The position numbers and the translations under genes are program-made. A stretch of 64,000 bases of DNA from a virus. The stretch spans positions 1 to 64,000 of IMG/VR virus record IMGVR_UViG_3300020450_000018. One strand, written 5' to 3'. This document shows positions 1-64,000 of the stretch, in pieces (position 1 is the stretch's first letter; each line of letters begins with the position of its first letter). Under the pieces are notes generated by a model that was not told where the DNA came from, did no database searches, and worked only from the letters and a program-made list of their open reading frames with translations.

Positions 1-1241
1 ACATCATGGAACATCTCACTAAACCTTTTGCGGAGACGACCAATGAACTTAGTAAATTTAAGTTCATCGCGAAGAACCTCTGTTGTCTTACCAAGATTAA
101 ATCCTTTGTTGTCATCTGTAAGACGAGATGGAGGTAGGTTTAAACTATTGAATAGTTTCTTTTTAAAATACTCAACATCCTTGAGTTCACCTAGGTTTTG
201 ACCACCTGGCAATGTAGTAATCTCTGTACCTCTGCCACCCTCTCTACGAGGTAACCAGAAATCCTCAAGCATACTCATATGTTTTTTGTCATCACGCATC
301 TCACCAGTGTTTGCGTCATAGACTAGCTTGTTACGATAACGACTCATAACGTCGCGGAGATATTGTTCTGCCTTTACCTTTGGAAGGTTGCCAACATCAA
401 TGTAAAATATTCTTCTTTCTGGTGCACGAGAAAGTCTGTAGATAACAAGAGAATCCTCAATCATTCTGAGTTGATTGAGTGACTTGATTGCCTTGTGTAG
501 GAAACCAAGAGTCATTCTTTTGTTTAAATCTTGCAGACCTGACGGACAAAATGTAATAGAATCTAGTGCCATCTTGACACCTTGTGACAATGACATATCA
601 CCAATAGGTCCTAAAACACCACCTTTATAAAAACCTTTTGGATTATACAAATAATAATCAATAAATGTTCCGTACTCATGCTCTAGTGCGGTTCCTTTCA
701 CTGCCTGTCTTTGCAGTGAATCCATGTTCTTTTTATTATCAATCTTTTGACGAATCTTCTTGATCTTCATAGGATCAATATAACGAAGTTCTGTGATACC
801 TTTCTTTGGATTATCTAAATCAATAACCTTATGGTAGTATAATCTTCCGTCAATATACCAAGATCTAACAATCTCATGTGCACGATTGTCAAAGTTTAGC
901 AGGCGTTTAAGATATTCAAACTCTTCTCTAACTTTTTTCTTAATCCCCATGCCAGCATCTAGGTTATCTAGATTTATTTCTACTGGAGTATCATGAGAAT
1001 CACTTACAATGAATTCGTTTACTACTTCATCTACTGCACTATCAACCTCTGGATGTAGTGCCATATCACGATAACGACGGATCATTTCATACTCATTACG
1101 AGCTTGATTTTCCGTGTCAACATACGTTCCATAATAACCGCCAGCTGCTACAGCGATTGCCTCATCAGCATTAGGAGGGACGGGGGATTGACCCTTCCGA
1201 CCCTCCTTGCGATTTATCTGAAAGCCAAATAATTGACTCAT
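1..1241 (-). CDS. g20: Portal vertex protein gp20 (5' part; runs off the left edge of the window)
   Basis: Not in the ORF track. Manual translation from ATG 1241 gives MSQLFGFQINRKEGRKGQSPVPPNADE...YRDMALHPEVDSAVDEVVNE...WYIDGRLYYHKVID...LHKAIKSLNQLRMIEDSLVIYRLSRAPERRIFYIDVGNLPK, the classic T4-like portal motifs; follows g19. Confidence 0.97.
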   Translation of the reverse strand, partial: MSQLFGFQINRKEGRKGQSPVPPNADEAIAVAAGGYYGTYVDTENQARNEYEMIRRYRDMALHPEVDSAVDEVVNEFIVSDSHDTPVEINLDNLDAGMGIKKKVREEFEYLKRLLNFDNRAHEIVRSWYIDGRLYYHKVIDLDNPKKGITELRYIDPMKIKKIRQKIDNKKNMDSLQRQAVKGTALEHEYGTFIDYYLYNPKGFYKGGVLGPIGDMSLSQGVKMALDSITFCPSGLQDLNKRMTLGFLHKAIKSLNQLRMIEDSLVIYRLSRAPERRIFYIDVGNLPKVKAEQYLRDVMSRYRNKLVYDANTGEMRDDKKHMSMLEDFWLPRREGGRGTEITTLPGGQNLGELKDVEYFKKKLFNSLNLPPSRLTDDNKGFNLGKTTEVLRDELKFTKFIGRLRKRFSEMFHD

Positions 1242-1269
1242 TTACCTAGTCATATAGTTCTCTTGCTTA

Positions 1270-1276
1270 TATTTAG
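1270..1276 (-). promoter_or_regulatory. T4-type late promoter (CTAAATA variant) upstream of g20
   Basis: CTAAATA on the minus strand about 30 nt before the g20 ATG; the same motif recurs upstream of other structural genes. Confidence 0.6.
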
Positions 1277-1285
1277 CAGAGTTAA

Positions 1286-1903
1286 TTATACGACATCACG
1301 AGAGGTTGCTCCGTCAGATACTGGAGCTCCTCCTGCCCTTGCGCTTTGACCTTGACCAGCTGTAAAGAATGAGTATTGCCACTCAACTGTAAATTCAGAG
1401 ATCTGATCGTTACTATCATAAGCAAGATCAATTGCTGATACGTTAGTTGGGAAGCAGTGATGCAACTGATAAGTTCTAATTACAGAACCACCTTGCTCTG
1501 CATCCTTCTCTAATTGAGAGACATAAAGATCTGCCATGTAACCCTCTGCACTCTGATTAGGTAGGAACCTAGTTGCAGTGTTACCCTCATGAGAGTTGAT
1601 ACTGTTTGCCCAATCCTCAAATAGACCACGAACTTCCATGTTCGCATCTGCAAAGAAGGTTGCAGTCCAAGTATCAAAGGTACGATCACCTGCGATCTTG
1701 ACTGTTCTTCCTCTAAAAGGAACCTCAATTACACCCAAGTTAGAACCTGGTAATGCAGCAGACTTACAAAGAATGTTTGTAAGATCCCTATCATTGTTTG
1801 CAAATTGTCCTCCGCCAGGAAAACTAATATCAACCGAGAACATATTAGGCTTAATGCCCTGATTGATAGTTGAAAGAAATTGACTTACGTTGTTTGATGC
1901 CAT
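1286..1903 (-). CDS. g19: Tail tube protein gp19
   Basis: LCKSAALPGSNLGVIEVPFRGRTVKIAGDRTFDTW and FPTNVSAIDLAYD...EFTVEWQY motifs; lies between sheath and portal. Confidence 0.96.
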   Translation of the reverse strand: MASNNVSQFLSTINQGIKPNMFSVDISFPGGGQFANNDRDLTNILCKSAALPGSNLGVIEVPFRGRTVKIAGDRTFDTWTATFFADANMEVRGLFEDWANSINSHEGNTATRFLPNQSAEGYMADLYVSQLEKDAEQGGSVIRTYQLHHCFPTNVSAIDLAYDSNDQISEFTVEWQYSFFTAGQGQSARAGGAPVSDGATSRDVV

Positions 1904-1925
1904 TGTTTTTTACCTCTTGTTTTTA

Positions 1926-3839
1926 TTATCTACCAACAACTTCGCTGAAGGAAACTCCAGACTTGGTTGCTGTTACTGTAACAGTGACATAGTTGATAGA
2001 ACGTGTTGGTTTTACAAATACTTCAGCAACAAATTCATTTCTATCAATAACCTCAGGAGTGTTGTTTGTATCATCGCAAACAACTAAGTAATCCGTAACA
2101 CCTCTACGTGCTTGAACTTCGGATAGGTAACCAGAAAGTGCAGCGTTAAATCCAGAACGAGTTACAGAATCATTCTGTTCAAAAAGCACGCCTTCTGCAA
2201 GTCCTCTTATTCTCTTCTCAATATTGAGGAAAAGACGACGGACGTTGATTCTGTCAAATGCGGATGGAGATGCAAGAGCAGTCTTGTCACCGAATAAAAC
2301 AGGACCTGAGCCAGGAAATGAAACTACAGGATTAATTGCAGCAGTATATAGATCGTCTCTAGCTGCCTTGTTAGGATTGAAAGCAAGTTTTACAACGTTC
2401 TGTAATCCACCACGAGAATTACCCGCAGGAGAAATCCAATCATCACTAATGGATGAAACAGAAACGCATAGACCTGCAATGTCTCCGTTTGTACCAATGT
2501 AACGATACTTGTCGTTAAAACGATCATACACATATTTGATTCCACTGTCCTTAACAACATAAGAACTAGAACCAATACTAGAGAAGAAATCAATAGTATT
2601 TTCTAACTGTTGTGCTTCTGTTAATGCAGCACCACCAGATGTTGCGATCTGATTTCCGTTGTATGGAGAAATAAAAGCAATACAATCTTTTCTTGCATTG
2701 GCAACACCAGCAACTGCTCCTGCCTTAGAAAGAGTATCTGCTTCACTACCCATTGATCCACCCATAAGGAGGAAGTCTATTGATGTTTGCTCTGTGTCTT
2801 GGAACAATGTATATCCTGCTTGAACTTCACCAGCAGTATATGCGTAATCATCAGTACCACCTGATAGTGCTCCACCAGCAGTTGAAAGAATATATGCTAA
2901 TGTTAAAGGACTAGCTGCGGTAGCACCATAAGATGCAGCAGTTCCGCCAGGTGCTTCACCAACTGGAGAATACTCAGCAGATGTTAATGCACTTGCGTAA
3001 ATAAACTGAGAAAATTCATTGATAGAATCTTTCCAGTATGAAGATGCTCCCTCTGGAGTTTTACCATCTGACAACTTAGAAAGATATAATGATCTTTCAA
3101 CAATTGTATTTGTGCTCTCGTCAACAACTGCAACATGAAGTTCATCACCAGATAGATTACGTTCTGATGCAAATGCAGAAGTACCAGGTCTAGGACCTAC
3201 ATTCTTGTATGTTAAACCAGTGTCACCAATTGGAAGTGCGTTCCAATCAGAATTAGTAAATGATGATTGAGTGAATCCATTACCAGACACCGCACCAGCA
3301 GCACCATGTTTAATACCAACTGTGTTAGCATCAATCACAACAGTAACTTCATGATCGCTTGTTGAACCATCATCAAGTGTGGCACCAACTGCAAGTCCAT
3401 GACCTGCCTTAACCATTTTACTGTCAGCAACTTTATCCACGATAACAACGCGAAGGTTATTACCTGCAGCTCCTGCAGTACGTGCTACAAATTTTTTAGA
3501 TGATCCAGCACCAGCTTCATAATCTTCTTTAGTTCCTACTAATACTCCTCCTCCTTCACTTGCTGCGTTAAGCACTCCAGTTACTACACGCACAACAGCG
3601 AGTGAACCACCGTAACGAAGAAACTCGGATGCTACTAACCAATCAGAAGCATTTGCCTCATCTGGTGCACCGAAAGTATTAATGAGTTCTCTTTCGGATC
3701 CGATATTTACAATTTTGCCTACAGGTCCCTTGGTGAAAGTAGAAGCAATTGCACCCCTAAGTGGAGATACTCCTGTGATAACACCAGTGGACAAATCACG
3801 TTCTCTAATAACAACACCAGGCGAGACTTGACTTGCCAT
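1926..3839 (-). CDS. g18: Tail sheath protein gp18
   Basis: N-terminal SPGVVIRERDL and C-terminal FGDKTAL...SAFDRINVRRLF...VVCDDTNNTPEVIDRNEFVAEVFVKP. Confidence 0.97.
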   Translation of the reverse strand: MASQVSPGVVIRERDLSTGVITGVSPLRGAIASTFTKGPVGKIVNIGSERELINTFGAPDEANASDWLVASEFLRYGGSLAVVRVVTGVLNAASEGGGVLVGTKEDYEAGAGSSKKFVARTAGAAGNNLRVVIVDKVADSKMVKAGHGLAVGATLDDGSTSDHEVTVVIDANTVGIKHGAAGAVSGNGFTQSSFTNSDWNALPIGDTGLTYKNVGPRPGTSAFASERNLSGDELHVAVVDESTNTIVERSLYLSKLSDGKTPEGASSYWKDSINEFSQFIYASALTSAEYSPVGEAPGGTAASYGATAASPLTLAYILSTAGGALSGGTDDYAYTAGEVQAGYTLFQDTEQTSIDFLLMGGSMGSEADTLSKAGAVAGVANARKDCIAFISPYNGNQIATSGGAALTEAQQLENTIDFFSSIGSSSYVVKDSGIKYVYDRFNDKYRYIGTNGDIAGLCVSVSSISDDWISPAGNSRGGLQNVVKLAFNPNKAARDDLYTAAINPVVSFPGSGPVLFGDKTALASPSAFDRINVRRLFLNIEKRIRGLAEGVLFEQNDSVTRSGFNAALSGYLSEVQARRGVTDYLVVCDDTNNTPEVIDRNEFVAEVFVKPTRSINYVTVTVTATKSGVSFSEVVGR

Positions 3840-3876
3840 GTTTTTTTACCTCTTAGATATCAAATTTATCTAAAAG

Positions 3877-3883
3877 TATTTAG
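3877..3883 (-). promoter_or_regulatory. Late promoter (CTAAATA) upstream of g18
   Basis: CTAAATA about 40 nt upstream of the g18 ATG, followed by an AAGAGG RBS. Confidence 0.6.
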
Positions 3884-3924
3884 AATTTCCTATCTCTTAA
3901 GAGGGGAAACAATGCATGAACAAC

Positions 3925-4158
3925 CTACCAGTCTGGATATTTCCAATCAGCTAAAGGTCTTTTTTTATTTCTATTATTTAAAATTCTAGTAATCGTACAA
4001 TCCTTACACTCATATGAATATGCTGATGGTAAACCTCTTTTTGTTTTCCTAGTCATGTAAAAATCTTCAATCAGATTTTTAGTCTTATTGCAAATTCTAC
4101 ATTTCCTTTCCTTGAAAAGAAGATGTTCAAGACTAAACTGATCTCCAATATCCATCAA
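3925..4158 (-). CDS. Small Zn-ribbon protein (CxxC...CxxC) between g17 and g18
   Basis: CRIC...ECKDC; start overlaps the g17 stop; resembles the Zn-binding segment found N-terminal to endonuclease VII/HNH domains. Confidence 0.75.
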   Translation of the reverse strand: MMDIGDQFSLEHLLFKERKCRICNKTKNLIEDFYMTRKTKRGLPSAYSYECKDCTITRILNNRNKKRPLADWKYPDW

Positions 4159-5804
4159 TATTCTGGAAGCATATATGTAACTTCACTTTCTTTATCTCCA
4201 TACCAGAAAGATCCCTCAGCGTCTACAAATGAATCATCTCCTAAACCATCATCTACAAAACCAAAAGGTGCCATGTCTTGTTCTATTTGATTTCTTTGTT
4301 CCTCATATATTCTTCTACGAATATCCTGATCGGTCATTTCCTTAAAGTAATCCTGCATGACCAACCATGCAAACAATACCATACACATTACAAGGTCATC
4401 ATGGTAACCCTCGTCTGCCTCCCACGCTTGTTTCTTTTGTACAAAGGTGGTTAACTCTTGGAAGATCTGAAAGTCATTGAACAATAACTTGTCTTCCTCA
4501 ATGATAGCTTTAAGATTAGCACATCCTATCTTCTTGACAGTGATACTCATCTTTACACCTAACTGTGTCTTTGTTCCTGAGAATCCCTGTCCTACTACCT
4601 GTCCTGCTCTACCACGCATAGCACACATCAATACGTTAGGATATTCCAAATCGTAATTAAGTGTAGCTGCTATACTATCTCCTATGTCATTTACTTCTAC
4701 GAGTATGTAAGGATTATTATATTCCTTTGCTACTTGGAAGATGACGGAGGGAAACAGTACAGGTTTAATCTCATTATTTCTGTACTTCGCAACGATCTGA
4801 TACGGGACACTGGTGATATCAAACACGAGGAAAGCAGAGTAGTCGCCACCGATACCTCTGGCAACATCAACAGTAATAATGTATTCGTGATCTTTTTCTG
4901 CTCTCTTATAAACGTCAAGTCCTGCATTGCTAGTTATGGGGTCATGAAACGGTATGGTTTGAAGTTTTGAAGGACTGATAAGTGTATCAGCTGAACCTAG
5001 GAAGTCACACTCAAACTCCTGTGCAAACTGCCTCTTGGATGTATTCTTTAATGTCTCCTCTTTCCATTTAGCATCTCTGCCTGGCACTTGAGACCAATGT
5101 ACCTCATTTGTAACATATCCATTATTACCACGTCTAGCATCCTCCCACATTTTATAGAAGTGGTTCATACCATTAGGTGTAGATATGATTATGACTTTTG
5201 TTGATTTACCAGAAGTAATAGTAGGATAAACAGAGGCAAAGAATTGCTCTGCAACATGGTTCGGAACGAAAGCGAATTCGTCAAGAAAGAGGATATTAAA
5301 GGACATACCTCGGACAGCACTTGCAGATGTAGAAGCTGCCAATATCTTTGATCCGTTTTCAAGTTCAACATTACCTTTATTCCATACTAGGATACCATGT
5401 TGCATCCATTTAGGCAAGTTTTCATAGGCAAGTTGTAATCTACCTAAAAGTTCGCGTGCGGTGCTAGCTTTGTTAGCAAGAATACCAATGTTAACACTAT
5501 CGTAGAAGATAGAATAGTAAAGCAAGTAAGCAACAACAGTGGTTGACTTGCCAGTTTGTCTAGGAAGTTTTGCAATGTTAAACCTATTGTTATGGAAATC
5601 TGTTAGAATATCTTTCTGAAAGTCATACATGTTAAAAGGAACTAGACCTTCATCAAGAGAAATAATTTGCATGTAGTTACACGCAAAATACAATGGATCT
5701 TTTTTACATTTGATCCATTCATTAACTTGTTTTTTTGTAAATTGTATTGGCGTCCCTGCTTTTTTTAAATTAGGATTACCAAGATATACATCGTTAGTTG
5801 CCAT
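4155..5804 (-). CDS. g17: Terminase large subunit gp17
   Basis: YLGNPNLKK N-terminus, Walker A PRQTGKS, Walker B FLDEFAF, ISTPNG, nuclease VDVARG and HDDLVM. Start is likely ATG 5804 (TAATG overlap with the upstream gene) rather than 5831. Confidence 0.97.
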   Translation of the reverse strand: MATNDVYLGNPNLKKAGTPIQFTKKQVNEWIKCKKDPLYFACNYMQIISLDEGLVPFNMYDFQKDILTDFHNNRFNIAKLPRQTGKSTTVVAYLLYYSIFYDSVNIGILANKASTARELLGRLQLAYENLPKWMQHGILVWNKGNVELENGSKILAASTSASAVRGMSFNILFLDEFAFVPNHVAEQFFASVYPTITSGKSTKVIIISTPNGMNHFYKMWEDARRGNNGYVTNEVHWSQVPGRDAKWKEETLKNTSKRQFAQEFECDFLGSADTLISPSKLQTIPFHDPITSNAGLDVYKRAEKDHEYIITVDVARGIGGDYSAFLVFDITSVPYQIVAKYRNNEIKPVLFPSVIFQVAKEYNNPYILVEVNDIGDSIAATLNYDLEYPNVLMCAMRGRAGQVVGQGFSGTKTQLGVKMSITVKKIGCANLKAIIEEDKLLFNDFQIFQELTTFVQKKQAWEADEGYHDDLVMCMVLFAWLVMQDYFKEMTDQDIRRRIYEEQRNQIEQDMAPFGFVDDGLGDDSFVDAEGSFWYGDKESEVTYMLPEY

Positions 5805-6136
5805 TATCCTCCACTCCAATCCCAATTCCAAGGTAGAATTGCTAGACCAAAATAAGGCATAAGAAAATAGTGATCCATTAAGATTAATACAGGCATACCA
5901 ACACCTAATTCAATAGCAATCTTCTTTTTCATAGGCAATGTTTCTAACCATCGTCTATATGGATTATCAGCAACTCTATCTAATTTTAATTTATAGAATA
6001 TTTTTTCTGCCCACCATTGTGGATCAATTATATCCTTAAACCAAATAAGAGGTGTCAGCAACCACTTAACTTGTTTATTGAATTTGATTATTACTGCTAT
6101 GAATAGAATTATTATTAAAATTAAAATTATGTCCAT
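5804..6136 (-). CDS. Hypothetical membrane protein
   Basis: Hydrophobic N-terminus and a second hydrophobic stretch; TAATG-coupled at both ends. Confidence 0.7.
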   Translation of the reverse strand: MDIILILIIILFIAVIIKFNKQVKWLLTPLIWFKDIIDPQWWAEKIFYKLKLDRVADNPYRRWLETLPMKKKIAIELGVGMPVLILMDHYFLMPYFGLAILPWNWDWSGG

Positions 6137-6597
6137 TACTCTACTAATGTGCCTCTTGATCTACGGAGAACTCTTAGTTCTTCAAAGTCTTTTTGTTTTG
6201 TACCACCATCATAAGGCCAAGCGTATCCCTCACCAATCATTTGTTCGTTGAGAGATACATTATCATCACCAACATATAACCACCCAAGCAAACGACCATA
6301 CTTACCAACCCCTCCTTTGAGTTCAGTTCGTATAGTAAGCTCAGACTCTCCATTGATAGCGTCCTCTAATTCTTTTTTTAACCAGTTAGTAGCATCTATT
6401 CCCAGTGCCTTCTCTTCCAGATCTCGTGTTCTCTTCTCTGGCGTATCAACGCCTGCAACTCTAACTCTTTCTTTCTTGTATAAGTCAAACCCAAGATCAA
6501 TGGTGACATCAATAGTATCCCCGTCAACAACACGATTAATCTCCGTTACTCTAAAATTATAGCAGCTCTTTCTGCTAGGTGGAACCATTACTCCCAT
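6136..6597 (-). CDS. Thermonuclease (SNase-like) family protein
   Basis: RVVDGDTI, RVAGVDTPE and KYGRLLG staphylococcal-nuclease motifs; GGAGA RBS. Confidence 0.88.
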   Translation of the reverse strand: MGVMVPPSRKSCYNFRVTEINRVVDGDTIDVTIDLGFDLYKKERVRVAGVDTPEKRTRDLEEKALGIDATNWLKKELEDAINGESELTIRTELKGGVGKYGRLLGWLYVGDDNVSLNEQMIGEGYAWPYDGGTKQKDFEELRVLRRSRGTLVE

Positions 6598-6620
6598 GTT
6601 ATATCTCCATATAGAGTATA

Positions 6621-6628
6621 TATTTATT
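6621..6628 (-). promoter_or_regulatory. Late promoter (AATAAATA) upstream of the nuclease gene
   Basis: NATAAATA match about 25 nt upstream of ATG 6597. Confidence 0.5.
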
Positions 6629-6707
6629 TTTTAAACACACCTATTTTAGTCAACACGTATAGTGACAAGACTGTCCAAAAAATAATTTCTAATCCAAGGT
6701 TATTCAA
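6624..6707 (-). CDS. Micro membrane protein, 27 aa (MNNLGLEIIFWTVLSLYVLTKIGVFKK)
   Basis: Manual translation; TTG start preceded by GGAGG inside the pyrE 3' end; single hydrophobic helix with basic C-terminus. Confidence 0.6.
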   Translation of the reverse strand: MNNLGLEIIFWTVLSLYVLTKIGVFKK

Positions 6708-7239
6708 TTAAATCCTCCAATCTGAATAGTGAAACAAATTCAAGTTCGTTGTTATTCCAAACCTTATGGTTCTCCATCCTATCAACAATAGCAACCACAC
6801 GATTTACAACGTAACCTGCATTACGCAATACATTGACAGCCTTAATCGCACTACTACCTGTTGTGGTTACATCTTCTAAAACTGTAACTATAGAACCTTT
6901 AGGTGGTTTATGACCTTCTATAACTTCCTTTGTTCCATGTCCTTTTGGATTTCTCCTTATAATCAGTGCATCAATATGCTTACCATCATAGTATGCTCTC
7001 TGTGCAATACCACAAACTAATGGGTCAGCACCAAGTGTAAGACCACCAACCGCTTTCGCATCATCCTCTACGTGATGCATCATCAAATGCGAACACAATG
7101 CATTACCCTCACAACATAATGTAACTGGTTTGCAATTAATATAATGTTCTGATTCTTTACCAGACGATAAAGTAAAGTGCCCATTTTTGTACGCTCTTTC
7201 CTTTAAGAGCATACGTAGAGTATTTCTATGTGTTTCCAT
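6700..7239 (-). CDS. pyrE: Orotate phosphoribosyltransferase (auxiliary metabolic gene)
   Basis: GHFTLSSGKESEHYIN, VGGLTLGADP, RRNPKGHG flexible loop and PRPP-binding VLEDVTTTGSS. Confidence 0.93.
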   Translation of the reverse strand: METHRNTLRMLLKERAYKNGHFTLSSGKESEHYINCKPVTLCCEGNALCSHLMMHHVEDDAKAVGGLTLGADPLVCGIAQRAYYDGKHIDALIIRRNPKGHGTKEVIEGHKPPKGSIVTVLEDVTTTGSSAIKAVNVLRNAGYVVNRVVAIVDRMENHKVWNNNELEFVSLFRLEDLIE

Positions 7240-7241
7240 AA

Positions 7242-7415
7242 TTAAATTCGTTTTCTTTTTCTTCTGGTTGATAGAAGAAATATTATACCACCCATTGCAA
7301 TAGCTACGGATGTACCAATGATTAACAGTGTTGAATCATACATTACATCTGGTTGGGGTTCCCATGTACCAGGTAAAGTATACACCGATGGGTGTGATGC
7401 AAAAATAGATTTCAT
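7242..7415 (-). CDS. Small membrane protein, 57 aa (MKSIFASHPSVYTLPGTWEPQPD...IIFLLSTRRKRKRI)
   Basis: Manual translation; C-terminal hydrophobic helix followed by a strongly basic tail; fills the gap between neighbours exactly. Confidence 0.75.
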   Translation of the reverse strand: MKSIFASHPSVYTLPGTWEPQPDVMYDSTLLIIGTSVAIAMGGIIFLLSTRRKRKRI

Positions 7416-7418
7416 AAC

Positions 7419-7565
7419 TCAATCTGTGGAGTACTGATCTTGATAAACCTCAAGTTTATTGATCAAAGATTCGTATTGTTCCCACATCCATTCACTACCT
7501 GTCTGTTCTTGATAGACCTTACAGGCAGTAATACAACGTAGGATATCGCTGTCATTCAGACGCAT
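7419..7565 (-). CDS. Small hypothetical protein, 48 aa (MRLNDSDILRCITACKVYQEQTGSEWMWEQYESLINKL...)
   Basis: Manual translation; tightly packed (3 nt) against the next ORF. Confidence 0.72.
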   Translation of the reverse strand: MRLNDSDILRCITACKVYQEQTGSEWMWEQYESLINKLEVYQDQYSTD

Positions 7566-7645
7566 TATTATACCAAACTTATACACTAATTATAGTTGAA
7601 TTAATTAGTGTTGACACATTTTTTTACATATTTTATTAACTTATG

Positions 7646-7957
7646 TTAGCAATTCCACTTACGTAGTGATTTGTTGATCCTACTATCAGGATCTCTGGCA
7701 GTTTTTGCAGAAGTTAATTTCTTTTTCATTCCTTTCATTCGTTTACAAAATGACGTCCTACGGGGATTTCCAACCTTCTTTGTAGGTGCTTTAAGGTCAG
7801 ATCCAGGATTTTCTCTTTCGTAAGACTTCCTTCCTTTCTCGTTAAGTCCACCTTCTTTGTTCTTGCCAGCCTTCTTTGTCCAGGCTGCTTCATCCAAATT
7901 CTCGTATTCCTGTTTGGCGGTCTCTGTGAGACCTTTAAATTCTTTGTAGCTTATCAT
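7646..7957 (-). CDS. Basic protein (DUF6321-like) with a putative capsid-targeting N-terminus
   Basis: AAWTKKAGKNKEGGLNEKGRKSY...RTSFCKRMKG...SRINKSLRKWNC. Start re-assigned to ATG 7957 (MISYKEF), just downstream of a TATAAATA late promoter. Confidence 0.75.
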   Translation of the reverse strand: MISYKEFKGLTETAKQEYENLDEAAWTKKAGKNKEGGLNEKGRKSYERENPGSDLKAPTKKVGNPRRTSFCKRMKGMKKKLTSAKTARDPDSRINKSLRKWNC

Positions 7958-7980
7958 ACCAATCACAGGGTTTACCACAT

Positions 7981-7988
7981 TATTTATA
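7981..7988 (-). promoter_or_regulatory. Late promoter TATAAATA
   Basis: Exact T4 late consensus 24 nt upstream of ATG 7957. Confidence 0.75.
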
Positions 7989-7992
7989 AAAA

Positions 7993-8064
7993 TTACCAAT
8001 CAGGATAGAGTTTATTAGCAATAATTATAATTAAAACGAATATCATTATGTAAATTATTATCAT
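7993..8064 (-). CDS. Micro membrane peptide, 23 aa ([23 protein letters not shown])
   Basis: Manual translation; ATGA overlap with the upstream micro-ORF; single hydrophobic helix. Confidence 0.45.
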   Translation of the reverse strand: MIIIYIMIFVLIIIIANKLYPDW

Positions 8065-8168
8065 ATCATTCCAAAAAATATTAATCCAAAAGCAACAAAC
8101 ACCATAATCCCCATAGAGATCACGGTGTTATAAAACCATTTTGGTATCTTATCTATTTTGTCATCCAA
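8061..8168 (-). CDS. Micro membrane protein, 35 aa ([35 protein letters not shown])
   Basis: TTG start preceded by AGAGG inside the ndhI 3' end; one transmembrane-like helix. Confidence 0.5.
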
Positions 8169-8728
8169 TCCAATACCTCTGATGGAAGTCTTCCAACTCT
8201 TGGGTCACTGTCCTTGACTGTGTGTGGATCCATCTCACCTTTGGGTAGATAAGCAAGTTCACGCAATGACCTAACTGCGGGATTGCTTGTAACATTAGTG
8301 GGAAGTCGTCCAAGAGCGACATTATCATAGTTAAGTTGATGCCTGTCAAATGTAGCGAGTTCATATTCTTCAGTCATAGATAAACAATTTGTAGGGCAGT
8401 ATTCTACGCAGTTACCACAGAATATACATGCTCCAAAATCTATTGAGTAATTTCTTAGTTCCTTTTTCTTAGTCTCCTTGTTCATCACCCAGTCTACCAC
8501 AGGTAGATTAATTGGGCATACTCTCACACACACTTCACAAGCTATGCATTTATCAAACTCATAGTGTATGCGACCACGATACCTTTCGGATGGTATGAGT
8601 TTTTCATATGGATACTGTACCGTTACAGGTCTCCTCCCCATATGATCTAAAGTAACAGAAAAACCTTGCAACAGATATTTTGCTGCGTCTTTAATTTCTT
8701 TTAGATAACTAAGAACTCCTTTAATCAT
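8153..8728 (-). CDS. ndhI: NAD(P)H-quinone oxidoreductase (NDH-1) subunit I, 2x[4Fe-4S]
   Basis: [34 protein letters not shown] and [12 protein letters not shown]; cyanobacterial-type C-terminus ALGRLP...LAYLPKG. Start is likely ATG 8728. Confidence 0.96.
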
Positions 8729-8811
8729 ACCCAAGCGTATTGTGAGAGTAAAAGTGCAACACTAATTGTTCCGAATAAGATGCAAGATGAAGTGATTGGT
8801 AAATCTTTCAT
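8725..8811 (-). CDS. Micro membrane peptide, 28 aa ([28 protein letters not shown])
   Basis: Manual translation; its TGA overlaps the ndhI ATG (ATGA); first ORF after a late promoter. Confidence 0.6.
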
Positions 8812-8832
8812 AAACCTTTTTAACTCTGTAGG

Positions 8833-8840
8833 TATTTATA
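8833..8840 (-). promoter_or_regulatory. Late promoter TATAAATA upstream of the micro-ORF/ndhI unit
   Basis: Exact consensus 22 nt upstream of ATG 8811. Confidence 0.7.
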
Positions 8841-8864
8841 CTATAAGTCTTTTTACCTACTTTG

Positions 8865-9014
8865 TCAAATGCTGGTTTCATCATCTATCAAAACTTTGTG
8901 TGCTGTTCCATGACCATCATAGTCACCACTGTCATAATAACCACCCTTTGTGCCAAAGTAAAGTGTCAAAGCTACAAAAGGAAGTGCCGAAAATATCAAA
9001 GCAGTTTCTAACAT
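8865..9014 (-). CDS. ndhP: NDH-1L small subunit NdhP, 49 aa
   Basis: Manual translation MLETALIFSALPFVALTLYFGTKGGYYDSGDYDGHGTAHKVLIDDETSI: a TM helix followed by the FGT(K/R)xG(F/Y)YD..Y.G.G.AH signature of cyanobacterial NdhP; TAATG-coupled to g16. Confidence 0.88.
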   Translation of the reverse strand: MLETALIFSALPFVALTLYFGTKGGYYDSGDYDGHGTAHKVLIDDETSI

Positions 9015-9415
9015 TATCTTTTTCCTCCACCCATTTGTTTAAGCATTTTTTGTAATTCTGATGTAGAACCTACGAACATAGCATTGTTGGTAACTTTACT
9101 AGGACCTTTTTGTTCTTCATCAAGATCCTTCATTTTTTTATGTAGATCTTGGAGTTTTTCAGTCATATCAGCGACGTGTTTCATTGCTGCTACAGCGACT
9201 TCGTATGCTCTAGGGTGACCACTTTCCTGTGCTACCTCTAAGGCACCTTTGACCGCCTCCTGACCCTGATCTATCAATGAGTATAACTCACCACGAGTAT
9301 ACTCGTAGTCCTTTTGTTGATCATCATCTTTTGATTTTACTTTAGGTGCTGGTGGTTTGTCAACATGTTCTACATCAATGTTGAGAAGTTCCTCCATATT
9401 ATCTTCTAGGTTCAT
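9014..9415 (-). CDS. g16: Terminase small subunit gp16
   Basis: DYEYTRGELYSLI...AQESGHPRAYEVA...NNAMFVGSTSELQKML; follows g15. Confidence 0.93.
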   Translation of the reverse strand: MNLEDNMEELLNIDVEHVDKPPAPKVKSKDDDQQKDYEYTRGELYSLIDQGQEAVKGALEVAQESGHPRAYEVAVAAMKHVADMTEKLQDLHKKMKDLDEEQKGPSKVTNNAMFVGSTSELQKMLKQMGGGKR

Positions 9416-10212
9416 AAGAATTCTATCCCTTCATTAAATCCAAAGTCATCACCAGCATCCACTAACACATCATCAGCTGCATCAACCTGACCGTCTTGAT
9501 TGATATCTGTTTTTGCTTTAGGTGTATATGTTCTGGTAATAGTCCTACGATTAATTGCTCTATCACCAAGTGTCTCATGTATGATTGCCTTCTTAATAAC
9601 ATCTGATGTATTGTAAGGACCGTATAGATAAGACTTCATCGTAAAGTTTAGAGTATAGATGATGTATCTACGTTCATAGAAACTATCATCCCATGCATCC
9701 TCATATCCAACGTTATTTAAAACTACTGCAATATCACGTTTTTCATTCATGTCAGGAATCATGTTAAGCGTGATGCTAAATGATGGTTGGAAATATGGTA
9801 GGATTTGTTCCGTAATCTGTAAGGCGTCGTCTTGTGACTTAGCGATTACGCCAAGTTCAAATGACAGATTGTATGGCACTGGCACATACTGCACTCTTAC
9901 CTCACCACCATTACCATCAATAATAGTTTTGTATTTTTGAATTGGAGATGTTTTACGAGTAGCATCATAATCAATACTTGTCATTTCAAAGTACAGACGT
10001 GGTAAAGTAATTGCTACTTTTTTATTAGATGTATTTTCTTCTAGTCTAACAATAAATTTTTGTTTAGGACCGTAAGCTAGAGGAACTTTTAGTTCTTCCA
10101 ATACAGTTCCGTCACTTGGATCCGTACTCTTCATTGTAATATTATTGAAGAGCGTACCAAATGCAACAATGTTCTTACGAACAATTTGATTGTAAAAGTG
10201 TGATCCTAACAT
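9412..10212 (-). CDS. g15: Tail sheath stabilizer / tail terminator gp15
   Basis: FYNQIVRKNIVAFGTLFNNI, VPLAYGPKQKF, LPRL, VPYNLSFEL...DALQITEQILPYFQP. Confidence 0.95.
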   Translation of the reverse strand: MLGSHFYNQIVRKNIVAFGTLFNNITMKSTDPSDGTVLEELKVPLAYGPKQKFIVRLEENTSNKKVAITLPRLYFEMTSIDYDATRKTSPIQKYKTIIDGNGGEVRVQYVPVPYNLSFELGVIAKSQDDALQITEQILPYFQPSFSITLNMIPDMNEKRDIAVVLNNVGYEDAWDDSFYERRYIIYTLNFTMKSYLYGPYNTSDVIKKAIIHETLGDRAINRRTITRTYTPKAKTDINQDGQVDAADDVLVDAGDDFGFNEGIEFL

Positions 10213-11336
10213 TAGATACTACCTGTAAAATTACCAAATTCACCAAATGGATTACCCTCAGTCCAATCCACTATGTTATCAGCATCATCTTCAATCTCTC
10301 TATTCTGATCGTAGCTGCTGTTGACATTATTTAGAGTGTCAAATGTCTCAGGACTCCATTGAGCACCAGAGGTCAATCCAGTAATGACCTCAGCAGTGGT
10401 AAAGGTTCCTGTCCTGTTGATGACTTGGAGCGATCTAGTTGCACTATCCCAAGACTTGACTTCTGCTCTATTGTCCTTAGGTGAATAATCAATGGTGACA
10501 GTAGGAGCAGATGTGTAACCTGTCCCACCAGCAGTAATAGTAATCCCGTTAACGATACCTGTGCTGCTAACCGTCGCAGTTGCTGTTGCTCCACTTCCTC
10601 CACCTCCTGTAATAGTAACTGTTGGTGGTGTGGCAACTTTATAGTGAGCACCACCGTCTGTAACTGTAACACTTGTAACAGCATCTCCTGTTATAGTAGA
10701 TGTTGCTTTTGCTAGGAACTCATCACCAACAACTTCCTCACCTACGGTAAAGTCTCCAGAACCGCCAGGATCCATGACTAATTTGATTGCATTGTCAAAC
10801 AATCTCTCTACTGAATCAATTGTCTCAACACCAGTGTCAAAGTCATCTTGACCAACCTCATAGATCTCAGCAGTGATAGCATAAAACTGGATCTTACCAA
10901 ACTGGAAGAATGGTTCTTCCTTACCTACAAATTTAATTTCATATATATCTTCTGTTAATGGAAAGTATAGTAAGTCTCCCTCATTAGGTCTTTCTGGCAC
11001 AGTCAAGGTAGGATTATGTTCTGTTACCTCTTCTGTCCATCGTCTTGTAGAGACACGGAATATAATTTCGTCCGTAATTCTTAATCCAAACTTTGAGATA
11101 AACTCAGCATTGTCACCAAAACCCATGACGTTCTGTAGTATCATCTCTATCTGAAATTGTTCCTGATACTTAGAGTATCTAACTTCATCCAAAGTGCTAT
11201 CCTGCAGGACTATTCTAGGGATATAGTAAATGTCTGAACCAAACAGTTTGATTTGCTCATCCACAAGATCCTGAACGAGATTCTGTTCGCCACTGTGACC
11301 TGAGTAATAAGTTGGAAAATAGGGACTTGTAGGCAT
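10212..11336 (-). CDS. g14: Neck / head completion protein gp14
   Basis: EQNLVQDLVDEQIKLFG, SKFGL, RPNEGDLLYFP, PFFQFGK and C-terminal NPFG. Confidence 0.94.
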   Translation of the reverse strand: MPTSPYFPTYYSGHSGEQNLVQDLVDEQIKLFGSDIYYIPRIVLQDSTLDEVRYSKYQEQFQIEMILQNVMGFGDNAEFISKFGLRITDEIIFRVSTRRWTEEVTEHNPTLTVPERPNEGDLLYFPLTEDIYEIKFVGKEEPFFQFGKIQFYAITAEIYEVGQDDFDTGVETIDSVERLFDNAIKLVMDPGGSGDFTVGEEVVGDEFLAKATSTITGDAVTSVTVTDGGAHYKVATPPTVTITGGGGSGATATATVSSTGIVNGITITAGGTGYTSAPTVTIDYSPKDNRAEVKSWDSATRSLQVINRTGTFTTAEVITGLTSGAQWSPETFDTLNNVNSSYDQNREIEDDADNIVDWTEGNPFGEFGNFTGSI

Positions 11337-11483
11337 TTATTTTGTGGGTGTAATTTGACGACAGATTAAATATGGATTAACCATTTTACATTGCAGTGCC
11401 TTATCTGCTCTAATTGAAATAATTATAATAAAAAGTTGTACAATTATAGTTATTGGTATAACGTACTTAAATAATTTTTTCAT
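11337..11483 (-). CDS. Small signal-anchored protein, 48 aa, inserted between g13 and g14
   Basis: Manual translation MKKLFKYVIPITIIVQLFIIIISIRADKALQCKMVNPYLICRQITPTK; TAATG overlap with the g13 stop, and its stop abuts the g14 ATG. Confidence 0.7.
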   Translation of the reverse strand: MKKLFKYVIPITIIVQLFIIIISIRADKALQCKMVNPYLICRQITPTK

Positions 11484-12307
11484 TATCCTATCATATCCAT
11501 TGGTGGTATTGCGTACTTGCTAAGAACCTCAGATTCAATTTTCTCAATTTCTGCAAGTGCGTCTGTGTAGATTTCTCTACCGTTAAGTGTAACTCCGCCA
11601 GGTAACTGAACATTGTTATACTTAATTAAATTCATACCCCACTGTCTCTTCATGAGAGATGTGGCATATTTTTTAACAAAAACATCATTGTTCATCTGTA
11701 CAGCTTCCGTAGGATCTATAAAACGATGACATTCAATAAGAATGTTAGTTCCTTCTTTAAGAAAATCTTTGTCAATATCCAAGTACAGACGATCATTACG
11801 TGCTGTAAATCTAAACTGCTGGAAAGATCCATTGTTTAGAACCATATCTAGAGTTTCTAGATACTGTTTAGTCATGTAGTAGTTGAGGATATCAAGTGAT
11901 CCAAATGCATATAAGTCATTTAAGAACAACTGATACTCAACACCGAAGAGATTAGAACGAATTGAGTTACTAACAAGACCAAATACTTTAGAAATACCAA
12001 CTACATGATCAGGAATCGGAATAAAATTTGTTGCCTCTAACCAAGTTCCAGTAGCATTTGGTGTGACATTAGTATCGGTAATTGTTTTAGTAGTTGTTGC
12101 TGCAAAACGAGTTTTATCATCTGCAGTAATTTCATGGTACAAATATGCACGCTCCATGCCATTGTAACAATTCTCTTGGAAGAACTGAAACGTGTCGTCT
12201 ATTACGTTGTTGACCTGTTCATCATCTATGTTAACTTGCAACACAGGTTCGCCAAGTTGCCTCTTACAATATGTGATGAGCTCAGCTCTAGAACTTGGAG
12301 ATGCCAT
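11483..12307 (-). CDS. g13: Neck protein gp13
   Basis: YCKRQLGEPVLQVNID...KRQWGMNLIKYNNVQLPGGVTLNG; start likely ATG 12307. Confidence 0.95.
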   Translation of the reverse strand: MASPSSRAELITYCKRQLGEPVLQVNIDDEQVNNVIDDTFQFFQENCYNGMERAYLYHEITADDKTRFAATTTKTITDTNVTPNATGTWLEATNFIPIPDHVVGISKVFGLVSNSIRSNLFGVEYQLFLNDLYAFGSLDILNYYMTKQYLETLDMVLNNGSFQQFRFTARNDRLYLDIDKDFLKEGTNILIECHRFIDPTEAVQMNNDVFVKKYATSLMKRQWGMNLIKYNNVQLPGGVTLNGREIYTDALAEIEKIESEVLSKYAIPPMDMIG

Positions 12308-12314
12308 TATACAC

Positions 12315-12349
12315 AAAAAATCCCTTCTTACCTATTTAGGAAGAAGGGA
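12315..12349 (-). terminator. Rho-independent terminator hairpin with an embedded late promoter (CTAAATA 12333-12339)
   Basis: TCCCTTCTT/AAGAAGGGA stem plus CCTA/TAGG inner stem, with a T6 tail on the minus strand. Confidence 0.7.
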
Positions 12350-12357
12350 TCTGGTAT

Positions 12358-12555
12358 TTATTCAGATGGGGTTTCTGTTTCTGGTGGGGAAGTTTCTTCT
12401 GGTTTTTCTTCTAGAAGTTTCAAAGTTTCTAAACCACCCTCTAGTTTAATTTTATATTCTTTTGCTTTGACTAGGTTTTCCTCTAGTTCTCCAATTTGCT
12501 TTACTGTAGTAGCAATTTGGTCTTCAAAATTTTTCTTAAGTTGTGTTGGATCCAT
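12358..12555 (-). CDS. Small coiled-coil hypothetical protein
   Basis: Heptad-rich LKKNFEDQI...KIKLEGGLETL; positioned just upstream of g13. Confidence 0.75.
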   Translation of the reverse strand: MDPTQLKKNFEDQIATTVKQIGELEENLVKAKEYKIKLEGGLETLKLLEEKPEETSPPETETPSE

Positions 12556-12564
12556 AGTAATTAA

Positions 12565-13131
12565 TTATCTAAGTTGGTCATATGCATGTTGGACATAGTA
12601 TCCATCTGCTCTAACAAAATGAAAGAATGCTTGATGGAAACAAGAATCGGCGTTACCCTTCATTGGTTCTCGCCAATGATAGAGGTCACAACCACGATAT
12701 AGCACACCATCGCCAGGATTGCAAGTAATGCTTACTCTATCGCCTGCCTCGTTCTCAAAATATATAGGCCATTCGTAATTGAGGTTACTTGAGATATGAT
12801 AACTAACACTTATTTCACAAGCACCTCTATCAATATGTCTTTCTAATTGATTACCTTTAAAGTAGAACCGATCAAAATAATAAGATGGATATATTCTTTC
12901 ACCCATCATCTTTTCTAAGATGTCTCTAATTTTTAGATGTAACTCTTTCATTGATGGATGATTATATCTAGAGTAACTTCCTCCTACCTGTATCTCATCA
13001 CGAAAGGTTACATTGCCAGGCGCATTGTATTCATATGTTCCTCTCTCCCATGGAGTAGGAATGATAAATTCATCTGGAGGATGTATGTCTTTAATCTTTG
13101 TGACTTGCCAGTCTTTAGGTAACTTATTCAT
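12565..13131 (-). CDS. Fe(II)/2OG oxygenase-fold protein (HxD...H)
   Basis: ERHIDRGACEISVS, GDGVLYRG..LYHWRE, QAFFHFV; start is likely 13131 (ATGA overlap) or 13137. Confidence 0.78.
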   Translation of the reverse strand: MNKLPKDWQVTKIKDIHPPDEFIIPTPWERGTYEYNAPGNVTFRDEIQVGGSYSRYNHPSMKELHLKIRDILEKMMGERIYPSYYFDRFYFKGNQLERHIDRGACEISVSYHISSNLNYEWPIYFENEAGDRVSITCNPGDGVLYRGCDLYHWREPMKGNADSCFHQAFFHFVRADGYYVQHAYDQLR

Positions 13132-13742
13132 TTCCATCGCGGACCGCTCACCCAACCTACTAATGATTTTCTTAATCCAGAGTGAACCTCACAAGCTTGA
13201 TGCATCACTCTACTATCAAAAACAATTATAGTTCCTCTTTCTTTTGGTATAAAATATGAATTACCAGTATCCCTTTTAAATTCTACCTCTCCTCCAGAAT
13301 ATTCATCAGGATTAGATAGTTGCATAATAAAACTAAGTTTTCTCACCTTTTCAGAACCCTTCATTATAAAATTTTCTCGGTGGTCTATAAGGTTACCTTC
13401 ATTTTTAGGTGGCATTCCCATAGAATTTAAACTAGTATCCATGTGCCATCCATAATATTCACCACCCTCATATGATGTATATTGCATGGTTTCTCCATCC
13501 CAACCATCAATATCATATAAGAAATTTTCCCTATTTGCAAGCAAGACATAATGAAAACAAAGACCTGCAACCCAATGAGATGAACTAATCCAAGTAGTTT
13601 TACTATCTCTTTTTCTTAGATCAACACCACCTTGTGTATATGCTGTGTTTAAATTGGAATCAAATTGTTGTAAATCTTTCTCTACCGATGTAATCAACTC
13701 AGGTGGCATTTGTGTAAAATACCACAAACTATCCATTGACAT
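13128..13742 (-). CDS. Fe(II)/2OG oxygenase, prolyl-hydroxylase/PKHD-like
   Basis: QYTSY...YGWHMD, RKLSFIMQLS...YSGGE, IVFDSRVMHQ, GLRKSLVGWVSGP. Confidence 0.9.
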   Translation of the reverse strand: MSMDSLWYFTQMPPELITSVEKDLQQFDSNLNTAYTQGGVDLRKRDSKTTWISSSHWVAGLCFHYVLLANRENFLYDIDGWDGETMQYTSYEGGEYYGWHMDTSLNSMGMPPKNEGNLIDHRENFIMKGSEKVRKLSFIMQLSNPDEYSGGEVEFKRDTGNSYFIPKERGTIIVFDSRVMHQACEVHSGLRKSLVGWVSGPRWK

Positions 13743-13795
13743 AATACAATTTTCATACTAATATATACTATGTATACTAGCATATAAAATTGATT

Positions 13796-14149
13796 ATGGC
13801 AATTACTGGTAAACTTGATGGTGAAGATTATACACTCGTAGCATCTGCAGGACAAACAACGGAAGCAGATATTGTTGTCGCAAATGACATCATTAGAATG
13901 TGTGAAGAACGAGGATTACAAGAACTTGTCTCAGCAATTAAAGTTCGCTATGGAATGGAAGAAGTAAAACATTATCCTTTGGATGGAAACCGTTTTGTAG
14001 AAGCATGTAAGGCATGTAACATTGCTGGCAATGTTCAAGGACATATTCATAGTGGAGATGAGGGTGCTGTAAGATATCCTATTATTGCTGTTGTTGAAGA
14101 CATCAGAAAATTTGAAGCACTATATGATTACATCAAAAATGATGCATAA
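13796..14149 (+). CDS. Hypothetical protein, first gene of the plus-strand oxygenase operon
   Basis: ORF of about 117 aa with CKAC and GHIH; no family recognised. Confidence 0.75.
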   Translation: MAITGKLDGEDYTLVASAGQTTEADIVVANDIIRMCEERGLQELVSAIKVRYGMEEVKHYPLDGNRFVEACKACNIAGNVQGHIHSGDEGAVRYPIIAVVEDIRKFEALYDYIKNDA

Positions 14150-14744
14150 GGAACTAGCTTTTCCTACTCCCATCTACGTATTTGATTATGGTAATAGTTC
14201 TATTCTAGAATCTCCTCTTAATCATGTATTGAGATGTGATTCTATCTCATCAGAAACTTGTAGAACCACTGACGATAATCTAAATATTTTACCAATTTTT
14301 TCTGAACTTGTAAACGATTTAAAATTAAAAACAAAAATAGTTTTTGATGACATCAAGTTAAAATGTTCTGGAGAAAATATAACTTGCATGTGGGCAAATG
14401 TATCTTCTAAATTGAATAGACATAACATGCATCTACATCCAAATTCATTTTTTTCTGGAGTATTATATTTGAATGCTCCTAAAAATTGTGGTAACGTAGG
14501 GTTTAAAGATCCTAGATACGGATCAGAACTTTTAGCATTTGACTTTGAGGATGGTTCTATCTTCCAACATAGAACGATTGAAATAGAACCAATAACAGGA
14601 AGACTTATAATGTTCCCTAGCTGGTTATATCATGGCACTAGACAAGGAGAATTTGATCCACCAGAGGAGAGAGTATCTTTGAGTTTTAATGTTATGCCAA
14701 TTGCTAACATAAGAGATCATACTAGAAAACTAAATTTATTATGA
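14139..14744 (+). CDS. Putative Fe(II)/2OG oxygenase, TIGR02466-like (HxH...H)
   Basis: FPTPIY, MWANV, HLHPNSFFSGVLY, FKDPR, MFPSWLYHG, RVSLSFN; start likely 14139/14142. Confidence 0.88.
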   Translation: MMHKELAFPTPIYVFDYGNSSILESPLNHVLRCDSISSETCRTTDDNLNILPIFSELVNDLKLKTKIVFDDIKLKCSGENITCMWANVSSKLNRHNMHLHPNSFFSGVLYLNAPKNCGNVGFKDPRYGSELLAFDFEDGSIFQHRTIEIEPITGRLIMFPSWLYHGTRQGEFDPPEERVSLSFNVMPIANIRDHTRKLNLL

Positions 14745-15304
14745 TATGTCAAGTTATAGATGGAATGTTTGACTCTAGATTTCTCACAGAACTAGATTAC
14801 AAACTTAGAGATTTACCAGTTCACACAAACAATGTGGCAAATAGATCATCTTGGCCATATCGTTATGAAGGCACTCACAGACTATTTGGAAAAACTATCT
14901 TTAGTAGAAAATCTATCAATAGAATCACAACCTTAGATGAAAACGCTAATGTTTTCTTTGATATTTTTGAAGAGATAGAAAAGAGATTTGATAAAAAATT
15001 ATATTTGTATGAGATAGCTATAAATTGCCAACACACAGGATGCAATGGTAGTACACATATAGATAGTGAAACTGAAGGAGAATATACTGTCATGCTGATG
15101 ACAAATTCTCATTGGGATCCTTCTTGGGGAGGACAGTTTCAATTAACTAAAGGTAATGAGGTTGTTGAGGAACATGAATATGTGCCAGGAAGACTTCTTA
15201 TAATTCCATCTAATCATGAACATAAAGGTCTAGGACCTACAAAAGAATATGTGTATAGATACACGGTGGTTTATAGAATTAGATATTTGGAGGAAATTTT
15301 GTGA
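14741..15304 (+). CDS. Fe(II)/2OG oxygenase (HxD...H)
   Basis: THID, WDPSWGG, PGRLLIIPSNHEHKG, RYTVVY. Confidence 0.85.
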   Translation: MICQVIDGMFDSRFLTELDYKLRDLPVHTNNVANRSSWPYRYEGTHRLFGKTIFSRKSINRITTLDENANVFFDIFEEIEKRFDKKLYLYEIAINCQHTGCNGSTHIDSETEGEYTVMLMTNSHWDPSWGGQFQLTKGNEVVEEHEYVPGRLLIIPSNHEHKGLGPTKEYVYRYTVVYRIRYLEEIL

Positions 15305-15849
15305 TTAGTTTATTCTCTACTAAAATTGTTTACGTTGATAACTGCAATCTTAATTTAGAAAATTTAGAACGCAAGTGTAGAAATCACATGGTAACAGAAC
15401 CATCAAGCACGAGGTCTAATGTTGGAGGATATCAAGGACACTTCTTTGACGATAACGAATTATATAAGTTAATTGAAAGAAGCATTCCAAGTGTTCAAGA
15501 TAAACCTATTAAAAAATATAAGTATGGAGCTTGGGTAAATGTAAATGGATTTGGATCATATAATGAAAGACATCACCATGATCCACATTCAGGAACTTTT
15601 ATGAGTGGAGTTTTTTATGTGAAGTGTCCAGAAGGATCTGGTAGAATTAGATTCTATGATCCAAGACCACATATCAGCACTAGTGCTGATATGAAATATT
15701 ATAATGGTGGAGACACTTATCATTGGTTTCCTCCTATTCCAAACACATTAATTATGTTTCCTGGTTGGTTGGAACATGATGTAGAAATTAATAGATCACA
15801 AGAAGAAAGAATATCAATCTCTTTCAATATATTTGATGTAGAATATTAA
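15301..15849 (+). CDS. Putative Fe(II)/2OG oxygenase, TIGR02466-like
   Basis: SNVGGYQ, AWVNVN, RHHH, SGVFYV, FYDPR, MFPGWLEHDV, RISISFN. Confidence 0.88.
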   Translation: MISLFSTKIVYVDNCNLNLENLERKCRNHMVTEPSSTRSNVGGYQGHFFDDNELYKLIERSIPSVQDKPIKKYKYGAWVNVNGFGSYNERHHHDPHSGTFMSGVFYVKCPEGSGRIRFYDPRPHISTSADMKYYNGGDTYHWFPPIPNTLIMFPGWLEHDVEINRSQEERISISFNIFDVEY

Positions 15850-15851
15850 TT

Positions 15852-16409
15852 ATGGATACGTTGTATCAAGGATCTATGTTTCAAATTCCTTTTCTACATT
15901 TAAAGGTAAGGGATTGGATTACAAAAAAAGCATATCTTATAGATTCTGTTTCTAAAAACAAAGTGTTTGCAATGAATAATCCTCTACATGCACACACAGA
16001 TTTTCATAGTCAAAATGATCAAGAAATACACAACATCAAATCTGAGGATGTAGAGACATTATTCAAAGATGAGTTGAGTAGTCTTTTTAATTTTATTGGA
16101 ACCAATAAAGGAGAGGTAACAAATTCTTGGTTTGAGTTTGCTCAAGCTAATCAATTTCATAATGTTCATAACCACGGACCTACTGGATACAGTTGTGTTT
16201 GTTTTGTGGAGTATAATAAAGAACACCACACACCAACAAATTTTATTTGTCCATATAATGATGTTATGACTGGAGACATGATTCATTTTTCTCCAAAAAA
16301 TATTAAAGAGGGATCTATCATTTTCTTTCCTTCTTTAATACCACATTTTACAGATCCAAATGTAAGTGGAGTTCCTAGAATTATTTTTTCTTTTAATATT
16401 AGGTGGTAA
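15852..16409 (+). CDS. Putative Fe(II)/2OG oxygenase (HxH...H)
   Basis: SWFE...HNVHNHG, EGSIIFFPSLIPHFT, RIIFSFN. Confidence 0.85.
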   Translation: MDTLYQGSMFQIPFLHLKVRDWITKKAYLIDSVSKNKVFAMNNPLHAHTDFHSQNDQEIHNIKSEDVETLFKDELSSLFNFIGTNKGEVTNSWFEFAQANQFHNVHNHGPTGYSCVCFVEYNKEHHTPTNFICPYNDVMTGDMIHFSPKNIKEGSIIFFPSLIPHFTDPNVSGVPRIIFSFNIRW

Positions 16410-17005
16410 TGTACTATAAAGTAATTGACGATGTAATCTCTAAAGATTATCAAAAATATATTCAGAGTGTAATATATGATATGATGTGGGCATATAAACA
16501 TACTCTATCTGCAAACACACCTTTAGGAGAGGAAGAAAATTTTGTTGATGTACCTGGTTTTTCTAAAGTTTTTTACAATCAGGAGGGAGTTCAAAACCAA
16601 TTGCTTTATAATACAGCAATGCCTTTAGCTCATATTTGTTGCTCAAAAATCAATGTTGAAATAGAAACTATATACTATGGAAGAAGTTTTCTGCAGGTTC
16701 CACTGCAAGATAAATCAGGTATCAGCAATCCACATATAGATATCACAAACTTTAATCATTTAGTTTGTCTATATTATGTTTTTGATTCTGATGGAGATAC
16801 TGTATTTTTTGATAAACGATCCGATAGTGAGGAAAGACCTTCTTTTAAAGATTATAAAATCATTGATAGAGTGACCCCAAAACAAGGAAGAGTTGTATTG
16901 TTTGATGGACGACAATACCACGCAAATTGTCTTCCAAGAAAATCTGATGTCCGTTCAGTAATAAACATGAATTTGGGAGCGAATTACACAAATGTATTAC
17001 AATGA
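16409..17005 (+). CDS. Fe(II)/2OG oxygenase (HxD...H)
   Basis: NPHID, LYYVFDSDGDT, PKQGRVVLFDGRQYHA, RSVINMN; start ATG 16409 (TAATG). Confidence 0.87.
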   Translation: MYYKVIDDVISKDYQKYIQSVIYDMMWAYKHTLSANTPLGEEENFVDVPGFSKVFYNQEGVQNQLLYNTAMPLAHICCSKINVEIETIYYGRSFLQVPLQDKSGISNPHIDITNFNHLVCLYYVFDSDGDTVFFDKRSDSEERPSFKDYKIIDRVTPKQGRVVLFDGRQYHANCLPRKSDVRSVINMNLGANYTNVLQ

Positions 17006-17573
17006 AGTTAATTTTTTAACAGACGAAGAAAAATCTAAAATTGATTCTGAAATCATGGGAAATAATTTTCCATGGTATTATCAAAATTATTCTACCTCAG
17101 ATAAATTTCCATTTTATTCTCATGTAGTAATTCCTAGATGTGAAGATGATGAAATTAATAATTCTAATTCTACAATGTATGATTTTTTTCTAAACATAGT
17201 TGATAGATTTAGAGAAAAAAATAACATGGAAAAAACTCCATTACTTAGAGCTTGTTTAAATTCAAGCAGTGGTTTTGATGATTATCCTCATAGTGATATT
17301 CATGTAGACCATCATTTTGGACATAAAACATTTATAATTTATCTTAATGATGATTTTGATGGTGGTGACACCATTTTGTTTAGTAGATACTGGGTTGAAG
17401 GTCTACAAACAAATTATAAACTTGAGTCTTATAACAAAGAAGAGTTCCCAGAATTAACTAGAATTACTCCAGAAAAACATAAAGTTGTTTGTTTTGATGG
17501 TAGAATTTTTCATGCAACAGAGTGGACTAAAAATAATAAAAGAAGAGTAATTTTTATTGCAACTTTTAAATAA
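16992..17573 (+). CDS. Fe(II)/2OG oxygenase (HxD...H)
   Basis: FPWYY, IHVD, IIYLNDDFDGGDT, CFDGRIFHA, RRVIFI. Confidence 0.87.
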   Translation: MYYNEVNFLTDEEKSKIDSEIMGNNFPWYYQNYSTSDKFPFYSHVVIPRCEDDEINNSNSTMYDFFLNIVDRFREKNNMEKTPLLRACLNSSSGFDDYPHSDIHVDHHFGHKTFIIYLNDDFDGGDTILFSRYWVEGLQTNYKLESYNKEEFPELTRITPEKHKVVCFDGRIFHATEWTKNNKRRVIFIATFK

Positions 17574-17574
17574 T

Positions 17575-18603
17575 ATGAAAAGTGAACAGGAGTGTATAGA
17601 ATATTTTGTCTCAAGTTTTTTAGATGAGCAACATGGCAATGATTACTTTATTGCACATTGCATGGGAGTGTATACAATTCTCAAACAGATGGGTTCACCA
17701 TTAGAAATTTGTATAGCTGGATTATATCACTCAGTTTATGGAACAGAACATTTTACACCTGTTACACGTTTAACAGAACATACTGTTAAAGAATACATTG
17801 GAGAGAGATCAGAAGATCTTGTATCTACTTTTTGTTCTTTGACAGATAGAGATACCTCTATACTAAAAAACTTAAATAACTATGATGAGAGAAAGAGAAA
17901 AGATCTTTTGTATATTAACTATGCAAATTTAGTAGACCAATCTCAATCTCTAGATGATCCTAAATTAAAATTGTTACTAACAGAGTATCAAAGTGCACTA
18001 GCATCAACATCTCCTGTTTTTAATGATACAAAAAATGTCATTGAAATTTATGATGATTTGATCAGTAGCAGTGATTTGGATTGGATGCACACGTATTGTT
18101 TAAATTCTACCTTTACATGTGGACATGCAAGTAATCCTTTAGGATATGAAAGGGACAGTAGATTTTCTTCTCAAATTACAAATAGTGATTTAGAAAGTTC
18201 TGGTGTTTTAAGTGTTGTTAAATCAGTGTCAAAACAATTACAACAAAAATTGTATATTGGTAAATGTTATATCAATCATTATCAGTTGATGACGTCAACT
18301 GGTAGACATACTGATAGTGCCTTACCAAATACTTTTACTATCCTTATTTTTTGTAATAAGTATTGGGAAGAACCTTGGGGTGGAGAGTTAAAAATTTACA
18401 AAGATAAATCAAAAACACATAGTATAATTGATTATATTGCAGGAAGAGTTGTAGTGTTTGATTCTAGAATAGAGCATAAGGTAATGCCTCTTACACATGC
18501 AGCTAAAAAAGATAGGTTTACAATAGCAGTAAAATGTAGTAATATAGAAGGACTACAACATTTAATTTCAATGTATGGAGATGAAATTGTAGATGTACAA
18601 TAA
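17575..18603 (+). CDS. HD-like (DUF6817-type) domain fused to an Fe(II)/2OG oxygenase
   Basis: N-terminal AHCMGVY..L...AGLYHSVYGTE; C-terminal RHTD, WGGEL, VFDSRIEHKV, RFTIA. Confidence 0.82.
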   Translation: MKSEQECIEYFVSSFLDEQHGNDYFIAHCMGVYTILKQMGSPLEICIAGLYHSVYGTEHFTPVTRLTEHTVKEYIGERSEDLVSTFCSLTDRDTSILKNLNNYDERKRKDLLYINYANLVDQSQSLDDPKLKLLLTEYQSALASTSPVFNDTKNVIEIYDDLISSSDLDWMHTYCLNSTFTCGHASNPLGYERDSRFSSQITNSDLESSGVLSVVKSVSKQLQQKLYIGKCYINHYQLMTSTGRHTDSALPNTFTILIFCNKYWEEPWGGELKIYKDKSKTHSIIDYIAGRVVVFDSRIEHKVMPLTHAAKKDRFTIAVKCSNIEGLQHLISMYGDEIVDVQ

Positions 18604-19147
18604 TACATTATTTTCAATCGGTCTCTCTACCTTAGAATTGCAAGGTATGGATAATCAAATACTATGTAATTATGTAAAAGAAAATATTGGAAGACAAAAC
18701 AGACATGTGAACAGTGATGATGCAGAGTTATCAAAATTAAATGCAATAGTCTTACAACAAACTCAAAAAATACTTGATGGTACAATTTCAAATACCGATG
18801 TTAATAATCTAGAAACACAAATAAAACGTGTGTGGGTTAATCAAGATTTGAACACTGATATATCTACAACACATACACATAGAGATAGTTTTTTATCTGC
18901 AATATACTATCCAAAATCAACTGATGGTAAAATACATTTTTATATTCCTTCAGCTGATGTATATTTGTCTCATGTACCAATTTACAAATGTAAAGAGTAT
19001 AATGAGTACAATAGCACATTTTGGGAGTTTGATGTAAAGACAGGATATCTCCTCATCTTTAACTCTATGCTTCCACATGCTGCTCTACCCTCAAAAGAGG
19101 AAAGAGTATCCATTGTTTATGATATAGTAGTCAATGAAAACAATTAA
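18593..19147 (+). CDS. Putative Fe(II)/2OG oxygenase, TIGR02466-like
   Basis: VWVN, HTHRDSFLSAIYY, LIFNSMLPHAA, RVSIVYD. Confidence 0.83.
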   Translation: MYNNTLFSIGLSTLELQGMDNQILCNYVKENIGRQNRHVNSDDAELSKLNAIVLQQTQKILDGTISNTDVNNLETQIKRVWVNQDLNTDISTTHTHRDSFLSAIYYPKSTDGKIHFYIPSADVYLSHVPIYKCKEYNEYNSTFWEFDVKTGYLLIFNSMLPHAALPSKEERVSIVYDIVVNENN

Positions 19148-20594
19148 TTCTATTTGTATCATTGGTGGTGGGACTGCTGGATGGATGTCTGCTGCTTTTC
19201 TTTGCAACAAAAATCCAAAATTAAAAATAACCATTGTTGATAAAGAGATTGGAACTCCAGTCAGTGTAGGTGAAGCTACTATTTTAAACTTTGGTTTTTT
19301 TATGGATCAATGTGGATTTGATTCTGGTGAGTGGTTTAGTTCTTTAGATGCAACATATAAATCTGGAATTTTATTTCCTGATTGGGTAGAGGAAGGAAAA
19401 GATGTTTGGCATCCATTCTTCATGAACCCAACTCTTGATAGTGGAGAGACATCTCACGATGCTTGGTGTAAAAATAAAGATCTTGATTTTGTAGAGTATG
19501 CTCTACCAATGTATTACAACTCTATGGAAAATAAAGTTGATAAGAATGAAATTGGAGCATATGGGTTTCAGATTGATTGCGGAAAATTAGTTGAGTATCT
19601 AAGAAAAAAACTTGATAATAAAGTAACTTACATACCATCAGAAGCTGTTGAGATGTTTAAGTATAAGAATCATCTGATAAAACTTCTACTTAAAAATGAT
19701 ATGGAAATTACATCTGATTTCTTTATTGATTGTAGTGGATGGGAAAGTTTGTTAAAGGAATCTGATAAAGTTGATCTTACTGGTAGACTTTTCTGTGATA
19801 CTGCAATTGCTACCAGAGTTCCATACAATGATAGAAAAACAGAAATGAAACCTTATGTTGTTTCTAGATCTGTTGATTGTGGTTGGATTTGGGAGATTCC
19901 AATAAGAACTAGAATTGGATCAGGTTTAGTTTTTAACAAGTCTATAACTCCTATAGAAGAAGCTAAACAACATCTAATCAAACACTGGGACAATAGAATT
20001 ACAGAAGAAGATTTAAAAGTTCTTAACTGGACTCCATATTATTGTAAAAACATTTGGGAAGATAATGTAGTTTCAATTGGATTGTCCGCTGGTTTTATTG
20101 AACCATTAGAAAGCACTGGTCTTGCTTTAATGATTGATGGATTAAAAAAACTACAAACAAAAATTGCTGATGGTACGTGGAATAATCTAGATAAAGATCT
20201 TTATAATTTAGAAATGCAATCTGCATTTGAAGACTGTATTGATTTTGTTAGCATGCATTATTCTAAACCCTATAAGGATACTCCTTTCTGGAACCATGTA
20301 AGAGAGAATTATATCCCATCAGAAAGAATTAAATCTGTAGAAAATACACTATCCAAAAAATTATTGTATACTAATAACAGAAAAGAACATCACGTTTTCT
20401 CTGGTGCTAACTGGACAACGTGGATGATTCAAATGGGATATGATGTCAATTCAGATTCTACCTATATCAAAGAGATATCAAGAAAAAATTTACTTCGTTA
20501 TCATGAAAGAATTGAAAAGTATAGATCCTCATGGTCTGTGGATCATGAAAGTGATATAAGTAGAGTAGAATTATTTTATGAGTTAGGAAAATGA
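19134..20594 (+). CDS. Flavin-dependent tryptophan halogenase-like protein (PrnA family)
   Basis: GGGTAG FAD motif, VGEAT, ATYKSGI (catalytic Lys position), FIDCSG, GWIWEIP (WxWxIP), GFIEPLESTG. Confidence 0.9.
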   Translation: MKTINSICIIGGGTAGWMSAAFLCNKNPKLKITIVDKEIGTPVSVGEATILNFGFFMDQCGFDSGEWFSSLDATYKSGILFPDWVEEGKDVWHPFFMNPTLDSGETSHDAWCKNKDLDFVEYALPMYYNSMENKVDKNEIGAYGFQIDCGKLVEYLRKKLDNKVTYIPSEAVEMFKYKNHLIKLLLKNDMEITSDFFIDCSGWESLLKESDKVDLTGRLFCDTAIATRVPYNDRKTEMKPYVVSRSVDCGWIWEIPIRTRIGSGLVFNKSITPIEEAKQHLIKHWDNRITEEDLKVLNWTPYYCKNIWEDNVVSIGLSAGFIEPLESTGLALMIDGLKKLQTKIADGTWNNLDKDLYNLEMQSAFEDCIDFVSMHYSKPYKDTPFWNHVRENYIPSERIKSVENTLSKKLLYTNNRKEHHVFSGANWTTWMIQMGYDVNSDSTYIKEISRKNLLRYHERIEKYRSSWSVDHESDISRVELFYELGK

Positions 20595-21166
20595 TTGAGA
20601 GCTGGTTTCCAAGAACTATATTTGTAAAGAATAATATTCTTTTAGATAAACTTGAATACTATGAAAACTTTGTTGACCATATTGTAAATCAAGAGGGTTC
20701 AGAAAGAAATGGAATTCATTTTGTACAATCTACTCACAAATATTTTGATAGATTTCATGAGACTTCCCAGATGCAAGATCTAGTAAGAGAAATTAATACT
20801 AGTTCTCATGAATATCTAAGAGCACTAGGATATAATGATACCACAATAGCATCAACAAAAATTGCAAATATGTGGGCAAACGTTAGTGGTAAAGGAGATT
20901 ACCTCACTCCACACATACATGGTGAAAGTTTGCTTTCTGGTGCGTTTTATGTTTGTTCTGGTGAAGATGACAAACTTAGATTTTTTAATAACATAACAGA
21001 AAGTTTTTTAAAAGCACCAGACAATCCAAACCAATACAGTTATCAGTATTGTGAATATCCTTGTACGCCAGGAAGATTATTAATATTTAAAAGTAGTTTT
21101 ATGCATGGAACAGAGGCACAGAAATCAGATAAGAAAATTGTAATTTCTTTTAATATAACTACATAA
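20591..21166 (+). CDS. Putative Fe(II)/2OG oxygenase, TIGR02466-like
   Basis: MWANV, PHIHG..LSGAFY, PGRLLIFKSSFMHG, KIVISFN. Confidence 0.85.
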   Translation: MIESWFPRTIFVKNNILLDKLEYYENFVDHIVNQEGSERNGIHFVQSTHKYFDRFHETSQMQDLVREINTSSHEYLRALGYNDTTIASTKIANMWANVSGKGDYLTPHIHGESLLSGAFYVCSGEDDKLRFFNNITESFLKAPDNPNQYSYQYCEYPCTPGRLLIFKSSFMHGTEAQKSDKKIVISFNITT

Positions 21167-21437
21167 CTTCTTTAACTCTATCTTTGCTCTGCGCCCATCT
21201 TTCACGCATTTCTTTAGTAAAATACTCAAGACAAACTGTTTTTACCTCTGGTGTTAACCACCAATTTTCTTCAGTTGCCTCTCCAGATATATCATCATCT
21301 GGAGTAATTAATCTTGTGTGATGTCCAATAAAAACTTCAACGCTTCCTACAACGCTAAAATCTTTTTTTCTTACTAATACAGTTCCGTCACCATTGAGTT
21401 CAATGTGATCAACTTTACTTTGTTCTGTAATTGCCAT
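21159..21437 (-). CDS. Small tail-fibre-associated protein (putative chaperone/assembly factor)
   Basis: MAITEQSKVDHIE...HHTRLITPDDDISGE; has an AGGAG RBS; directly follows the adhesin gene. Confidence 0.65.
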   Translation of the reverse strand: MAITEQSKVDHIELNGDGTVLVRKKDFSVVGSVEVFIGHHTRLITPDDDISGEATEENWWLTPEVKTVCLEYFTKEMRERWAQSKDRVKEVM

Positions 21438-21455
21438 GTTTTATATCTCCTGCTA

Positions 21456-22445
21456 TTAAGTATATTTAATAACAATTGTACCAGATCCACCAGAACCACC
21501 GTTACCAGAACCGTAGTCCCATCCAGCACCACCGCCTCCGCCAACACCAGATCCGCCAGGTTGACCTTGAGATCCTTGACAACCACCGCCACCACCTGAG
21601 CCAGGTGCAGGACCAGGATTTGCATACTGTGCTTGACCTCTTCCGCCACCACCAACAGAAAGTGGAGCACCTGCAAAGTCGGTTGTGATACCAGCACCAC
21701 CAGTGTTTTGACCAAAGGAAGCACCACCAGCAGCACCAACTCCGCCACCTCCACCAAAGTTTCCTGGTTCGCCAGGATTACCAGATCCATTAGAAGCAGA
21801 GAAACCAGGTGCCTGAGGTTGTGTTGAATTACCTGCAGGAAAAGATCCAGAAGGATATATAGCTCCTCCTCCTCCACATCCACCAGGTCTTCCAGTACCC
21901 TGTCTACCAGGATGAGAAGATCCACCGCCACCGCCACCATAAGCGACTAGAGTTCCGAAAGTTGTATTTCCACCTTGATATCCATAACCACCATTTGTGC
22001 CAGGTGAAGAACCACCTTGTCCAACACCATAAGAGACAGACTGGCCAGGAGTTACAGGGAAACTATTGACTTGAACCATGGCACCGCCACCGCCACCGCC
22101 TCCAGTTCCTGATCCACCAGAACCACCGCCACCTACGAGTAATACATCAACAGAGGTAATACCATCGGGGACACTCCAAGTTCCAGATTGTGCTGTCAAA
22201 GTTACCTGAGATGGTTCAGCGTCAACCTGCTTCCATCCAGTTACTCCTGTATAAAATTCTAATTTATAGTTTGAGGTGTTAACACGAATAGATCCTTCTG
22301 TTGGAGATCCAGGTCTATTTGATGTTGACCCTGAGGGGACAACAACCTGAGAGGCACCACTTAAATTGATACCAACACCAGGAGCGAAGTTAATATCGCC
22401 ACTTCCTGGAACGGTACTCAATTCATTTACTTTTAACGTACTCAT
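21456..22445 (-). CDS. Glycine-rich putative tail-fibre adhesin
   Basis: MSTLKVN start, PSGSTSNRP...GSIRVNT module, WSVPDGITSVDVLLVGGGG, many polyglycine runs and terminal GGSGTIVIKY. Confidence 0.75.
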   Translation of the reverse strand: MSTLKVNELSTVPGSGDINFAPGVGINLSGASQVVVPSGSTSNRPGSPTEGSIRVNTSNYKLEFYTGVTGWKQVDAEPSQVTLTAQSGTWSVPDGITSVDVLLVGGGGSGGSGTGGGGGGGAMVQVNSFPVTPGQSVSYGVGQGGSSPGTNGGYGYQGGNTTFGTLVAYGGGGGGSSHPGRQGTGRPGGCGGGGAIYPSGSFPAGNSTQPQAPGFSASNGSGNPGEPGNFGGGGGVGAAGGASFGQNTGGAGITTDFAGAPLSVGGGGRGQAQYANPGPAPGSGGGGGCQGSQGQPGGSGVGGGGGAGWDYGSGNGGSGGSGTIVIKYT

Positions 22446-22477
22446 GAGTTAAACTTCTAAAGTCCTTTTGCTTTTTC

Positions 22478-22485
22478 TATTTATA
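22478..22485 (-). promoter_or_regulatory. Late promoter TATAAATA upstream of the adhesin gene
   Basis: Exact consensus immediately after the fibre stop codon. Confidence 0.7.
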
Positions 22486-25400
22486 CTACCTAACTGTCCA
22501 ACTAGCACCAGTTCCAATGGTTACTACATGACCACCACCTGCAACAATGGTTATAGGACCGTTTGAGGTAGCGATAGAACCATTGGGAATAGTGACAGAT
22601 TCAGCGATATCAGTGTTTGTTCCTCTGATAATTCCATAAGAGTCAAACCACTGAGCAGTGCCATTAACTCTCATAACTCCAGTCATGTTCAAGTCACCTG
22701 ATACATCTAATGTATATGCTGGACTTGGAACATTACCAATACCAACTTTAGAGTCTCTATAGATGTTAGCACCAGAATCATTTGCAGATTCTGTCCATCT
22801 AGAAGTAACAAACTCCTCATTATTCTGGAAGAACTGACCGTTAAGGTTCATATCACCTTCAACGTTCAAGATGTAATCTCTTTGTGTATTGGGAGTTGTA
22901 CTGGTATCAGTGCCAGAGAAACTGTTAGTATTAATACCAACTCTATTGTTAGCACCTTGAATAGCAAGTGCTGGTGCACCAGCAGGAGTTGCTAGACTCT
23001 TCCAGTTATCACTACCGTTTGTTTGTGATGCATAGATCTCAAAGAGATCAGGACCTCCACCAATATTAGTTCCTAAACGGAATCCTCTACCACCACCAGC
23101 ACCAGATCCACCACCCCTTAGTTGGATGTCTGCTTCTTGGTTTGCAGTTCCTTTCGCAATTCTTACACTATTAAGTGCGTGTGTGATATCACTGTAAATG
23201 TTCTGCCATCTTGTACCATCAGCACCAAGATCTTGGTCACTATCAGCACCAGCTAGAATATTACCACTACTATCAAATAGAATCTTGTAGTTTAAAGGAT
23301 CGTTTATTCCATCACTATATACAAATCCAAGGTTACCTTGTCCTGCCCAAGAAGATGAACCTCCATTGTAAATATTCCAATATTGTCCATTAGCATTCTT
23401 AAGTGCTATTGCAGCACCTGTAGTACTATTATCCTCTAATCTTAGTAGACCTGAACCAACTACATTAGATTCCCATCCATCTCCCTTAATATGGAGTTTT
23501 GTCTGTGGATCTGCATTACCAATTGCAACACGATTATCAGTAGAATCAACATATAATGTGTTTGTATCTACTGTTAGATCACCTCCAACAGTTGTGTTTG
23601 ATCCAACAGATAAAGTACCAGTGCTCTGAATACTAATTCCTGCTCCACCTGTTAAGGTAAGTGTACCAGTCATGGTATCACCAGACTTCAATACGTTAAG
23701 TGAAGCAGCACCTGTTAGTGATGCTGTAATTGTACCAGCAGAGAAGTTACCAGATGTGTCGCGTTGTACAGCAGATTTAAGTGACCCTGTAGAAACTACG
23801 TTTGCAGAGTTAAATGCAACATTACCTGCGTTCCAAATAATATTGTTATTAACCTTAAGTTCGTTTTCATTAACAACTTTAAATTCTAAAGTACCAGATC
23901 CCTCTGTTGCATTACCACCATCAGCAATGATGGCAGAGTTGTAACTAGGATTTCCATTAGTGTCTACAGCTTGTGCTTGTGATGAATTAAAATAGATGTA
24001 TGGATTTGTTGCACCATTACCATCATATCTACCAAGTCTTAGGAAACCAGTTCCAGAATTATTACCTAACTCTGCATATTGAATTGTGTTAGCATCGTAA
24101 ATCTCCCATTGTTCAAACTCTCTTTCATCACCAGCAACACCAAGGAATATAGCAGCAGTAATATTTCCACCAGAAGCAAGTCTTCCGATTAAAATTGTGT
24201 ATGTATTAGAAGAATCATTTTGATCTACAATTTGGTCAGTTGCAGTAATAGTAAAATCACCAACACTAATTTTATTAACATCAAAGAGGTCAATTGTATT
24301 GGTAGTCTCAAAGTCACCGCCAGGTGAAATGTCTAAATTTTGTCTTACTAAAATTCTATAGAAAACATCCGTTCCACCATATGATGAAACTTCAATTTTA
24401 TCTCTAAACTTAGTAGAACTTCTCCATACTGGAAGTCTAGTATCAAATATCTCATTAAGTTTAATATTTCTAGCATCTTGATACCATACACCTTGTTTGT
24501 TATCAAGTTTGTCAGCGTCTAAGCCTGAGTCTATACCTTGGTTTCCTGAGTTCCACACCTCATACCATGAACCATATGATGTTACAGCATCACCAGAACC
24601 ACGGAAGTATATTCTATCATCATTAGCAAAAGCAAGTTGTCTTACACCACCAAATGTAGCATCTCCACCAGTTTCTCCATTACGGAGAGTCATTACTAAA
24701 TGTTTGGCAGAGTTAGAGTTTCCAGTGTCTACACTTGGGAATGCAGATAACAAACCATTAGAGCTATTGAATAAAGTCTGTAATGTTATACCTTGTACAG
24801 CATCACTAGGACCAGGATTAGCATTAGCATTACTGGTACCAGTATCTAAACGAAGTGTGTTAGTAGATCTACCACTAATGTCAATACTGTATACTCCACT
24901 AGCAAGTTTGTCTGGAACAATACTACTGTCAACAAAGAATGCACCGTTAAGGTAGTAAGAACCTTGTTGACCATCTAACAAGTCAGCATCAAGTCCACTG
25001 TCAGGACCCATCTTAATAGAGACAGATCCATTTCCTTCATCACCAATATTAAATTGAGATTTCTTATATCTAGAAACACCAATAGTTCCAAATAGATCCT
25101 GAGAAATTGTTAGATCAGAAACTCTCTGAACATCTAATGCAATGTTAGCAAATTGTTTCTGAGTGGTAGCTACTTTTGCAAGTAGTACTAAGTTAGAACC
25201 AGATCCAATAATAGTTGGATTTGGAGTGACTTGGAAGTCTGCAGTATATCCACTACCTGCGTTTGTTACTGTACATGTAGTAACTACACCACTTTGACCA
25301 TTTTCACCAACAATAATATTTGCTCTAAGATCAACACCATTGTTTCCTGCTGGTGCATCTAGTGAGACGTCAAAGTATTGTCCATCTGTAAATCCTGTAC

Positions 25401-28400
25401 CACCGTTTGCAATAACAATAGAATCAATAAAGTCACCACCAGTGTTTGTGGAGTCAAAGATAAGTGGAGATGCACCACGATTAAATTCAATAACTGTTCC
25501 TAAAGGAATAGTTGCAGTAATTGGATTGTTAAAGGAGACAGTTGTTAATCCACCAACTACAGTAACTCCATTAACTGTTGTATCTGCAGCAATTCCAGCA
25601 ATTGAAGCTACGATGTCATGACCCTTAAGAACATCTGATAGTCCTTGGAAGATAAATGAACTTGAACCTGTAGATGCTTGAGCAGCAAGTCTTGCAAAGT
25701 ATCTTGTTTCTGCACCTTTCAGTGATTGAACAACCTTTGCATATCTTGAGTCACCTCTTAAGAAGGTAAAGGAGTTTGCAGCTTCAGAACCTAGTAAGGT
25801 TGTAGAAATAACGCCAGGACCTGTAAGAGATGAGACACCAACAGAGTCACTACTTAATGATACCCAGTTACTTGCAGTAAATCCAGATGTATTAACTACT
25901 CTGGTAATATTAATTGTATTTGCACTTGGAGAAGAACTATCATCAAAGGTATCAGTATCAAGCATCTTGATATTGTTGACGATGTTACCATACAATCTAC
26001 TTTCAATTAATGCATTTGCGGTTGCTTGTGTACCAGCGCCAGGTGGTGCTTGAATTGTAATTGTTGGTTGTGTTGTATATCCTAAACCACCAATGTAACT
26101 AGCATTTTCGTTAATTGTAATAGTAACAACTTCACCATTTGCAATCGTAGCGGTTGCAGTAGCTGCAACAGAACCTGAGGATGGGTTACCACCAGAGATG
26201 GTTACTGTTGGTGCAACAGTGTATCCAGAACCACCATCAGTAATATTGATTTTAAATAATACACCTTGTCTATATTCAGTAGACTGAATTCTACCTGTAG
26301 ATGGAGTACCAGTAAATACATCACCGATATTGAATGAGAGGGTAGAATCTACAGCAAATCCTAAGAATAAACTTGTTAGGTCATTGTTTAGAATGAAGGA
26401 AGTTTGTGTATCCTGTTGAATTGCGATGTCACCAGCAAGTGCTCCCTCTAGTGCTAGTCTAGCTGCTTCATCAGCAACTGTAAATACACTGAAAGGTCTT
26501 AGTGCTGGAATTTGATCAAGAGAGATTTTACCAGAATCAGTAAGTTCAACCAGTGCTCTAGGAACAGCGTTAGTAGAGAAAGGTTTGTTGATGTAAGGAC
26601 CTAAGTTGTTAGTAATATAATCCTTAACTGCCTTCTGAGTTGGTAGTTTGGAGTCACTAGCATTAGCACCACCAAGAGTGTTACTATTATCAAATCCAGT
26701 AACAACAACGTCACCACCTTTTAGTTTCAAGAACTCAACTTCAGAAATTGTAACTGTACCAGTAAAGGTAATGTTACCAGTTCTGTTCTCAATTCTAGCA
26801 AAAGTACCAACCTTGAAGTCTCCAAGTTCGTCAGTACCAGAAACATATACACGACCATAATTTTCAGAAACCTGTTCAAATGCCTCTACTTTTGTACCAC
26901 CGTTCTCAGGTAGTGCAAGGTAGTTTGTACCTGATCCTGCAAATTCCCAAGTATGTGATGAGGAGTTAACGATAGATGGTCTATGTAACTTAATGGTTGC
27001 ATTAGATGCACCAGAAGGTGTCAATGCAGCTTGTAATGCAGCAAGACCAGCAATAGTGTTTCCAGTTGCTTCCTCAATTAGAGTTAATCCATTACCAATA
27101 CCATCATCAATTGTAAGAGTTGCAGAGAAAGGAGGTCCTACAGTGACAGAAGAAACAGAATCAATGAAGAATTCTTTTTCTGGATCTGCATTTCTATATC
27201 CATCAAATTTAACGATGTAATGTTCAAGTGGTTCTCTACCAATGCCACCAATAGTAAGAGTAGTTCTACCAGTTGGAGTTTGTGAAACTACATTAACTGT
27301 ACCAACGTCAAATGTATAGCACTCTCTTCTAAATCCTGTTCCTCTTAATGCAAATGTACCGAAGTTGGTAGCAGAGTTAGTAATAGATGCATAACCACCA
27401 GATTCACAGAGAACACCATCTTGACAGAAGATAACGAACACAGAAACTAACTGCGTATATCCATCCTCTATAACTTTATATCCTGTACCACCAAACGACA
27501 CAATCGTGAACGCAGCAGCAACCATTGATTTACCCTGATTAGGGAATGATGCAGTTCCATCTGGTTCAAGACCAGGAAATGGACAGTTAGGTTGTTTAAC
27601 TTTAGATCCATCAACCAGTGCACCACCACCACCTCTAAAGGAGATAACAGATGCGTTTTGTGTATATGGAGATGCCTCAATGATTGGGAAATCATCAAAT
27701 ATACTACGAATCGCCATACGTTGACCAGAAGTATCATTGATGAAACTATCTGGATATGTAATGATATCAACAGTATTGTATAATGTTCCAAAAGTTTGAG
27801 TGGTGGAACCAGCTGCAGTTGTTCCATCTATAATATCTTCAAATAATTCTAATGCTGTATCAATACTAGATTCTACACCTGCACAAATAGCATTGTTTGC
27901 AGCACTTGTAGAGGAATAAGCACTTACAGCATCAGCAGTAGCACTTACAAATGCATGAGTTGACTGTGGAAGATGTGAAACTGCATTAGAAGTTGCAAAC
28001 TGGAATTGATGTGTATATTGATCACTCTGAGAGGATGCACCTACATTGACAGTAATTGAGGTAGCAGTTTTTCCTGTGATTGGAATAGACTTACCAGATA
28101 TAGGATCAGTTGATCTTGGATATGTATGATTAGTAGCAAAATTATCTTGAGAACATCTAAAGGTTAGAGAGTCGTCAGCAATAACAACACCTTCACCAAC
28201 ATCTAGAGTATGAGTACCAATCTCCAGTGTCATTATCCCCGTTGCAGGATCGTAAGTTGCAGCAGTTGGTGTAAACTGTACGTTAGGACCTGAAGTACCA
28301 ACATTAACAGTTACTGTATTTGTTGTTGTAGCAGTAATTACAAGATTATTTGCATATGCAGGTTGACCATCTTTTGGATACTTATGCTCTGTAGCATCGT

Positions 28401-31400
28401 TATCCATATCACAGGTAAATGTTAGTGATTCTGGTTGGAAACGAACTGAGTTGGATGTTGTTAAATTATGTGCAGATGCAGTGGTAAATGTAAGATCACC
28501 ATTTGATGGATCGTAAGTAGCATTGGTTGGAGTGAATATACCAATAGGAGCAGCACCAGGTCCGTTTAAAATACTCCAGTCCTCAAATTTAGGAATTGGT
28601 GTAGTTAACGTAATAGGACCATAGATAATTTTGGTTCCATTAGCAAGAGCACTTACAAACGTATGTGGATCAGTATTACTTCCTGCAGGACCAACATTAC
28701 ATGAAATAGTGGTATTACCGCCACTAGAAACTACATTAGTAATTAAGAAACTCTTACCAAATGCAACGTCAGTTCTGTAAGGACCTGCGTCATTACCACC
28801 ACCAGAGTAAGCACAACTAAATGTAAGTGCTTCCTCAGAAAAAGCAATCCTATCTGAGTTTGCTACAGGTGCTACTGCTGGATCTGGAATGACTACTGTC
28901 AATGATCCAGTTTGAGGAACATATGTAGATCCTGTTGGGGTTGTTTGTAAAACGTTTCCGTCTGACCAATTACGCATTGCGTAAATGGCATATAATTTTA
29001 CTCTTTGGAAAGCATAGATTGTTTGTGGTCTTTGTGCTTCTGAGATTCCAGAAAGAACAGTTCCACTGAAATAAGACTCAGCAGCAGAAACAACACCATG
29101 GTTTCCACCTAATACTAAATCTCTTACAAGACCTTTAAGAACAAGTTTAATATCTCTACGACATTTTCTCTGATGAAGATCAGAAAGATTAAGTGTTGGG
29201 TAAGCAGCTTCTGTATCAATAAGTGCTTGATCTGCAATTACATCAGCATTTCTTGCTATTAAATACGCAGCATCTATATATGTGCCAGATGCATTGTTGG
29301 TAATAACATCAACCCAGAGGAATGCTAGAGTGTCAATAGCAGCTGCTACGTTAGCACAAGCAGGAGTTCCTGCTGTAGTATTAACGATAGTTGGATCAGT
29401 ATATCTTGGTGTAGTAGCGTACTGTGTAGCATATAGAGGATCACTAAGAGTTCTATTCTTAATTCTCCAGTTACACATTGCATAAGTTGCTAACTCTCTG
29501 GCATACTCAATAGCACGAGCATTTTGGACAATTTCATCCTCAATGAAGGCAATCTTACCATCAACAATGTATTTTTTAGCTGCGTCAATGATATTATGGT
29601 TAGATCCAAATTCAAGGTCTCTTACTAGAGCGTTTAAGAAGTGAATAACATCTTGCTTACATTGCTCATCACCATCAGTGCCAGTATTATTTCCAGAAGT
29701 TGGGGAACTATATGATGGGTAAATTTTCTGACCTGCACTACAGGATATAAGAATATCTGCTAGTTTAACAACGTCATCCTCAGACAATGCAGAAATAGCA
29801 GCTGCTGTTGTAGTAATTGTAGCTACACCAGTTAAAGAATTATCATATACAAAATTACTGATTGCATATGAGGTTCCACCAAATGTTACTGTACCACCAC
29901 TAACATAGGTGTTTGCATGATCCGTTGTACCTAGATAAATGTCAAATGTGTTAGCAGAGGCGTTAAGATTATATACAGCAAAGTAGTCTTTTGAAAATTG
30001 TTCATTAATTCTACCAACTACCTCTTCTGCAATATAATCTCTATTGTTTCTAATTAACTGACAAGCATCTTGAAATCTTCTTTCTACAGGAGTTGATAAA
30101 GGAAACTTGTTTGGAGAGTTAAGTAGAGATAAAGTAACTACTTTTGAGTATGATTTTACTACAGCAAATTCACTAGGTTGATAATTAGCTGTTGATAATG
30201 AAGGAACCTTTTTAGGAATAACAAATCTTCTTGCTCTTCCATCAGCATCTTCTAATACCTTATAGATTCTTTGCTTTCCATTTAAGAAAGAAAGGTCTGG
30301 ATTAGAAATAGGCATGTTCTCAAGAACAATCTCCTGACCTTCTTTGAATTCATGTGTGTTTGTTCTACCTACAAGAGCACTTGTATAGAAAACAATACCA
30401 CCAAGATCCTCTGCATTACCAAATTGCTCATCTTGGAAACCACCTGTTGCAATACTAGGATCTCCTTGTAGAGAGAAATCAATTCTAGTAATTGGTAGAG
30501 TAGAAATTATATCATCATCATATGATACAACCTCACCCTCAGCTCTAATTGATTTTAGGTTAACAGTATCAATTGTGTTGGTTGTGGGTGTAGCATTATT
30601 AATTGTTACTGTTTCTGTTTGAGAGGTATCCCAACTTGGTGCTCCAAGAATAGGAACAAAAGTAACGTCCCAGTAAGTGGGAGCATTACTATTATTGATA
30701 ACAGAAACTTGATAAAAACCTGATGTGAAGGATGAGTTATCAGTATCGTTTAATTGTACAACATTTCCTACTGGAAGATCAGTTGATGGATCTGCGTTAA
30801 ATCTTAGTGTATTTTCACCAGAAGTAGATGCTACATACGCTCCTGCATCAATTCCTCCTATCGTCGCTGCTCCACCAGCAACTGCTGATGTGATGTAACT
30901 ATATTGATCACCCTCAATGAACGAACCAGAGGTTAATTGTACATCAATAGTACCAGAAACATAAGCATTGGCACCAGTTTCAGAGTTAAAAGTAACACCA
31001 AGAACATTTGCTCTAGCACCTGTGTTCAAACCTAAAACTTGAACTCCAGTTGCAAGAAGATTTAATCCTGTGTTGTTTTGGAAACTAATACGGAATCTAT
31101 CAGGTCCGAATATTTGATGACCAATTGGAAAGTCTACACCAAAATCTCCGTTAACTTCATTGTCAATACAGATTCTTTGCTTATCGTCAAAGACCATAGC
31201 GAAGTCCCATGTACCAACCGCATCACCATTGGAATCAATTTTGTCTCTATATGTTACTCCAGTAACGTAGTTTTTATCTCCAAACTTAAATATATGTTTT
31301 CCTATATTACCTGGTCTAATGATTACCAAACGAAGGTTATCACCAACAACTGAACAATCAGGTGGTAGTGATATTGGGTTGTCCTCTACATAGTCACCAC

Positions 31401-32418
31401 CAGAAACAATCAATGTTTCTTTTACACCAGGTGTTGACCATGCAATCTGCGCTGCCTTTTTAATAGTTCTAACTGGGTTTACAGCAGAACGACCATCATT
31501 AAGATCAGAACCAATTTGTTGAGAAACGTAAACACGACCACCAACATCATTTGTTGCTAGATTAAGGACGTATTCTGTAGTAGCAATTTTATCTGTTCTG
31601 TCACCTAATAGAGGTGTGATAGAACGAGGGAATGTACCAGCTTCTCCAGTCTCTAAGTAATTAAAATCATCTTGATTACTTACTCTGTAACCAATATGTT
31701 TAAAAAGAACTTCACCATTAGCTACAATACCATCTTTATGTTCTGGTGCTAATGATCCTGTAGTTCCTGTATTTGTCGCTTGATATACATTACCAACTGC
31801 ATATCTATATTGATCTTTCTGTACAATAACATTGGCAGCCCATGGCGTACCAGTTCCATTCATGAACGTTTTGAGGTTTGGTGCCCTCATATTCAAGTCT
31901 GGTGTAACAAAATTCTCAACATCAATATTCAGAATTCTCGCAGTATCTGAGATGATAGATGTTGATGTTCTTATAGCACCGTTAATATCAAGTTCAAAGT
32001 CAACAGAGTCAAGGAAAGCAGTTGCAGCTGCACCAGCACCATTACCACCAGTAAAAACTACATTTGGTGCTGTTGTATATCCATTACCAGGATCGTTAAC
32101 AACAACAGATGTCACTCTTCCATTAAAAATTGTAGCAGATGCTTGTGCTGTAGTTCCACCTGCTGGGGGAGCATCAACAACGACTAATGGTGCTTGTGTA
32201 TATCCCGTTCCACCCGTATCTAATTGGATCTTATCAATTCTTTGACCCGTTCTATTAATACCTACACGAGGAAGACCACTGTTAGGGTCTTTCTGAAGGC
32301 GCATAATTTCTTGTTCATCCGCTCCAGTACCTACCCTAATGGTAGCTTCATTATCACCGATAATCTTAGGGTTTACACCCCTAATTTTCTCTTTGTCGGA
32401 ATTAATATGAAAACTCAT
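22486..32418 (-). CDS. Giant tail fibre / virion structural protein (3310 aa)
   Basis: GxGYTxAP repeats, beta-helix-like segments, DADLLDG/DADKLD fibre motifs and a RVGIGN-type C-terminal fibre region; lies in the structural operon. Confidence 0.82.
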   Translation of the reverse strand: MSFHINSDKEKIRGVNPKIIGDNEATIRVGTGADEQEIMRLQKDPNSGLPRVGINRTGQRIDKIQLDTGGTGYTQAPLVVVDAPPAGGTTAQASATIFNGRVTSVVVNDPGNGYTTAPNVVFTGGNGAGAAATAFLDSVDFELDINGAIRTSTSIISDTARILNIDVENFVTPDLNMRAPNLKTFMNGTGTPWAANVIVQKDQYRYAVGNVYQATNTGTTGSLAPEHKDGIVANGEVLFKHIGYRVSNQDDFNYLETGEAGTFPRSITPLLGDRTDKIATTEYVLNLATNDVGGRVYVSQQIGSDLNDGRSAVNPVRTIKKAAQIAWSTPGVKETLIVSGGDYVEDNPISLPPDCSVVGDNLRLVIIRPGNIGKHIFKFGDKNYVTGVTYRDKIDSNGDAVGTWDFAMVFDDKQRICIDNEVNGDFGVDFPIGHQIFGPDRFRISFQNNTGLNLLATGVQVLGLNTGARANVLGVTFNSETGANAYVSGTIDVQLTSGSFIEGDQYSYITSAVAGGAATIGGIDAGAYVASTSGENTLRFNADPSTDLPVGNVVQLNDTDNSSFTSGFYQVSVINNSNAPTYWDVTFVPILGAPSWDTSQTETVTINNATPTTNTIDTVNLKSIRAEGEVVSYDDDIISTLPITRIDFSLQGDPSIATGGFQDEQFGNAEDLGGIVFYTSALVGRTNTHEFKEGQEIVLENMPISNPDLSFLNGKQRIYKVLEDADGRARRFVIPKKVPSLSTANYQPSEFAVVKSYSKVVTLSLLNSPNKFPLSTPVERRFQDACQLIRNNRDYIAEEVVGRINEQFSKDYFAVYNLNASANTFDIYLGTTDHANTYVSGGTVTFGGTSYAISNFVYDNSLTGVATITTTAAAISALSEDDVVKLADILISCSAGQKIYPSYSSPTSGNNTGTDGDEQCKQDVIHFLNALVRDLEFGSNHNIIDAAKKYIVDGKIAFIEDEIVQNARAIEYARELATYAMCNWRIKNRTLSDPLYATQYATTPRYTDPTIVNTTAGTPACANVAAAIDTLAFLWVDVITNNASGTYIDAAYLIARNADVIADQALIDTEAAYPTLNLSDLHQRKCRRDIKLVLKGLVRDLVLGGNHGVVSAAESYFSGTVLSGISEAQRPQTIYAFQRVKLYAIYAMRNWSDGNVLQTTPTGSTYVPQTGSLTVVIPDPAVAPVANSDRIAFSEEALTFSCAYSGGGNDAGPYRTDVAFGKSFLITNVVSSGGNTTISCNVGPAGSNTDPHTFVSALANGTKIIYGPITLTTPIPKFEDWSILNGPGAAPIGIFTPTNATYDPSNGDLTFTTASAHNLTTSNSVRFQPESLTFTCDMDNDATEHKYPKDGQPAYANNLVITATTTNTVTVNVGTSGPNVQFTPTAATYDPATGIMTLEIGTHTLDVGEGVVIADDSLTFRCSQDNFATNHTYPRSTDPISGKSIPITGKTATSITVNVGASSQSDQYTHQFQFATSNAVSHLPQSTHAFVSATADAVSAYSSTSAANNAICAGVESSIDTALELFEDIIDGTTAAGSTTQTFGTLYNTVDIITYPDSFINDTSGQRMAIRSIFDDFPIIEASPYTQNASVISFRGGGGALVDGSKVKQPNCPFPGLEPDGTASFPNQGKSMVAAAFTIVSFGGTGYKVIEDGYTQLVSVFVIFCQDGVLCESGGYASITNSATNFGTFALRGTGFRRECYTFDVGTVNVVSQTPTGRTTLTIGGIGREPLEHYIVKFDGYRNADPEKEFFIDSVSSVTVGPPFSATLTIDDGIGNGLTLIEEATGNTIAGLAALQAALTPSGASNATIKLHRPSIVNSSSHTWEFAGSGTNYLALPENGGTKVEAFEQVSENYGRVYVSGTDELGDFKVGTFARIENRTGNITFTGTVTISEVEFLKLKGGDVVVTGFDNSNTLGGANASDSKLPTQKAVKDYITNNLGPYINKPFSTNAVPRALVELTDSGKISLDQIPALRPFSVFTVADEAARLALEGALAGDIAIQQDTQTSFILNNDLTSLFLGFAVDSTLSFNIGDVFTGTPSTGRIQSTEYRQGVLFKINITDGGSGYTVAPTVTISGGNPSSGSVAATATATIANGEVVTITINENASYIGGLGYTTQPTITIQAPPGAGTQATANALIESRLYGNIVNNIKMLDTDTFDDSSSPSANTINITRVVNTSGFTASNWVSLSSDSVGVSSLTGPGVISTTLLGSEAANSFTFLRGDSRYAKVVQSLKGAETRYFARLAAQASTGSSSFIFQGLSDVLKGHDIVASIAGIAADTTVNGVTVVGGLTTVSFNNPITATIPLGTVIEFNRGASPLIFDSTNTGGDFIDSIVIANGGTGFTDGQYFDVSLDAPAGNNGVDLRANIIVGENGQSGVVTTCTVTNAGSGYTADFQVTPNPTIIGSGSNLVLLAKVATTQKQFANIALDVQRVSDLTISQDLFGTIGVSRYKKSQFNIGDEGNGSVSIKMGPDSGLDADLLDGQQGSYYLNGAFFVDSSIVPDKLASGVYSIDISGRSTNTLRLDTGTSNANANPGPSDAVQGITLQTLFNSSNGLLSAFPSVDTGNSNSAKHLVMTLRNGETGGDATFGGVRQLAFANDDRIYFRGSGDAVTSYGSWYEVWNSGNQGIDSGLDADKLDNKQGVWYQDARNIKLNEIFDTRLPVWRSSTKFRDKIEVSSYGGTDVFYRILVRQNLDISPGGDFETTNTIDLFDVNKISVGDFTITATDQIVDQNDSSNTYTILIGRLASGGNITAAIFLGVAGDEREFEQWEIYDANTIQYAELGNNSGTGFLRLGRYDGNGATNPYIYFNSSQAQAVDTNGNPSYNSAIIADGGNATEGSGTLEFKVVNENELKVNNNIIWNAGNVAFNSANVVSTGSLKSAVQRDTSGNFSAGTITASLTGAASLNVLKSGDTMTGTLTLTGGAGISIQSTGTLSVGSNTTVGGDLTVDTNTLYVDSTDNRVAIGNADPQTKLHIKGDGWESNVVGSGLLRLEDNSTTGAAIALKNANGQYWNIYNGGSSSWAGQGNLGFVYSDGINDPLNYKILFDSSGNILAGADSDQDLGADGTRWQNIYSDITHALNSVRIAKGTANQEADIQLRGGGSGAGGGRGFRLGTNIGGGPDLFEIYASQTNGSDNWKSLATPAGAPALAIQGANNRVGINTNSFSGTDTSTTPNTQRDYILNVEGDMNLNGQFFQNNEEFVTSRWTESANDSGANIYRDSKVGIGNVPSPAYTLDVSGDLNMTGVMRVNGTAQWFDSYGIIRGTNTDIAESVTIPNGSIATSNGPITIVAGGGHVVTIGTGASWTVR

Positions 32419-32453
32419 GGTGTTCCCGTGCTCTTGACTTTTTTCCTATCTTA

Positions 32454-32460
32454 TATTTAG
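32454..32460 (-). promoter_or_regulatory. Late promoter CTAAATA upstream of the fibre gene
   Basis: Motif about 36 nt upstream of ATG 32418. Confidence 0.6.
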
Positions 32461-32462
32461 CA

Positions 32463-32963
32463 TCAAGACCAAGCAATGGTGATAACTTCAGTAGATACTG
32501 CCCATTTAATAGTTTGTACGGTTCCAGATCTAACAGTAGCATAACTAAAACGATTTACAGCTGTAAATGGTACAATCGTCCAAGACTCGCTAACTGGAAT
32601 ATCATCCTTAATGATTGTCAACATACTAGAAAGTTCAGACGTAGCACCAGATCCATTGCAATAAACAGCACTTTCAATTTTTCCAGTATAAACTATTCCT
32701 GATGGATTTACTCCAATAAAATGACCAGTAACAAAGTTCATTGTACTGTTATCAATTGTAATTGTTGTTCCAACTTGATCTAATTGAAGTGTTGCTGTAT
32801 TAACACCTCGTAAAATATAATTTACTGTTTTACTATCACTGTAAAAAGAATTCTTCATCTCAATTGAATTGAGATCTTGTGCATTTCTATCTTTATCAAT
32901 TACAGAAGTCTCTCCAACAGAAAAACCTCCTAATGATTCAAACTCTTTTAAGTTAATTGGCAT
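32463..32963 (-). CDS. Conserved virion structural protein (hypothetical)
   Basis: FESLGGFSV N-terminus; abuts the upstream connector gene; structural operon context. Confidence 0.7.
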   Translation of the reverse strand: MPINLKEFESLGGFSVGETSVIDKDRNAQDLNSIEMKNSFYSDSKTVNYILRGVNTATLQLDQVGTTITIDNSTMNFVTGHFIGVNPSGIVYTGKIESAVYCNGSGATSELSSMLTIIKDDIPVSESWTIVPFTAVNRFSYATVRSGTVQTIKWAVSTEVITIAWS

Positions 32964-35900
32964 TTACTTGATCTCCTGAACTAGTACGGTAAAGTTAATA
33001 ACATCAGAAGTTGCATGATCATTTGTCAAAGTTAAAGTGATCCTTGGTTCTGTGGAGGCAGTAAAATCAAATGTTGCTGTATACTGATCATCAGAAGTAT
33101 TCAAGGAGGCATACTCATTGTGGAAAATATCCGTTCCATTATCTATAACTGCATATTCAGACATAGATCTTTTTCCAGAACTAGATTTAGAAACTACAGT
33201 TACCTTACATCCTTTAGAATTTCCACTTGGATAAAGGATGACAGCAGATGATTCTAAACCACCCTTATCTAGTGCAAAAGTAGAGGATTTAATTTTGTAA
33301 TCTGCTAGCTCAAACTCTTTGAGGTCACCGTCAAGTATTTTAACACCATTAAAACTACCACTACCAAATGTAGTATTAAGATAGACATCACCTTGATTAT
33401 CTAATCTCAATACAGGATCCACATTCAAACCACTAGACAATCCTAAATCTAGATATTGTTTAGATGTATGAACAAATGTTCTAGACGTATCACTATTATC
33501 AATAGTGGTATCGTTAGAATTTAATGTAAAGACCTCTGTTTCAATCGCTAAATTATTTCCACCAGAAGTTGTAACGGTATCAACACCAGTAAAATCTAAT
33601 GCTGTCTCAGTTAATTGGATTGTATTGACATTGTTATTGTAGAAATATAATATATTTTCATTTGCTGCAGGAGAACTCTCAGGAATAATGTATGTGTTTC
33701 CATCAACATCCCTAACTCCACCAAGAGATGACCAGTTTGTTCCACTGTAACCTTCAAATTGTTGAATCTCTGTGTTAAATCTAATTGATCCAGCACCAGG
33801 TAAGGCGATTGATTTTTGATTATTATTACCAGCAGGAATTCTAAAATGAGTTACCGAATCAACAATAACTTGTTTTCCAGCATTTGGTTGAATAATTAAA
33901 TCTTGAACTTGTGTAGATATTTTATTGTCATCAAGTTTAAGTTCTTGACCAATAATTAAAGGACAGTTTTTAAAAGGACCTATTTGAACTTCTTCTGCAT
34001 TATTAAATGTGATTGGAGCTACTGCAAGTTGAGACCAAGTTAGTTCAGCAGTTCCATTGTTTAATGCTCCACTAGTATGTGTTGGTTCACTTCCAACTGA
34101 TGCTGTAGTACCACTTGATGTTACTTCATATAAATTATTTCTATACTTAACATATTGTCCAGTTGTTACAGGAGTGTTTGCTGCCCAAACTGTAAATGAT
34201 GGTATACCTAATTTTACAGAGGATAATTCTTTTACGCCATGAAATTCAAAAGATGATGGTGTAAATCTAACTGTGTTAACAGAATCATTATAGAACCATA
34301 ATGTATTGTCATTTGCACCAGCTGTTAGTTCTGCTAAAATATAAGTATTGCCATCAATATCACGAACACCACCAAGAGAAGACCATGAGGTTGTTGCAGA
34401 ATTATATCCTTCATATTGTCCATTATCTGTATTGAATCTGATCGCACCATCCTCTACCAATCCCGCGCCTGGTCTATCTAATGTAGTTCCTTTTGGAATA
34501 ATTAAAGAGGTCAATCCCTCAACTTTAGCAACTCTATTAGTTGCAGGAGCAAATACAAGATCACTAGTTCCTAATGATTTTATTTTACCAGTATCTTCAA
34601 TTGATACTAAATCATTTACGTTAATTTTATTAGTAGTTTTTATCTCTCCATTTGTATTAACATCTCCAGTAATTTTATTGACAGTAATTGATCCTATTGT
34701 CAAGTTGGAATCAACAGTAACTGATGTTGCTGCAATATTTAAGTTGGTTGAGTTAATTTCAGTGTCTACAGTTAAGATATTTGTAGAAACTGTCTGACTA
34801 GCATTTACTGTACCAACAGTTAGAGAAGATAAAGTTGCAGATGTTCCTGTAAAACTAGTTGAAGTAAAATCACCAGTGAAAACATTTGTCTTAATTGGTT
34901 CTGTCTCTAAAACACCATTAACAGTTAATGTAAATCCAGATCCAAAAGTTTTTGGGTTATTTGGATCTATTGTAATTGTAGCTTCATTATCATCCTCACT
35001 TCCCATATCTGGGTGAACCTCACAATAGTAATATAATGTTGATGGTGTTGATGAAGTTACAGATAAAGTAACATTTGTAGAACTAGTTACTACACCGTCA
35101 GTGTATGGAGCTCCAGTAAATTTAACATCTGATGTTCCTGAGGTATCTACGGGTTTTGATAAGGTAATTGTGTTACCATTGATGGATTGAACCTCAACTC
35201 CGAATGGTAATCCTCCTGTACCACCTGACTCAAGACTAACAAGCATTCCTACTAGAATACCAGTATTAGAAGCAACTGTAATTTGATTGCTATCTGCTGT
35301 TAGAGTAATATTTGATTTGGTTACTGTATTGTGTATACCATCTGGATGAATGGATAACTTAAATGGATGACCACTGTTTGAACCATCAGATATATTAAAA
35401 CTATATTTACTACCAACATAAAATGTTAGATCTGGAGTTAGTGCTTGCCCACTTCCAGTATCAAGAAAATATTTATTTTTATTATTGACAGTATTTGTAG
35501 TATATGGAACTGTAGGTGCAGCACTTCTTACTAGAGTGTCACCATTTGAAATTCCTGCTGGTTCTGTAATTAAGTAAGAAAGATTACCACCAGATTCAAC
35601 AACTTTATAAATGCCAACCGCTAAACCACCAGCAGATACTGTATCAATGGTTAGTGTAATATTATCAGCAGGAGAAGATCCACCTACTAAATTACCTGCA
35701 ATTGTAATCGCATCAGCTGCTGTATAGAAAGCACCACCTAAGTTAACAGTAACACCAACAATTGCTCCATCAAAACCTCTTGATACATCAAATGTGACAC
35801 CAGATCCCGTTCCACCAGTTCCAGCTACTGCTGTATATGTGTTGTTTGCCTCTCCAGCAATAGTTGTCTCAACTGTTACTGATAGAGTTTCAGCTACCCC

Positions 35901-37007
35901 ACCAGGCGTTTGTACAGTATCAGATGTAGTAAATGTTCCAGCAGATATAGCACCAGTAAAAGTAATTACAGAAACTGGATTAACATAGTTTACAATATTA
36001 ACTGGTTGAGTTAAATCACCAGGATTTACACTTAAGATATCATTTGGAGCGTAACCAATTCCAGAATTGTTTATTGTAACTGCTGTAATAAATCCAATAC
36101 TTCCTATAGTAAAAGAAAAATTAGAACCAGTATTATAACCATCAAAATTTGGATCTACTCCTAATACATCACCTGTTGTGTAACCAGATCCAGCAGAAAA
36201 TATAGTGCAATCGGTAATTACGCCAGGAAAAGTAGTTACAGTTACAGCAAAATTAGAACCAGAACCAACACCATCAAAAGCAGGATCTACTGATAATACA
36301 TCTCCGTTCGTATATCCAGTACCAGTGCTAGACAATGTTACTGCAGTGATCTCTCCATTACCAACAGAAAATCCTACTTCTGCTCCGTTTCCAGTACCAC
36401 CCGTCAGAGGAATATTACTATAAAAACCATCAGCGTAACCGCTACCACCATCAGTCAACTCAATTTCGGTATCATCAACTGTGATTGAAACTTCTAAACC
36501 AGAACCAGTTCCACCTGTTAAGGAAACACCATTGTATTGACCAGGATAATATCCAGAACCACCATTTGTAAGAGTTCCCTCAGCTCCAGTTACTGTAATA
36601 TCTCCTGTGCCAAGTTGACCAGAACCACCTGTGAAAGGAATGTCATTATAAGAACCTGCATCATAATTTTGACCAGCGTCAGTAATTGTAATTTGAGAAG
36701 ATGTTAATTCTTTTTTTACTAACTTGTAATCGTTATACCACTTACCTCCATCAAGAGTTAAATCTAATATATTTTTTTCTCCAGATACAAATCCTAGTGT
36801 ACCCAAACTAGGTCTGTAAATACCTAATTTTGTATCATTGACAAATCCTAATGATGGAGTAACTCGTGTACCATCACCAAGTTTTAAATTACCTGTGGAA
36901 AGATCACTTCCTCCTTGAGAAATGTTAAAAATTTGATCACCAATCTGGTTGATCTTTTGCCTCTGACGTTCAAAGGTATCAGTTTTTGCGACATTAATTG
37001 CTGGCAT
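32964..37007 (-). CDS. Baseplate wedge / tail-fibre connector-like protein (gp9/gp10-like)
   Basis: MPAINVAKTDTFERQRQKIN N-terminus, GGSGY repeats and a duplicated IRFNT..EGY..WSSLGGVRD.DGNTYI module. Confidence 0.72.
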   Translation of the reverse strand: MPAINVAKTDTFERQRQKINQIGDQIFNISQGGSDLSTGNLKLGDGTRVTPSLGFVNDTKLGIYRPSLGTLGFVSGEKNILDLTLDGGKWYNDYKLVKKELTSSQITITDAGQNYDAGSYNDIPFTGGSGQLGTGDITVTGAEGTLTNGGSGYYPGQYNGVSLTGGTGSGLEVSITVDDTEIELTDGGSGYADGFYSNIPLTGGTGNGAEVGFSVGNGEITAVTLSSTGTGYTNGDVLSVDPAFDGVGSGSNFAVTVTTFPGVITDCTIFSAGSGYTTGDVLGVDPNFDGYNTGSNFSFTIGSIGFITAVTINNSGIGYAPNDILSVNPGDLTQPVNIVNYVNPVSVITFTGAISAGTFTTSDTVQTPGGVAETLSVTVETTIAGEANNTYTAVAGTGGTGSGVTFDVSRGFDGAIVGVTVNLGGAFYTAADAITIAGNLVGGSSPADNITLTIDTVSAGGLAVGIYKVVESGGNLSYLITEPAGISNGDTLVRSAAPTVPYTTNTVNNKNKYFLDTGSGQALTPDLTFYVGSKYSFNISDGSNSGHPFKLSIHPDGIHNTVTKSNITLTADSNQITVASNTGILVGMLVSLESGGTGGLPFGVEVQSINGNTITLSKPVDTSGTSDVKFTGAPYTDGVVTSSTNVTLSVTSSTPSTLYYYCEVHPDMGSEDDNEATITIDPNNPKTFGSGFTLTVNGVLETEPIKTNVFTGDFTSTSFTGTSATLSSLTVGTVNASQTVSTNILTVDTEINSTNLNIAATSVTVDSNLTIGSITVNKITGDVNTNGEIKTTNKINVNDLVSIEDTGKIKSLGTSDLVFAPATNRVAKVEGLTSLIIPKGTTLDRPGAGLVEDGAIRFNTDNGQYEGYNSATTSWSSLGGVRDIDGNTYILAELTAGANDNTLWFYNDSVNTVRFTPSSFEFHGVKELSSVKLGIPSFTVWAANTPVTTGQYVKYRNNLYEVTSSGTTASVGSEPTHTSGALNNGTAELTWSQLAVAPITFNNAEEVQIGPFKNCPLIIGQELKLDDNKISTQVQDLIIQPNAGKQVIVDSVTHFRIPAGNNNQKSIALPGAGSIRFNTEIQQFEGYSGTNWSSLGGVRDVDGNTYIIPESSPAANENILYFYNNNVNTIQLTETALDFTGVDTVTTSGGNNLAIETEVFTLNSNDTTIDNSDTSRTFVHTSKQYLDLGLSSGLNVDPVLRLDNQGDVYLNTTFGSGSFNGVKILDGDLKEFELADYKIKSSTFALDKGGLESSAVILYPSGNSKGCKVTVVSKSSSGKRSMSEYAVIDNGTDIFHNEYASLNTSDDQYTATFDFTASTEPRITLTLTNDHATSDVINFTVLVQEIK

Positions 37008-37200
37008 TTTTAATTAACTCTCTAAGTAAAAATTTGATCTCAGAAACTTCATTCTTCAACATATTTATGTCGTCCAACGCGGAACCAAGCTGTTTTGACT
37101 TACGTCTTGCAGCTATTGCAGAATCGTCTAGATTGATTATGGCACCAGTGTTTTTGTCTCTTACAAGACCATCATGCCCTTCAACTTTAATAAAGTCCAT
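36994..37200 (-). CDS. Small conserved hypothetical protein
   Basis: IKVEGHDGLVRDKNTGAIIN...DDINMLKNEVSEIK; located in the structural operon. Confidence 0.8.
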   Translation of the reverse strand: MDFIKVEGHDGLVRDKNTGAIINLDDSAIAARRKSKQLGSALDDINMLKNEVSEIKFLLRELIKNASN

Positions 37201-37208
37201 ACGCGGAA

Positions 37209-40200
37209 TTAGAATGCAGCGACTGCACGAATATCTTGAATCTTAGGAACGAATGAAGGATCAACACCAAGCATTACAATTTTGATTGCAAATGATGAAT
37301 ATTCCTCAATATCAGATACACTATATTTCAAATCCTGATAAGAAGATTGTTTCTCAACAACACTTGAAATAGAATTTTCTGTGGTTGCTAATTCTAATGT
37401 ATCGGGTTCTCCATTTTCATTAAACAATACCCAATCAATATCCTCAAAGTTTTCTTGACTAGATGCTTTTTTAAATTTGTATAGAACTTGAATATTAGCA
37501 ATGTCTTTAACATTTGCCATTAAGTGCACATCAATAGCAGTTGCTGGATTGCTAATAACAATTTCCTTAGTTACATACTTAGCTATTGCAGAACCATTCT
37601 TAGAAGTATTCTCAGGAACAAAATCAATACCATTAGTGTAAGTAATTTTACCTACCTCTAAATAGTTTGCCTCCTCGTCTGGTTGATTAGGATATTTGAT
37701 AAAGTCTCCTACACGGAAGATGTCTGCAATTTGATCACCAACAACAGCATTTCTATTGTATAAAACATTATCAATAATTCTATCTGTATAATTATCATTG
37801 ATCGGATTTACATCTACCCTAGCAGTTAATTCTTGAGTTTGACTATTCCAGATAACTGCCTTACCAGTGATAGTATTGTCATATGTCTCAAGAATCACAG
37901 AGGGATTTCTTGCTACAATAGTTGCACCGTCATCAATAGATGCAAATACCTGTGATGGATTAGAATCAACAGTAACATTTGTTAATTGAGATTGATTACC
38001 TAAAGAAACAACTTCTCCTTTCTGGAAGAACTGACTTGTCTTAACCCTAACATATACAACTTGACCATTAACTCTAGCAATAGTTCCAGTTGTCTTAGAT
38101 GTTTGTCCCTCAATTGTTTGGTTAGCTTGTAGTTCAGTTCCTGCATTACCAGCAAGTTCAAACTGATATACTGGGAAGAATTCAATTATTTGATCTCTCC
38201 TACCAAACCTATTCTCTTCTCCTTTTGCATTTTCTATTCTATTGCTTACAGTCTTAACAGATGCACTGGAGAGATCAATGATTGGAGATAAGTTACTAGA
38301 AGTAGAAGATAGTTGCATCTTGTAAGTTAGAGATCTTTGTAAACTATTCAAAGTCTCATTGATCTCAGATGCAATCATCTTTTGATTTGTGAAGTAATGT
38401 GGTTCATTCAAGAATGTTCTTTCATATTCTGCCTGTGAATATGAAGTATAATTTGTTGTAGAAGAATCCACAGGAACTACGTTTGTAGTTTGTACAGAAA
38501 CATCAAGAGAGGTTCCTGTAAATGTTAGATAATGAATTTGTGGGTATAAAGTTTCAAACTTTCTATTGTGACTTGCATACACAGAAGTACCACCACCAAC
38601 AGAGTTTCCTGCAGCTTGAGATGGAAAAAGAATATTATAAGAATCAACACCAGAGTTGGTTACCTTAAATAGATTACTGTTAATAGTAGATGCAGTAATA
38701 CCACCAGTCTCAACAGCGGTTCTATAGAAAACATAAGATTTACCACTATCTTCAAAACCATTATCTCTATGATTTACTTTGATAACAGCGTTATTATTTT
38801 TAAATAGACTAGATGTAGAGGCAGAATTAGAACTTGCATTTGTTTCTATAGGATTTGCATCTAGGAGTTCATATCCAAGATCAACATTTTTAAGAAGAAG
38901 TTCTGCTGGTCTAGATGTATTAAATTCTGCACGATATAATATGAATTTAAGATCTTCAAATATATCCTCAGTCCAACTCTCAGTGTTTTGTGATCGGTAA
39001 ACCGAACCTAATGATGGTTGGGTGGTGATGACCGTACTTGTTGCTATATCGGTTTCTCCTAATTTAGATACCCAAAGTTCATAATCAGTGGAGTCTGTTT
39101 CTACCACCAATGCATATTCAGTGTCGTTCTGTAAGTATACAGGATAATCAAATGCAAAGTGTGTAGGTGTTGTAGAATTTGTTATTTCACCAGCATCAAC
39201 TGCTACTCCCATTCTAACTGATGGAGTATCAATCTCAATAAATGTTTGAATTTCACATCCACCAGCTCCATTTCCTACACCTTTTACAACCACAGATGGT
39301 GCCTCTGTATATCCAAAACCAGATAGTGATATCTCAGCATTATAAATCTGACCACCAGAAACTTCTATACTTGCTGTAGCAGTAGATCCGCCAGGTAATT
39401 GTGGACTCTCAACTGTAAGAATAGCACTGTCATAATTTTGACCAGTGTTGGTAATTCTCATTCTAGAAACTTTACCACTATCTTTTGCGATAGAAAGAAC
39501 TAAGTCAGTATTGTTTAATGCATTTGCTTCTGTAACAGATGGGATAATTAAATCCTCATTTTGCACAAAAGATTTACCATTATGATTGCTAAGAACAATT
39601 GTGTATACTTGCTCATTTGTAAGACTAAATTTACCAGATGCAGTAGCGACTAGTTTTACATTATTTTTATCAAAAATTTCAAGAATAGGACCTGATGCAG
39701 CAGAAGATGCACCTGTTACGTTCTCACCTACAAATACGGATACGTTACCACTAGCAAAACATTTTAAGAAGGTATTTGGAGATAGAGTTTTTTCAGAACC
39801 AGGCACAATATTTTTAGCTGGTTTTTCTGCATCTACATTAGAAATGTAAGTTTTAATTGGGATGTTAGTACTCTTCTTATTAAAATAAAGATCAACACCA
39901 GTTACAAAACATCCACCATCTAAATTCTCTACCTTAAATGTTTGTGCAAGAGGATTAGGTCTTACAGGATTGTCAGTATTACTTTCAATTAATTGAATAC
40001 CCTCGTTAGATTTGAAGATAGATGGTTTTGTAGATACGATGCTAGATGGATTTTCTGGGAGAAGACCAGTAGCATAGTATTTAATTTCTGTGTAACTATC
40101 AACTTGATCCTTAGTTTCATTAGTTGCACTAGAGGTGAATCTAAATGTTAATATACCAGAGGTAATTGATACCTCTTCAGCAGAAGTATCATATGGTAAT

Positions 40201-43200
40201 GTGTCCACATCACCAGACCAAGTTGCATTTTCAAGTGGTGGATTTCCTGCTGGTACGACAATCAACCCACTAGCGTTACCATATTCATCTGTGGTAATTT
40301 CACCATTAAATGCAGATAAAGAGTTACCAGCAATACCAGTAAATCTTAGATCAGGATTAACCCAACGACCAATATCTCTTCCTTCTAAGAAGACATATAA
40401 TTTTGTGTTGGGTTTCATTCTCCTAACCACATATCTAACAGGAATACTTCTAGCAAAGAATGCTAATGAAGTTGAGACTAGACTTTCGCCAATACTCTTA
40501 GTTTTAATTCCTTTTCCAACTTCATTATTTTGAGGACTAATATTAGATGTGCTTCCTACAGATGCATTAGTGACAGAAGTTACAGCTTGTTGTGTATTGA
40601 CATTACCTAATGAATTAATTGTAGTAAATGAAGTAGATGTACCTACCCAATTCACAACAAATGAATTGAATAGACTTGAAAAACTCTCTTTTACATTTTC
40701 TTTTGCTAGGAAAATATTGAACAGATCTGTATTAGTATCAACCACCAATGGTTCTTCAGTTTGATCGTACCAATGATCAATAGATGGTGAGATTTCACCA
40801 TCACCAACATACTGTAGAACAACAAATGGATTTGGATTTAAAGTCTTAGATGCAAAATCATTACCTAACAAATTTAAAGGAGAGAAAGGCAAAGTTACCA
40901 TATCTCCAGATTTTTTGTAACCAGAAACTGCTCTCTGATCTTCTCTTACATTAACCTCTTCTAAATTTACAGAATCTTCTTTTGCTTGAGGACGTAGGAC
41001 ACTTTGCTGACTGTCCACTGCACATCTGTAGTCAAGAGATTGTAAGTTACCCACTAAATGTGCTTCAAAATTATCCACAAAGAAACCAGACTTAAATCTA
41101 TCAAGACCAATCTCATCCTTGACTTGCATATTAAGGGCTTGTTGTTCTAAGATGCTAAGTGTAGTATAGTATTCTAATCTCTCAATACGTTTTTCTAGTT
41201 TACCAATATCACGCATTGTATAACGACGATTATCTACTGGTGTAATTCTTACATCTTTTGTTGTTTTAGTAAATGCAGGAATGTATGCATAGAAAAGAGG
41301 TACAGCATCATCAATAGGATCTGGTTTGCTTGGATTGAGAGAAGAGTTACCTTCTTTAACTATAAACTGACCTTTATTATCTAAGAAAATACCATCAATA
41401 CGATCTAAGTATTGTATTTGACTGAAGGAAAATGTAAATTCAAGATTTGAATCAGGAGCTGGTGTGCTTGACAATACAGCACCAGAACCAGCAAAAGATC
41501 CAGCAGTTGTTTCTAGAGAAGCAATGTTGAGGAAACCAGGAATGATAGCATCACTATCTACTTTAGGTCTAAAATCAATTGCATTTTTAAGTTCTAAGTT
41601 TCCATGTACGGAAGAATTGAAAGAAGGAATCTCATCTTCTGGAACTCCTGCTTCATGTAAATAACTGTCTATAGTTACAAAATCACCTTGAGATTGTTCA
41701 AAGTAATCAAATGCAATTAATAATTGTCCAGCTGCAGGTTCAAAACCTGGTTTCAATACGATTCTAGAAACATCGTACAATGTATCTCTTTGACCATTAT
41801 CAAATGTATATCTCGCAGTAACATCAGTTCCAGAAATTAAATTACCAGCTGTGTCTACATCAGGTGCTTGAGAGGATGTTCCTTCGTAGATATATCTCAA
41901 TCTAAAAGCATCAGCATATGATAAAGTCTCTACAATTTCTGTATCAAAATCTTGTCCTCTAAACGGTACAATACGATCACCAGCAGAGGCGATAACAATT
42001 CTCTTATTTCTTACTGCAGTTTTAAGTCTTGGTTTTGCATTAGATACTTCTAATGTAGCAGTCAATTTTAATTTAGGGAATGTACCATTAGTAGGAATAT
42101 TTCCAAAATATGATGATGGCAACTGTAAACTAATACTACCAGATGTAAGACCACTTGCAGTATCAGTGGCAGATGTGATTTCTACAGAATCCTCAGAGAC
42201 AAAAACAATATCACCTTTTACAATGTCAGGTGAATCGCCAGGATCTAAAACTGTAATAATAAAGTTATTTTCACTATAAGCTGCAAATCTTTGTGTACCG
42301 AATGGTAATTGTGCAGCAAATGTAATTGTACCACCACCAGAGGATGCAGTGGTTACAAAATCTCTACGGAAGAAATATTTAATTTTACTATCCTCACCAC
42401 CAGCAGATATTTGAGATACTTGTTTACTACCAGTTGGGAATAATAATGTTCCTGAGTTGGTGTTTTCTACTTTAGGACGTAAACGAACAATACTTGTATT
42501 TGTGACATCGCCAGGCAAAACAGTATCTAGATAGACTCTAGACTTAGAAGATCCCTCTTGTTTTGTGGCAAACTGTACTATTGCACGAACTAAGTTGTTT
42601 GAATCGTCAGAAAATTGCACAAGATCTCCTTGCTGTAATAAGATAGATGCATCAGCACTGAAACTTGTAGACTCAATAAAATTAGATCCTTGTGAACCAA
42701 AAAATGTAAAATTTGTTACTGCTTTTATTTCTGAGTTAACCTGACTATCTACAACAACATCTGCAGAGAAAGAGTTAGAGTTTCCAGAACCATAAGAGCA
42801 ACCAATAGATTTAACATTTTGTGGAGTGTATGTTGTAACTGTATTTCTAAACAGAATAGGTACAACAGCAGCTGCTGAACTAGGAGCAGATGCACCATCA
42901 GGAGATTTTACAGTAACAGCTGGTGGTTGTGCATACTCAATACTTACTGCTCTTCTATTAACAATAGTTGCATTATAAATGTTACCTGCAATAGTCTTAC
43001 CCAAATCAATTTTTGATGCATCAAACTCAAGACCGTTGATTAGTAAAGAACAACCGTCAGCATATCCTAGACCTCTATTTTGTACAACAAAATGTGAGAT
43101 TGTATTATCTTTTGCGATCTTTACAGTATTTCCATCTTCATCTCTAATTGTCTCACCAGATTGGAATTTACCAGATAAAGTCTTAATGAATAAAATTCTT

Positions 43201-45305
43201 CCTGTACTATAAACACCAGCTGATGATCCTTCCACAACACCATATGCATCACTATCAATACCAAATACATACTTACCCTCATCAAATGCATTAGCACCTG
43301 AAGGGATAGATTCTAAGATAATTTTAGTAAAGAACTGAGGATCAAAATATGAATAACCAAATGTAGTATTATATGCAGATGTTCCTGCTTCTAAACGACC
43401 TTTTGATAATACAATATCAGAATCAGAATTAAAACCAGATCCTCTACTTTTTAAGAAAAAGTTGCTTGGTTTTGTCTTACCAATAACAGGAGTAATAATT
43501 TCAGAGTAATCTACAATAAATCCAAACTCATCGTTTCCTGCAGCAGCATCAGCTTCTGTTAGATAAATTTTTCTCTTAAACTCACTATCAGATAAATCAT
43601 ATTCTAATGCAAGTAGTTCTAATTCACTCTTATTACCAAATACTGTTAATTCTAAAAATTGCACAGATTCAGATGAATTAATTAATGGTTTGTTTGACGT
43701 TGCAAAAGATAAAGTTTTGAAAGAACTGATTGCAGTTGGTGTTCCTACATCACTTCTAGTTTTAATATAGAACAATTCACCAAATTGAGTCTGGAATGTA
43801 GAATCTGTTACAGCACCAATAAGAGTTGTAGTATTAGTAATCTGTAGAGTAATGGTTTTGATTCCATCATCAGTATTAAAAATTTTACCTCTTCTATCAA
43901 TAGTTTGTCTATGATCAGTTGGTAACTCTGTATTGTTTAATCCAATAGATCCATCGTTAAAGGTAGCATACAAGAATACATCTGGGTATGCAGTTAATTC
44001 GGATCCTTCTTTGTTTAGAGGAACACTACCAAAAACATTAGTAACACTATAAGTAGGAAGACCTTTACTCTTTAGATTTACATTATCACTGGATAAACTT
44101 TCTCTAGCTTTGTTAATTTCAAGATACTTAGTTTCTTTATTAACAATCTCATATCCTTTAATATATGCTTTGCCAGGACCAATACTGGCAACCATTTTTC
44201 TTGCTGCTTCAGAAGCATTCTTTCCATTAAAGAGACCAAACTCATCAACACCGTAGATACCTCTATTACCATCTTTCTGTGCCCACTCTCTAATATCTAC
44301 AGAAAAATTATCTACAACATAATCTCCAGACTCATCAAAAGTTCTACGAGCTAATGTTTGTTCTAAAACACTGAAATCTGTAGAGGAAATTTTACTCTGA
44401 ATTTGACCTCTAGAGACACTTAGTAATTGGATAAAATTCTTATCAGTAATTGCATTTAGAGCGAACTCTTTTAACTCTAAACTAATTTTTAATCTATGTG
44501 CGCCTGGTGCAGTATAGTTTGCAGACCCAATAGAATTGTCATATAAACTTGCATCCTCTTCTGGTGTTATAACTTCTTCCTTAATTGTAAAACCTACCTT
44601 TGCAGATGGTTTGTTAAAATATTCATCAATAACAAGTAATGCCTCGTCATTACGAACAAAGTAACCATTTACAAAGTAAATACCCTCTTCTACTTTTACA
44701 GCAGAACCAAATCCCATTGCAGGACTTTCTAAAGATGTTACCTCTCCTGTATCAGGATTAGTAATCTCAATACTAGTAGGAAGAACACTACCATCTGTCC
44801 CTACAACTAGCAAAGGAGTATTGACACCATCAACTACCTCTAGAGTCTCACCCTGTCTAAAAGTAGTCTCAGTATTGGAATTACCACTATTAATGTAATT
44901 AACAAACAAAGTATCTGCAGAAGATTCAGTTGCTAACTTTGTTGAAAGAATGGTTCCGATGACGCCAGAGGTAAGACCTACAACCTGTTGTCCTACTAAT
45001 TGAGTAATATCATATTTCTTAAAAACAATATCGTCTCCCTCTGAGACAGCGACCTCAGAAACAGACGATAATTTTACGTAATCTAATTTTGTGTTAAGAC
45101 CTACCTCGCCAGGAATTACAAGTTCACCTTGCTTGAATGCGTATTTTCCAAAATTCTCAATCTGATTCTGTAGAATAGATTGTACTTGCGTTAATTCCCT
45201 ACTTTGAATAGAGTAGCCAGGACGGAATAGAATCTTATAAAAATTCTTACTCGCGTCAAAGTCCTCGTAATAAGGAGTTACATTTAGGTTTGTCTTCTGA
45301 GGCAT
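37209..45305 (-). CDS. Large baseplate-associated structural protein (DUF4815 / VrlC-like)
   Basis: MPQKTNLNVTPYYEDFD..KNFYKILFRPG..IQSRELTQ, APGAHRLKI, RYTMRDIGKLEKRIERLEYYT, DRFKSGFFVDNF, PLAQTF, VPKIQDIRAVA. Confidence 0.85.
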   Translation of the reverse strand: MPQKTNLNVTPYYEDFDASKNFYKILFRPGYSIQSRELTQVQSILQNQIENFGKYAFKQGELVIPGEVGLNTKLDYVKLSSVSEVAVSEGDDIVFKKYDITQLVGQQVVGLTSGVIGTILSTKLATESSADTLFVNYINSGNSNTETTFRQGETLEVVDGVNTPLLVVGTDGSVLPTSIEITNPDTGEVTSLESPAMGFGSAVKVEEGIYFVNGYFVRNDEALLVIDEYFNKPSAKVGFTIKEEVITPEEDASLYDNSIGSANYTAPGAHRLKISLELKEFALNAITDKNFIQLLSVSRGQIQSKISSTDFSVLEQTLARRTFDESGDYVVDNFSVDIREWAQKDGNRGIYGVDEFGLFNGKNASEAARKMVASIGPGKAYIKGYEIVNKETKYLEINKARESLSSDNVNLKSKGLPTYSVTNVFGSVPLNKEGSELTAYPDVFLYATFNDGSIGLNNTELPTDHRQTIDRRGKIFNTDDGIKTITLQITNTTTLIGAVTDSTFQTQFGELFYIKTRSDVGTPTAISSFKTLSFATSNKPLINSSESVQFLELTVFGNKSELELLALEYDLSDSEFKRKIYLTEADAAAGNDEFGFIVDYSEIITPVIGKTKPSNFFLKSRGSGFNSDSDIVLSKGRLEAGTSAYNTTFGYSYFDPQFFTKIILESIPSGANAFDEGKYVFGIDSDAYGVVEGSSAGVYSTGRILFIKTLSGKFQSGETIRDEDGNTVKIAKDNTISHFVVQNRGLGYADGCSLLINGLEFDASKIDLGKTIAGNIYNATIVNRRAVSIEYAQPPAVTVKSPDGASAPSSAAAVVPILFRNTVTTYTPQNVKSIGCSYGSGNSNSFSADVVVDSQVNSEIKAVTNFTFFGSQGSNFIESTSFSADASILLQQGDLVQFSDDSNNLVRAIVQFATKQEGSSKSRVYLDTVLPGDVTNTSIVRLRPKVENTNSGTLLFPTGSKQVSQISAGGEDSKIKYFFRRDFVTTASSGGGTITFAAQLPFGTQRFAAYSENNFIITVLDPGDSPDIVKGDIVFVSEDSVEITSATDTASGLTSGSISLQLPSSYFGNIPTNGTFPKLKLTATLEVSNAKPRLKTAVRNKRIVIASAGDRIVPFRGQDFDTEIVETLSYADAFRLRYIYEGTSSQAPDVDTAGNLISGTDVTARYTFDNGQRDTLYDVSRIVLKPGFEPAAGQLLIAFDYFEQSQGDFVTIDSYLHEAGVPEDEIPSFNSSVHGNLELKNAIDFRPKVDSDAIIPGFLNIASLETTAGSFAGSGAVLSSTPAPDSNLEFTFSFSQIQYLDRIDGIFLDNKGQFIVKEGNSSLNPSKPDPIDDAVPLFYAYIPAFTKTTKDVRITPVDNRRYTMRDIGKLEKRIERLEYYTTLSILEQQALNMQVKDEIGLDRFKSGFFVDNFEAHLVGNLQSLDYRCAVDSQQSVLRPQAKEDSVNLEEVNVREDQRAVSGYKKSGDMVTLPFSPLNLLGNDFASKTLNPNPFVVLQYVGDGEISPSIDHWYDQTEEPLVVDTNTDLFNIFLAKENVKESFSSLFNSFVVNWVGTSTSFTTINSLGNVNTQQAVTSVTNASVGSTSNISPQNNEVGKGIKTKSIGESLVSTSLAFFARSIPVRYVVRRMKPNTKLYVFLEGRDIGRWVNPDLRFTGIAGNSLSAFNGEITTDEYGNASGLIVVPAGNPPLENATWSGDVDTLPYDTSAEEVSITSGILTFRFTSSATNETKDQVDSYTEIKYYATGLLPENPSSIVSTKPSIFKSNEGIQLIESNTDNPVRPNPLAQTFKVENLDGGCFVTGVDLYFNKKSTNIPIKTYISNVDAEKPAKNIVPGSEKTLSPNTFLKCFASGNVSVFVGENVTGASSAASGPILEIFDKNNVKLVATASGKFSLTNEQVYTIVLSNHNGKSFVQNEDLIIPSVTEANALNNTDLVLSIAKDSGKVSRMRITNTGQNYDSAILTVESPQLPGGSTATASIEVSGGQIYNAEISLSGFGYTEAPSVVVKGVGNGAGGCEIQTFIEIDTPSVRMGVAVDAGEITNSTTPTHFAFDYPVYLQNDTEYALVVETDSTDYELWVSKLGETDIATSTVITTQPSLGSVYRSQNTESWTEDIFEDLKFILYRAEFNTSRPAELLLKNVDLGYELLDANPIETNASSNSASTSSLFKNNNAVIKVNHRDNGFEDSGKSYVFYRTAVETGGITASTINSNLFKVTNSGVDSYNILFPSQAAGNSVGGGTSVYASHNRKFETLYPQIHYLTFTGTSLDVSVQTTNVVPVDSSTTNYTSYSQAEYERTFLNEPHYFTNQKMIASEINETLNSLQRSLTYKMQLSSTSSNLSPIIDLSSASVKTVSNRIENAKGEENRFGRRDQIIEFFPVYQFELAGNAGTELQANQTIEGQTSKTTGTIARVNGQVVYVRVKTSQFFQKGEVVSLGNQSQLTNVTVDSNPSQVFASIDDGATIVARNPSVILETYDNTITGKAVIWNSQTQELTARVDVNPINDNYTDRIIDNVLYNRNAVVGDQIADIFRVGDFIKYPNQPDEEANYLEVGKITYTNGIDFVPENTSKNGSAIAKYVTKEIVISNPATAIDVHLMANVKDIANIQVLYKFKKASSQENFEDIDWVLFNENGEPDTLELATTENSISSVVEKQSSYQDLKYSVSDIEEYSSFAIKIVMLGVDPSFVPKIQDIRAVAAF

Positions 45306-45341
45306 CTTACTTCGCCAAAATACTAAGTATCTAGTCCCTAG

Positions 45342-45348
45342 TATTTAG
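45342..45348 (-). promoter_or_regulatory. Late promoter CTAAATA
   Basis: Intergenic, about 37 nt upstream of ATG 45305. Confidence 0.6.
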
Positions 45349-45356
45349 CGCAGTTT

Positions 45357-47171
45357 TTAGAATTCAATAACTAACTTGATATCTTCAATCTGGTCAGGTG
45401 CACGAGTGATTAGTCTTCTGTTCTCAACATAGATGACATCACCAGAATTATTTTCAATCTCAGGCGCTGCTAAACCACTTGCAAAAGTAACACCTAATGT
45501 TGTAGAACCATAGGATGTATCTACGTTACCAGATGCAGTAGATTGCTCTCCAGTAATAGCATTAGAACCATTAGACTCAAACGCTCTCACAACACCATTG
45601 TCTGTATGAGCATCATTTGTTTGGATATACTTAAGAACTCCAGCAGTAGTTGAACCACTATCCAATGTCCATGATACAACTGTACCATAAGCTGTACCAC
45701 CAGTTACAGTCTGAGTAATTTTTTCATCAACTGAGTAATCTGCAGAAGCACCTGTAATTTTAACAGATTTTAATCCAGATAATGTGTCCGCAGTTGAAAA
45801 TGTTGTTGTTCCCCAATTGAATGGATCAGCAATAATACCAATACGACGGAAGTCATTGTCTACTGGGAAGTCACCAGATCCCTCTGAGTATGTAAGACGG
45901 ATGTTTGTCATAACACGCTTACCGTTTAGTTCTGTTTCATGATCAGAACCATGTCCACCAGTAGGAGGAAGAATAACTTCAATAGCACCGACAGCAGATG
46001 CACCAGTTGTGACTGCAGAAGATAAACCAGAATCAGAGAATAGATTACCATTACCTAACAATACATTACCATAAGTATAACCTGATCCACGATTTTGAAT
46101 ACTTGCTGAAGTGATTGTTCCAGAACCATTTGTTACGAGTTCTACGACACCATTAGATCCATCACCCTTAATGCCTGTGTATAGAGTTTGTGACGCAGGA
46201 AGACCACTTCCAGCGTCTTCAATAACTGCCACATCAACAGCACCCTCTACAGCTTGTGCTACAACAGCAGTTCTAGAAGCGTTAGCAGGAAGAACGATTG
46301 GTAAAAAGTCAGATGAAAGGAATTTTAAAACATCGTCAGTTGGAATAGTATACATATACTTCCAAATATAACCAGCACCAGTTGTTTCTGTATAGATGCC
46401 AGTTGATGAATCATAGTTACCACCTGCAGTGCTTGGTTCTTCAGTTGCGTTCTGTCCTGTGCTATTAGAAGGACTTTCTCCATTATAGAGACATTTAAAG
46501 ACTTCGTATGTGGAATTCATCACATAAAATTTTGCGTCTGCAATTGTGTTTGCACCAGTTGCAGTTTGCTTACCAATTTGACCACCGCCACCAGGTGTAG
46601 CAGAGTAATCAGGTTTCCACATATCATACTTAGGGTTAGCAACTAGATCCCAATTATAACGACGGATAACTGTTCTTGCAAAAGCATCAGTAATACGCTT
46701 AGCTGCAATTAGTTCGTCATAAAGATTAATTTTTTCTCTCTGGTTATCAAGAGGAAGGGGAGGAACGTCTTCGGTTGCATAACGATAAACGCCAGATTTA
46801 GCAGTAGCACCTGTATCAGAACCACCAGCACCACCTGTTCTACCCTTCAGAGAAGAACCAAGAGGAGGAGCAGAGTTAACGCCATTGCTGCCAAAAACGT
46901 CGGTCAAAAGAAGGGCACTATCATAAACTTGAGCAATGGTGGCGCGGAAAGCAGTGGAACCATATGTCCCGACGTATACCTCGTCACCAACAGCAAAAGC
47001 TGTGGAACCTTTTGAATAAATTTCTAAATATGCTTTCCAAGGTTGCGGTCTACCCACAAAGAAGTACATCCTAGATCGTTCCGCGCTCGTATCGTTTGCG
47101 CCCTCTGTAAGTGATTCTAGGAATTGTTTCGCGTTGAAAATACGAAACTTATCAGAAATGATAGCAGCCAT
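45357..47171 (-). CDS. g8: Baseplate wedge subunit gp8
   Basis: MAAIISDKFRIFNA, FYVMNSTYEVFKCL, GYIWKYMYTI, NDFRRIGII, YVENRRLITRAPDQIEDIKLVIEF. Confidence 0.92.
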   Translation of the reverse strand: MAAIISDKFRIFNAKQFLESLTEGANDTSAERSRMYFFVGRPQPWKAYLEIYSKGSTAFAVGDEVYVGTYGSTAFRATIAQVYDSALLLTDVFGSNGVNSAPPLGSSLKGRTGGAGGSDTGATAKSGVYRYATEDVPPLPLDNQREKINLYDELIAAKRITDAFARTVIRRYNWDLVANPKYDMWKPDYSATPGGGGQIGKQTATGANTIADAKFYVMNSTYEVFKCLYNGESPSNSTGQNATEEPSTAGGNYDSSTGIYTETTGAGYIWKYMYTIPTDDVLKFLSSDFLPIVLPANASRTAVVAQAVEGAVDVAVIEDAGSGLPASQTLYTGIKGDGSNGVVELVTNGSGTITSASIQNRGSGYTYGNVLLGNGNLFSDSGLSSAVTTGASAVGAIEVILPPTGGHGSDHETELNGKRVMTNIRLTYSEGSGDFPVDNDFRRIGIIADPFNWGTTTFSTADTLSGLKSVKITGASADYSVDEKITQTVTGGTAYGTVVSWTLDSGSTTAGVLKYIQTNDAHTDNGVVRAFESNGSNAITGEQSTASGNVDTSYGSTTLGVTFASGLAAPEIENNSGDVIYVENRRLITRAPDQIEDIKLVIEF

Positions 47172-47208
47172 GGTTTTATTTGTCCAACGTTGTAGTTTGT
47201 GCCTGAGT

Positions 47209-47229
47209 TATTTATATTGTTTATTTATA
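47209..47229 (-). promoter_or_regulatory. Two tandem late promoters TATAAATA (47209-47216, 47222-47229) upstream of g8
   Basis: Two exact consensus copies, the second overlapping the g7 stop codon. Confidence 0.7.
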
Positions 47230-50200
47230 CTGGTGAAAATGGAATTATTTCAGATCCAGAAGCAATCGTGGTACTGCCTCTATAATGTGAGCATCCAGTA
47301 AATGAAGTTGCTGTTTTTCCAGTGTATTGTATGACACCAGAGTTAGATGGAATTGGAGTATCAAAATTATCATATGATGTAGTGTAATTATCAGGAAGAA
47401 CCCTTGCAGTAGGTGGTGTAAAACTAGATGTATATCTGGCGATGTTGCTTATGTGAACCTCATCTATATAACCATTAAAACAATCTAAACCAGTAGAGTA
47501 GTTACTACTACCAATAGAAAACAAAGCTTGTCCACCTGTTCCCCATGCATTGCCAGAAGCAATAGCACCAGCTTGTGTATAATCCTGAGTATTAGTTTTA
47601 GATGCTTTCTCTACACCATTAACAAAAACTTTAATAGTTCCACTTGAACGAGTGATTGCAAAATGAGTCCAATTTGTACTCAAGTTTCCGCAGTTGGTAT
47701 ATGAATCATCTCCACCATTCCAAAATATTATACTTGACAAATTAAAGCTCCATACACTATTCACATAAATTGAGAAACCAAACATAGGTAAGAAGTAATC
47801 TAAAGCACCAGATGAGACTTTCCACGATGCACCTGATTGTAAATTAGTTCCATAGTATAATAATCCAGCACTGGTATCACCACTAGAACTACTAATCTCT
47901 TTCTTAGCCCAGAAGTCAATTGTAAAATCTCCTGCTCCAAGATGAGTTCCGATAGGAGCAGTTATTTTACTACCATCTACACTACCAGCAGTCTCATCAA
48001 GGAATACAGATCTATCTCCAAACTTTTTATTAGCAGTGGTTTCTAGATTTTGAGCACCAGATAATCCATATGTGTCTTGTGTCCATGTGTATCCTTGAGT
48101 AGAAGAAACTCCAGCTGTATTGTGGAAAAGATATCCTGAGTCAGGGAAATGAGTTGTATCAGCAACAACTATAGGACCACCAATAGTACCACTAGATTGT
48201 GAAGTTGTCACAGGATTTTGTATTGATGGAGGCATCATTACGAATTTATTACCTGCTAGTGTGTAACTAGATTTACCTCTTTCTTCAAAATCTCTGATAG
48301 TAAGAGATCCAAAGTAAAGATCAAGTTCTCCAAGTGATAAACCAGATACACCAGCAGCACCATCATCAAAGATACCCTCAAAATGACTGATAGTGTGTCC
48401 TACATTTGTTTTAGTATATTGTCCAATATATTCAGCGGTTCTTCCAAATATTGAGTTAACAATGAGAACCTCAGTTGCATTTCTCTTAGCAACATGGTAA
48501 CCACCATTGATCTCAATAAGATCAACCTCACCATCATGTCCACCAGTTGTATTACCAGATCTAACGGGAATTGGATCTGTTAAGAATATTTCTTCTGCAT
48601 ATCCATCAACAACACCGCCTGGTGGTGGAGTTAAGACAACTTCAAGTGCTGATTTAGTAATTTCTAAATCATCAAATGATGTTACTTGTCTTTGTACCTT
48701 CCTTTCAAATCCAGAATCTACAAATCCAATGCTAATCATTGTAACATCACTTTCAGTTTGTATCTGAACGACACCAACAGGAGCAACAGATACAAGTTCT
48801 GGAATCTGTCTCAAGAAAGTACCAGCAGTCCAATTTTGTTCTGTAGTTCCTTTTTGACCTCTGAGGATATTGGTAAATCTATCAGAGAGTTTACGATTGT
48901 AGTATACAACCTCATCACCAACCAATAGTAGACCCATTAGATCAAATTTAGTGGTGTCTGGAATGTAAGCAATAGAATCACCAATATTAAAGTCAACATC
49001 AAGATATGCAGCAGTCTCAAAGAAGTTAATATTAGACAGAGCATCATTAGGAATAATTTTCTGTATGTTACTTGTAACTGCCCTACTTACAGTAGAAATA
49101 GAATTGAGAGAAACAATATCTTGAACTTCTGCAGAAACAACACTTACAGAACCTTGAAGTCTCAATACACCACCAACTCCCTCAATCTCAACAGGTTGTG
49201 GTTCAATGAATACAATTTGAGCAGGACCAGGTTGATCAATACCTGCTGGCATATCAAATCCAGATTCACCATCTACAATATTATCTTTGTCAATTTGAAT
49301 TTCAGCTGTTATCTTACGATCAGCATCTGCTGGACTTCGTAGATCTACAGAAGAATAAGAATTTACATCAACTAATCTATTACCAAGAATATCAATAGTT
49401 GATATAATTAAACCAGTTTGAGAAACATTTAAGTAAGGTCTAATAGCGACATTAATTAATGATATTCCAATATCCCTATCAGAAAGAATATCAAACCTTC
49501 TTGTTGTAATAACTTTTGGAGCTTTAGTGTAACCAGAACCACCATCAATAAGATCAACACTAATAACTTGACCCTTGCTTACAAGAACATTTGCTCTTGC
49601 ACCACCACCCTCACCATTCTCAGGTATAAATTTAAGAACTGGTGGTGTGAAATATTGATACGCAGTTGGTTGCGTAATAGGATCGTAACTACGTTGATTC
49701 CAAGTTAATTTGACAACACTACCATTTTGAATAGTAGCGACTACAGATAAACCCTCTCCTCTCGTAGTTCCAGTATAAGACTCAACTGAGACTGAACTGA
49801 ATATATCGTCAGTTAATTGCTCCCCGTCTCTACCATCTTTACTGGTAGCTTCTGATGGTAATCTTTTAATATTACGGAATCCCTCTTCTCCATCTACACG
49901 AATTCTATCTCCATTTGATAGTGATACAAATGGTTTTTTATAGGTTATTCCATAGTTACTTCCTGACCATATACCATTGTCATCTTTAAGAATTTTTCTT
50001 CCAGAGTCGTCTTGTACATATGATACAGTTACATTAGAAATATCAGCATCTGCAATTACAAATGTTCTCTCATAATATCCTTTTGGTACAAAGGTATAAT
50101 CTAAACCACTCTCAGGAGAACCATTTTGACCTTTGATGTCAAACACTACATTGTTTCCATTGGACACTGGATTTCTAATTTCACCAATAACATTGTATGT

Positions 50201-53200
50201 TCCATTTGCTCTTTGTTGCCAAACTTGGATTGAAGATCCAACAGCATCACCCATCCAATCATATTTTAATAGAGCACTCAATACAGTAGAATCAAAAGAG
50301 AATGTTCCTTGTGCAAAATATGTGTCAGGTGCATAATCATAAATGTTAAGAACTTGTCCAACATCTCTACCATAAAGATATCTAATATCAATAATCATCT
50401 CACTTTGAATAGGAGAGTGGAATGTGATATTAGGACCTGACACTGTATACGCCTTTCCTTTTACTTGTAATACACCATCTAAGAACACATAGAGACTATC
50501 TTCAGATTCTATGTTTTGTACAGTGTTATCCTCTACATCTAAAATTAAGAAAGGACCGTTTCTTACACCATCAACTAAGTTGTAGTCAATAGTAAGTCTC
50601 TTATAATTACCAACACCAATACCTGCAACTTTTTCTACTGCAGTTGGTTCACCAATAGTTTTAGCTCCAAGATCCTGATCCCAAATAGGAGCAACATCAA
50701 ATTTAATTTTATTAGGAATTACAGTTTTATCAATAACATAAGAGTCTCCTAAAGGAAATACTTCTGTAAACTTAGGTCTTTGTAATACAGCATTGATAGT
50801 GAGGAATAAGTTCTCATCTTTTTCTGTGTTCACAACTGTATTGTCATCCCAATATAATTCAAATTCTTTATTCTCACCATCAATGTAATCAGGAAGAGTT
50901 CTGGTAACTTCTTCTTCTTTTAAAACATCGCTCAAGTTTTCATATAAAGAATCCATTGCAGAAATTACATTGTTACATTCCTGTGCTGGTAGTAAAGGAT
51001 CTCCTAAAATATTATAATTTGAATATGTAAGAGTAGGAGTCCAATTACCTGCTTTATTTTCATTTTGTTTGGTTTTTTCTACAAGACCTCTACCCTCTGT
51101 AAGAATAGTAGTAACAATGCTATGATATGTGTTAAGTGTGCTCGCTACCTCTACACATGCAGGGGATTGTGAATCAACTAATACATCAGGATCCTGACCA
51201 GGCAATAGATTTCTCATTGCTTGGATCATTAGATCTTTTGCATATTCAAATGTAGCAATAGTTTCAGCTAACTGTCCAGTGATATAGTATAATTCTTCGC
51301 CATATGGGTAATCATTTTTCTGATAGTATAGTTGTGCTGCTTCAACAATCTTAAAGTTACCACCTAACTTAAGATGGTAAACGTATGCATCTATGATAAG
51401 ACCAATGTCTCTACCACACTTAGTTGCGAGAGATCCCCAGTTTAATGAAGGATATTGTGCTTGTGCCCAGTTTAAGGACTCAGTTACAATGAATGTTCTA
51501 TTAAGATCAATTAACTCACCTGCTTTATAGAACATACCATTGTTCAATGCACTCCAACCAAATTTTGCTTGATCAGTTCCTGAGAAGGATACAGGAACAC
51601 CAAATGTAGAACCAACAGGAACGTCAAATGTTGTTCCTGTGGTAACTCTTGCAACGTCTGTTGGGTTGTTAGTTTGTCCAGCACCAGCAGTCCCACTAAT
51701 CTCAGTGAGACCAGAAGCAACACCACCACTAGTACCAGAGTTTGCAAGTGCAGAACTACTTACTGTTACTTGAGTTTCACTGTCAATAGATACAATTTTA
51801 GTTCCAGATGAAAATGCCTTACCAGAACTTACAAACAAACCAATAGCAAGATTTTCAGTGCTTGTAACTTTAATTGTATTTTGTCCTAAAATATACTCAA
51901 CATCAACATCAATAAAGTCCCAATTCCTGATAGCTAGTTTTGCTAACCTTGTAGCATAAGCAAAAATTGCATTAGAATTTGTTTTATTATTTTGAATGTA
52001 CAAATACTCATCATTTGAATTGAAGATAGAAGAGTAGTCAATTGTTTTTATATTTCCACCAAATCTAATATCATGTTGGTAAGCATCTAAGATTGCACGA
52101 ATATTTCTTTCATAGTCATCTTGTTTAGTTGCCCAGTCTAATGTAGGATATGTTGCTTTTCCATACCCAATAGTTTCATTTACAATAAACTCTACGTTTC
52201 TTTCAATTTGATTTGCTGCATCAATCCAAGTTCCACCACGTTGGAAAATATTTCTAATTTTTCTTAGATGTTTAGTGTTATATTGATTATCTTTAAACTG
52301 GAATACCTTACCATAGAATGTAACACCTTTGTATGCAGTAGTCTCACCAGCATCACCAGTTAGTTTTGCTCCATTTCCAAGAGGGGGAGCAGAAAATACA
52401 ATTTGATCTCCAGAAATAGTATATGAGATGCCAGGTTCTTGAATGACACCATCTAGAGTTACGATAATACCTTTTTCTGAAGATGGGAAGAAAGGTGTCC
52501 CATTGCTTAAAATTTGGAATGATTTAGTTCCTTGTAATTTCCCATCTGTGTCATAGTAACCGTCAAACGATGCACCAAGTGTAAACTCAAATGCACTAAC
52601 CTCATTGAATAAGAATTCACTAGTTGCAGCAGTTCCAAACGCTTTACGAATTCTTTGACTTTCTACAGATTGAATTGTCTGTGTTGTTACCTGCTTTGTG
52701 CTCTCAACGGTAATTTTATTTTTATCAGGATCCCAGAGTTGTATAACACTAAAATGAGATGCTTTTGGCAGTTCAGCTGCCATCTCACTACTGGCAATTG
52801 ACTCTACATCAACTTGTCCAAACAACTTAAATCCTGCAGGATGAGTTGTAGACTTGATAAGATCACGCCATTCATCAATGGGTGTTTTTGATTTTATAAC
52901 ATATGAATAATCTTGATAGAAGAAACTATCAATAAGTTTTTGATTAGATACACCTAAACGACCTTTATCAGAAGTATAGAATCCTGCATTATCATAGAAA
53001 CTAGAAATATCTTCTGTAAATGTGCTGACAAAAATTGAATGTACAATACCAGACACAGTGGTATTATAAGATTCAATTGCAATGTCCTCACGAATAATTC
53101 CAACTACAGATTCTAATTTTAATAATCTTGAACCAAATCTCCACTCAGAAACTCTTGCTCTTAATACCTCTATACCATTTACTCTCTGTACTACTAACTC

Positions 53201-56200
53201 ACCTTTTCTAAAATCTCCATTATAATTTTTAAGAACAGCAACATAGTTTGATGTAAAGGAGGATGATACTGTTTTATCTAAATGGAATGCACCACCATTT
53301 CTAACAAATGACACACTTTGAGGAACACCAATAGAAGTGCTATTTGCAAAAGCTTCTACATCACCCTCAATGATTTGAATAACTGGTGCTTTTGTATATC
53401 CTCTTCCCACCTTAGATACAACTAACGAGAAAATTTCTCCATTTCTAACAACAATATCAAACTCTGCATCAACACCATCACCCTCTACAATTACAACTTT
53501 TGGATTTACGTAATTTGAACCTTTCTTATCTACCCTAACACCAGTAATAGTTTGAGAGGCAACATCAAACAATACTGTGGCAGATGCTCTAAAACTTTCT
53601 GATGCATCAACACCAATAATAGATGGAACCTTTTTATAATTTAATCCAAGGTTGATGATGTTGACCTTATCAATCTCTCCGATTGCGAACTGACCAGTAG
53701 TAGTATAAGAAATGGATCCAGAACCATCCCAAAGAGGCTCGCTAGTAACATCATAAACAAAACGATTTGGTGTAACATAATTGATTGTTTTAATTCCTTG
53801 TAGTGGATCTGTTATAATCTTAAAAAATGCTCCACCAGCATTTACCACATTCTTTCTATCAAAATAATAGAAGTTTGTAAAATCTGTGCCAATCTTTTTA
53901 CCATAAGAATTTGATGCATCTCTGTAACCAAATCCAAACTTAACATCTGTAAATGATCCTGTATTGCCAGGTAAAATTTCGGATTCTTGTTTTTCTGTAG
54001 TGATTAAATTAAAGTTACTACTTGGACTAATATCAAAATAAGTCCCAGTGAGACTAGAATGAGACGTATCAAACTTATACTTGTAAAACTCTTGTAAATT
54101 TATGTTTGGGTTAGGTGTGAATGTACTATTGTCTTCTGAAAACTCAAATTTGTAAATTAACTCTTCAGCAGATTTGACAGAAACTAATCTTGATGGATTA
54201 CTAGAATCAAAGAAACTAGAGCTCAATGTAATTTCATTTGCATTAAGTTTTATTGTTCCATAATCATATACAATAACAATCTTATGTGTTACAGGATCAT
54301 ATGATTGAATATATCCAGAACCAGACCCCGTAAAAATCTGGTAATTGTTTACAAAGTTATATTGTGCTTTATAAAGAGATACCTCTTGTCCATCAAAATG
54401 ATCTACATCATCAGTTCCTTCCTGTCCTCTGATTACGGAAATATCTTTTCCATTGATACCTACAATTTTTAATATTTCTTCACCAATTTGAATCAAATCA
54501 TCAACAGCAAATCCTAAAGCATCCTTAACTGTAACTTTTGTTACACCAGATGCAAAACCAACGTGTCCCACATAAATGGTAAATCTTGCAGTAGATTGTG
54601 ATGCACCAGATCTTACTAAATCCTCATCAGCAACAGATAAGAAGTCTCCTCTAGCATATCCTGTGCCAGCATCTTGTATTTGTATACCAGATACTATGCC
54701 AGCATCAGATACAGTAAATGTAGCAGTGGCACCAGTACCCGATCCGCCAGTAAGAGCAACACTAGTGTAAGTTCCAGCAGTATAATCTGCTCCTCCATTG
54801 AGTATGTCATAACGTCCTATTCCAGTGAAATCAATAGTAGTTTTATTATTAGGTGGAATCAGAATAGCTTCTTGATATAACCTCTTTCTTAAATAATAAG
54901 TCTTAGTTGTTGTATTGTCATTAGGATTGATATCAACTGTTACTTTATCACCAATACCTAATCCATGAGGTGTTGATGTCTCTATCAAAGCAACACTCTG
55001 ATTAACCTCAAATGGATTGAGTCCATCACTAAGAGAGGTTAGTGTTACTATTTTTGTTCCAGAAGTATTGAATAGATTACTTGACTGTAAGAAATAATTA
55101 TCATCAACGATCCATGTGCCTGTAAGAACCTTGATCTGAACTGTGTTTTGAGAGGATGTTCCTTCTAATACCTCAGCAGTGGCAATAGGAGCATTGACAC
55201 CATCAGTAAGACTTAATGTGGCACCTTTGGTGTAAGAACTTCTTTGGTCTAACAAAATTAAGAAAGTCTTAATTGCAGCAGAGAAAGTTCCAGTCTCATC
55301 AAAGGTTCCGTTAACATTTCTAAGAACAATAGTATTGTCATTTCTAACTGTACCAACAATTGTGCCAAATGCACCAGATGATGGTTGTGACAATGTATCA
55401 TCTGCAAACAAATATGCATTTTGAATTGTTGTTAGCTTTACAACTTTATTTTCTTTACACTCTAAGTAATTGACACTCTTTCCCTTTACAGAAGAGATAA
55501 TAGATTCAACCTCAGATCCCTCTGTTCCTCTATTATCAAAATATAATTGTGAATTGATAGAAAAATTATCAGAAGATCTAATTACATCAATACTATCAAC
55601 AGTTCCAGATTTTACCTCATTAATAGATGCAATAACACCTTCACCATTTCCTTGCATTCCATCAATAAAATATTTTTTAGAATTTTTAGGAATATCATCT
55701 TGATTGATATTGGAATTGTAATTACTATCAACAGGTAAGGAGTAGAAGTTCTCTCCTAAAATGTATGGATATTGCGGTACTTGATTGCTATCAATAGTAA
55801 TGAAATAAGCATAAGTTCCTTTCGGAAAGTCGGGGGTAATACAAAATCTTCCATTGTTTTGATCTAGTGTGCCACTCTTATGAGTGTATGTGTAATCATT
55901 GTTAAACGATCCAAGAGGATACTTGGAAAGTGAAGGTCCTTCTCTACGAGTTCCGTTCAAAGAATAACTAGATGTCATTCTAATAATAGATGACGTAGAA
56001 TCCAAAGGATCCTCATAACCAAAAGCACCATAAATTGGATTGCCATCATAGGCAAAACCAATAATGGGAGAATGAATTTTTGTAGCAGGTTCAGTGCCAG
56101 CATTGTTTATGTTGTCACCAAGAGAAATACGTAAAGCTTTTGGATTACCAACATGTCCATAACCATATTCTAATACATTATTAAAATTTTGAAAAATGTA

Positions 56201-58342
56201 ACCATACTCTGTATCAAGTTTATTTTCAAGTTTATTAAATCTGTTAAAATTCCATTCTTTTAATAATGGGATACCTGTTGCATCTTCTCCAACAGGAATG
56301 ATGTCTACAATAACAGTGTTCTGATTATAAAAATTACCCTCGTCAATTTTTTCAAAACCAGTGATATTACCATCAGTGTTTACGATTGCATTATAGTTTG
56401 CAAATCTTCCTCTACCAGCATTGTCTCTGATTCTTACGATTGGTGGAGATGAGTAAAATTCTCCATCATTATCAATAACGAGACTTGTTACTTTACCACC
56501 AGTTACAATTGCACGAACCACTGCACCTCTACCAGAAGTAATAGTAACATCTGGAGTTCTTGGAAAAACATCTTGAGTATCAACAATAATTCTCTCTACG
56601 ACTTGTCCAATTAGGACTGCTCTAGCTTTATTAGGAACTTGATCAATCAACACAAAAGGTGGTTTTGCATAACCTCTACCTTGTGTATTAATTTTTATCT
56701 CTTCTAGTTTACCAAAACGAACACTATCATGATCTCTGAAACCGTAGACAGGGACACCGTTTAGAAGGATGCCTACATCTCTATTTGGAGTCTTATATGT
56801 TTCTGTAGTTCTTGTTGCCTCTCTTCTAATAATACGAAGAATTTTTTGATCTAGTAATTCTTCATTTACTGTAGATCCATCAAGAATTTTATATGATGGA
56901 AATGATGAGGAAGTAATATAGTAATATTGTTCGTCTGCAAAAATAGATGATACATCTGTAGTTAATTCACTTACAGATGATTGAATACTTGGTAATGTTG
57001 GGATCACTGGTGCAGTCCCTTGATTCAATAACCATCTTGTTTGATTTGTGCCAGTCTGTACAATCTTAGGATCTGCAGTCTCAAAACCAGGTCTAGATAC
57101 AAGAATTTTATCACCAGAACTAGAATATGGTTGAGCAGATTTTGGTCTTAAATTATAGACCACACCAAATGTAAGTAATGTTACATTAGAATTAGAAATT
57201 GTTACTGGTTTATATACAGCTGTTCCTACTGGATATGAAATAGCTCCAGATGGTTGTCTATCGTCAATGATAAACTGAGTTACAGTTTTCTCCTTAAATG
57301 TGATTGTCTCGGTTCCAATTAAAATAGAACCTGTCTTACCCCAACCAAGAGTGGATGAGACATTGATTCTATTACCAGTGCTATCTGTTCCAGATACTGT
57401 TTTCTCAAGTTTAGTCTTAGTTGAGATTGCAAATTCACCATTAACAGTTTCTGGTGCGAGTACAATATTAAAAATCTGTTCGTTATCTGCTGTACCATCA
57501 GCATATACGTTATCTACGGTAGCATCGGCATATCCATACTCATCTGTTTCAGTCTGAACAATCTTCTTTCCAACCAGATTGTAAATGTCACCAGATATGA
57601 CCTTACACTTAAGAGCATATACATTGATCCAATCAGATTCAGATACCTTGTATGTAAAATCTCTTGGTTTATAAACTTCTGGTTTATTGTCTACTTCTTT
57701 AGCAACAATAGTGTTGAATACAAACTTAATGGAACTAGTGGTTCCCTTAGCTTTGTAAAACTTCTGAATATTTTTAATCAGAGTTCTTTTATCTACCTCA
57801 CCCTTGAGATATTTTTCTGGAAAAGAACCAAGGTATTGATTCTCAAAATTCTTTACTAACGCATAGAGAAAGAGATTACTTACATTAAGAACTCTCTGAC
57901 CAGCGTTATGTGGTCTCGCATCTGTGCTGGTGTAGCTTGACGAGTTATAAAGATCACCAAGAGTTGTGTTACCGCTAACACCTCTAACTGCTCCTGATAA
58001 AGTTGTTGTTGTTCTTGATTCATAGAAAATTATTTCGTCGTCTATTCTTACGTATCCGTTTCTTTTTGGAAAACTCGTTGCATCTTGTAATACAATTGTA
58101 TCATCAGTATCAGAGATACTAACGTCCAAAGTATCATGTTGTCTAAGTAAGTTTTTTTCATAATAATCAATGTCTGCATATTTTTGGATATTATTAATAA
58201 TATCTAACGTGCCACCTTGTACCTCCTGATGTTCATAATACTTTGTAATAAACTTACTAAACAGTTCATACTCTGTACTGATGAATTCGGGAAGCTGCGA
58301 TTCAATGAGAGTTGATATTCTCTTAGTCTTTACAGCAGGCAT
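47225..58342 (-). CDS. g7: Baseplate wedge initiator gp7 (3705 aa) with an inserted LamG/ConA-like domain
   Basis: LIESQLPEFI, FYKAKGT, HSPIIGFAYDGNPIYG, DSFFYQDYSYVIKS...HPAGFK; lies between g6 and g8. Confidence 0.87.
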   Translation of the reverse strand: MPAVKTKRISTLIESQLPEFISTEYELFSKFITKYYEHQEVQGGTLDIINNIQKYADIDYYEKNLLRQHDTLDVSISDTDDTIVLQDATSFPKRNGYVRIDDEIIFYESRTTTTLSGAVRGVSGNTTLGDLYNSSSYTSTDARPHNAGQRVLNVSNLFLYALVKNFENQYLGSFPEKYLKGEVDKRTLIKNIQKFYKAKGTTSSIKFVFNTIVAKEVDNKPEVYKPRDFTYKVSESDWINVYALKCKVISGDIYNLVGKKIVQTETDEYGYADATVDNVYADGTADNEQIFNIVLAPETVNGEFAISTKTKLEKTVSGTDSTGNRINVSSTLGWGKTGSILIGTETITFKEKTVTQFIIDDRQPSGAISYPVGTAVYKPVTISNSNVTLLTFGVVYNLRPKSAQPYSSSGDKILVSRPGFETADPKIVQTGTNQTRWLLNQGTAPVIPTLPSIQSSVSELTTDVSSIFADEQYYYITSSSFPSYKILDGSTVNEELLDQKILRIIRREATRTTETYKTPNRDVGILLNGVPVYGFRDHDSVRFGKLEEIKINTQGRGYAKPPFVLIDQVPNKARAVLIGQVVERIIVDTQDVFPRTPDVTITSGRGAVVRAIVTGGKVTSLVIDNDGEFYSSPPIVRIRDNAGRGRFANYNAIVNTDGNITGFEKIDEGNFYNQNTVIVDIIPVGEDATGIPLLKEWNFNRFNKLENKLDTEYGYIFQNFNNVLEYGYGHVGNPKALRISLGDNINNAGTEPATKIHSPIIGFAYDGNPIYGAFGYEDPLDSTSSIIRMTSSYSLNGTRREGPSLSKYPLGSFNNDYTYTHKSGTLDQNNGRFCITPDFPKGTYAYFITIDSNQVPQYPYILGENFYSLPVDSNYNSNINQDDIPKNSKKYFIDGMQGNGEGVIASINEVKSGTVDSIDVIRSSDNFSINSQLYFDNRGTEGSEVESIISSVKGKSVNYLECKENKVVKLTTIQNAYLFADDTLSQPSSGAFGTIVGTVRNDNTIVLRNVNGTFDETGTFSAAIKTFLILLDQRSSYTKGATLSLTDGVNAPIATAEVLEGTSSQNTVQIKVLTGTWIVDDNYFLQSSNLFNTSGTKIVTLTSLSDGLNPFEVNQSVALIETSTPHGLGIGDKVTVDINPNDNTTTKTYYLRKRLYQEAILIPPNNKTTIDFTGIGRYDILNGGADYTAGTYTSVALTGGSGTGATATFTVSDAGIVSGIQIQDAGTGYARGDFLSVADEDLVRSGASQSTARFTIYVGHVGFASGVTKVTVKDALGFAVDDLIQIGEEILKIVGINGKDISVIRGQEGTDDVDHFDGQEVSLYKAQYNFVNNYQIFTGSGSGYIQSYDPVTHKIVIVYDYGTIKLNANEITLSSSFFDSSNPSRLVSVKSAEELIYKFEFSEDNSTFTPNPNINLQEFYKYKFDTSHSSLTGTYFDISPSSNFNLITTEKQESEILPGNTGSFTDVKFGFGYRDASNSYGKKIGTDFTNFYYFDRKNVVNAGGAFFKIITDPLQGIKTINYVTPNRFVYDVTSEPLWDGSGSISYTTTGQFAIGEIDKVNIINLGLNYKKVPSIIGVDASESFRASATVLFDVASQTITGVRVDKKGSNYVNPKVVIVEGDGVDAEFDIVVRNGEIFSLVVSKVGRGYTKAPVIQIIEGDVEAFANSTSIGVPQSVSFVRNGGAFHLDKTVSSSFTSNYVAVLKNYNGDFRKGELVVQRVNGIEVLRARVSEWRFGSRLLKLESVVGIIREDIAIESYNTTVSGIVHSIFVSTFTEDISSFYDNAGFYTSDKGRLGVSNQKLIDSFFYQDYSYVIKSKTPIDEWRDLIKSTTHPAGFKLFGQVDVESIASSEMAAELPKASHFSVIQLWDPDKNKITVESTKQVTTQTIQSVESQRIRKAFGTAATSEFLFNEVSAFEFTLGASFDGYYDTDGKLQGTKSFQILSNGTPFFPSSEKGIIVTLDGVIQEPGISYTISGDQIVFSAPPLGNGAKLTGDAGETTAYKGVTFYGKVFQFKDNQYNTKHLRKIRNIFQRGGTWIDAANQIERNVEFIVNETIGYGKATYPTLDWATKQDDYERNIRAILDAYQHDIRFGGNIKTIDYSSIFNSNDEYLYIQNNKTNSNAIFAYATRLAKLAIRNWDFIDVDVEYILGQNTIKVTSTENLAIGLFVSSGKAFSSGTKIVSIDSETQVTVSSSALANSGTSGGVASGLTEISGTAGAGQTNNPTDVARVTTGTTFDVPVGSTFGVPVSFSGTDQAKFGWSALNNGMFYKAGELIDLNRTFIVTESLNWAQAQYPSLNWGSLATKCGRDIGLIIDAYVYHLKLGGNFKIVEAAQLYYQKNDYPYGEELYYITGQLAETIATFEYAKDLMIQAMRNLLPGQDPDVLVDSQSPACVEVASTLNTYHSIVTTILTEGRGLVEKTKQNENKAGNWTPTLTYSNYNILGDPLLPAQECNNVISAMDSLYENLSDVLKEEEVTRTLPDYIDGENKEFELYWDDNTVVNTEKDENLFLTINAVLQRPKFTEVFPLGDSYVIDKTVIPNKIKFDVAPIWDQDLGAKTIGEPTAVEKVAGIGVGNYKRLTIDYNLVDGVRNGPFLILDVEDNTVQNIESEDSLYVFLDGVLQVKGKAYTVSGPNITFHSPIQSEMIIDIRYLYGRDVGQVLNIYDYAPDTYFAQGTFSFDSTVLSALLKYDWMGDAVGSSIQVWQQRANGTYNVIGEIRNPVSNGNNVVFDIKGQNGSPESGLDYTFVPKGYYERTFVIADADISNVTVSYVQDDSGRKILKDDNGIWSGSNYGITYKKPFVSLSNGDRIRVDGEEGFRNIKRLPSEATSKDGRDGEQLTDDIFSSVSVESYTGTTRGEGLSVVATIQNGSVVKLTWNQRSYDPITQPTAYQYFTPPVLKFIPENGEGGGARANVLVSKGQVISVDLIDGGSGYTKAPKVITTRRFDILSDRDIGISLINVAIRPYLNVSQTGLIISTIDILGNRLVDVNSYSSVDLRSPADADRKITAEIQIDKDNIVDGESGFDMPAGIDQPGPAQIVFIEPQPVEIEGVGGVLRLQGSVSVVSAEVQDIVSLNSISTVSRAVTSNIQKIIPNDALSNINFFETAAYLDVDFNIGDSIAYIPDTTKFDLMGLLLVGDEVVYYNRKLSDRFTNILRGQKGTTEQNWTAGTFLRQIPELVSVAPVGVVQIQTESDVTMISIGFVDSGFERKVQRQVTSFDDLEITKSALEVVLTPPPGGVVDGYAEEIFLTDPIPVRSGNTTGGHDGEVDLIEINGGYHVAKRNATEVLIVNSIFGRTAEYIGQYTKTNVGHTISHFEGIFDDGAAGVSGLSLGELDLYFGSLTIRDFEERGKSSYTLAGNKFVMMPPSIQNPVTTSQSSGTIGGPIVVADTTHFPDSGYLFHNTAGVSSTQGYTWTQDTYGLSGAQNLETTANKKFGDRSVFLDETAGSVDGSKITAPIGTHLGAGDFTIDFWAKKEISSSSGDTSAGLLYYGTNLQSGASWKVSSGALDYFLPMFGFSIYVNSVWSFNLSSIIFWNGGDDSYTNCGNLSTNWTHFAITRSSGTIKVFVNGVEKASKTNTQDYTQAGAIASGNAWGTGGQALFSIGSSNYSTGLDCFNGYIDEVHISNIARYTSSFTPPTARVLPDNYTTSYDNFDTPIPSNSGVIQYTGKTATSFTGCSHYRGSTTIASGSEIIPFSPV

Positions 58343-58346
58343 TTAC

Positions 58347-60143
58347 TTACTCTTTGAATGCGGTGAACGATGAATTTGCAACATCAACATCAAGATAAAC
58401 CTCACGGAGTGCCTTGATATCATTAGAAAGCGGTTTGACTCTAACAGAGATGCGATTGTCAAAGAAACTACCCTTGATGATAGTTAGATCATACAATTTA
58501 AGTTCACCTTTTTCATATTCAATGTCTCCAACATCACTGTCAAGGACAACCTTTTCGCCAGTTACGCTATCTAGTCTATATAGGACAATTTTACCATTCC
58601 TATCTTCTAGAAAAACGTCAAAGTTGGGATACTCAGTAACTCTAAATCCAGTGCTTGCAAGGACTGGTTCGTCACAATCTTTATCAAACTCATTTTGGAA
58701 ACATAACTCATAATAGAAGGTAGAATTTAAGGAAGGATAAAAATCCTTTCTCATCGTTACCTCAGTCAAATTAGAATTGATTGAGATATCTGCATCATCA
58801 ATCACACCAACCATTTTACTATATCTAAACTTACCATTGAACTTTTCAGTATCACTAGTATCAAGATAAGACTGTACACCACCAATAACCTTATCTCTAA
58901 TCTGTGATGGTGTTTGATCTGTTGCCTGACTATTATAGAAAATTTTACTTGTCAGTTCAACAAAAAGGATTGATGGATCTATCAATCGTGGTTCTACAGA
59001 TGCAACTATAAACTTCTTCAATTCATCTATAATACTCTTTTTCGTAAATGATGTTAGGTAGCTGGCATCCTTCGGTTTTAACGCAATGAATACCTTTCCA
59101 TATTCTGGTGGTTCTTGATCTTCTCCACCAAATATAATGATGTCACTAGTTGCTGGATATATTTGGCGAACGATTGCCTCATAGTCCTGTGCGGTGACTG
59201 CACGGTCTTGTGTTCCATATGACTTAGGTGCGGTAAATTTTATCTTAGCAGTGCTTTCAATCTCCTCACCGCCTGCTGAAGGCGTGGTAGAGGTGATAGA
59301 TGTGGTGAATGCATTAGGAGATACACCATTAGGGTTCTCAAGAACTCCAGAGAAGACGAATGTACGAACTCCATTACTCTCAGGACCTGATGTTGTTAAA
59401 TATGATACTTCAATACGTGCATTGTTATCAAGTTTCTTACCCAAGACACCATCGCCCATGAGAATCTCATATCTCTCATCCTCAATCTCATCAAGGAAGA
59501 ATACTTTTGATGTTGCATCAACACCTAGAATATTATCTGCTACAAGGTATGGTTCACTGAAGCTACCTCCAGTAGGAAATACCTTTACTCTAATTGTGTT
59601 AGTGTCAATATTCTGATTATCAAGAATAAATCTTTGATTTTTTGACGAGGCGTTAACGGTAAAGGTATTGACAAGTTGTGTCCCCTCCTTTACTTCAATA
59701 TCAGTAAATGTTGCAACGTCATTGATGACCTGTGCCTTTACATCATCAATTACAACATACTGATATATGTTATTATCAAAAGAAGAAATAAATCCTGTTC
59801 CTTTCTTTAGGATGAGTTCTGTATCGGTTGTTGAATTTGTATAATTTACGGTAAACGAGACAGATGCTGTAGGAGATGTAGCACTCTTGGGTCTGTACCC
59901 TAGTTGCTTGGCAATCGCTACTACGTTGTCTCTCAAGGTGGCAGAATCAATGAATAGTTCATTGACTACCATGTTAGTGTTAAACGCTGTATAGTAGGTG
60001 TTATAGGCGAGTGTGTCAATTAAGGTAGATAATGCTGATCCATCAAAATCGTAATCAGTAAAATCTGATTGTGCTCTCATATATTCTTTGAGAGAAGCTT
60101 TGATATCTTCAAAGTCTAAATTGGCAACCTGAGTATAAGGCAT
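58347..60143 (-). CDS. g6: Baseplate wedge subunit gp6
   Basis: LDFEDIK...DYDFDGS...LAYNTYY, DSATLRDNVV, QDRAVTAQDY, PPEYGKVFI. Confidence 0.95.
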   Translation of the reverse strand: MPYTQVANLDFEDIKASLKEYMRAQSDFTDYDFDGSALSTLIDTLAYNTYYTAFNTNMVVNELFIDSATLRDNVVAIAKQLGYRPKSATSPTASVSFTVNYTNSTTDTELILKKGTGFISSFDNNIYQYVVIDDVKAQVINDVATFTDIEVKEGTQLVNTFTVNASSKNQRFILDNQNIDTNTIRVKVFPTGGSFSEPYLVADNILGVDATSKVFFLDEIEDERYEILMGDGVLGKKLDNNARIEVSYLTTSGPESNGVRTFVFSGVLENPNGVSPNAFTTSITSTTPSAGGEEIESTAKIKFTAPKSYGTQDRAVTAQDYEAIVRQIYPATSDIIIFGGEDQEPPEYGKVFIALKPKDASYLTSFTKKSIIDELKKFIVASVEPRLIDPSILFVELTSKIFYNSQATDQTPSQIRDKVIGGVQSYLDTSDTEKFNGKFRYSKMVGVIDDADISINSNLTEVTMRKDFYPSLNSTFYYELCFQNEFDKDCDEPVLASTGFRVTEYPNFDVFLEDRNGKIVLYRLDSVTGEKVVLDSDVGDIEYEKGELKLYDLTIIKGSFFDNRISVRVKPLSNDIKALREVYLDVDVANSSFTAFKE

Positions 60144-60535
60144 TATCGTGTACGCTCTAAGATGAACTCTACTCCTACTGGTGCGTCTTCCCTTCCAACA
60201 ATAATATACTGAAGTTGCACATCGTAACCATTATTATCAAAATCTGGTGTACATGTGATTTCTGTTACAGATACTCTTGGTTCGTAACGATCAATACATT
60301 CTCTGATTTCTTGTTTAATAGTACCAGCAGATGCAAAATCTAATGGTTCAAATAATAAATCCTGTACATCACAACCTAACTCAGGTTGAAATGGTCTTTC
60401 ACCTTTCCTTGTAAGTAATAAACCAGTGATTGCTTGAACAATCGCAGCTTTATCCTTTACCTGCACCAAATCATTGGTAACAGGGTGACTTTTAAATGTA
60501 ACACTCAAATCCTTGAATGTCTGAAAGGAAGGCAT
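60143..60535 (-). CDS. g25: Baseplate wedge subunit gp25
   Basis: FKDL...HPVTNDL, LTRKGERPFQPELG, LFEP, YEPRV, LERTR. Confidence 0.95.
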   Translation of the reverse strand: MPSFQTFKDLSVTFKSHPVTNDLVQVKDKAAIVQAITGLLLTRKGERPFQPELGCDVQDLLFEPLDFASAGTIKQEIRECIDRYEPRVSVTEITCTPDFDNNGYDVQLQYIIVGREDAPVGVEFILERTR

Positions 60536-60558
60536 TTAGAGACAGCAATAGGCTGTTT

Positions 60559-60753
60559 TTATTTATCCAGATTATCCCAATGTTCTTGTCTTGCACTCCA
60601 TTCATCTAGATATTCTCTCTTTCTTTCCATCTCAAATAATTCTCTGTCATCATTCTTCTTTATCTTATCAGACCACTTATCACCATCATACTCTGAGATA
60701 AGTTTCTTACCACTCTTCTTAAATTCTTCTGATTTGTCTACTTTAATCACCAT
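60559..60753 (-). CDS. Small hypothetical protein
   Basis: KVDKSEEFKKSGKKLISEY; GGAG RBS and a CTAAATA (60777-60783) upstream. Confidence 0.75.
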   Translation of the reverse strand: MVIKVDKSEEFKKSGKKLISEYDGDKWSDKIKKNDDRELFEMERKREYLDEWSARQEHWDNLDK

Positions 60754-60819
60754 TGTCTGTCTCCGTATGTATATTATATTTAGACCTTGATCGCGGAAAA
60801 CACATTCAAGGTCGCGGAA

Positions 60820-61503
60820 TTATGCAAGGAAATCCACGTTCCCAGTTTTTTTACTCTGTTCCTTCTCTTTTGGTGTTTCCCAAAAATAATCATCCGTATC
60901 TCCCAGACGTCCCCAGTCGGTTCCTGACTCTACCTGATATTCTATGGTAGAAACTTTAAAGTCTGGTACTTTTGGTTCCTGTGGCGTAATAGAGAGGTCA
61001 TACAGACGTGTCCTGTTGTTAGGATACAATGCAAACTGTCCATTCTGTAACATAATGCAGTTATGACTCTTATGCTCCTGTGGAACCTCACTCACATTAT
61101 TATCCACAACATCTGGATTCGCATGATAGTTATCCAAGGTAAACAAATACTGCCCACGCATCAACCCGTGGTCTCTTGTGCGGATCTCAGCATCCATGGA
61201 GGCTACAAAACCCTTATTAATACACATCACACCATAATCCATACAATTCCAAAATTGCAGATTCTCTAGACTCATATCGGGCGTCGGCGTTTTCGGTGCT
61301 CGGAGAAAAGCACTTATGGGTAGTTTATCAAACATCGCACCATACTCAGGTAGATACGTCTCAAAGTAGAATGCCCTGCCAGGTATACTCTTCGCAGCTA
61401 CCCAGACACCCTCCACGAATTCTCCATGACCATCCTGATGATCCCTTAGGTATTCCTTACGCACCCATACCTTCTCACATGGTAAATTACAAATCAGATT
61501 CAT
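60820..61503 (-). CDS. Conserved hypothetical protein
   Basis: MNLICNLP..KVWVRKEYL..., QEHKSHN, FALYPNNR; ATG 61503 overlaps the upstream stop (ATGA). Confidence 0.8.
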   Translation of the reverse strand: MNLICNLPCEKVWVRKEYLRDHQDGHGEFVEGVWVAAKSIPGRAFYFETYLPEYGAMFDKLPISAFLRAPKTPTPDMSLENLQFWNCMDYGVMCINKGFVASMDAEIRTRDHGLMRGQYLFTLDNYHANPDVVDNNVSEVPQEHKSHNCIMLQNGQFALYPNNRTRLYDLSITPQEPKVPDFKVSTIEYQVESGTDWGRLGDTDDYFWETPKEKEQSKKTGNVDFLA

Positions 61504-61661
61504 TGCCAACAACCCCTATCCTGTTTTGGATAGTACACCTCCACATATGAGTCGCATCTGGGACAGTGTAGATTTGTCACAAAGGAATACTCCTCCGTGA
61601 TATCCCTACAGTCATTGTCACCACCCCAGATGAGTTCTGTGTCGCAATGCCAACACTTCAT
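61500..61661 (-). CDS. Small Zn-ribbon protein, 53 aa
   Basis: Manual translation MKCWHCDTELIWGGDND...TNLHCPRCDSYVEVYYPK; ATGA-coupled at both ends. Confidence 0.8.
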   Translation of the reverse strand: MKCWHCDTELIWGGDNDCRDITEEYSFVTNLHCPRCDSYVEVYYPKQDRGCWQ

Positions 61662-61804
61662 TTACCCTGCCCACGGTAACGCTTACCCTTTGCATTACGA
61701 GATGTTGCACCATACTTTGTATGTTTCCCAGAACCCTGTCGGGTCTTCTTGGGTTTAGACTCAATACTGACACCTCCAGAGATGCCTCCTGTCATTTTTG
61801 CCAT
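61658..61804 (-). CDS. Small very basic protein, 48 aa
   Basis: Manual translation MAKMTGGISGGVSIESKPKKTRQGSGKHTKYGATSRNAKGKRYRGQGK. Confidence 0.78.
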   Translation of the reverse strand: MAKMTGGISGGVSIESKPKKTRQGSGKHTKYGATSRNAKGKRYRGQGK

Positions 61805-61807
61805 ATT

Positions 61808-62164
61808 CTATAATCTTGATCCAATTAGTATCTTAGCATGTTGGAACGGTCCTGTCAATGGTCTGGGTGAACCTCCTATAACCAACTGAGTTTGATCACC
61901 AGTAACAGCAGGTAACTTCCCATCAATAAAGACAGTCGTGTTCACTGTGGGTTGAATTGTCCTTCCACTCGGTTGGCAAGGTGGATTCGGTGCACCAGGT
62001 ACAATATCACATTGATACGGTGTTCCTGCAATAATCTTGAGAGGTTGGTTACCTACCACGACGGATGTTGACACTGGACTACCTCCAATAGGCGTAGCAG
62101 TATAACCACAGGATCCAACAGTTGATGCTGTATCCACCGTATCCTTTGAAGCTAGGTTAGGCAT
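61808..62164 (-). CDS. PAAR-like spike-tip protein (gp5.4-like, divergent)
   Basis: About 118 aa, Pro/Gly/Cys-rich, with TVFIDGKLPAVTGD resembling the PAAR VFING.PAAR.GD repeat; near g25. Confidence 0.6.
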   Translation of the reverse strand: MPNLASKDTVDTASTVGSCGYTATPIGGSPVSTSVVVGNQPLKIIAGTPYQCDIVPGAPNPPCQPSGRTIQPTVNTTVFIDGKLPAVTGDQTQLVIGGSPRPLTGPFQHAKILIGSRL

Positions 62165-62387
62165 AACCCTCTTTCTTTAATTTCTTATAATTGTAACAAC
62201 TACCTAGAGGAGCGATCTTGGGTTCTTCCTTCTCTACGTGACAATCATCAACGTATGTAGGATGATCGTGCAGAAAGGGCACATCCTCCTTGGCATGTTG
62301 AATTGCTTCAAATGCGTCCTCTGCGTATTCACCAATCTCATGGTGTTTTCTTTCTTGGTCGTGATAACCTACGATATAATGTGACAT
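62157..62387 (-). CDS. Small hypothetical protein
   Basis: MSHYIVGYHD...EYAEDAFEAI...DVPFL..HP; packed within the operon. Confidence 0.7.
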   Translation of the reverse strand: MSHYIVGYHDQERKHHEIGEYAEDAFEAIQHAKEDVPFLHDHPTYVDDCHVEKEEPKIAPLGSCYNYKKLKKEGYA

Positions 62388-62388
62388 G

Positions 62389-62622
62389 TTAGTATGCTAC
62401 CGATTTTGCAATTTTAACAAAGTCTTCTTTGAGACCTTCCACATTATTATGTAGATAATCTAGGGTCTGTGCGATTGTCTCGTAATCCTCACCCGTCGGA
62501 CGCTTGTACATCAACGATGGATTTGCCAGCCTCTCCAAAGTTTTCTCTAGGGTGTTCAATTTCTCTGACTGCCATAGGAGTGTTCTCTCCAACTCGTTCA
62601 ATCTCACTGACAACTCTTCCAT
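62389..62622 (-). CDS. Small coiled-coil hypothetical protein
   Basis: Start re-assigned to ATG 62622 (AGGAGA RBS): MEELSVRLNELER...LMYKRP...LDYLHNNVEG. Confidence 0.7.
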   Translation of the reverse strand: MEELSVRLNELERTLLWQSEKLNTLEKTLERLANPSLMYKRPTGEDYETIAQTLDYLHNNVEGLKEDFVKIAKSVAY

Positions 62623-62755
62623 TATTTTGATCTCCTGTATGATATGCTTTTGATGCACGATCTTCAAATTGGTCACAGAAGCTGTCAAAGTTACTCAACA
62701 TGTCTTCATAATCTAAACCATCATCTTCAAAGAAATCGTGTGCGACTTTTTTCAT
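62489..62755 (-). CDS. Acidic hypothetical protein overlapping the next gene
   Basis: DMLSNFDSFCDQFE; first ORF after the GATAAATA at 62815-62822. Confidence 0.65.
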   Translation of the reverse strand: MKKVAHDFFEDDGLDYEDMLSNFDSFCDQFEDRASKAYHTGDQNNGRVVSEIERVGENTPMAVREIEHPRENFGEAGKSIVDVQASDG

Positions 62756-62814
62756 GATTTTTTACCAGAAAAATTTTTTTGGATTTGAGGTTTTCAAAAA
62801 ACCATTTTCAAAAT

Positions 62815-62822
62815 TATTTATC
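62815..62822 (-). promoter_or_regulatory. Late promoter (GATAAATA) at the start of the structural region
   Basis: NATAAATA match in the intergenic region upstream of ORF 62755. Confidence 0.55.
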
Positions 62823-62893
62823 GCTCGTCTGGATACTTTTGTAGGTTAGGGAAGTATGCAATTTTCAGATCGCTTGGCGACCCTTAAGGATAC

Positions 62894-62919
62894 AAAAAAA
62901 GGGCATATTACTGCCCTTT
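62894..62919 (-). terminator. Rho-independent terminator ending the early-gene transcript
   Basis: AAAGGGCA-tattac-TGCCCTTT hairpin with a T7 tail on the minus strand (possibly bidirectional). Confidence 0.75.
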
Positions 62920-62929
62920 CTCTGTCTTT

Positions 62930-63036
62930 CTCTGTGTTATGGGTGCGGTAGAGATTCGGTTTAAAAAGCATGTTCCGCTGGGGTCGCTTACTCTTGCCTA
63001 CCGCGATGGGACTTATTGGCATTGCCCAACACAGAG
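62930..63036. ncRNA. Candidate structured non-coding RNA
   Basis: Nested complementary arms CTCTGTGTT/AACACAGAG, GGGT/GCCC and GCGGTAG/CTACCGC in a GC-rich intergenic stretch. Confidence 0.45.
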
Positions 63037-63044
63037 CTAGAGGT

Positions 63045-63296
63045 TTACATTTCCTCTAGCATTTCGTTCATTTCAACTTGGTTGATCTTTGGATCAGTCC
63101 ATCTTACACCGTCGCCAGTTGCCTGTATGTCGTATGACTCAAAGATTTCTAGTAAGTGGTCGTAGTCCATAGCAGTGCGAGCAATATTATATAATCCCTC
63201 ATCTGCGCCTAACCATAGAGCAGCGTTCCAAGTTTCGTAGTTTGTCCAACCGTTGTACTCTGTGTCGGTTAGTGTTGTTTGGTAGCAAGTAGTCAT
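63045..63296 (-). CDS. Early hypothetical protein
   Basis: YNGWTNYETWNAALW...TGDGVRW; downstream of a sigma70-type promoter. Confidence 0.8.
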   Translation of the reverse strand: MTTCYQTTLTDTEYNGWTNYETWNAALWLGADEGLYNIARTAMDYDHLLEIFESYDIQATGDGVRWTDPKINQVEMNEMLEEM

Positions 63297-63332
63297 AAGA
63301 GAGAAAGAAAGACGTTTGTTTGTTATGTTCTT

Positions 63333-63390
63333 ATTATAGTGGATAGGGCGATCAATGCAACCGCCCGTGTGCCACTAATTGAACTGTCAC
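63333..63390 (-). promoter_or_regulatory. Early promoter: GTGACAGT-N6-AGTGGCAC element, -35 TTGCAT, 16 nt, -10 TATAAT
   Basis: Read directly on the minus strand; same architecture as the copy at 63821-63879. Confidence 0.75.
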
Positions 63391-63626
63391 ATGAAGCTGG
63401 TTAGGGCGTGTGGTCTATTCTTTTCATATGATAGACTAGTAAGGTAGACGCCCATATGGTCTTGCACCATGTCAAAAAGTCCCGCCTCGCATGCATCTTT
63501 GGTTTTACCCTCGGTAAACCATACGCCCTCTGCATTAAGTGCCTTAAATTCTAAGTCTTTGATTTCTTGCTCTGACTTGAACTTAGTGTCAAATTGAATG
63601 TCAGTAACGATAAAAGATTTTTTCAT
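63387..63626 (-). CDS. Early hypothetical protein
   Basis: Start likely MKKSFIVTDIQFD (ATG 63626). Confidence 0.65.
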   Translation of the reverse strand: MKKSFIVTDIQFDTKFKSEQEIKDLEFKALNAEGVWFTEGKTKDACEAGLFDMVQDHMGVYLTSLSYEKNRPHALTSFM

Positions 63627-63628
63627 GA

Positions 63629-63814
63629 TTAGTGCCTGTCTGAGATGTACCATCTGCCAATAGGTGCTTCAAGTGTTTTGAAGTCCCTTAGTGCCATTGC
63701 GTCAAGTACTGCAATTAAAACAGGATCATTCGCTGCTGTATCGTTCATTAAAACACGTCCCTGATAATAGGGTTTTAAGTTGTTGTCTGACATAGAGAAA
63801 GTTGTTTTGTTCAT
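63629..63814 (-). CDS. Early hypothetical protein (near-leaderless)
   Basis: YYQGRVLMN..A.NDP...WYISDRH; ATG lies only 6 nt after the -10 box. Confidence 0.7.
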   Translation of the reverse strand: MNKTTFSMSDNNLKPYYQGRVLMNDTAANDPVLIAVLDAMALRDFKTLEAPIGRWYISDRH

Positions 63815-63820
63815 GTCTTT

Positions 63821-63879
63821 ATTATAAAGGGTTAGATGTGAGAGGTCAATAGGGTGTGTGACAGTTTATAGACTGTCAC
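63821..63879 (-). promoter_or_regulatory. Early promoter: perfect palindrome GTGACAGT-N6-ACTGTCAC, -35 TTGACC, 17 nt, -10 TATAAT
   Basis: Read directly; near-consensus sigma70 promoter. Confidence 0.82.
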
Positions 63880-64000
63880 GATAATACTCACCCTCTATAA
63901 CTCTCTTTCCGTTGAGAGCGTACCATACTAACTGAGCATGACCATATTCTAGGGCGAACTCATAGAGTAGATCATAAGCGAAAGAACCTTGAGAGACTGG
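63866..64000 (-). CDS. 3' end of an early hypothetical protein (starts beyond the window)
   Basis: Open frame ...PVSQGSFAYDLLYEFALEYGHAQLVWYALNGKRVIEGEYYRDSL*. Confidence 0.6.
   Translation of the reverse strand, partial: PVSQGSFAYDLLYEFALEYGHAQLVWYALNGKRVIEGEYYRDSL

What the first reader, a model, noticed from the sequence alone, without database searches (positions are those of the whole stretch)
12565..22445. Tailoring-enzyme island (11 Fe/2OG oxygenases + halogenase) abutting the fibre/adhesin module: candidate virion-protein modification system
Seen: about 8.6 kb of tightly packed, mostly overlapping genes encoding 11 different double-stranded beta-helix oxygenases (2 on the minus strand, 9 on the plus strand), a PrnA-like halogenase and one unknown protein. 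It is the only plus-strand operon in the window, looks AT-richer than its flanks, and converges onto the adhesin/chaperone genes with an 8-nt overlap. It looks like a biosynthetic cluster made only of tailoring enzymes, with no NRPS/PKS, precursor peptide or transporter in view. Known: cyanomyoviruses carry expanded 2OG-Fe(II) oxygenase families and prnA-like genes whose substrates are largely unassigned. Inference: the enzymes post-translationally hydroxylate/halogenate the adjacent receptor-binding fibre proteins (affecting host range, stability or grazer/defence evasion). Alternatives are action on nucleic acids, or draining 2-oxoglutarate, the cyanobacterial C/N signal sensed by NtcA/PII.
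Basis: partly seen in the sequence, partly recalled or inferred. Interest (0 to 1): 0.8.

Follow-up and report, generated by a model that had tools for sequence, protein, structure and literature searches.

The report
Cyanophage oxygenase and halogenase gene array
A marine T4-like cyanobacterial virus carries, between its neck and tail-fibre genes, a packed block of 11 iron oxygenases and one halogenase of a kind known from cyanophages since 2010; its target is still unknown, but one enzyme belongs to a family shown in 2025 to edit aspartate in peptides.

Summary
Window 12565-21166 encodes 11 Fe/2-oxoglutarate (2OG) double-stranded beta-helix oxygenases (2 minus, 9 plus), one flavin halogenase and one unknown protein. 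It is the only plus-strand operon, is AT-richer than its flanks, and ends in an 8-nt convergent overlap.

The kind is already described: tandem dioxygenase/halogenase arrays of cyanophage Syn9 (Iyer et al. 2010). This scan has reported such arrays on other DNA at least 8 times.

- The array fills a variable slot between fibre genes and neck gene gp13.
- Its genes are old, diverged cassettes. A relative at 90-92% nt identity differs by two whole oxygenase genes.
- It has no T4-type late promoter, unlike both flanking structural genes, and is preceded by a sigma-70-like site.
- ORF 17557-18603 fuses a SmaX-type one-iron HD domain (DUF6817) to a 2OG hydroxylase. This pair converts peptide Asp to aminomalonate in bacterial ribosomal-peptide (RiPP) clusters.

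My best guess (about 0.45) is tailoring of ribosomal peptides or proteins. Fibre modification is unproven: no Gly/Asp tract occurs in the 72-kb contig, and the promoter classes differ. Small-molecule tailoring remains a serious rival. Verdict: new member of a known kind.

The parts
12565..13155 (-). 2OG/Fe oxygenase, phrog_2954 family (Syn9 gp54-like; labelled 'ferrochelatase' in PHROGs)
   Evidence: phrog_2954 E 1.6e-62. BLASTP to Syn9 gp54 E 2e-15. H107, D109 and H160 invariant in 11 relatives. AF2 model pLDDT 79 matches 2OG oxygenases.
13128..13742 (-). 2OG/Fe oxygenase, PF13640 (P4H/PiuC-like), phrog_61
   Evidence: PF13640 55.8 bits. phrog_61 E 7.9e-35. Weak hits to the PKHD/YbiX-type NCBIfam models.
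13736..13764 (+). sigma-70-like promoter candidate TTGACA-17-TAATAT in front of the plus-strand operon
   Evidence: Joint best-scoring site of the scan, 10 of 12. Identical in relative L006, no clear counterpart in L007 or L063-L065. A consensus match only; function is inferred.
13796..14149 (+). first gene of the operon, 117 aa, unknown function (phrog_10937)
   Evidence: No Pfam, NCBIfam, PDB or Atlas match. Relatives found only in L006 and L074.
14085..14744 (+). 2OG/Fe oxygenase, TIGR02466/PF13759; likely start at the ATGATG near 14139
   Evidence: PF13759 79.8 bits. TIGR02466 90.7 bits. PDB 2rg4 E 1.5e-12. Start read from the sequence.
14741..15304 (+). 2OG/Fe oxygenase, phrog_274 family (labelled 'DNA endonuclease V')
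   Evidence: PF13640 29.2 bits. phrog_274 E 6.5e-19. HxD...H present.
15301..15849 (+). 2OG/Fe oxygenase, TIGR02466/PF13759
   Evidence: PF13759 76.6 bits. TIGR02466 78 bits.
15852..16409 (+). 2OG/Fe oxygenase, PF13759 (diverged)
   Evidence: PF13759 32.4 bits. phrog_81 E 1.2e-28.
16403..17005 (+). 2OG/Fe oxygenase, phrog_274 family
   Evidence: phrog_274 E 3.9e-35. PF13640 22.1 bits, below the cut-off. Syn9 gp53 E 1.8e-28. HxD...H present.
16992..17573 (+). 2OG/Fe oxygenase, phrog_274 family
   Evidence: phrog_274 E 7.9e-31. Pfam hits below the cut-off. HxD...H present.
17557..18603 (+). fusion: N-terminal SmaX-type one-iron HD domain (DUF6817, residues about 10-150) plus C-terminal 2OG/Fe hydroxylase (residues about 155-340)
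   Evidence: PF20680 58 bits and PF13640 45.1 bits. Conserved residues compared with the paper. Both domains align to WP_160327969.1. AF2 pLDDT 88.9 and VIA matches.
18593..19147 (+). 2OG/Fe oxygenase, PF13759
   Evidence: PF13759 44.9 bits. phrog_81 E 1.9e-24.
19134..20594 (+). flavin-dependent halogenase (PrnA/VirX1 type)
   Evidence: PF04820 282 bits. PrnA E 4.7e-56 and VirX1 E 8.1e-47. G11-G13, G16, W17, K76, G250, W251, P256, E323 and E326 invariant in 9 phage halogenases.
20591..21166 (+). 2OG/Fe oxygenase, TIGR02466/PF13759; last gene of the operon
   Evidence: PF13759 59 bits. TIGR02466 67.3 bits.
21159..21437 (-). 92-aa protein downstream of the adhesin gene (phrog_6228, unknown). It overlaps the last oxygenase gene by 8 nt. 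A flank, not shown to belong to the system.
21456..22445 (-). Gly-rich adhesin-type protein (PF21722) with its own late-promoter motif at 22478-22485. A flank and a candidate substrate only.
   Evidence: PF21722 55.1 bits. TATAAATA 33 nt upstream of the start.
12355..12361 (-). late-promoter motif ATAAATA 39 nt upstream of gp13; marks the left edge of the non-late island

Best explanation
SHOWN
- This is a Syn9-type array of oxidative tailoring enzymes. It sits in the variable slot between the tail-fibre genes and neck gene gp13 of a T4-like cyanomyovirus.
- It is built from interchangeable single-gene cassettes drawn from four old oxygenase families, plus a flavin halogenase.
- Catalytic residues are intact in all 12 enzymes.
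- The array has no T4-type late promoter, although both flanking structural genes have one.

INFERRED
- It is transcribed as its own early or middle unit from a sigma-70-like promoter at 13736-13764.
- The enzymes act on side chains of ribosomally made peptides or proteins, of host or phage, rather than on nucleic acids or as a 2OG sink.
- The clearest case is ORF 17557-18603. Its 2OG domain would beta-hydroxylate a peptide-bound Asp (or a similar alpha-hydroxy-acid-forming position). [quoted passage not shown]
- The other oxygenases would add hydroxyl groups at other residues, and the halogenase would halogenate an aromatic side chain.
- Which protein or peptide is the target is not known.
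For: Known kind:
- Passages of Iyer et al. 2010 (PMC2938197) describe 10 tandem dioxygenases of at least 5 families plus 2 Trp halogenases in Syn9.
- The Syn9 and P-TIM40 arrays sit right after the fibre genes.

Variable slot:
- S-SSM7 has a halogenase plus sugar and carbamoyl genes between fibre-like genes and gp13.
- 66 of 79 viral loci show a neck or fibre marker, and the oxygenase count per locus ranges from 0 to 13.

Cassettes:
- Paralogues share 23-35% identity.
- Relative L006 is collinear at 90-92% nt identity, with two whole-gene indels exactly at gene junctions.

Intact sites:
- HxD...H in six oxygenases and the TIGR02466 His motif in five.
- The halogenase has GGGTAGW, K76, GWIWEIP and EPLE.

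Timing:
- ATAAATA occurs 11 times on the minus strand and 0 times on the plus strand of the window (12.7 expected on the plus strand).
- It occurs 0 times in the 7.4-kb array against 3.1 expected (P(0) 0.049).
- 8 of the 11 copies lie 24-99 nt upstream of ORF starts, including gp13 and the adhesin.
- TTGACA-17-TAATAT lies in front of the operon and is identical in L006.

Peptide chemistry:
- PF20680 scores 58 bits against a 25.2-bit cut-off.
- Phage residues H34, H58 and N124 are invariant and H26, R98 and Q128 nearly so across 27 fusion relatives; T63 is invariant in the six-sequence HD alignment. They match in order and spacing SmaX's H31, H39, H63, T68, R104, N143 and Q147. The Asp of the HD dyad is missing, as in SmaX (sections 10-11 of PMC12186529).
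- Both domains align collinearly to Sphingomonas WP_160327969.1 (E 3e-15 and 2e-7). That protein and WP_325282213.1 are listed as fused SmaO/SmaX homologues in the paper's supplement.
- Next to those genes lies a HlyD exporter component.
- The same two domains occur in reversed order in viral L053 and in bacterial L085-L087.
- For the C-domain, the four best structural matches are protein prolyl hydroxylases, Z 15.7-17.2.

Expression:
- Pieces of the array occur in contigs of RNA libraries: X1 at 90-95% identity and X3 with one 168-nt contig. This does not prove transcription.
Against: - No precursor-like peptide, peptidase-containing ABC exporter (PCAT) or Gly/Asp tract is in the 72 kb held, which is about 37% of the genome.
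- Trp-type halogenases mostly act on free aromatics. I recall VirX1 of Syn10 as halogenating many small molecules; only the title and reference of that paper were seen.
- In S-SSM7-type islands the halogenase sits among sugar-nucleotide enzymes. Bacterial relatives of some Syn9 oxygenases sit with TonB receptors and NRPS genes. Both point to small molecules.
- Five of the 11 oxygenases (TIGR02466) have no characterised relative; PDB 2rg4 and 3bvc are 'uncharacterized', and the one paper found for TIGR02466 is a cyanophage genome report.
- Small-molecule oxygenases such as SnoK and PolD score within about 2 Z units of the protein hydroxylases.
- The promoter call is a consensus match. It is not conserved in L007 or L063-L065.
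- Other windows of this scan reported such arrays behind late promoters (unchecked).
Confidence: 0.45

Rival explanations
1. First reader's version, a narrower form of the best explanation. The substrates are the phage's own neighbouring fibre and Gly-rich adhesin proteins, which end up hydroxylated, halogenated or carrying aminomalonate in the virion. This would alter receptor binding, stability or evasion.
For: - Arrays sit next to fibre genes in Syn9, P-TIM40 and S-SSM7 and in most viral loci.
- Loci with 3 or more oxygenases carry a PF21722-type Gly-rich gene in 24 of 38 cases against 6 of 41 (not corrected for relatedness).
- Iyer et al. predicted tail-collar and collagen-like Gly-rich proteins as dioxygenase substrates in bacteria.
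- A SmaX/SmaO-type enzyme is present, and published precursors often have Asp in Gly-rich regions.
Against: - The array is on the opposite strand and has no late promoter, while the adhesin has its own.
- The adhesin has 2% Asp: 2 Asp next to Gly against 3.1 expected. The fibres give z below 1.5.
- No Gly/Asp tract exists in the contig.
- L006 has the same adhesin (about 90% nt identity) but two more oxygenases.
- The halogenase lies away from the fibres in S-B64 and S-MbCM6.
- A shared insertion slot explains the adjacency without any function.
Confidence: 0.2
2. Small-molecule tailoring (Iyer et al. 2010). During infection the enzymes hydroxylate and halogenate a host-derived amino acid, indole or other metabolite, or a sugar, producing a secondary metabolite or a modified cell-surface component.
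For: - This is the published proposal for the Syn9 array.
- The halogenase is closest to PrnA, Thal, RebH and VirX1, all small-molecule enzymes.
- The S-SSM7-type version of the island combines the halogenase with a carbamoyltransferase, nucleotidyltransferases, a sugar kinase, a heptose isomerase and an epimerase.
- Some SmaX homologues occur with NRPS and TauD genes, where the substrate may be a free or carrier-bound amino acid.
Against: - No scaffold-forming enzyme (NRPS, PKS, ATP-grasp, glycosyltransferase) or exporter is in the ORFs scanned here.
- The gene set is not fixed: 0-13 oxygenases per locus, and whole-gene indels between near-identical phages. That fits poorly with a defined multi-step pathway.
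- The characterised SmaO/SmaX pair works on a ribosomal peptide.
Confidence: 0.3
3. 2-oxoglutarate drain or signal manipulation (Sullivan et al. 2010). The oxygenases matter mainly because they consume 2OG and so affect NtcA/PII signalling or supply succinate.
For: Proposed for cyanomyoviruses in general (passages of PMC3037559). All 11 keep their metal-binding motifs.
Against: - One enzyme would be enough. Eleven paralogues at 23-35% identity, from four families and with variable substrate-side regions, argue for different substrates.
- Fusion to a SmaX-type second-step enzyme and linkage to a halogenase make no sense for a sink.
- I did not search for NtcA sites systematically.
Confidence: 0.05
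4. Nucleic-acid modification or repair (AlkB- or TET/JBP-like action on phage or host DNA/RNA).
For: - A DNA-repair role was suggested in the literature.
- AlkB-family structures appear among generic fold matches.
- Four genes carry the PHROG label 'DNA endonuclease V'.
Against: - No Pfam match to AlkB-type, TET/JBP or T4 endonuclease V families at E 0.01 or better for any of the 19 proteins scanned.
- The 'endonuclease V' label sits on proteins with 2OG-oxygenase Pfam hits and HxD...H motifs, so it is a misnomer.
- AlkB matches cover only about 120 residues at TM about 0.4, below the protein hydroxylases.
Confidence: 0.05

Closest known systems
Syn9 gp40-gp54 tandem dioxygenase / tryptophan-halogenase array of T4-like cyanomyoviruses (Iyer, Abhiman, de Souza, Aravind 2010, PMC2938197; also present in P-TIM40)
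   Same: - T4-like cyanomyovirus backbone.
- Many tightly packed classical 2OG/Fe dioxygenases from several distant families.
- A Trp-type flavin halogenase.
- Position next to the fibre genes.
- Shared families: window proteins hit Syn9 gp45/48, gp51/53 and gp54 at 23-36% identity.
   Different: - One halogenase instead of two.
- No JmjC/MINA member (Syn9 gp49-like) and no relative of Syn9 gp43 or gp40 found by my profiles.
- The array is inverted relative to the structural genes and split into a 2-gene minus part and an 11-gene plus part.
- It contains a DUF6817-2OG fusion and a 117-aa protein that were not found in the Syn9 locus.
SmaO/SmaX cascade, Asp to beta-hydroxy-Asp to aminomalonate in RiPP clusters (Kim et al., J Am Chem Soc 2025, PMC12186529)
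   Same: - DUF6817/PF20680 domain lacking the Asp of the HD dyad.
- Positional equivalents of all seven residues shown by mutation to matter.
- Physical coupling to a 2OG/Fe hydroxylase, here as a fusion; the paper also reports fusions.
- Both domains align to two proteins on the paper's own list of homologues.
   Different: - Encoded by a phage, inside an oxygenase/halogenase array.
- No GG-leader precursor, PCAT exporter or class-defining RiPP enzyme nearby.
- Activity is untested.
PrnA / VirX1 flavin-dependent halogenases (PDB 2aqj, 6qgm)
   Same: PF04820. FAD motif, WxWxIP, catalytic Lys and Glu are conserved. E 4.7e-56 to PrnA and 8.1e-47 to VirX1.
   Different: - 486 aa against about 530-540 aa.
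- The alignment to PrnA stops at PrnA residue 422, so the C-terminal substrate-binding part is not comparable.
- At most 38% identity to any isolate phage halogenase; S-SSM7 is the closest.
- Substrate and halide are unknown.
S-SSM7-type island at the same genome position
   Same: Same slot between fibre-like genes and gp13-gp15. The closest isolate halogenase (38% identity). A few 2OG oxygenases.
   Different: The S-SSM7 island is dominated by a carbamoyltransferase and sugar-nucleotide enzymes and is co-directional with the structural genes. The window's island has only oxygenases, a halogenase and one unknown protein.
PhnY/PhnZ and TmpA/TmpB (2OG hydroxylase followed by HD-domain oxygenase)
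   Same: Same logic: hydroxylate next to an acid group, then cleave oxidatively with an HD-fold iron enzyme, as discussed in PMC12186529.
   Different: Those HD enzymes use a di-iron site with four His and two Asp, and they cleave C-P bonds of free phosphonates. The phage domain has the reduced SmaX-type residue set.

Membership tests
Syn9-type cyanomyovirus dioxygenase/halogenase array | Several tandem classical 2OG/Fe dioxygenases that are distant paralogues from different families | tested here: met
   11 genes in 4 families at 23-35% identity.
Syn9-type cyanomyovirus dioxygenase/halogenase array | A Trp-halogenase-type flavin enzyme inside the array | tested here: met
   PF04820 at 282 bits, placed between two oxygenase genes.
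Syn9-type cyanomyovirus dioxygenase/halogenase array | T4-like cyanomyovirus genome context | tested here: met
   gp13, gp14 and gp15. Tail fibre and baseplate wedge PHROGs. The nearest halogenases are in Synechococcus and Prochlorococcus phages.
Syn9-type cyanomyovirus dioxygenase/halogenase array | JmjC/MINA-clade member (Syn9 gp49) and the accessory non-oxygenase protein of the Syn9 cluster | tested here: not met
   Profiles built from Syn9 gp49, gp43 and gp40 found no window ORF. These are accessory features in the 2010 description, not required ones.
Flavin-dependent Trp-type halogenase (PF04820) | Pfam gathering score; GxGxxG; WxWxIP; catalytic Lys and Glu | tested here: met
   282 bits. 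GGGTAGW, K76, GWIWEIP and E323/E326 are invariant in 9 phage halogenases and aligned to PrnA.
Flavin-dependent Trp-type halogenase (PF04820) | Tryptophan-binding C-terminal module / substrate identity | tested here: inconclusive
   The alignment to PrnA ends at PrnA residue 422 and the protein is about 50 aa shorter.
SmaX-type one-iron HD oxygenase (DUF6817/PF20680) | PF20680 domain above the curated cut-off | tested here: met
   58 bits against 25.2; 60.7 bits in the genome scan.
SmaX-type one-iron HD oxygenase (DUF6817/PF20680) | Fe ligands His, His, Asn and substrate residues His, Thr, Arg, Gln; no Asp after the second His | tested here: met
   H34, H58 and N124 invariant and H26, R98 and Q128 nearly invariant in 27 fusion relatives; T63 invariant in the six-sequence HD alignment only. 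Same order and spacing as SmaX H31/H39/H63/T68/R104/N143/Q147. H34 is followed by C, S or L. The same residues align in WP_160327969.1. Not aligned to SmaX itself.
SmaO/SmaX cascade | Coupling of the HD enzyme to a 2OG/Fe hydroxylase (adjacent or fused) | tested here: met
   Fusion in the window and in 32 of the 38 metagenome protein clusters found. Reversed-order fusions also exist.
SmaO/SmaX cascade | The hydroxylase is an Asp beta-hydroxylase | not testable with these tools
   The 2OG domain aligns at 27-31% identity to the 2OG domain of listed fused homologues and has HxD...H...R. Specificity needs an assay.
SmaO/SmaX cascade | A RiPP-type context: precursor with leader and Asp in a Gly-rich core, PCAT/HlyD export | tested here: not met
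   No Gly/Asp tract in any frame of the 72 kb and no exporter in the scanned ORFs. Only about 37% of the genome is held.
TIGR02466 / PF13759 oxygenase-like family | Curated score cut-offs | tested here: met
   5 of 5 pass Pfam's 27 bits. 3 of 5 pass NCBIfam's 62.5 bits: 90.7, 78 and 67.3, against 51 and 19.9 for the other two. The family's function is unknown.
AlkB / TET-JBP nucleic-acid oxygenases | Family-level sequence match | tested here: not met
   No such Pfam family at E 0.01 or better for any island protein. Fold similarity is generic.
T4 endonuclease V (DenV) | Pyrimidine-dimer glycosylase family match, as implied by the phrog_274 label | tested here: not met
   The four phrog_274 proteins match 2OG oxygenase Pfam families or carry HxD...H, and none matches an endonuclease V family.

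The most novel reading that the evidence does not exclude
The array is a phage-borne protein-editing toolkit. It is expressed before the structural genes, and its enzymes persist and decorate phage or host proteins with hydroxyl groups, halogens and, through the SmaX/SmaO-type fusion, the metal-chelating residue aminomalonate. That would be the first aminomalonate or enzymatic halogen post-translational modification linked to a virus. The rapid swapping of single oxygenase cassettes next to the fibre genes would then be a way of diversifying virion or host surface chemistry.
Probability: 0.2. Interest if true: 0.8.

Novelty: new member of a known kind. Interest (0 to 1): 0.4.

Why it matters
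2OG oxygenases are among the most common unexplained genes of marine cyanophages. A 2023 review counts them in 76 of 153 genomes, and halogenases in 20 of 153. A 2022 genome paper states that their function in viruses has not been investigated.

This window adds no new kind of system, but it gives three usable handles:
- One array member can be tied, residue by residue and through proteins listed in the paper's supplement, to the only biochemically defined 2OG-plus-HD peptide-editing cascade. That names a concrete reaction and mass shifts to look for.
- The array is a set of exchangeable cassettes in one fixed genomic slot.
- In this phage the array belongs to a different promoter class from the fibres it adjoins. 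Any fibre-modification model must explain that.

Tried and rejected
- Near-identical DNA in the isolate phage collection: none. The best protein-level isolate match to the halogenase is 38%.
- The published Syn9 transcriptome (Doron et al. 2016), which could give the expression class of Syn9 gp40-54, is not held. Expression timing therefore rests on motifs only.
- Promoter conservation: the sigma-70-like site is shared only with L006. L007 and L063-L065 show no consistent site.
- Substrate hunt: no enrichment of Asp next to Gly in the 26 window proteins read in frame (a 27th, the 117-aa protein, was read out of frame by my coordinate slip); the largest z was 1.9, in gp15. No window of 20 residues with at least 5 D, at least 5 G and at least 12 D+G in any frame of the contig.
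- Split form: in L008 and L026 a stand-alone HD gene lies between oxygenase genes. The downstream neighbour is not the counterpart of the window's fused 2OG domain (BLASTP E 1.8), so I do not use it as a Rosetta-stone pair.
- Most bacterial DUF6817 genes fetched (L088-L164) are stand-alone, with no oxygenase that my phage-trained profiles could see. Those profiles would miss TauD or AspH types.
- PhnZ and TmpB were not among the 50 VIA rows shown for the fusion model. The HD half matched small alarmone hydrolases and Mesh1 at Z 12.7-13.5, which for a helical domain is near the tool's stated background.
- RNA libraries: only assembled contigs could be laid. They show presence of array-like sequence, mostly from a 90-95% relative, but not strand, level or timing. 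Two of the four runs gave almost nothing.
- The 117-aa and 92-aa proteins gave nothing in Pfam, NCBIfam, PDB sequence search or the Atlas.
- Literature: 'TIGR02466' gave one cyanophage genome paper. 'FlmC flagellin oxygenase' gave none. Among the 10 titles listed of the 17 papers found for 'aminomalon' plus 'phage', none links phage enzymes to aminomalonate. 'DUF6817' gave only Kim et al..
- No complex prediction was run: enzyme-substrate pairs are outside what that test is good for.

Full report
WHAT IS THERE

The window is the first 64 kb of a 72,176-bp viral contig, estimated about 37% complete. It is a T4-like cyanomyovirus:
- gp15, gp14 and gp13 lie at 9412-12316 on the minus strand.
- Baseplate wedge and tail-fibre proteins of 598 to 3705 aa lie at 22486-60143 on the minus strand.
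- The nearest halogenases are in Synechococcus and Prochlorococcus phages.

Between gp13 and the fibre module lie, in order:
- a conserved 65-aa ORF (12358-12555, minus);
- two minus-strand oxygenase genes (12565-13155 and 13128-13742);
- a 53-nt divergent spacer;
- eleven plus-strand genes (13796-21166) that mostly overlap by a few bases.

The last plus-strand gene overlaps a 92-aa minus-strand ORF by 8 nt. That ORF follows a Gly-rich PF21722 protein (21456-22445) and a 3310-aa tail fibre protein (phrog_5342).

CHECK OF THE OBSERVATION

- Eight of the eleven oxygenases pass Pfam's own cut-off.
- ORFs 16403 and 16992 fall below it. They belong to phrog_274 (E 3.9e-35 and 7.9e-31) with two paralogues that do pass, and all four carry HxD...H.
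- ORF 12565 has no Pfam hit. It belongs to phrog_2954, matches Syn9 gp54 (E 2e-15) and keeps H107, D109 and H160 in 11 relatives. Its AlphaFold2 model (pLDDT 79) matches 2OG oxygenases at Foldseek probability 1.00.
- The PHROG labels 'ferrochelatase' and 'DNA endonuclease V' on these families are misnomers. They also appear in the RefSeq annotation of Syn9 and P-TIM40.
- The four families are TIGR02466/PF13759 (5 genes), phrog_274 (4), phrog_61/PF13640 (1) and phrog_2954 (1). Paralogues share 23-35% identity, so they are not recent duplicates.
- The halogenase has the FAD motif, WxWxIP, and the catalytic Lys and Glu.
- The array is the lowest-GC stretch of its size in the window, 0.28-0.33.
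- It holds every 2OG-oxygenase hit of the contig.

THE KIND IS KNOWN

Iyer, Abhiman, de Souza and Aravind (2010, PMC2938197; passages read) described 'remarkable' cyanophage neighbourhoods. Syn9 has ten tandem dioxygenases of at least five families plus two tryptophan halogenases. The authors proposed amino-acid-derived secondary metabolites.

Sullivan et al. (2010, PMC3037559; passages read) proposed 2OG/NtcA manipulation or DNA repair. A 2022 genome paper says the viral genes have not been investigated functionally (PMC9602691; passages read).

This scan has reported such arrays on other DNA at least 8 times, each time concluding that the kind is known, the array is linked to fibres and the target is unknown. 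My independent reading agrees.

WHERE IT SITS

In Syn9 and P-TIM40 the array directly follows the fibre and fibre-assembly genes. In S-SSM7 the same interval, fibre-like genes to gp13, holds the closest isolate halogenase (38% identity) among carbamoyltransferase and sugar-nucleotide genes. In S-B64 the halogenase sits beside gp46/47-type genes, and in S-MbCM6 beside psbA and hli.

I fetched 79 viral loci with related halogenases: one, and the best 80 of 599 candidates (78 distinct loci). I mapped them with profiles built from the window and from Syn9/P-TIM40 proteins. Results:
- 50 of 79 hold at least one oxygenase, and 44 of 79 hold one within three genes of the halogenase.
- 66 of 79 show a neck or fibre marker. 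Of the 31 loci of 15 kb or more, 27 show one and 17 show both.
- Oxygenase counts run from 0 to 13 per locus, and halogenase counts from 1 to 5.
- Loci with 3 or more oxygenases carry a PF21722-type gene in 24 of 38 cases, against 6 of 41. This is a raw association that ignores relatedness and contig length.
- The halogenase is on the same strand as the nearest Gly-rich gene in 21 loci and on the opposite strand in 9.

The picture is one conserved variable slot at the fibre/neck junction, filled with different cargo in different lineages.

CASSETTE TURNOVER

Locus L006 is collinear with the window at 90-92% nt identity from gp13 into the giant fibre gene. It has two extra whole genes:
- a TIGR02466-type oxygenase inserted exactly at the junction at window 14142;
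- a phrog_274-type oxygenase at the operon's end, window 21158-21168.

So the 8-nt convergent overlap in the window is the scar of one such gain or loss. The adhesin next door is unchanged in kind.

PROMOTER CLASS

The T4-type late-promoter core ATAAATA occurs 11 times in the window, all on the minus strand. On the plus strand it occurs 0 times, against 12.7 +/- 3.7 expected. Eight of the eleven copies lie 24-99 nt upstream of minus-strand ORF starts, including gp13 (12355) and the adhesin (22478).

The 7.4-kb plus-strand array has none, against 3.1 expected (P(0) about 0.05). None precedes the two minus-strand oxygenases either. The joint best sigma-70-like match of the region, TTGACA-17-TAATAT, lies at 13736-13764, immediately upstream of the first plus-strand gene, and is identical in L006.

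That gp55-type late promoters read TATAAATA is established knowledge for T4-like phages. Its use here is inferred from position and strand bias. I infer that the island is a non-late unit between two late units. Enzymes made early can still meet late proteins, so this weakens co-expression with the fibres but does not exclude fibre modification.

THE SmaX/SmaO-TYPE FUSION

The only paper found for 'DUF6817' is Kim et al. (J Am Chem Soc 2025, PMC12186529). I read the abstract, sections 7, 10 and 11, part 1 of 3 of supplement 1, and matched passages elsewhere in the text. In brief:
- SmaO, a 2OG/Fe enzyme, beta-hydroxylates two Asp residues of a RiPP precursor.
- SmaX, a DUF6817 HD-fold enzyme with a single Fe, cleaves the hydroxy-Asp to aminomalonate.
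- SmaX has Fe ligands H39, H63 and N143, and substrate residues H31, T68, R104 and Q147. It lacks the Asp of the HD dyad.
- Fusions exist, and many precursors have Asp in Gly-rich regions.

The phage domain compares as follows:
- It scores 58 bits on PF20680, against a cut-off of 25.2.
- In six phage sequences, H26, H34, H58, T63, R98 and N124 are invariant. In 27 fusion relatives, H34, H58 and N124 stay invariant and H26, R98 and Q128 nearly so.
- These have the same order as the SmaX residues, with an offset of 5-6 for the first five. H34 is followed by C, S or L.
- Both halves of the phage protein align collinearly to two Sphingomonadaceae fusion proteins: HD half E 3e-15 and 1e-13, 2OG half E 2e-7 and 4e-11.
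- Exact look-up identifies one of these as WP_160327969.1. A third fetched fusion, not aligned here, is WP_325282213.1. Both are on the paper's supplementary list of fused SmaO/SmaX homologues. Both lie next to a HlyD-type export gene.
- The same two domains occur in reversed order in viral locus L053 (E 4e-21 and 8e-12) and in three bacterial MAG loci. That argues for repeated, independent fusion.
- Thirty-two of the 38 metagenome protein clusters found share the fusion architecture.
- The AlphaFold2 model (pLDDT 88.9, pTM 0.57) has two domains. The C-domain's four best matches are protein prolyl hydroxylases: P. putida P4H with EF-Tu (Z 17.2), two HIF prolyl hydroxylases, and PBCV-1 collagen P4H (Z 15.7). 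Small-molecule enzymes follow within about 2 Z units. The N-domain matches RelH/Mesh1-type HD folds at Z 12.7-13.5.

Two earlier notes of this scan also linked DUF6817/2OG pairs in another phage to this paper.

IS THERE A SUBSTRATE IN VIEW?

No.
- The adhesin is 31% Gly but only 2% Asp: 2 Asp next to Gly, against 3.1 expected.
- The fibres are not enriched either (z below 1.5).
- No 20-residue Gly/Asp-rich window exists in any frame of the 72-kb contig.
- The 92-aa protein has one NGDGT, which I do not count as evidence.
- About 63% of the genome, and the host, were not examined.

EXPRESSION

Contigs of one seawater metatranscriptome, at 90-95% identity and so from a relative, cover five pieces of the array as well as neck and fibre genes. 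Another run has one 168-nt contig with no mismatches at 16828-16992. Contigs cannot show strand, level or timing, and DNA carry-over is possible.

WEIGHING

- A 2OG sink or nucleic-acid role fits poorly. There are eleven diverged, intact paralogues, a second-step enzyme is fused to one of them, and no AlkB, TET or DenV family matches.
- A fixed small-molecule pathway fits poorly with the variable gene set and the lack of any scaffold-forming enzyme. However, the halogenase family and the sugar-rich S-SSM7 version of the island keep it alive.
- Peptide or protein tailoring is favoured by the one enzyme that can be tied to known chemistry and by the fold neighbours of two oxygenases. Its target is open.
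- My estimates: peptide/protein tailoring 0.45, which includes about 0.2 for the fibres specifically; small molecules 0.3; 2OG sink 0.05; nucleic acids 0.05; the rest mixed or other.

VERDICT

It is a new member of a kind known since 2010 and seen repeatedly by this scan. It carries one useful new handle, the SmaX/SmaO-type fusion, and one caution for the fibre-modification idea, the different promoter class and the absence of a matching substrate motif.

Noticed in passing
window, whole; copies at 6621, 7981, 8833, 12355, 22478, 35470, 37062, 47209, 47222, 60560, 62815 (all minus strand): The late-promoter core ATAAATA is strongly avoided: 11 copies seen against 26.9 expected on both strands, and 0 against 12.7 expected on the plus strand. 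Eight of the 11 copies lie 24-99 nt upstream of minus-strand ORF starts. This is a clean map of late transcription units.
   Followed up: partly
window 12565-13155, 14741-15304, 16403-17573; L002 (Syn9 gp51, gp53, gp54); L004 (P-TIM40 gp051, gp054): The database labels 'ferrochelatase' (phrog_2954) and 'DNA endonuclease V' (phrog_274) sit on 2OG/Fe oxygenases. The labels have spread into RefSeq phage annotation.
   Followed up: yes
L006 3113-3733 and 10751-11257 against window 14142 and 21158-21168: A relative at 90-92% nt identity differs by exactly two whole oxygenase genes, inserted or deleted at gene junctions.
   Followed up: yes
L009, L031, L033, L035, L037-L038, L040-L048, L050, L052, L054, L056-L057, L066, L068: Another phage group carries one to three (mostly two) tandem halogenases directly after a gp15-like gene and a 146-182-aa ORF. 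These are followed, where the contig extends far enough, by ORFs of about 416, 280 and 136 aa and, in some, a convergent ORF of up to about 2000 aa. My profiles find no oxygenase in them. I did not work out what kind of phage this is.
   Followed up: no
L001 (S-SSM7) and L013-L021, L024, L025, L032, L034, L036, L051: The same fibre-to-gp13 slot holds a conserved block: four paralogous proteins of about 260 aa, a carbamoyltransferase-sized ORF of about 600 aa, a halogenase and sugar-nucleotide genes, ending in a convergent pair just before gp13.
   Followed up: partly
window 12358-12555 (-): A conserved 65-aa acidic coiled-coil-like ORF (phrog_580, E 4.7e-21) lies between the island and gp13. 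It is also found just upstream of gp13 in L071, L073 and L078.
   Followed up: no
window 22486-32418, 37209-45305, 47225-58342 (-): Three giant structural genes of 3310, 2698 and 3705 aa. The 2698-aa one matches only PHROGs of unknown function.
   Followed up: no
L088-L164 (bacterial genome contigs): Stand-alone DUF6817 genes of about 180 aa are widespread in Latescibacterota, Planctomycetota and Gemmatimonadota MAGs, in a recurring context: ORFs of about 398-420 aa before the gene and about 500, 345 and 300 aa after it on the other strand. The context was not annotated.
   Followed up: no
window 14085-14744, 15301-15849, 15852-16409, 18593-19147, 20591-21166: The five TIGR02466/PF13759 proteins conserve H-x-H...H rather than the usual HxD/E...H of 2OG oxygenases, as does PDB 2rg4 in the printed alignment. 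Whether the second ligand is His was not checked on a structure.
   Followed up: no
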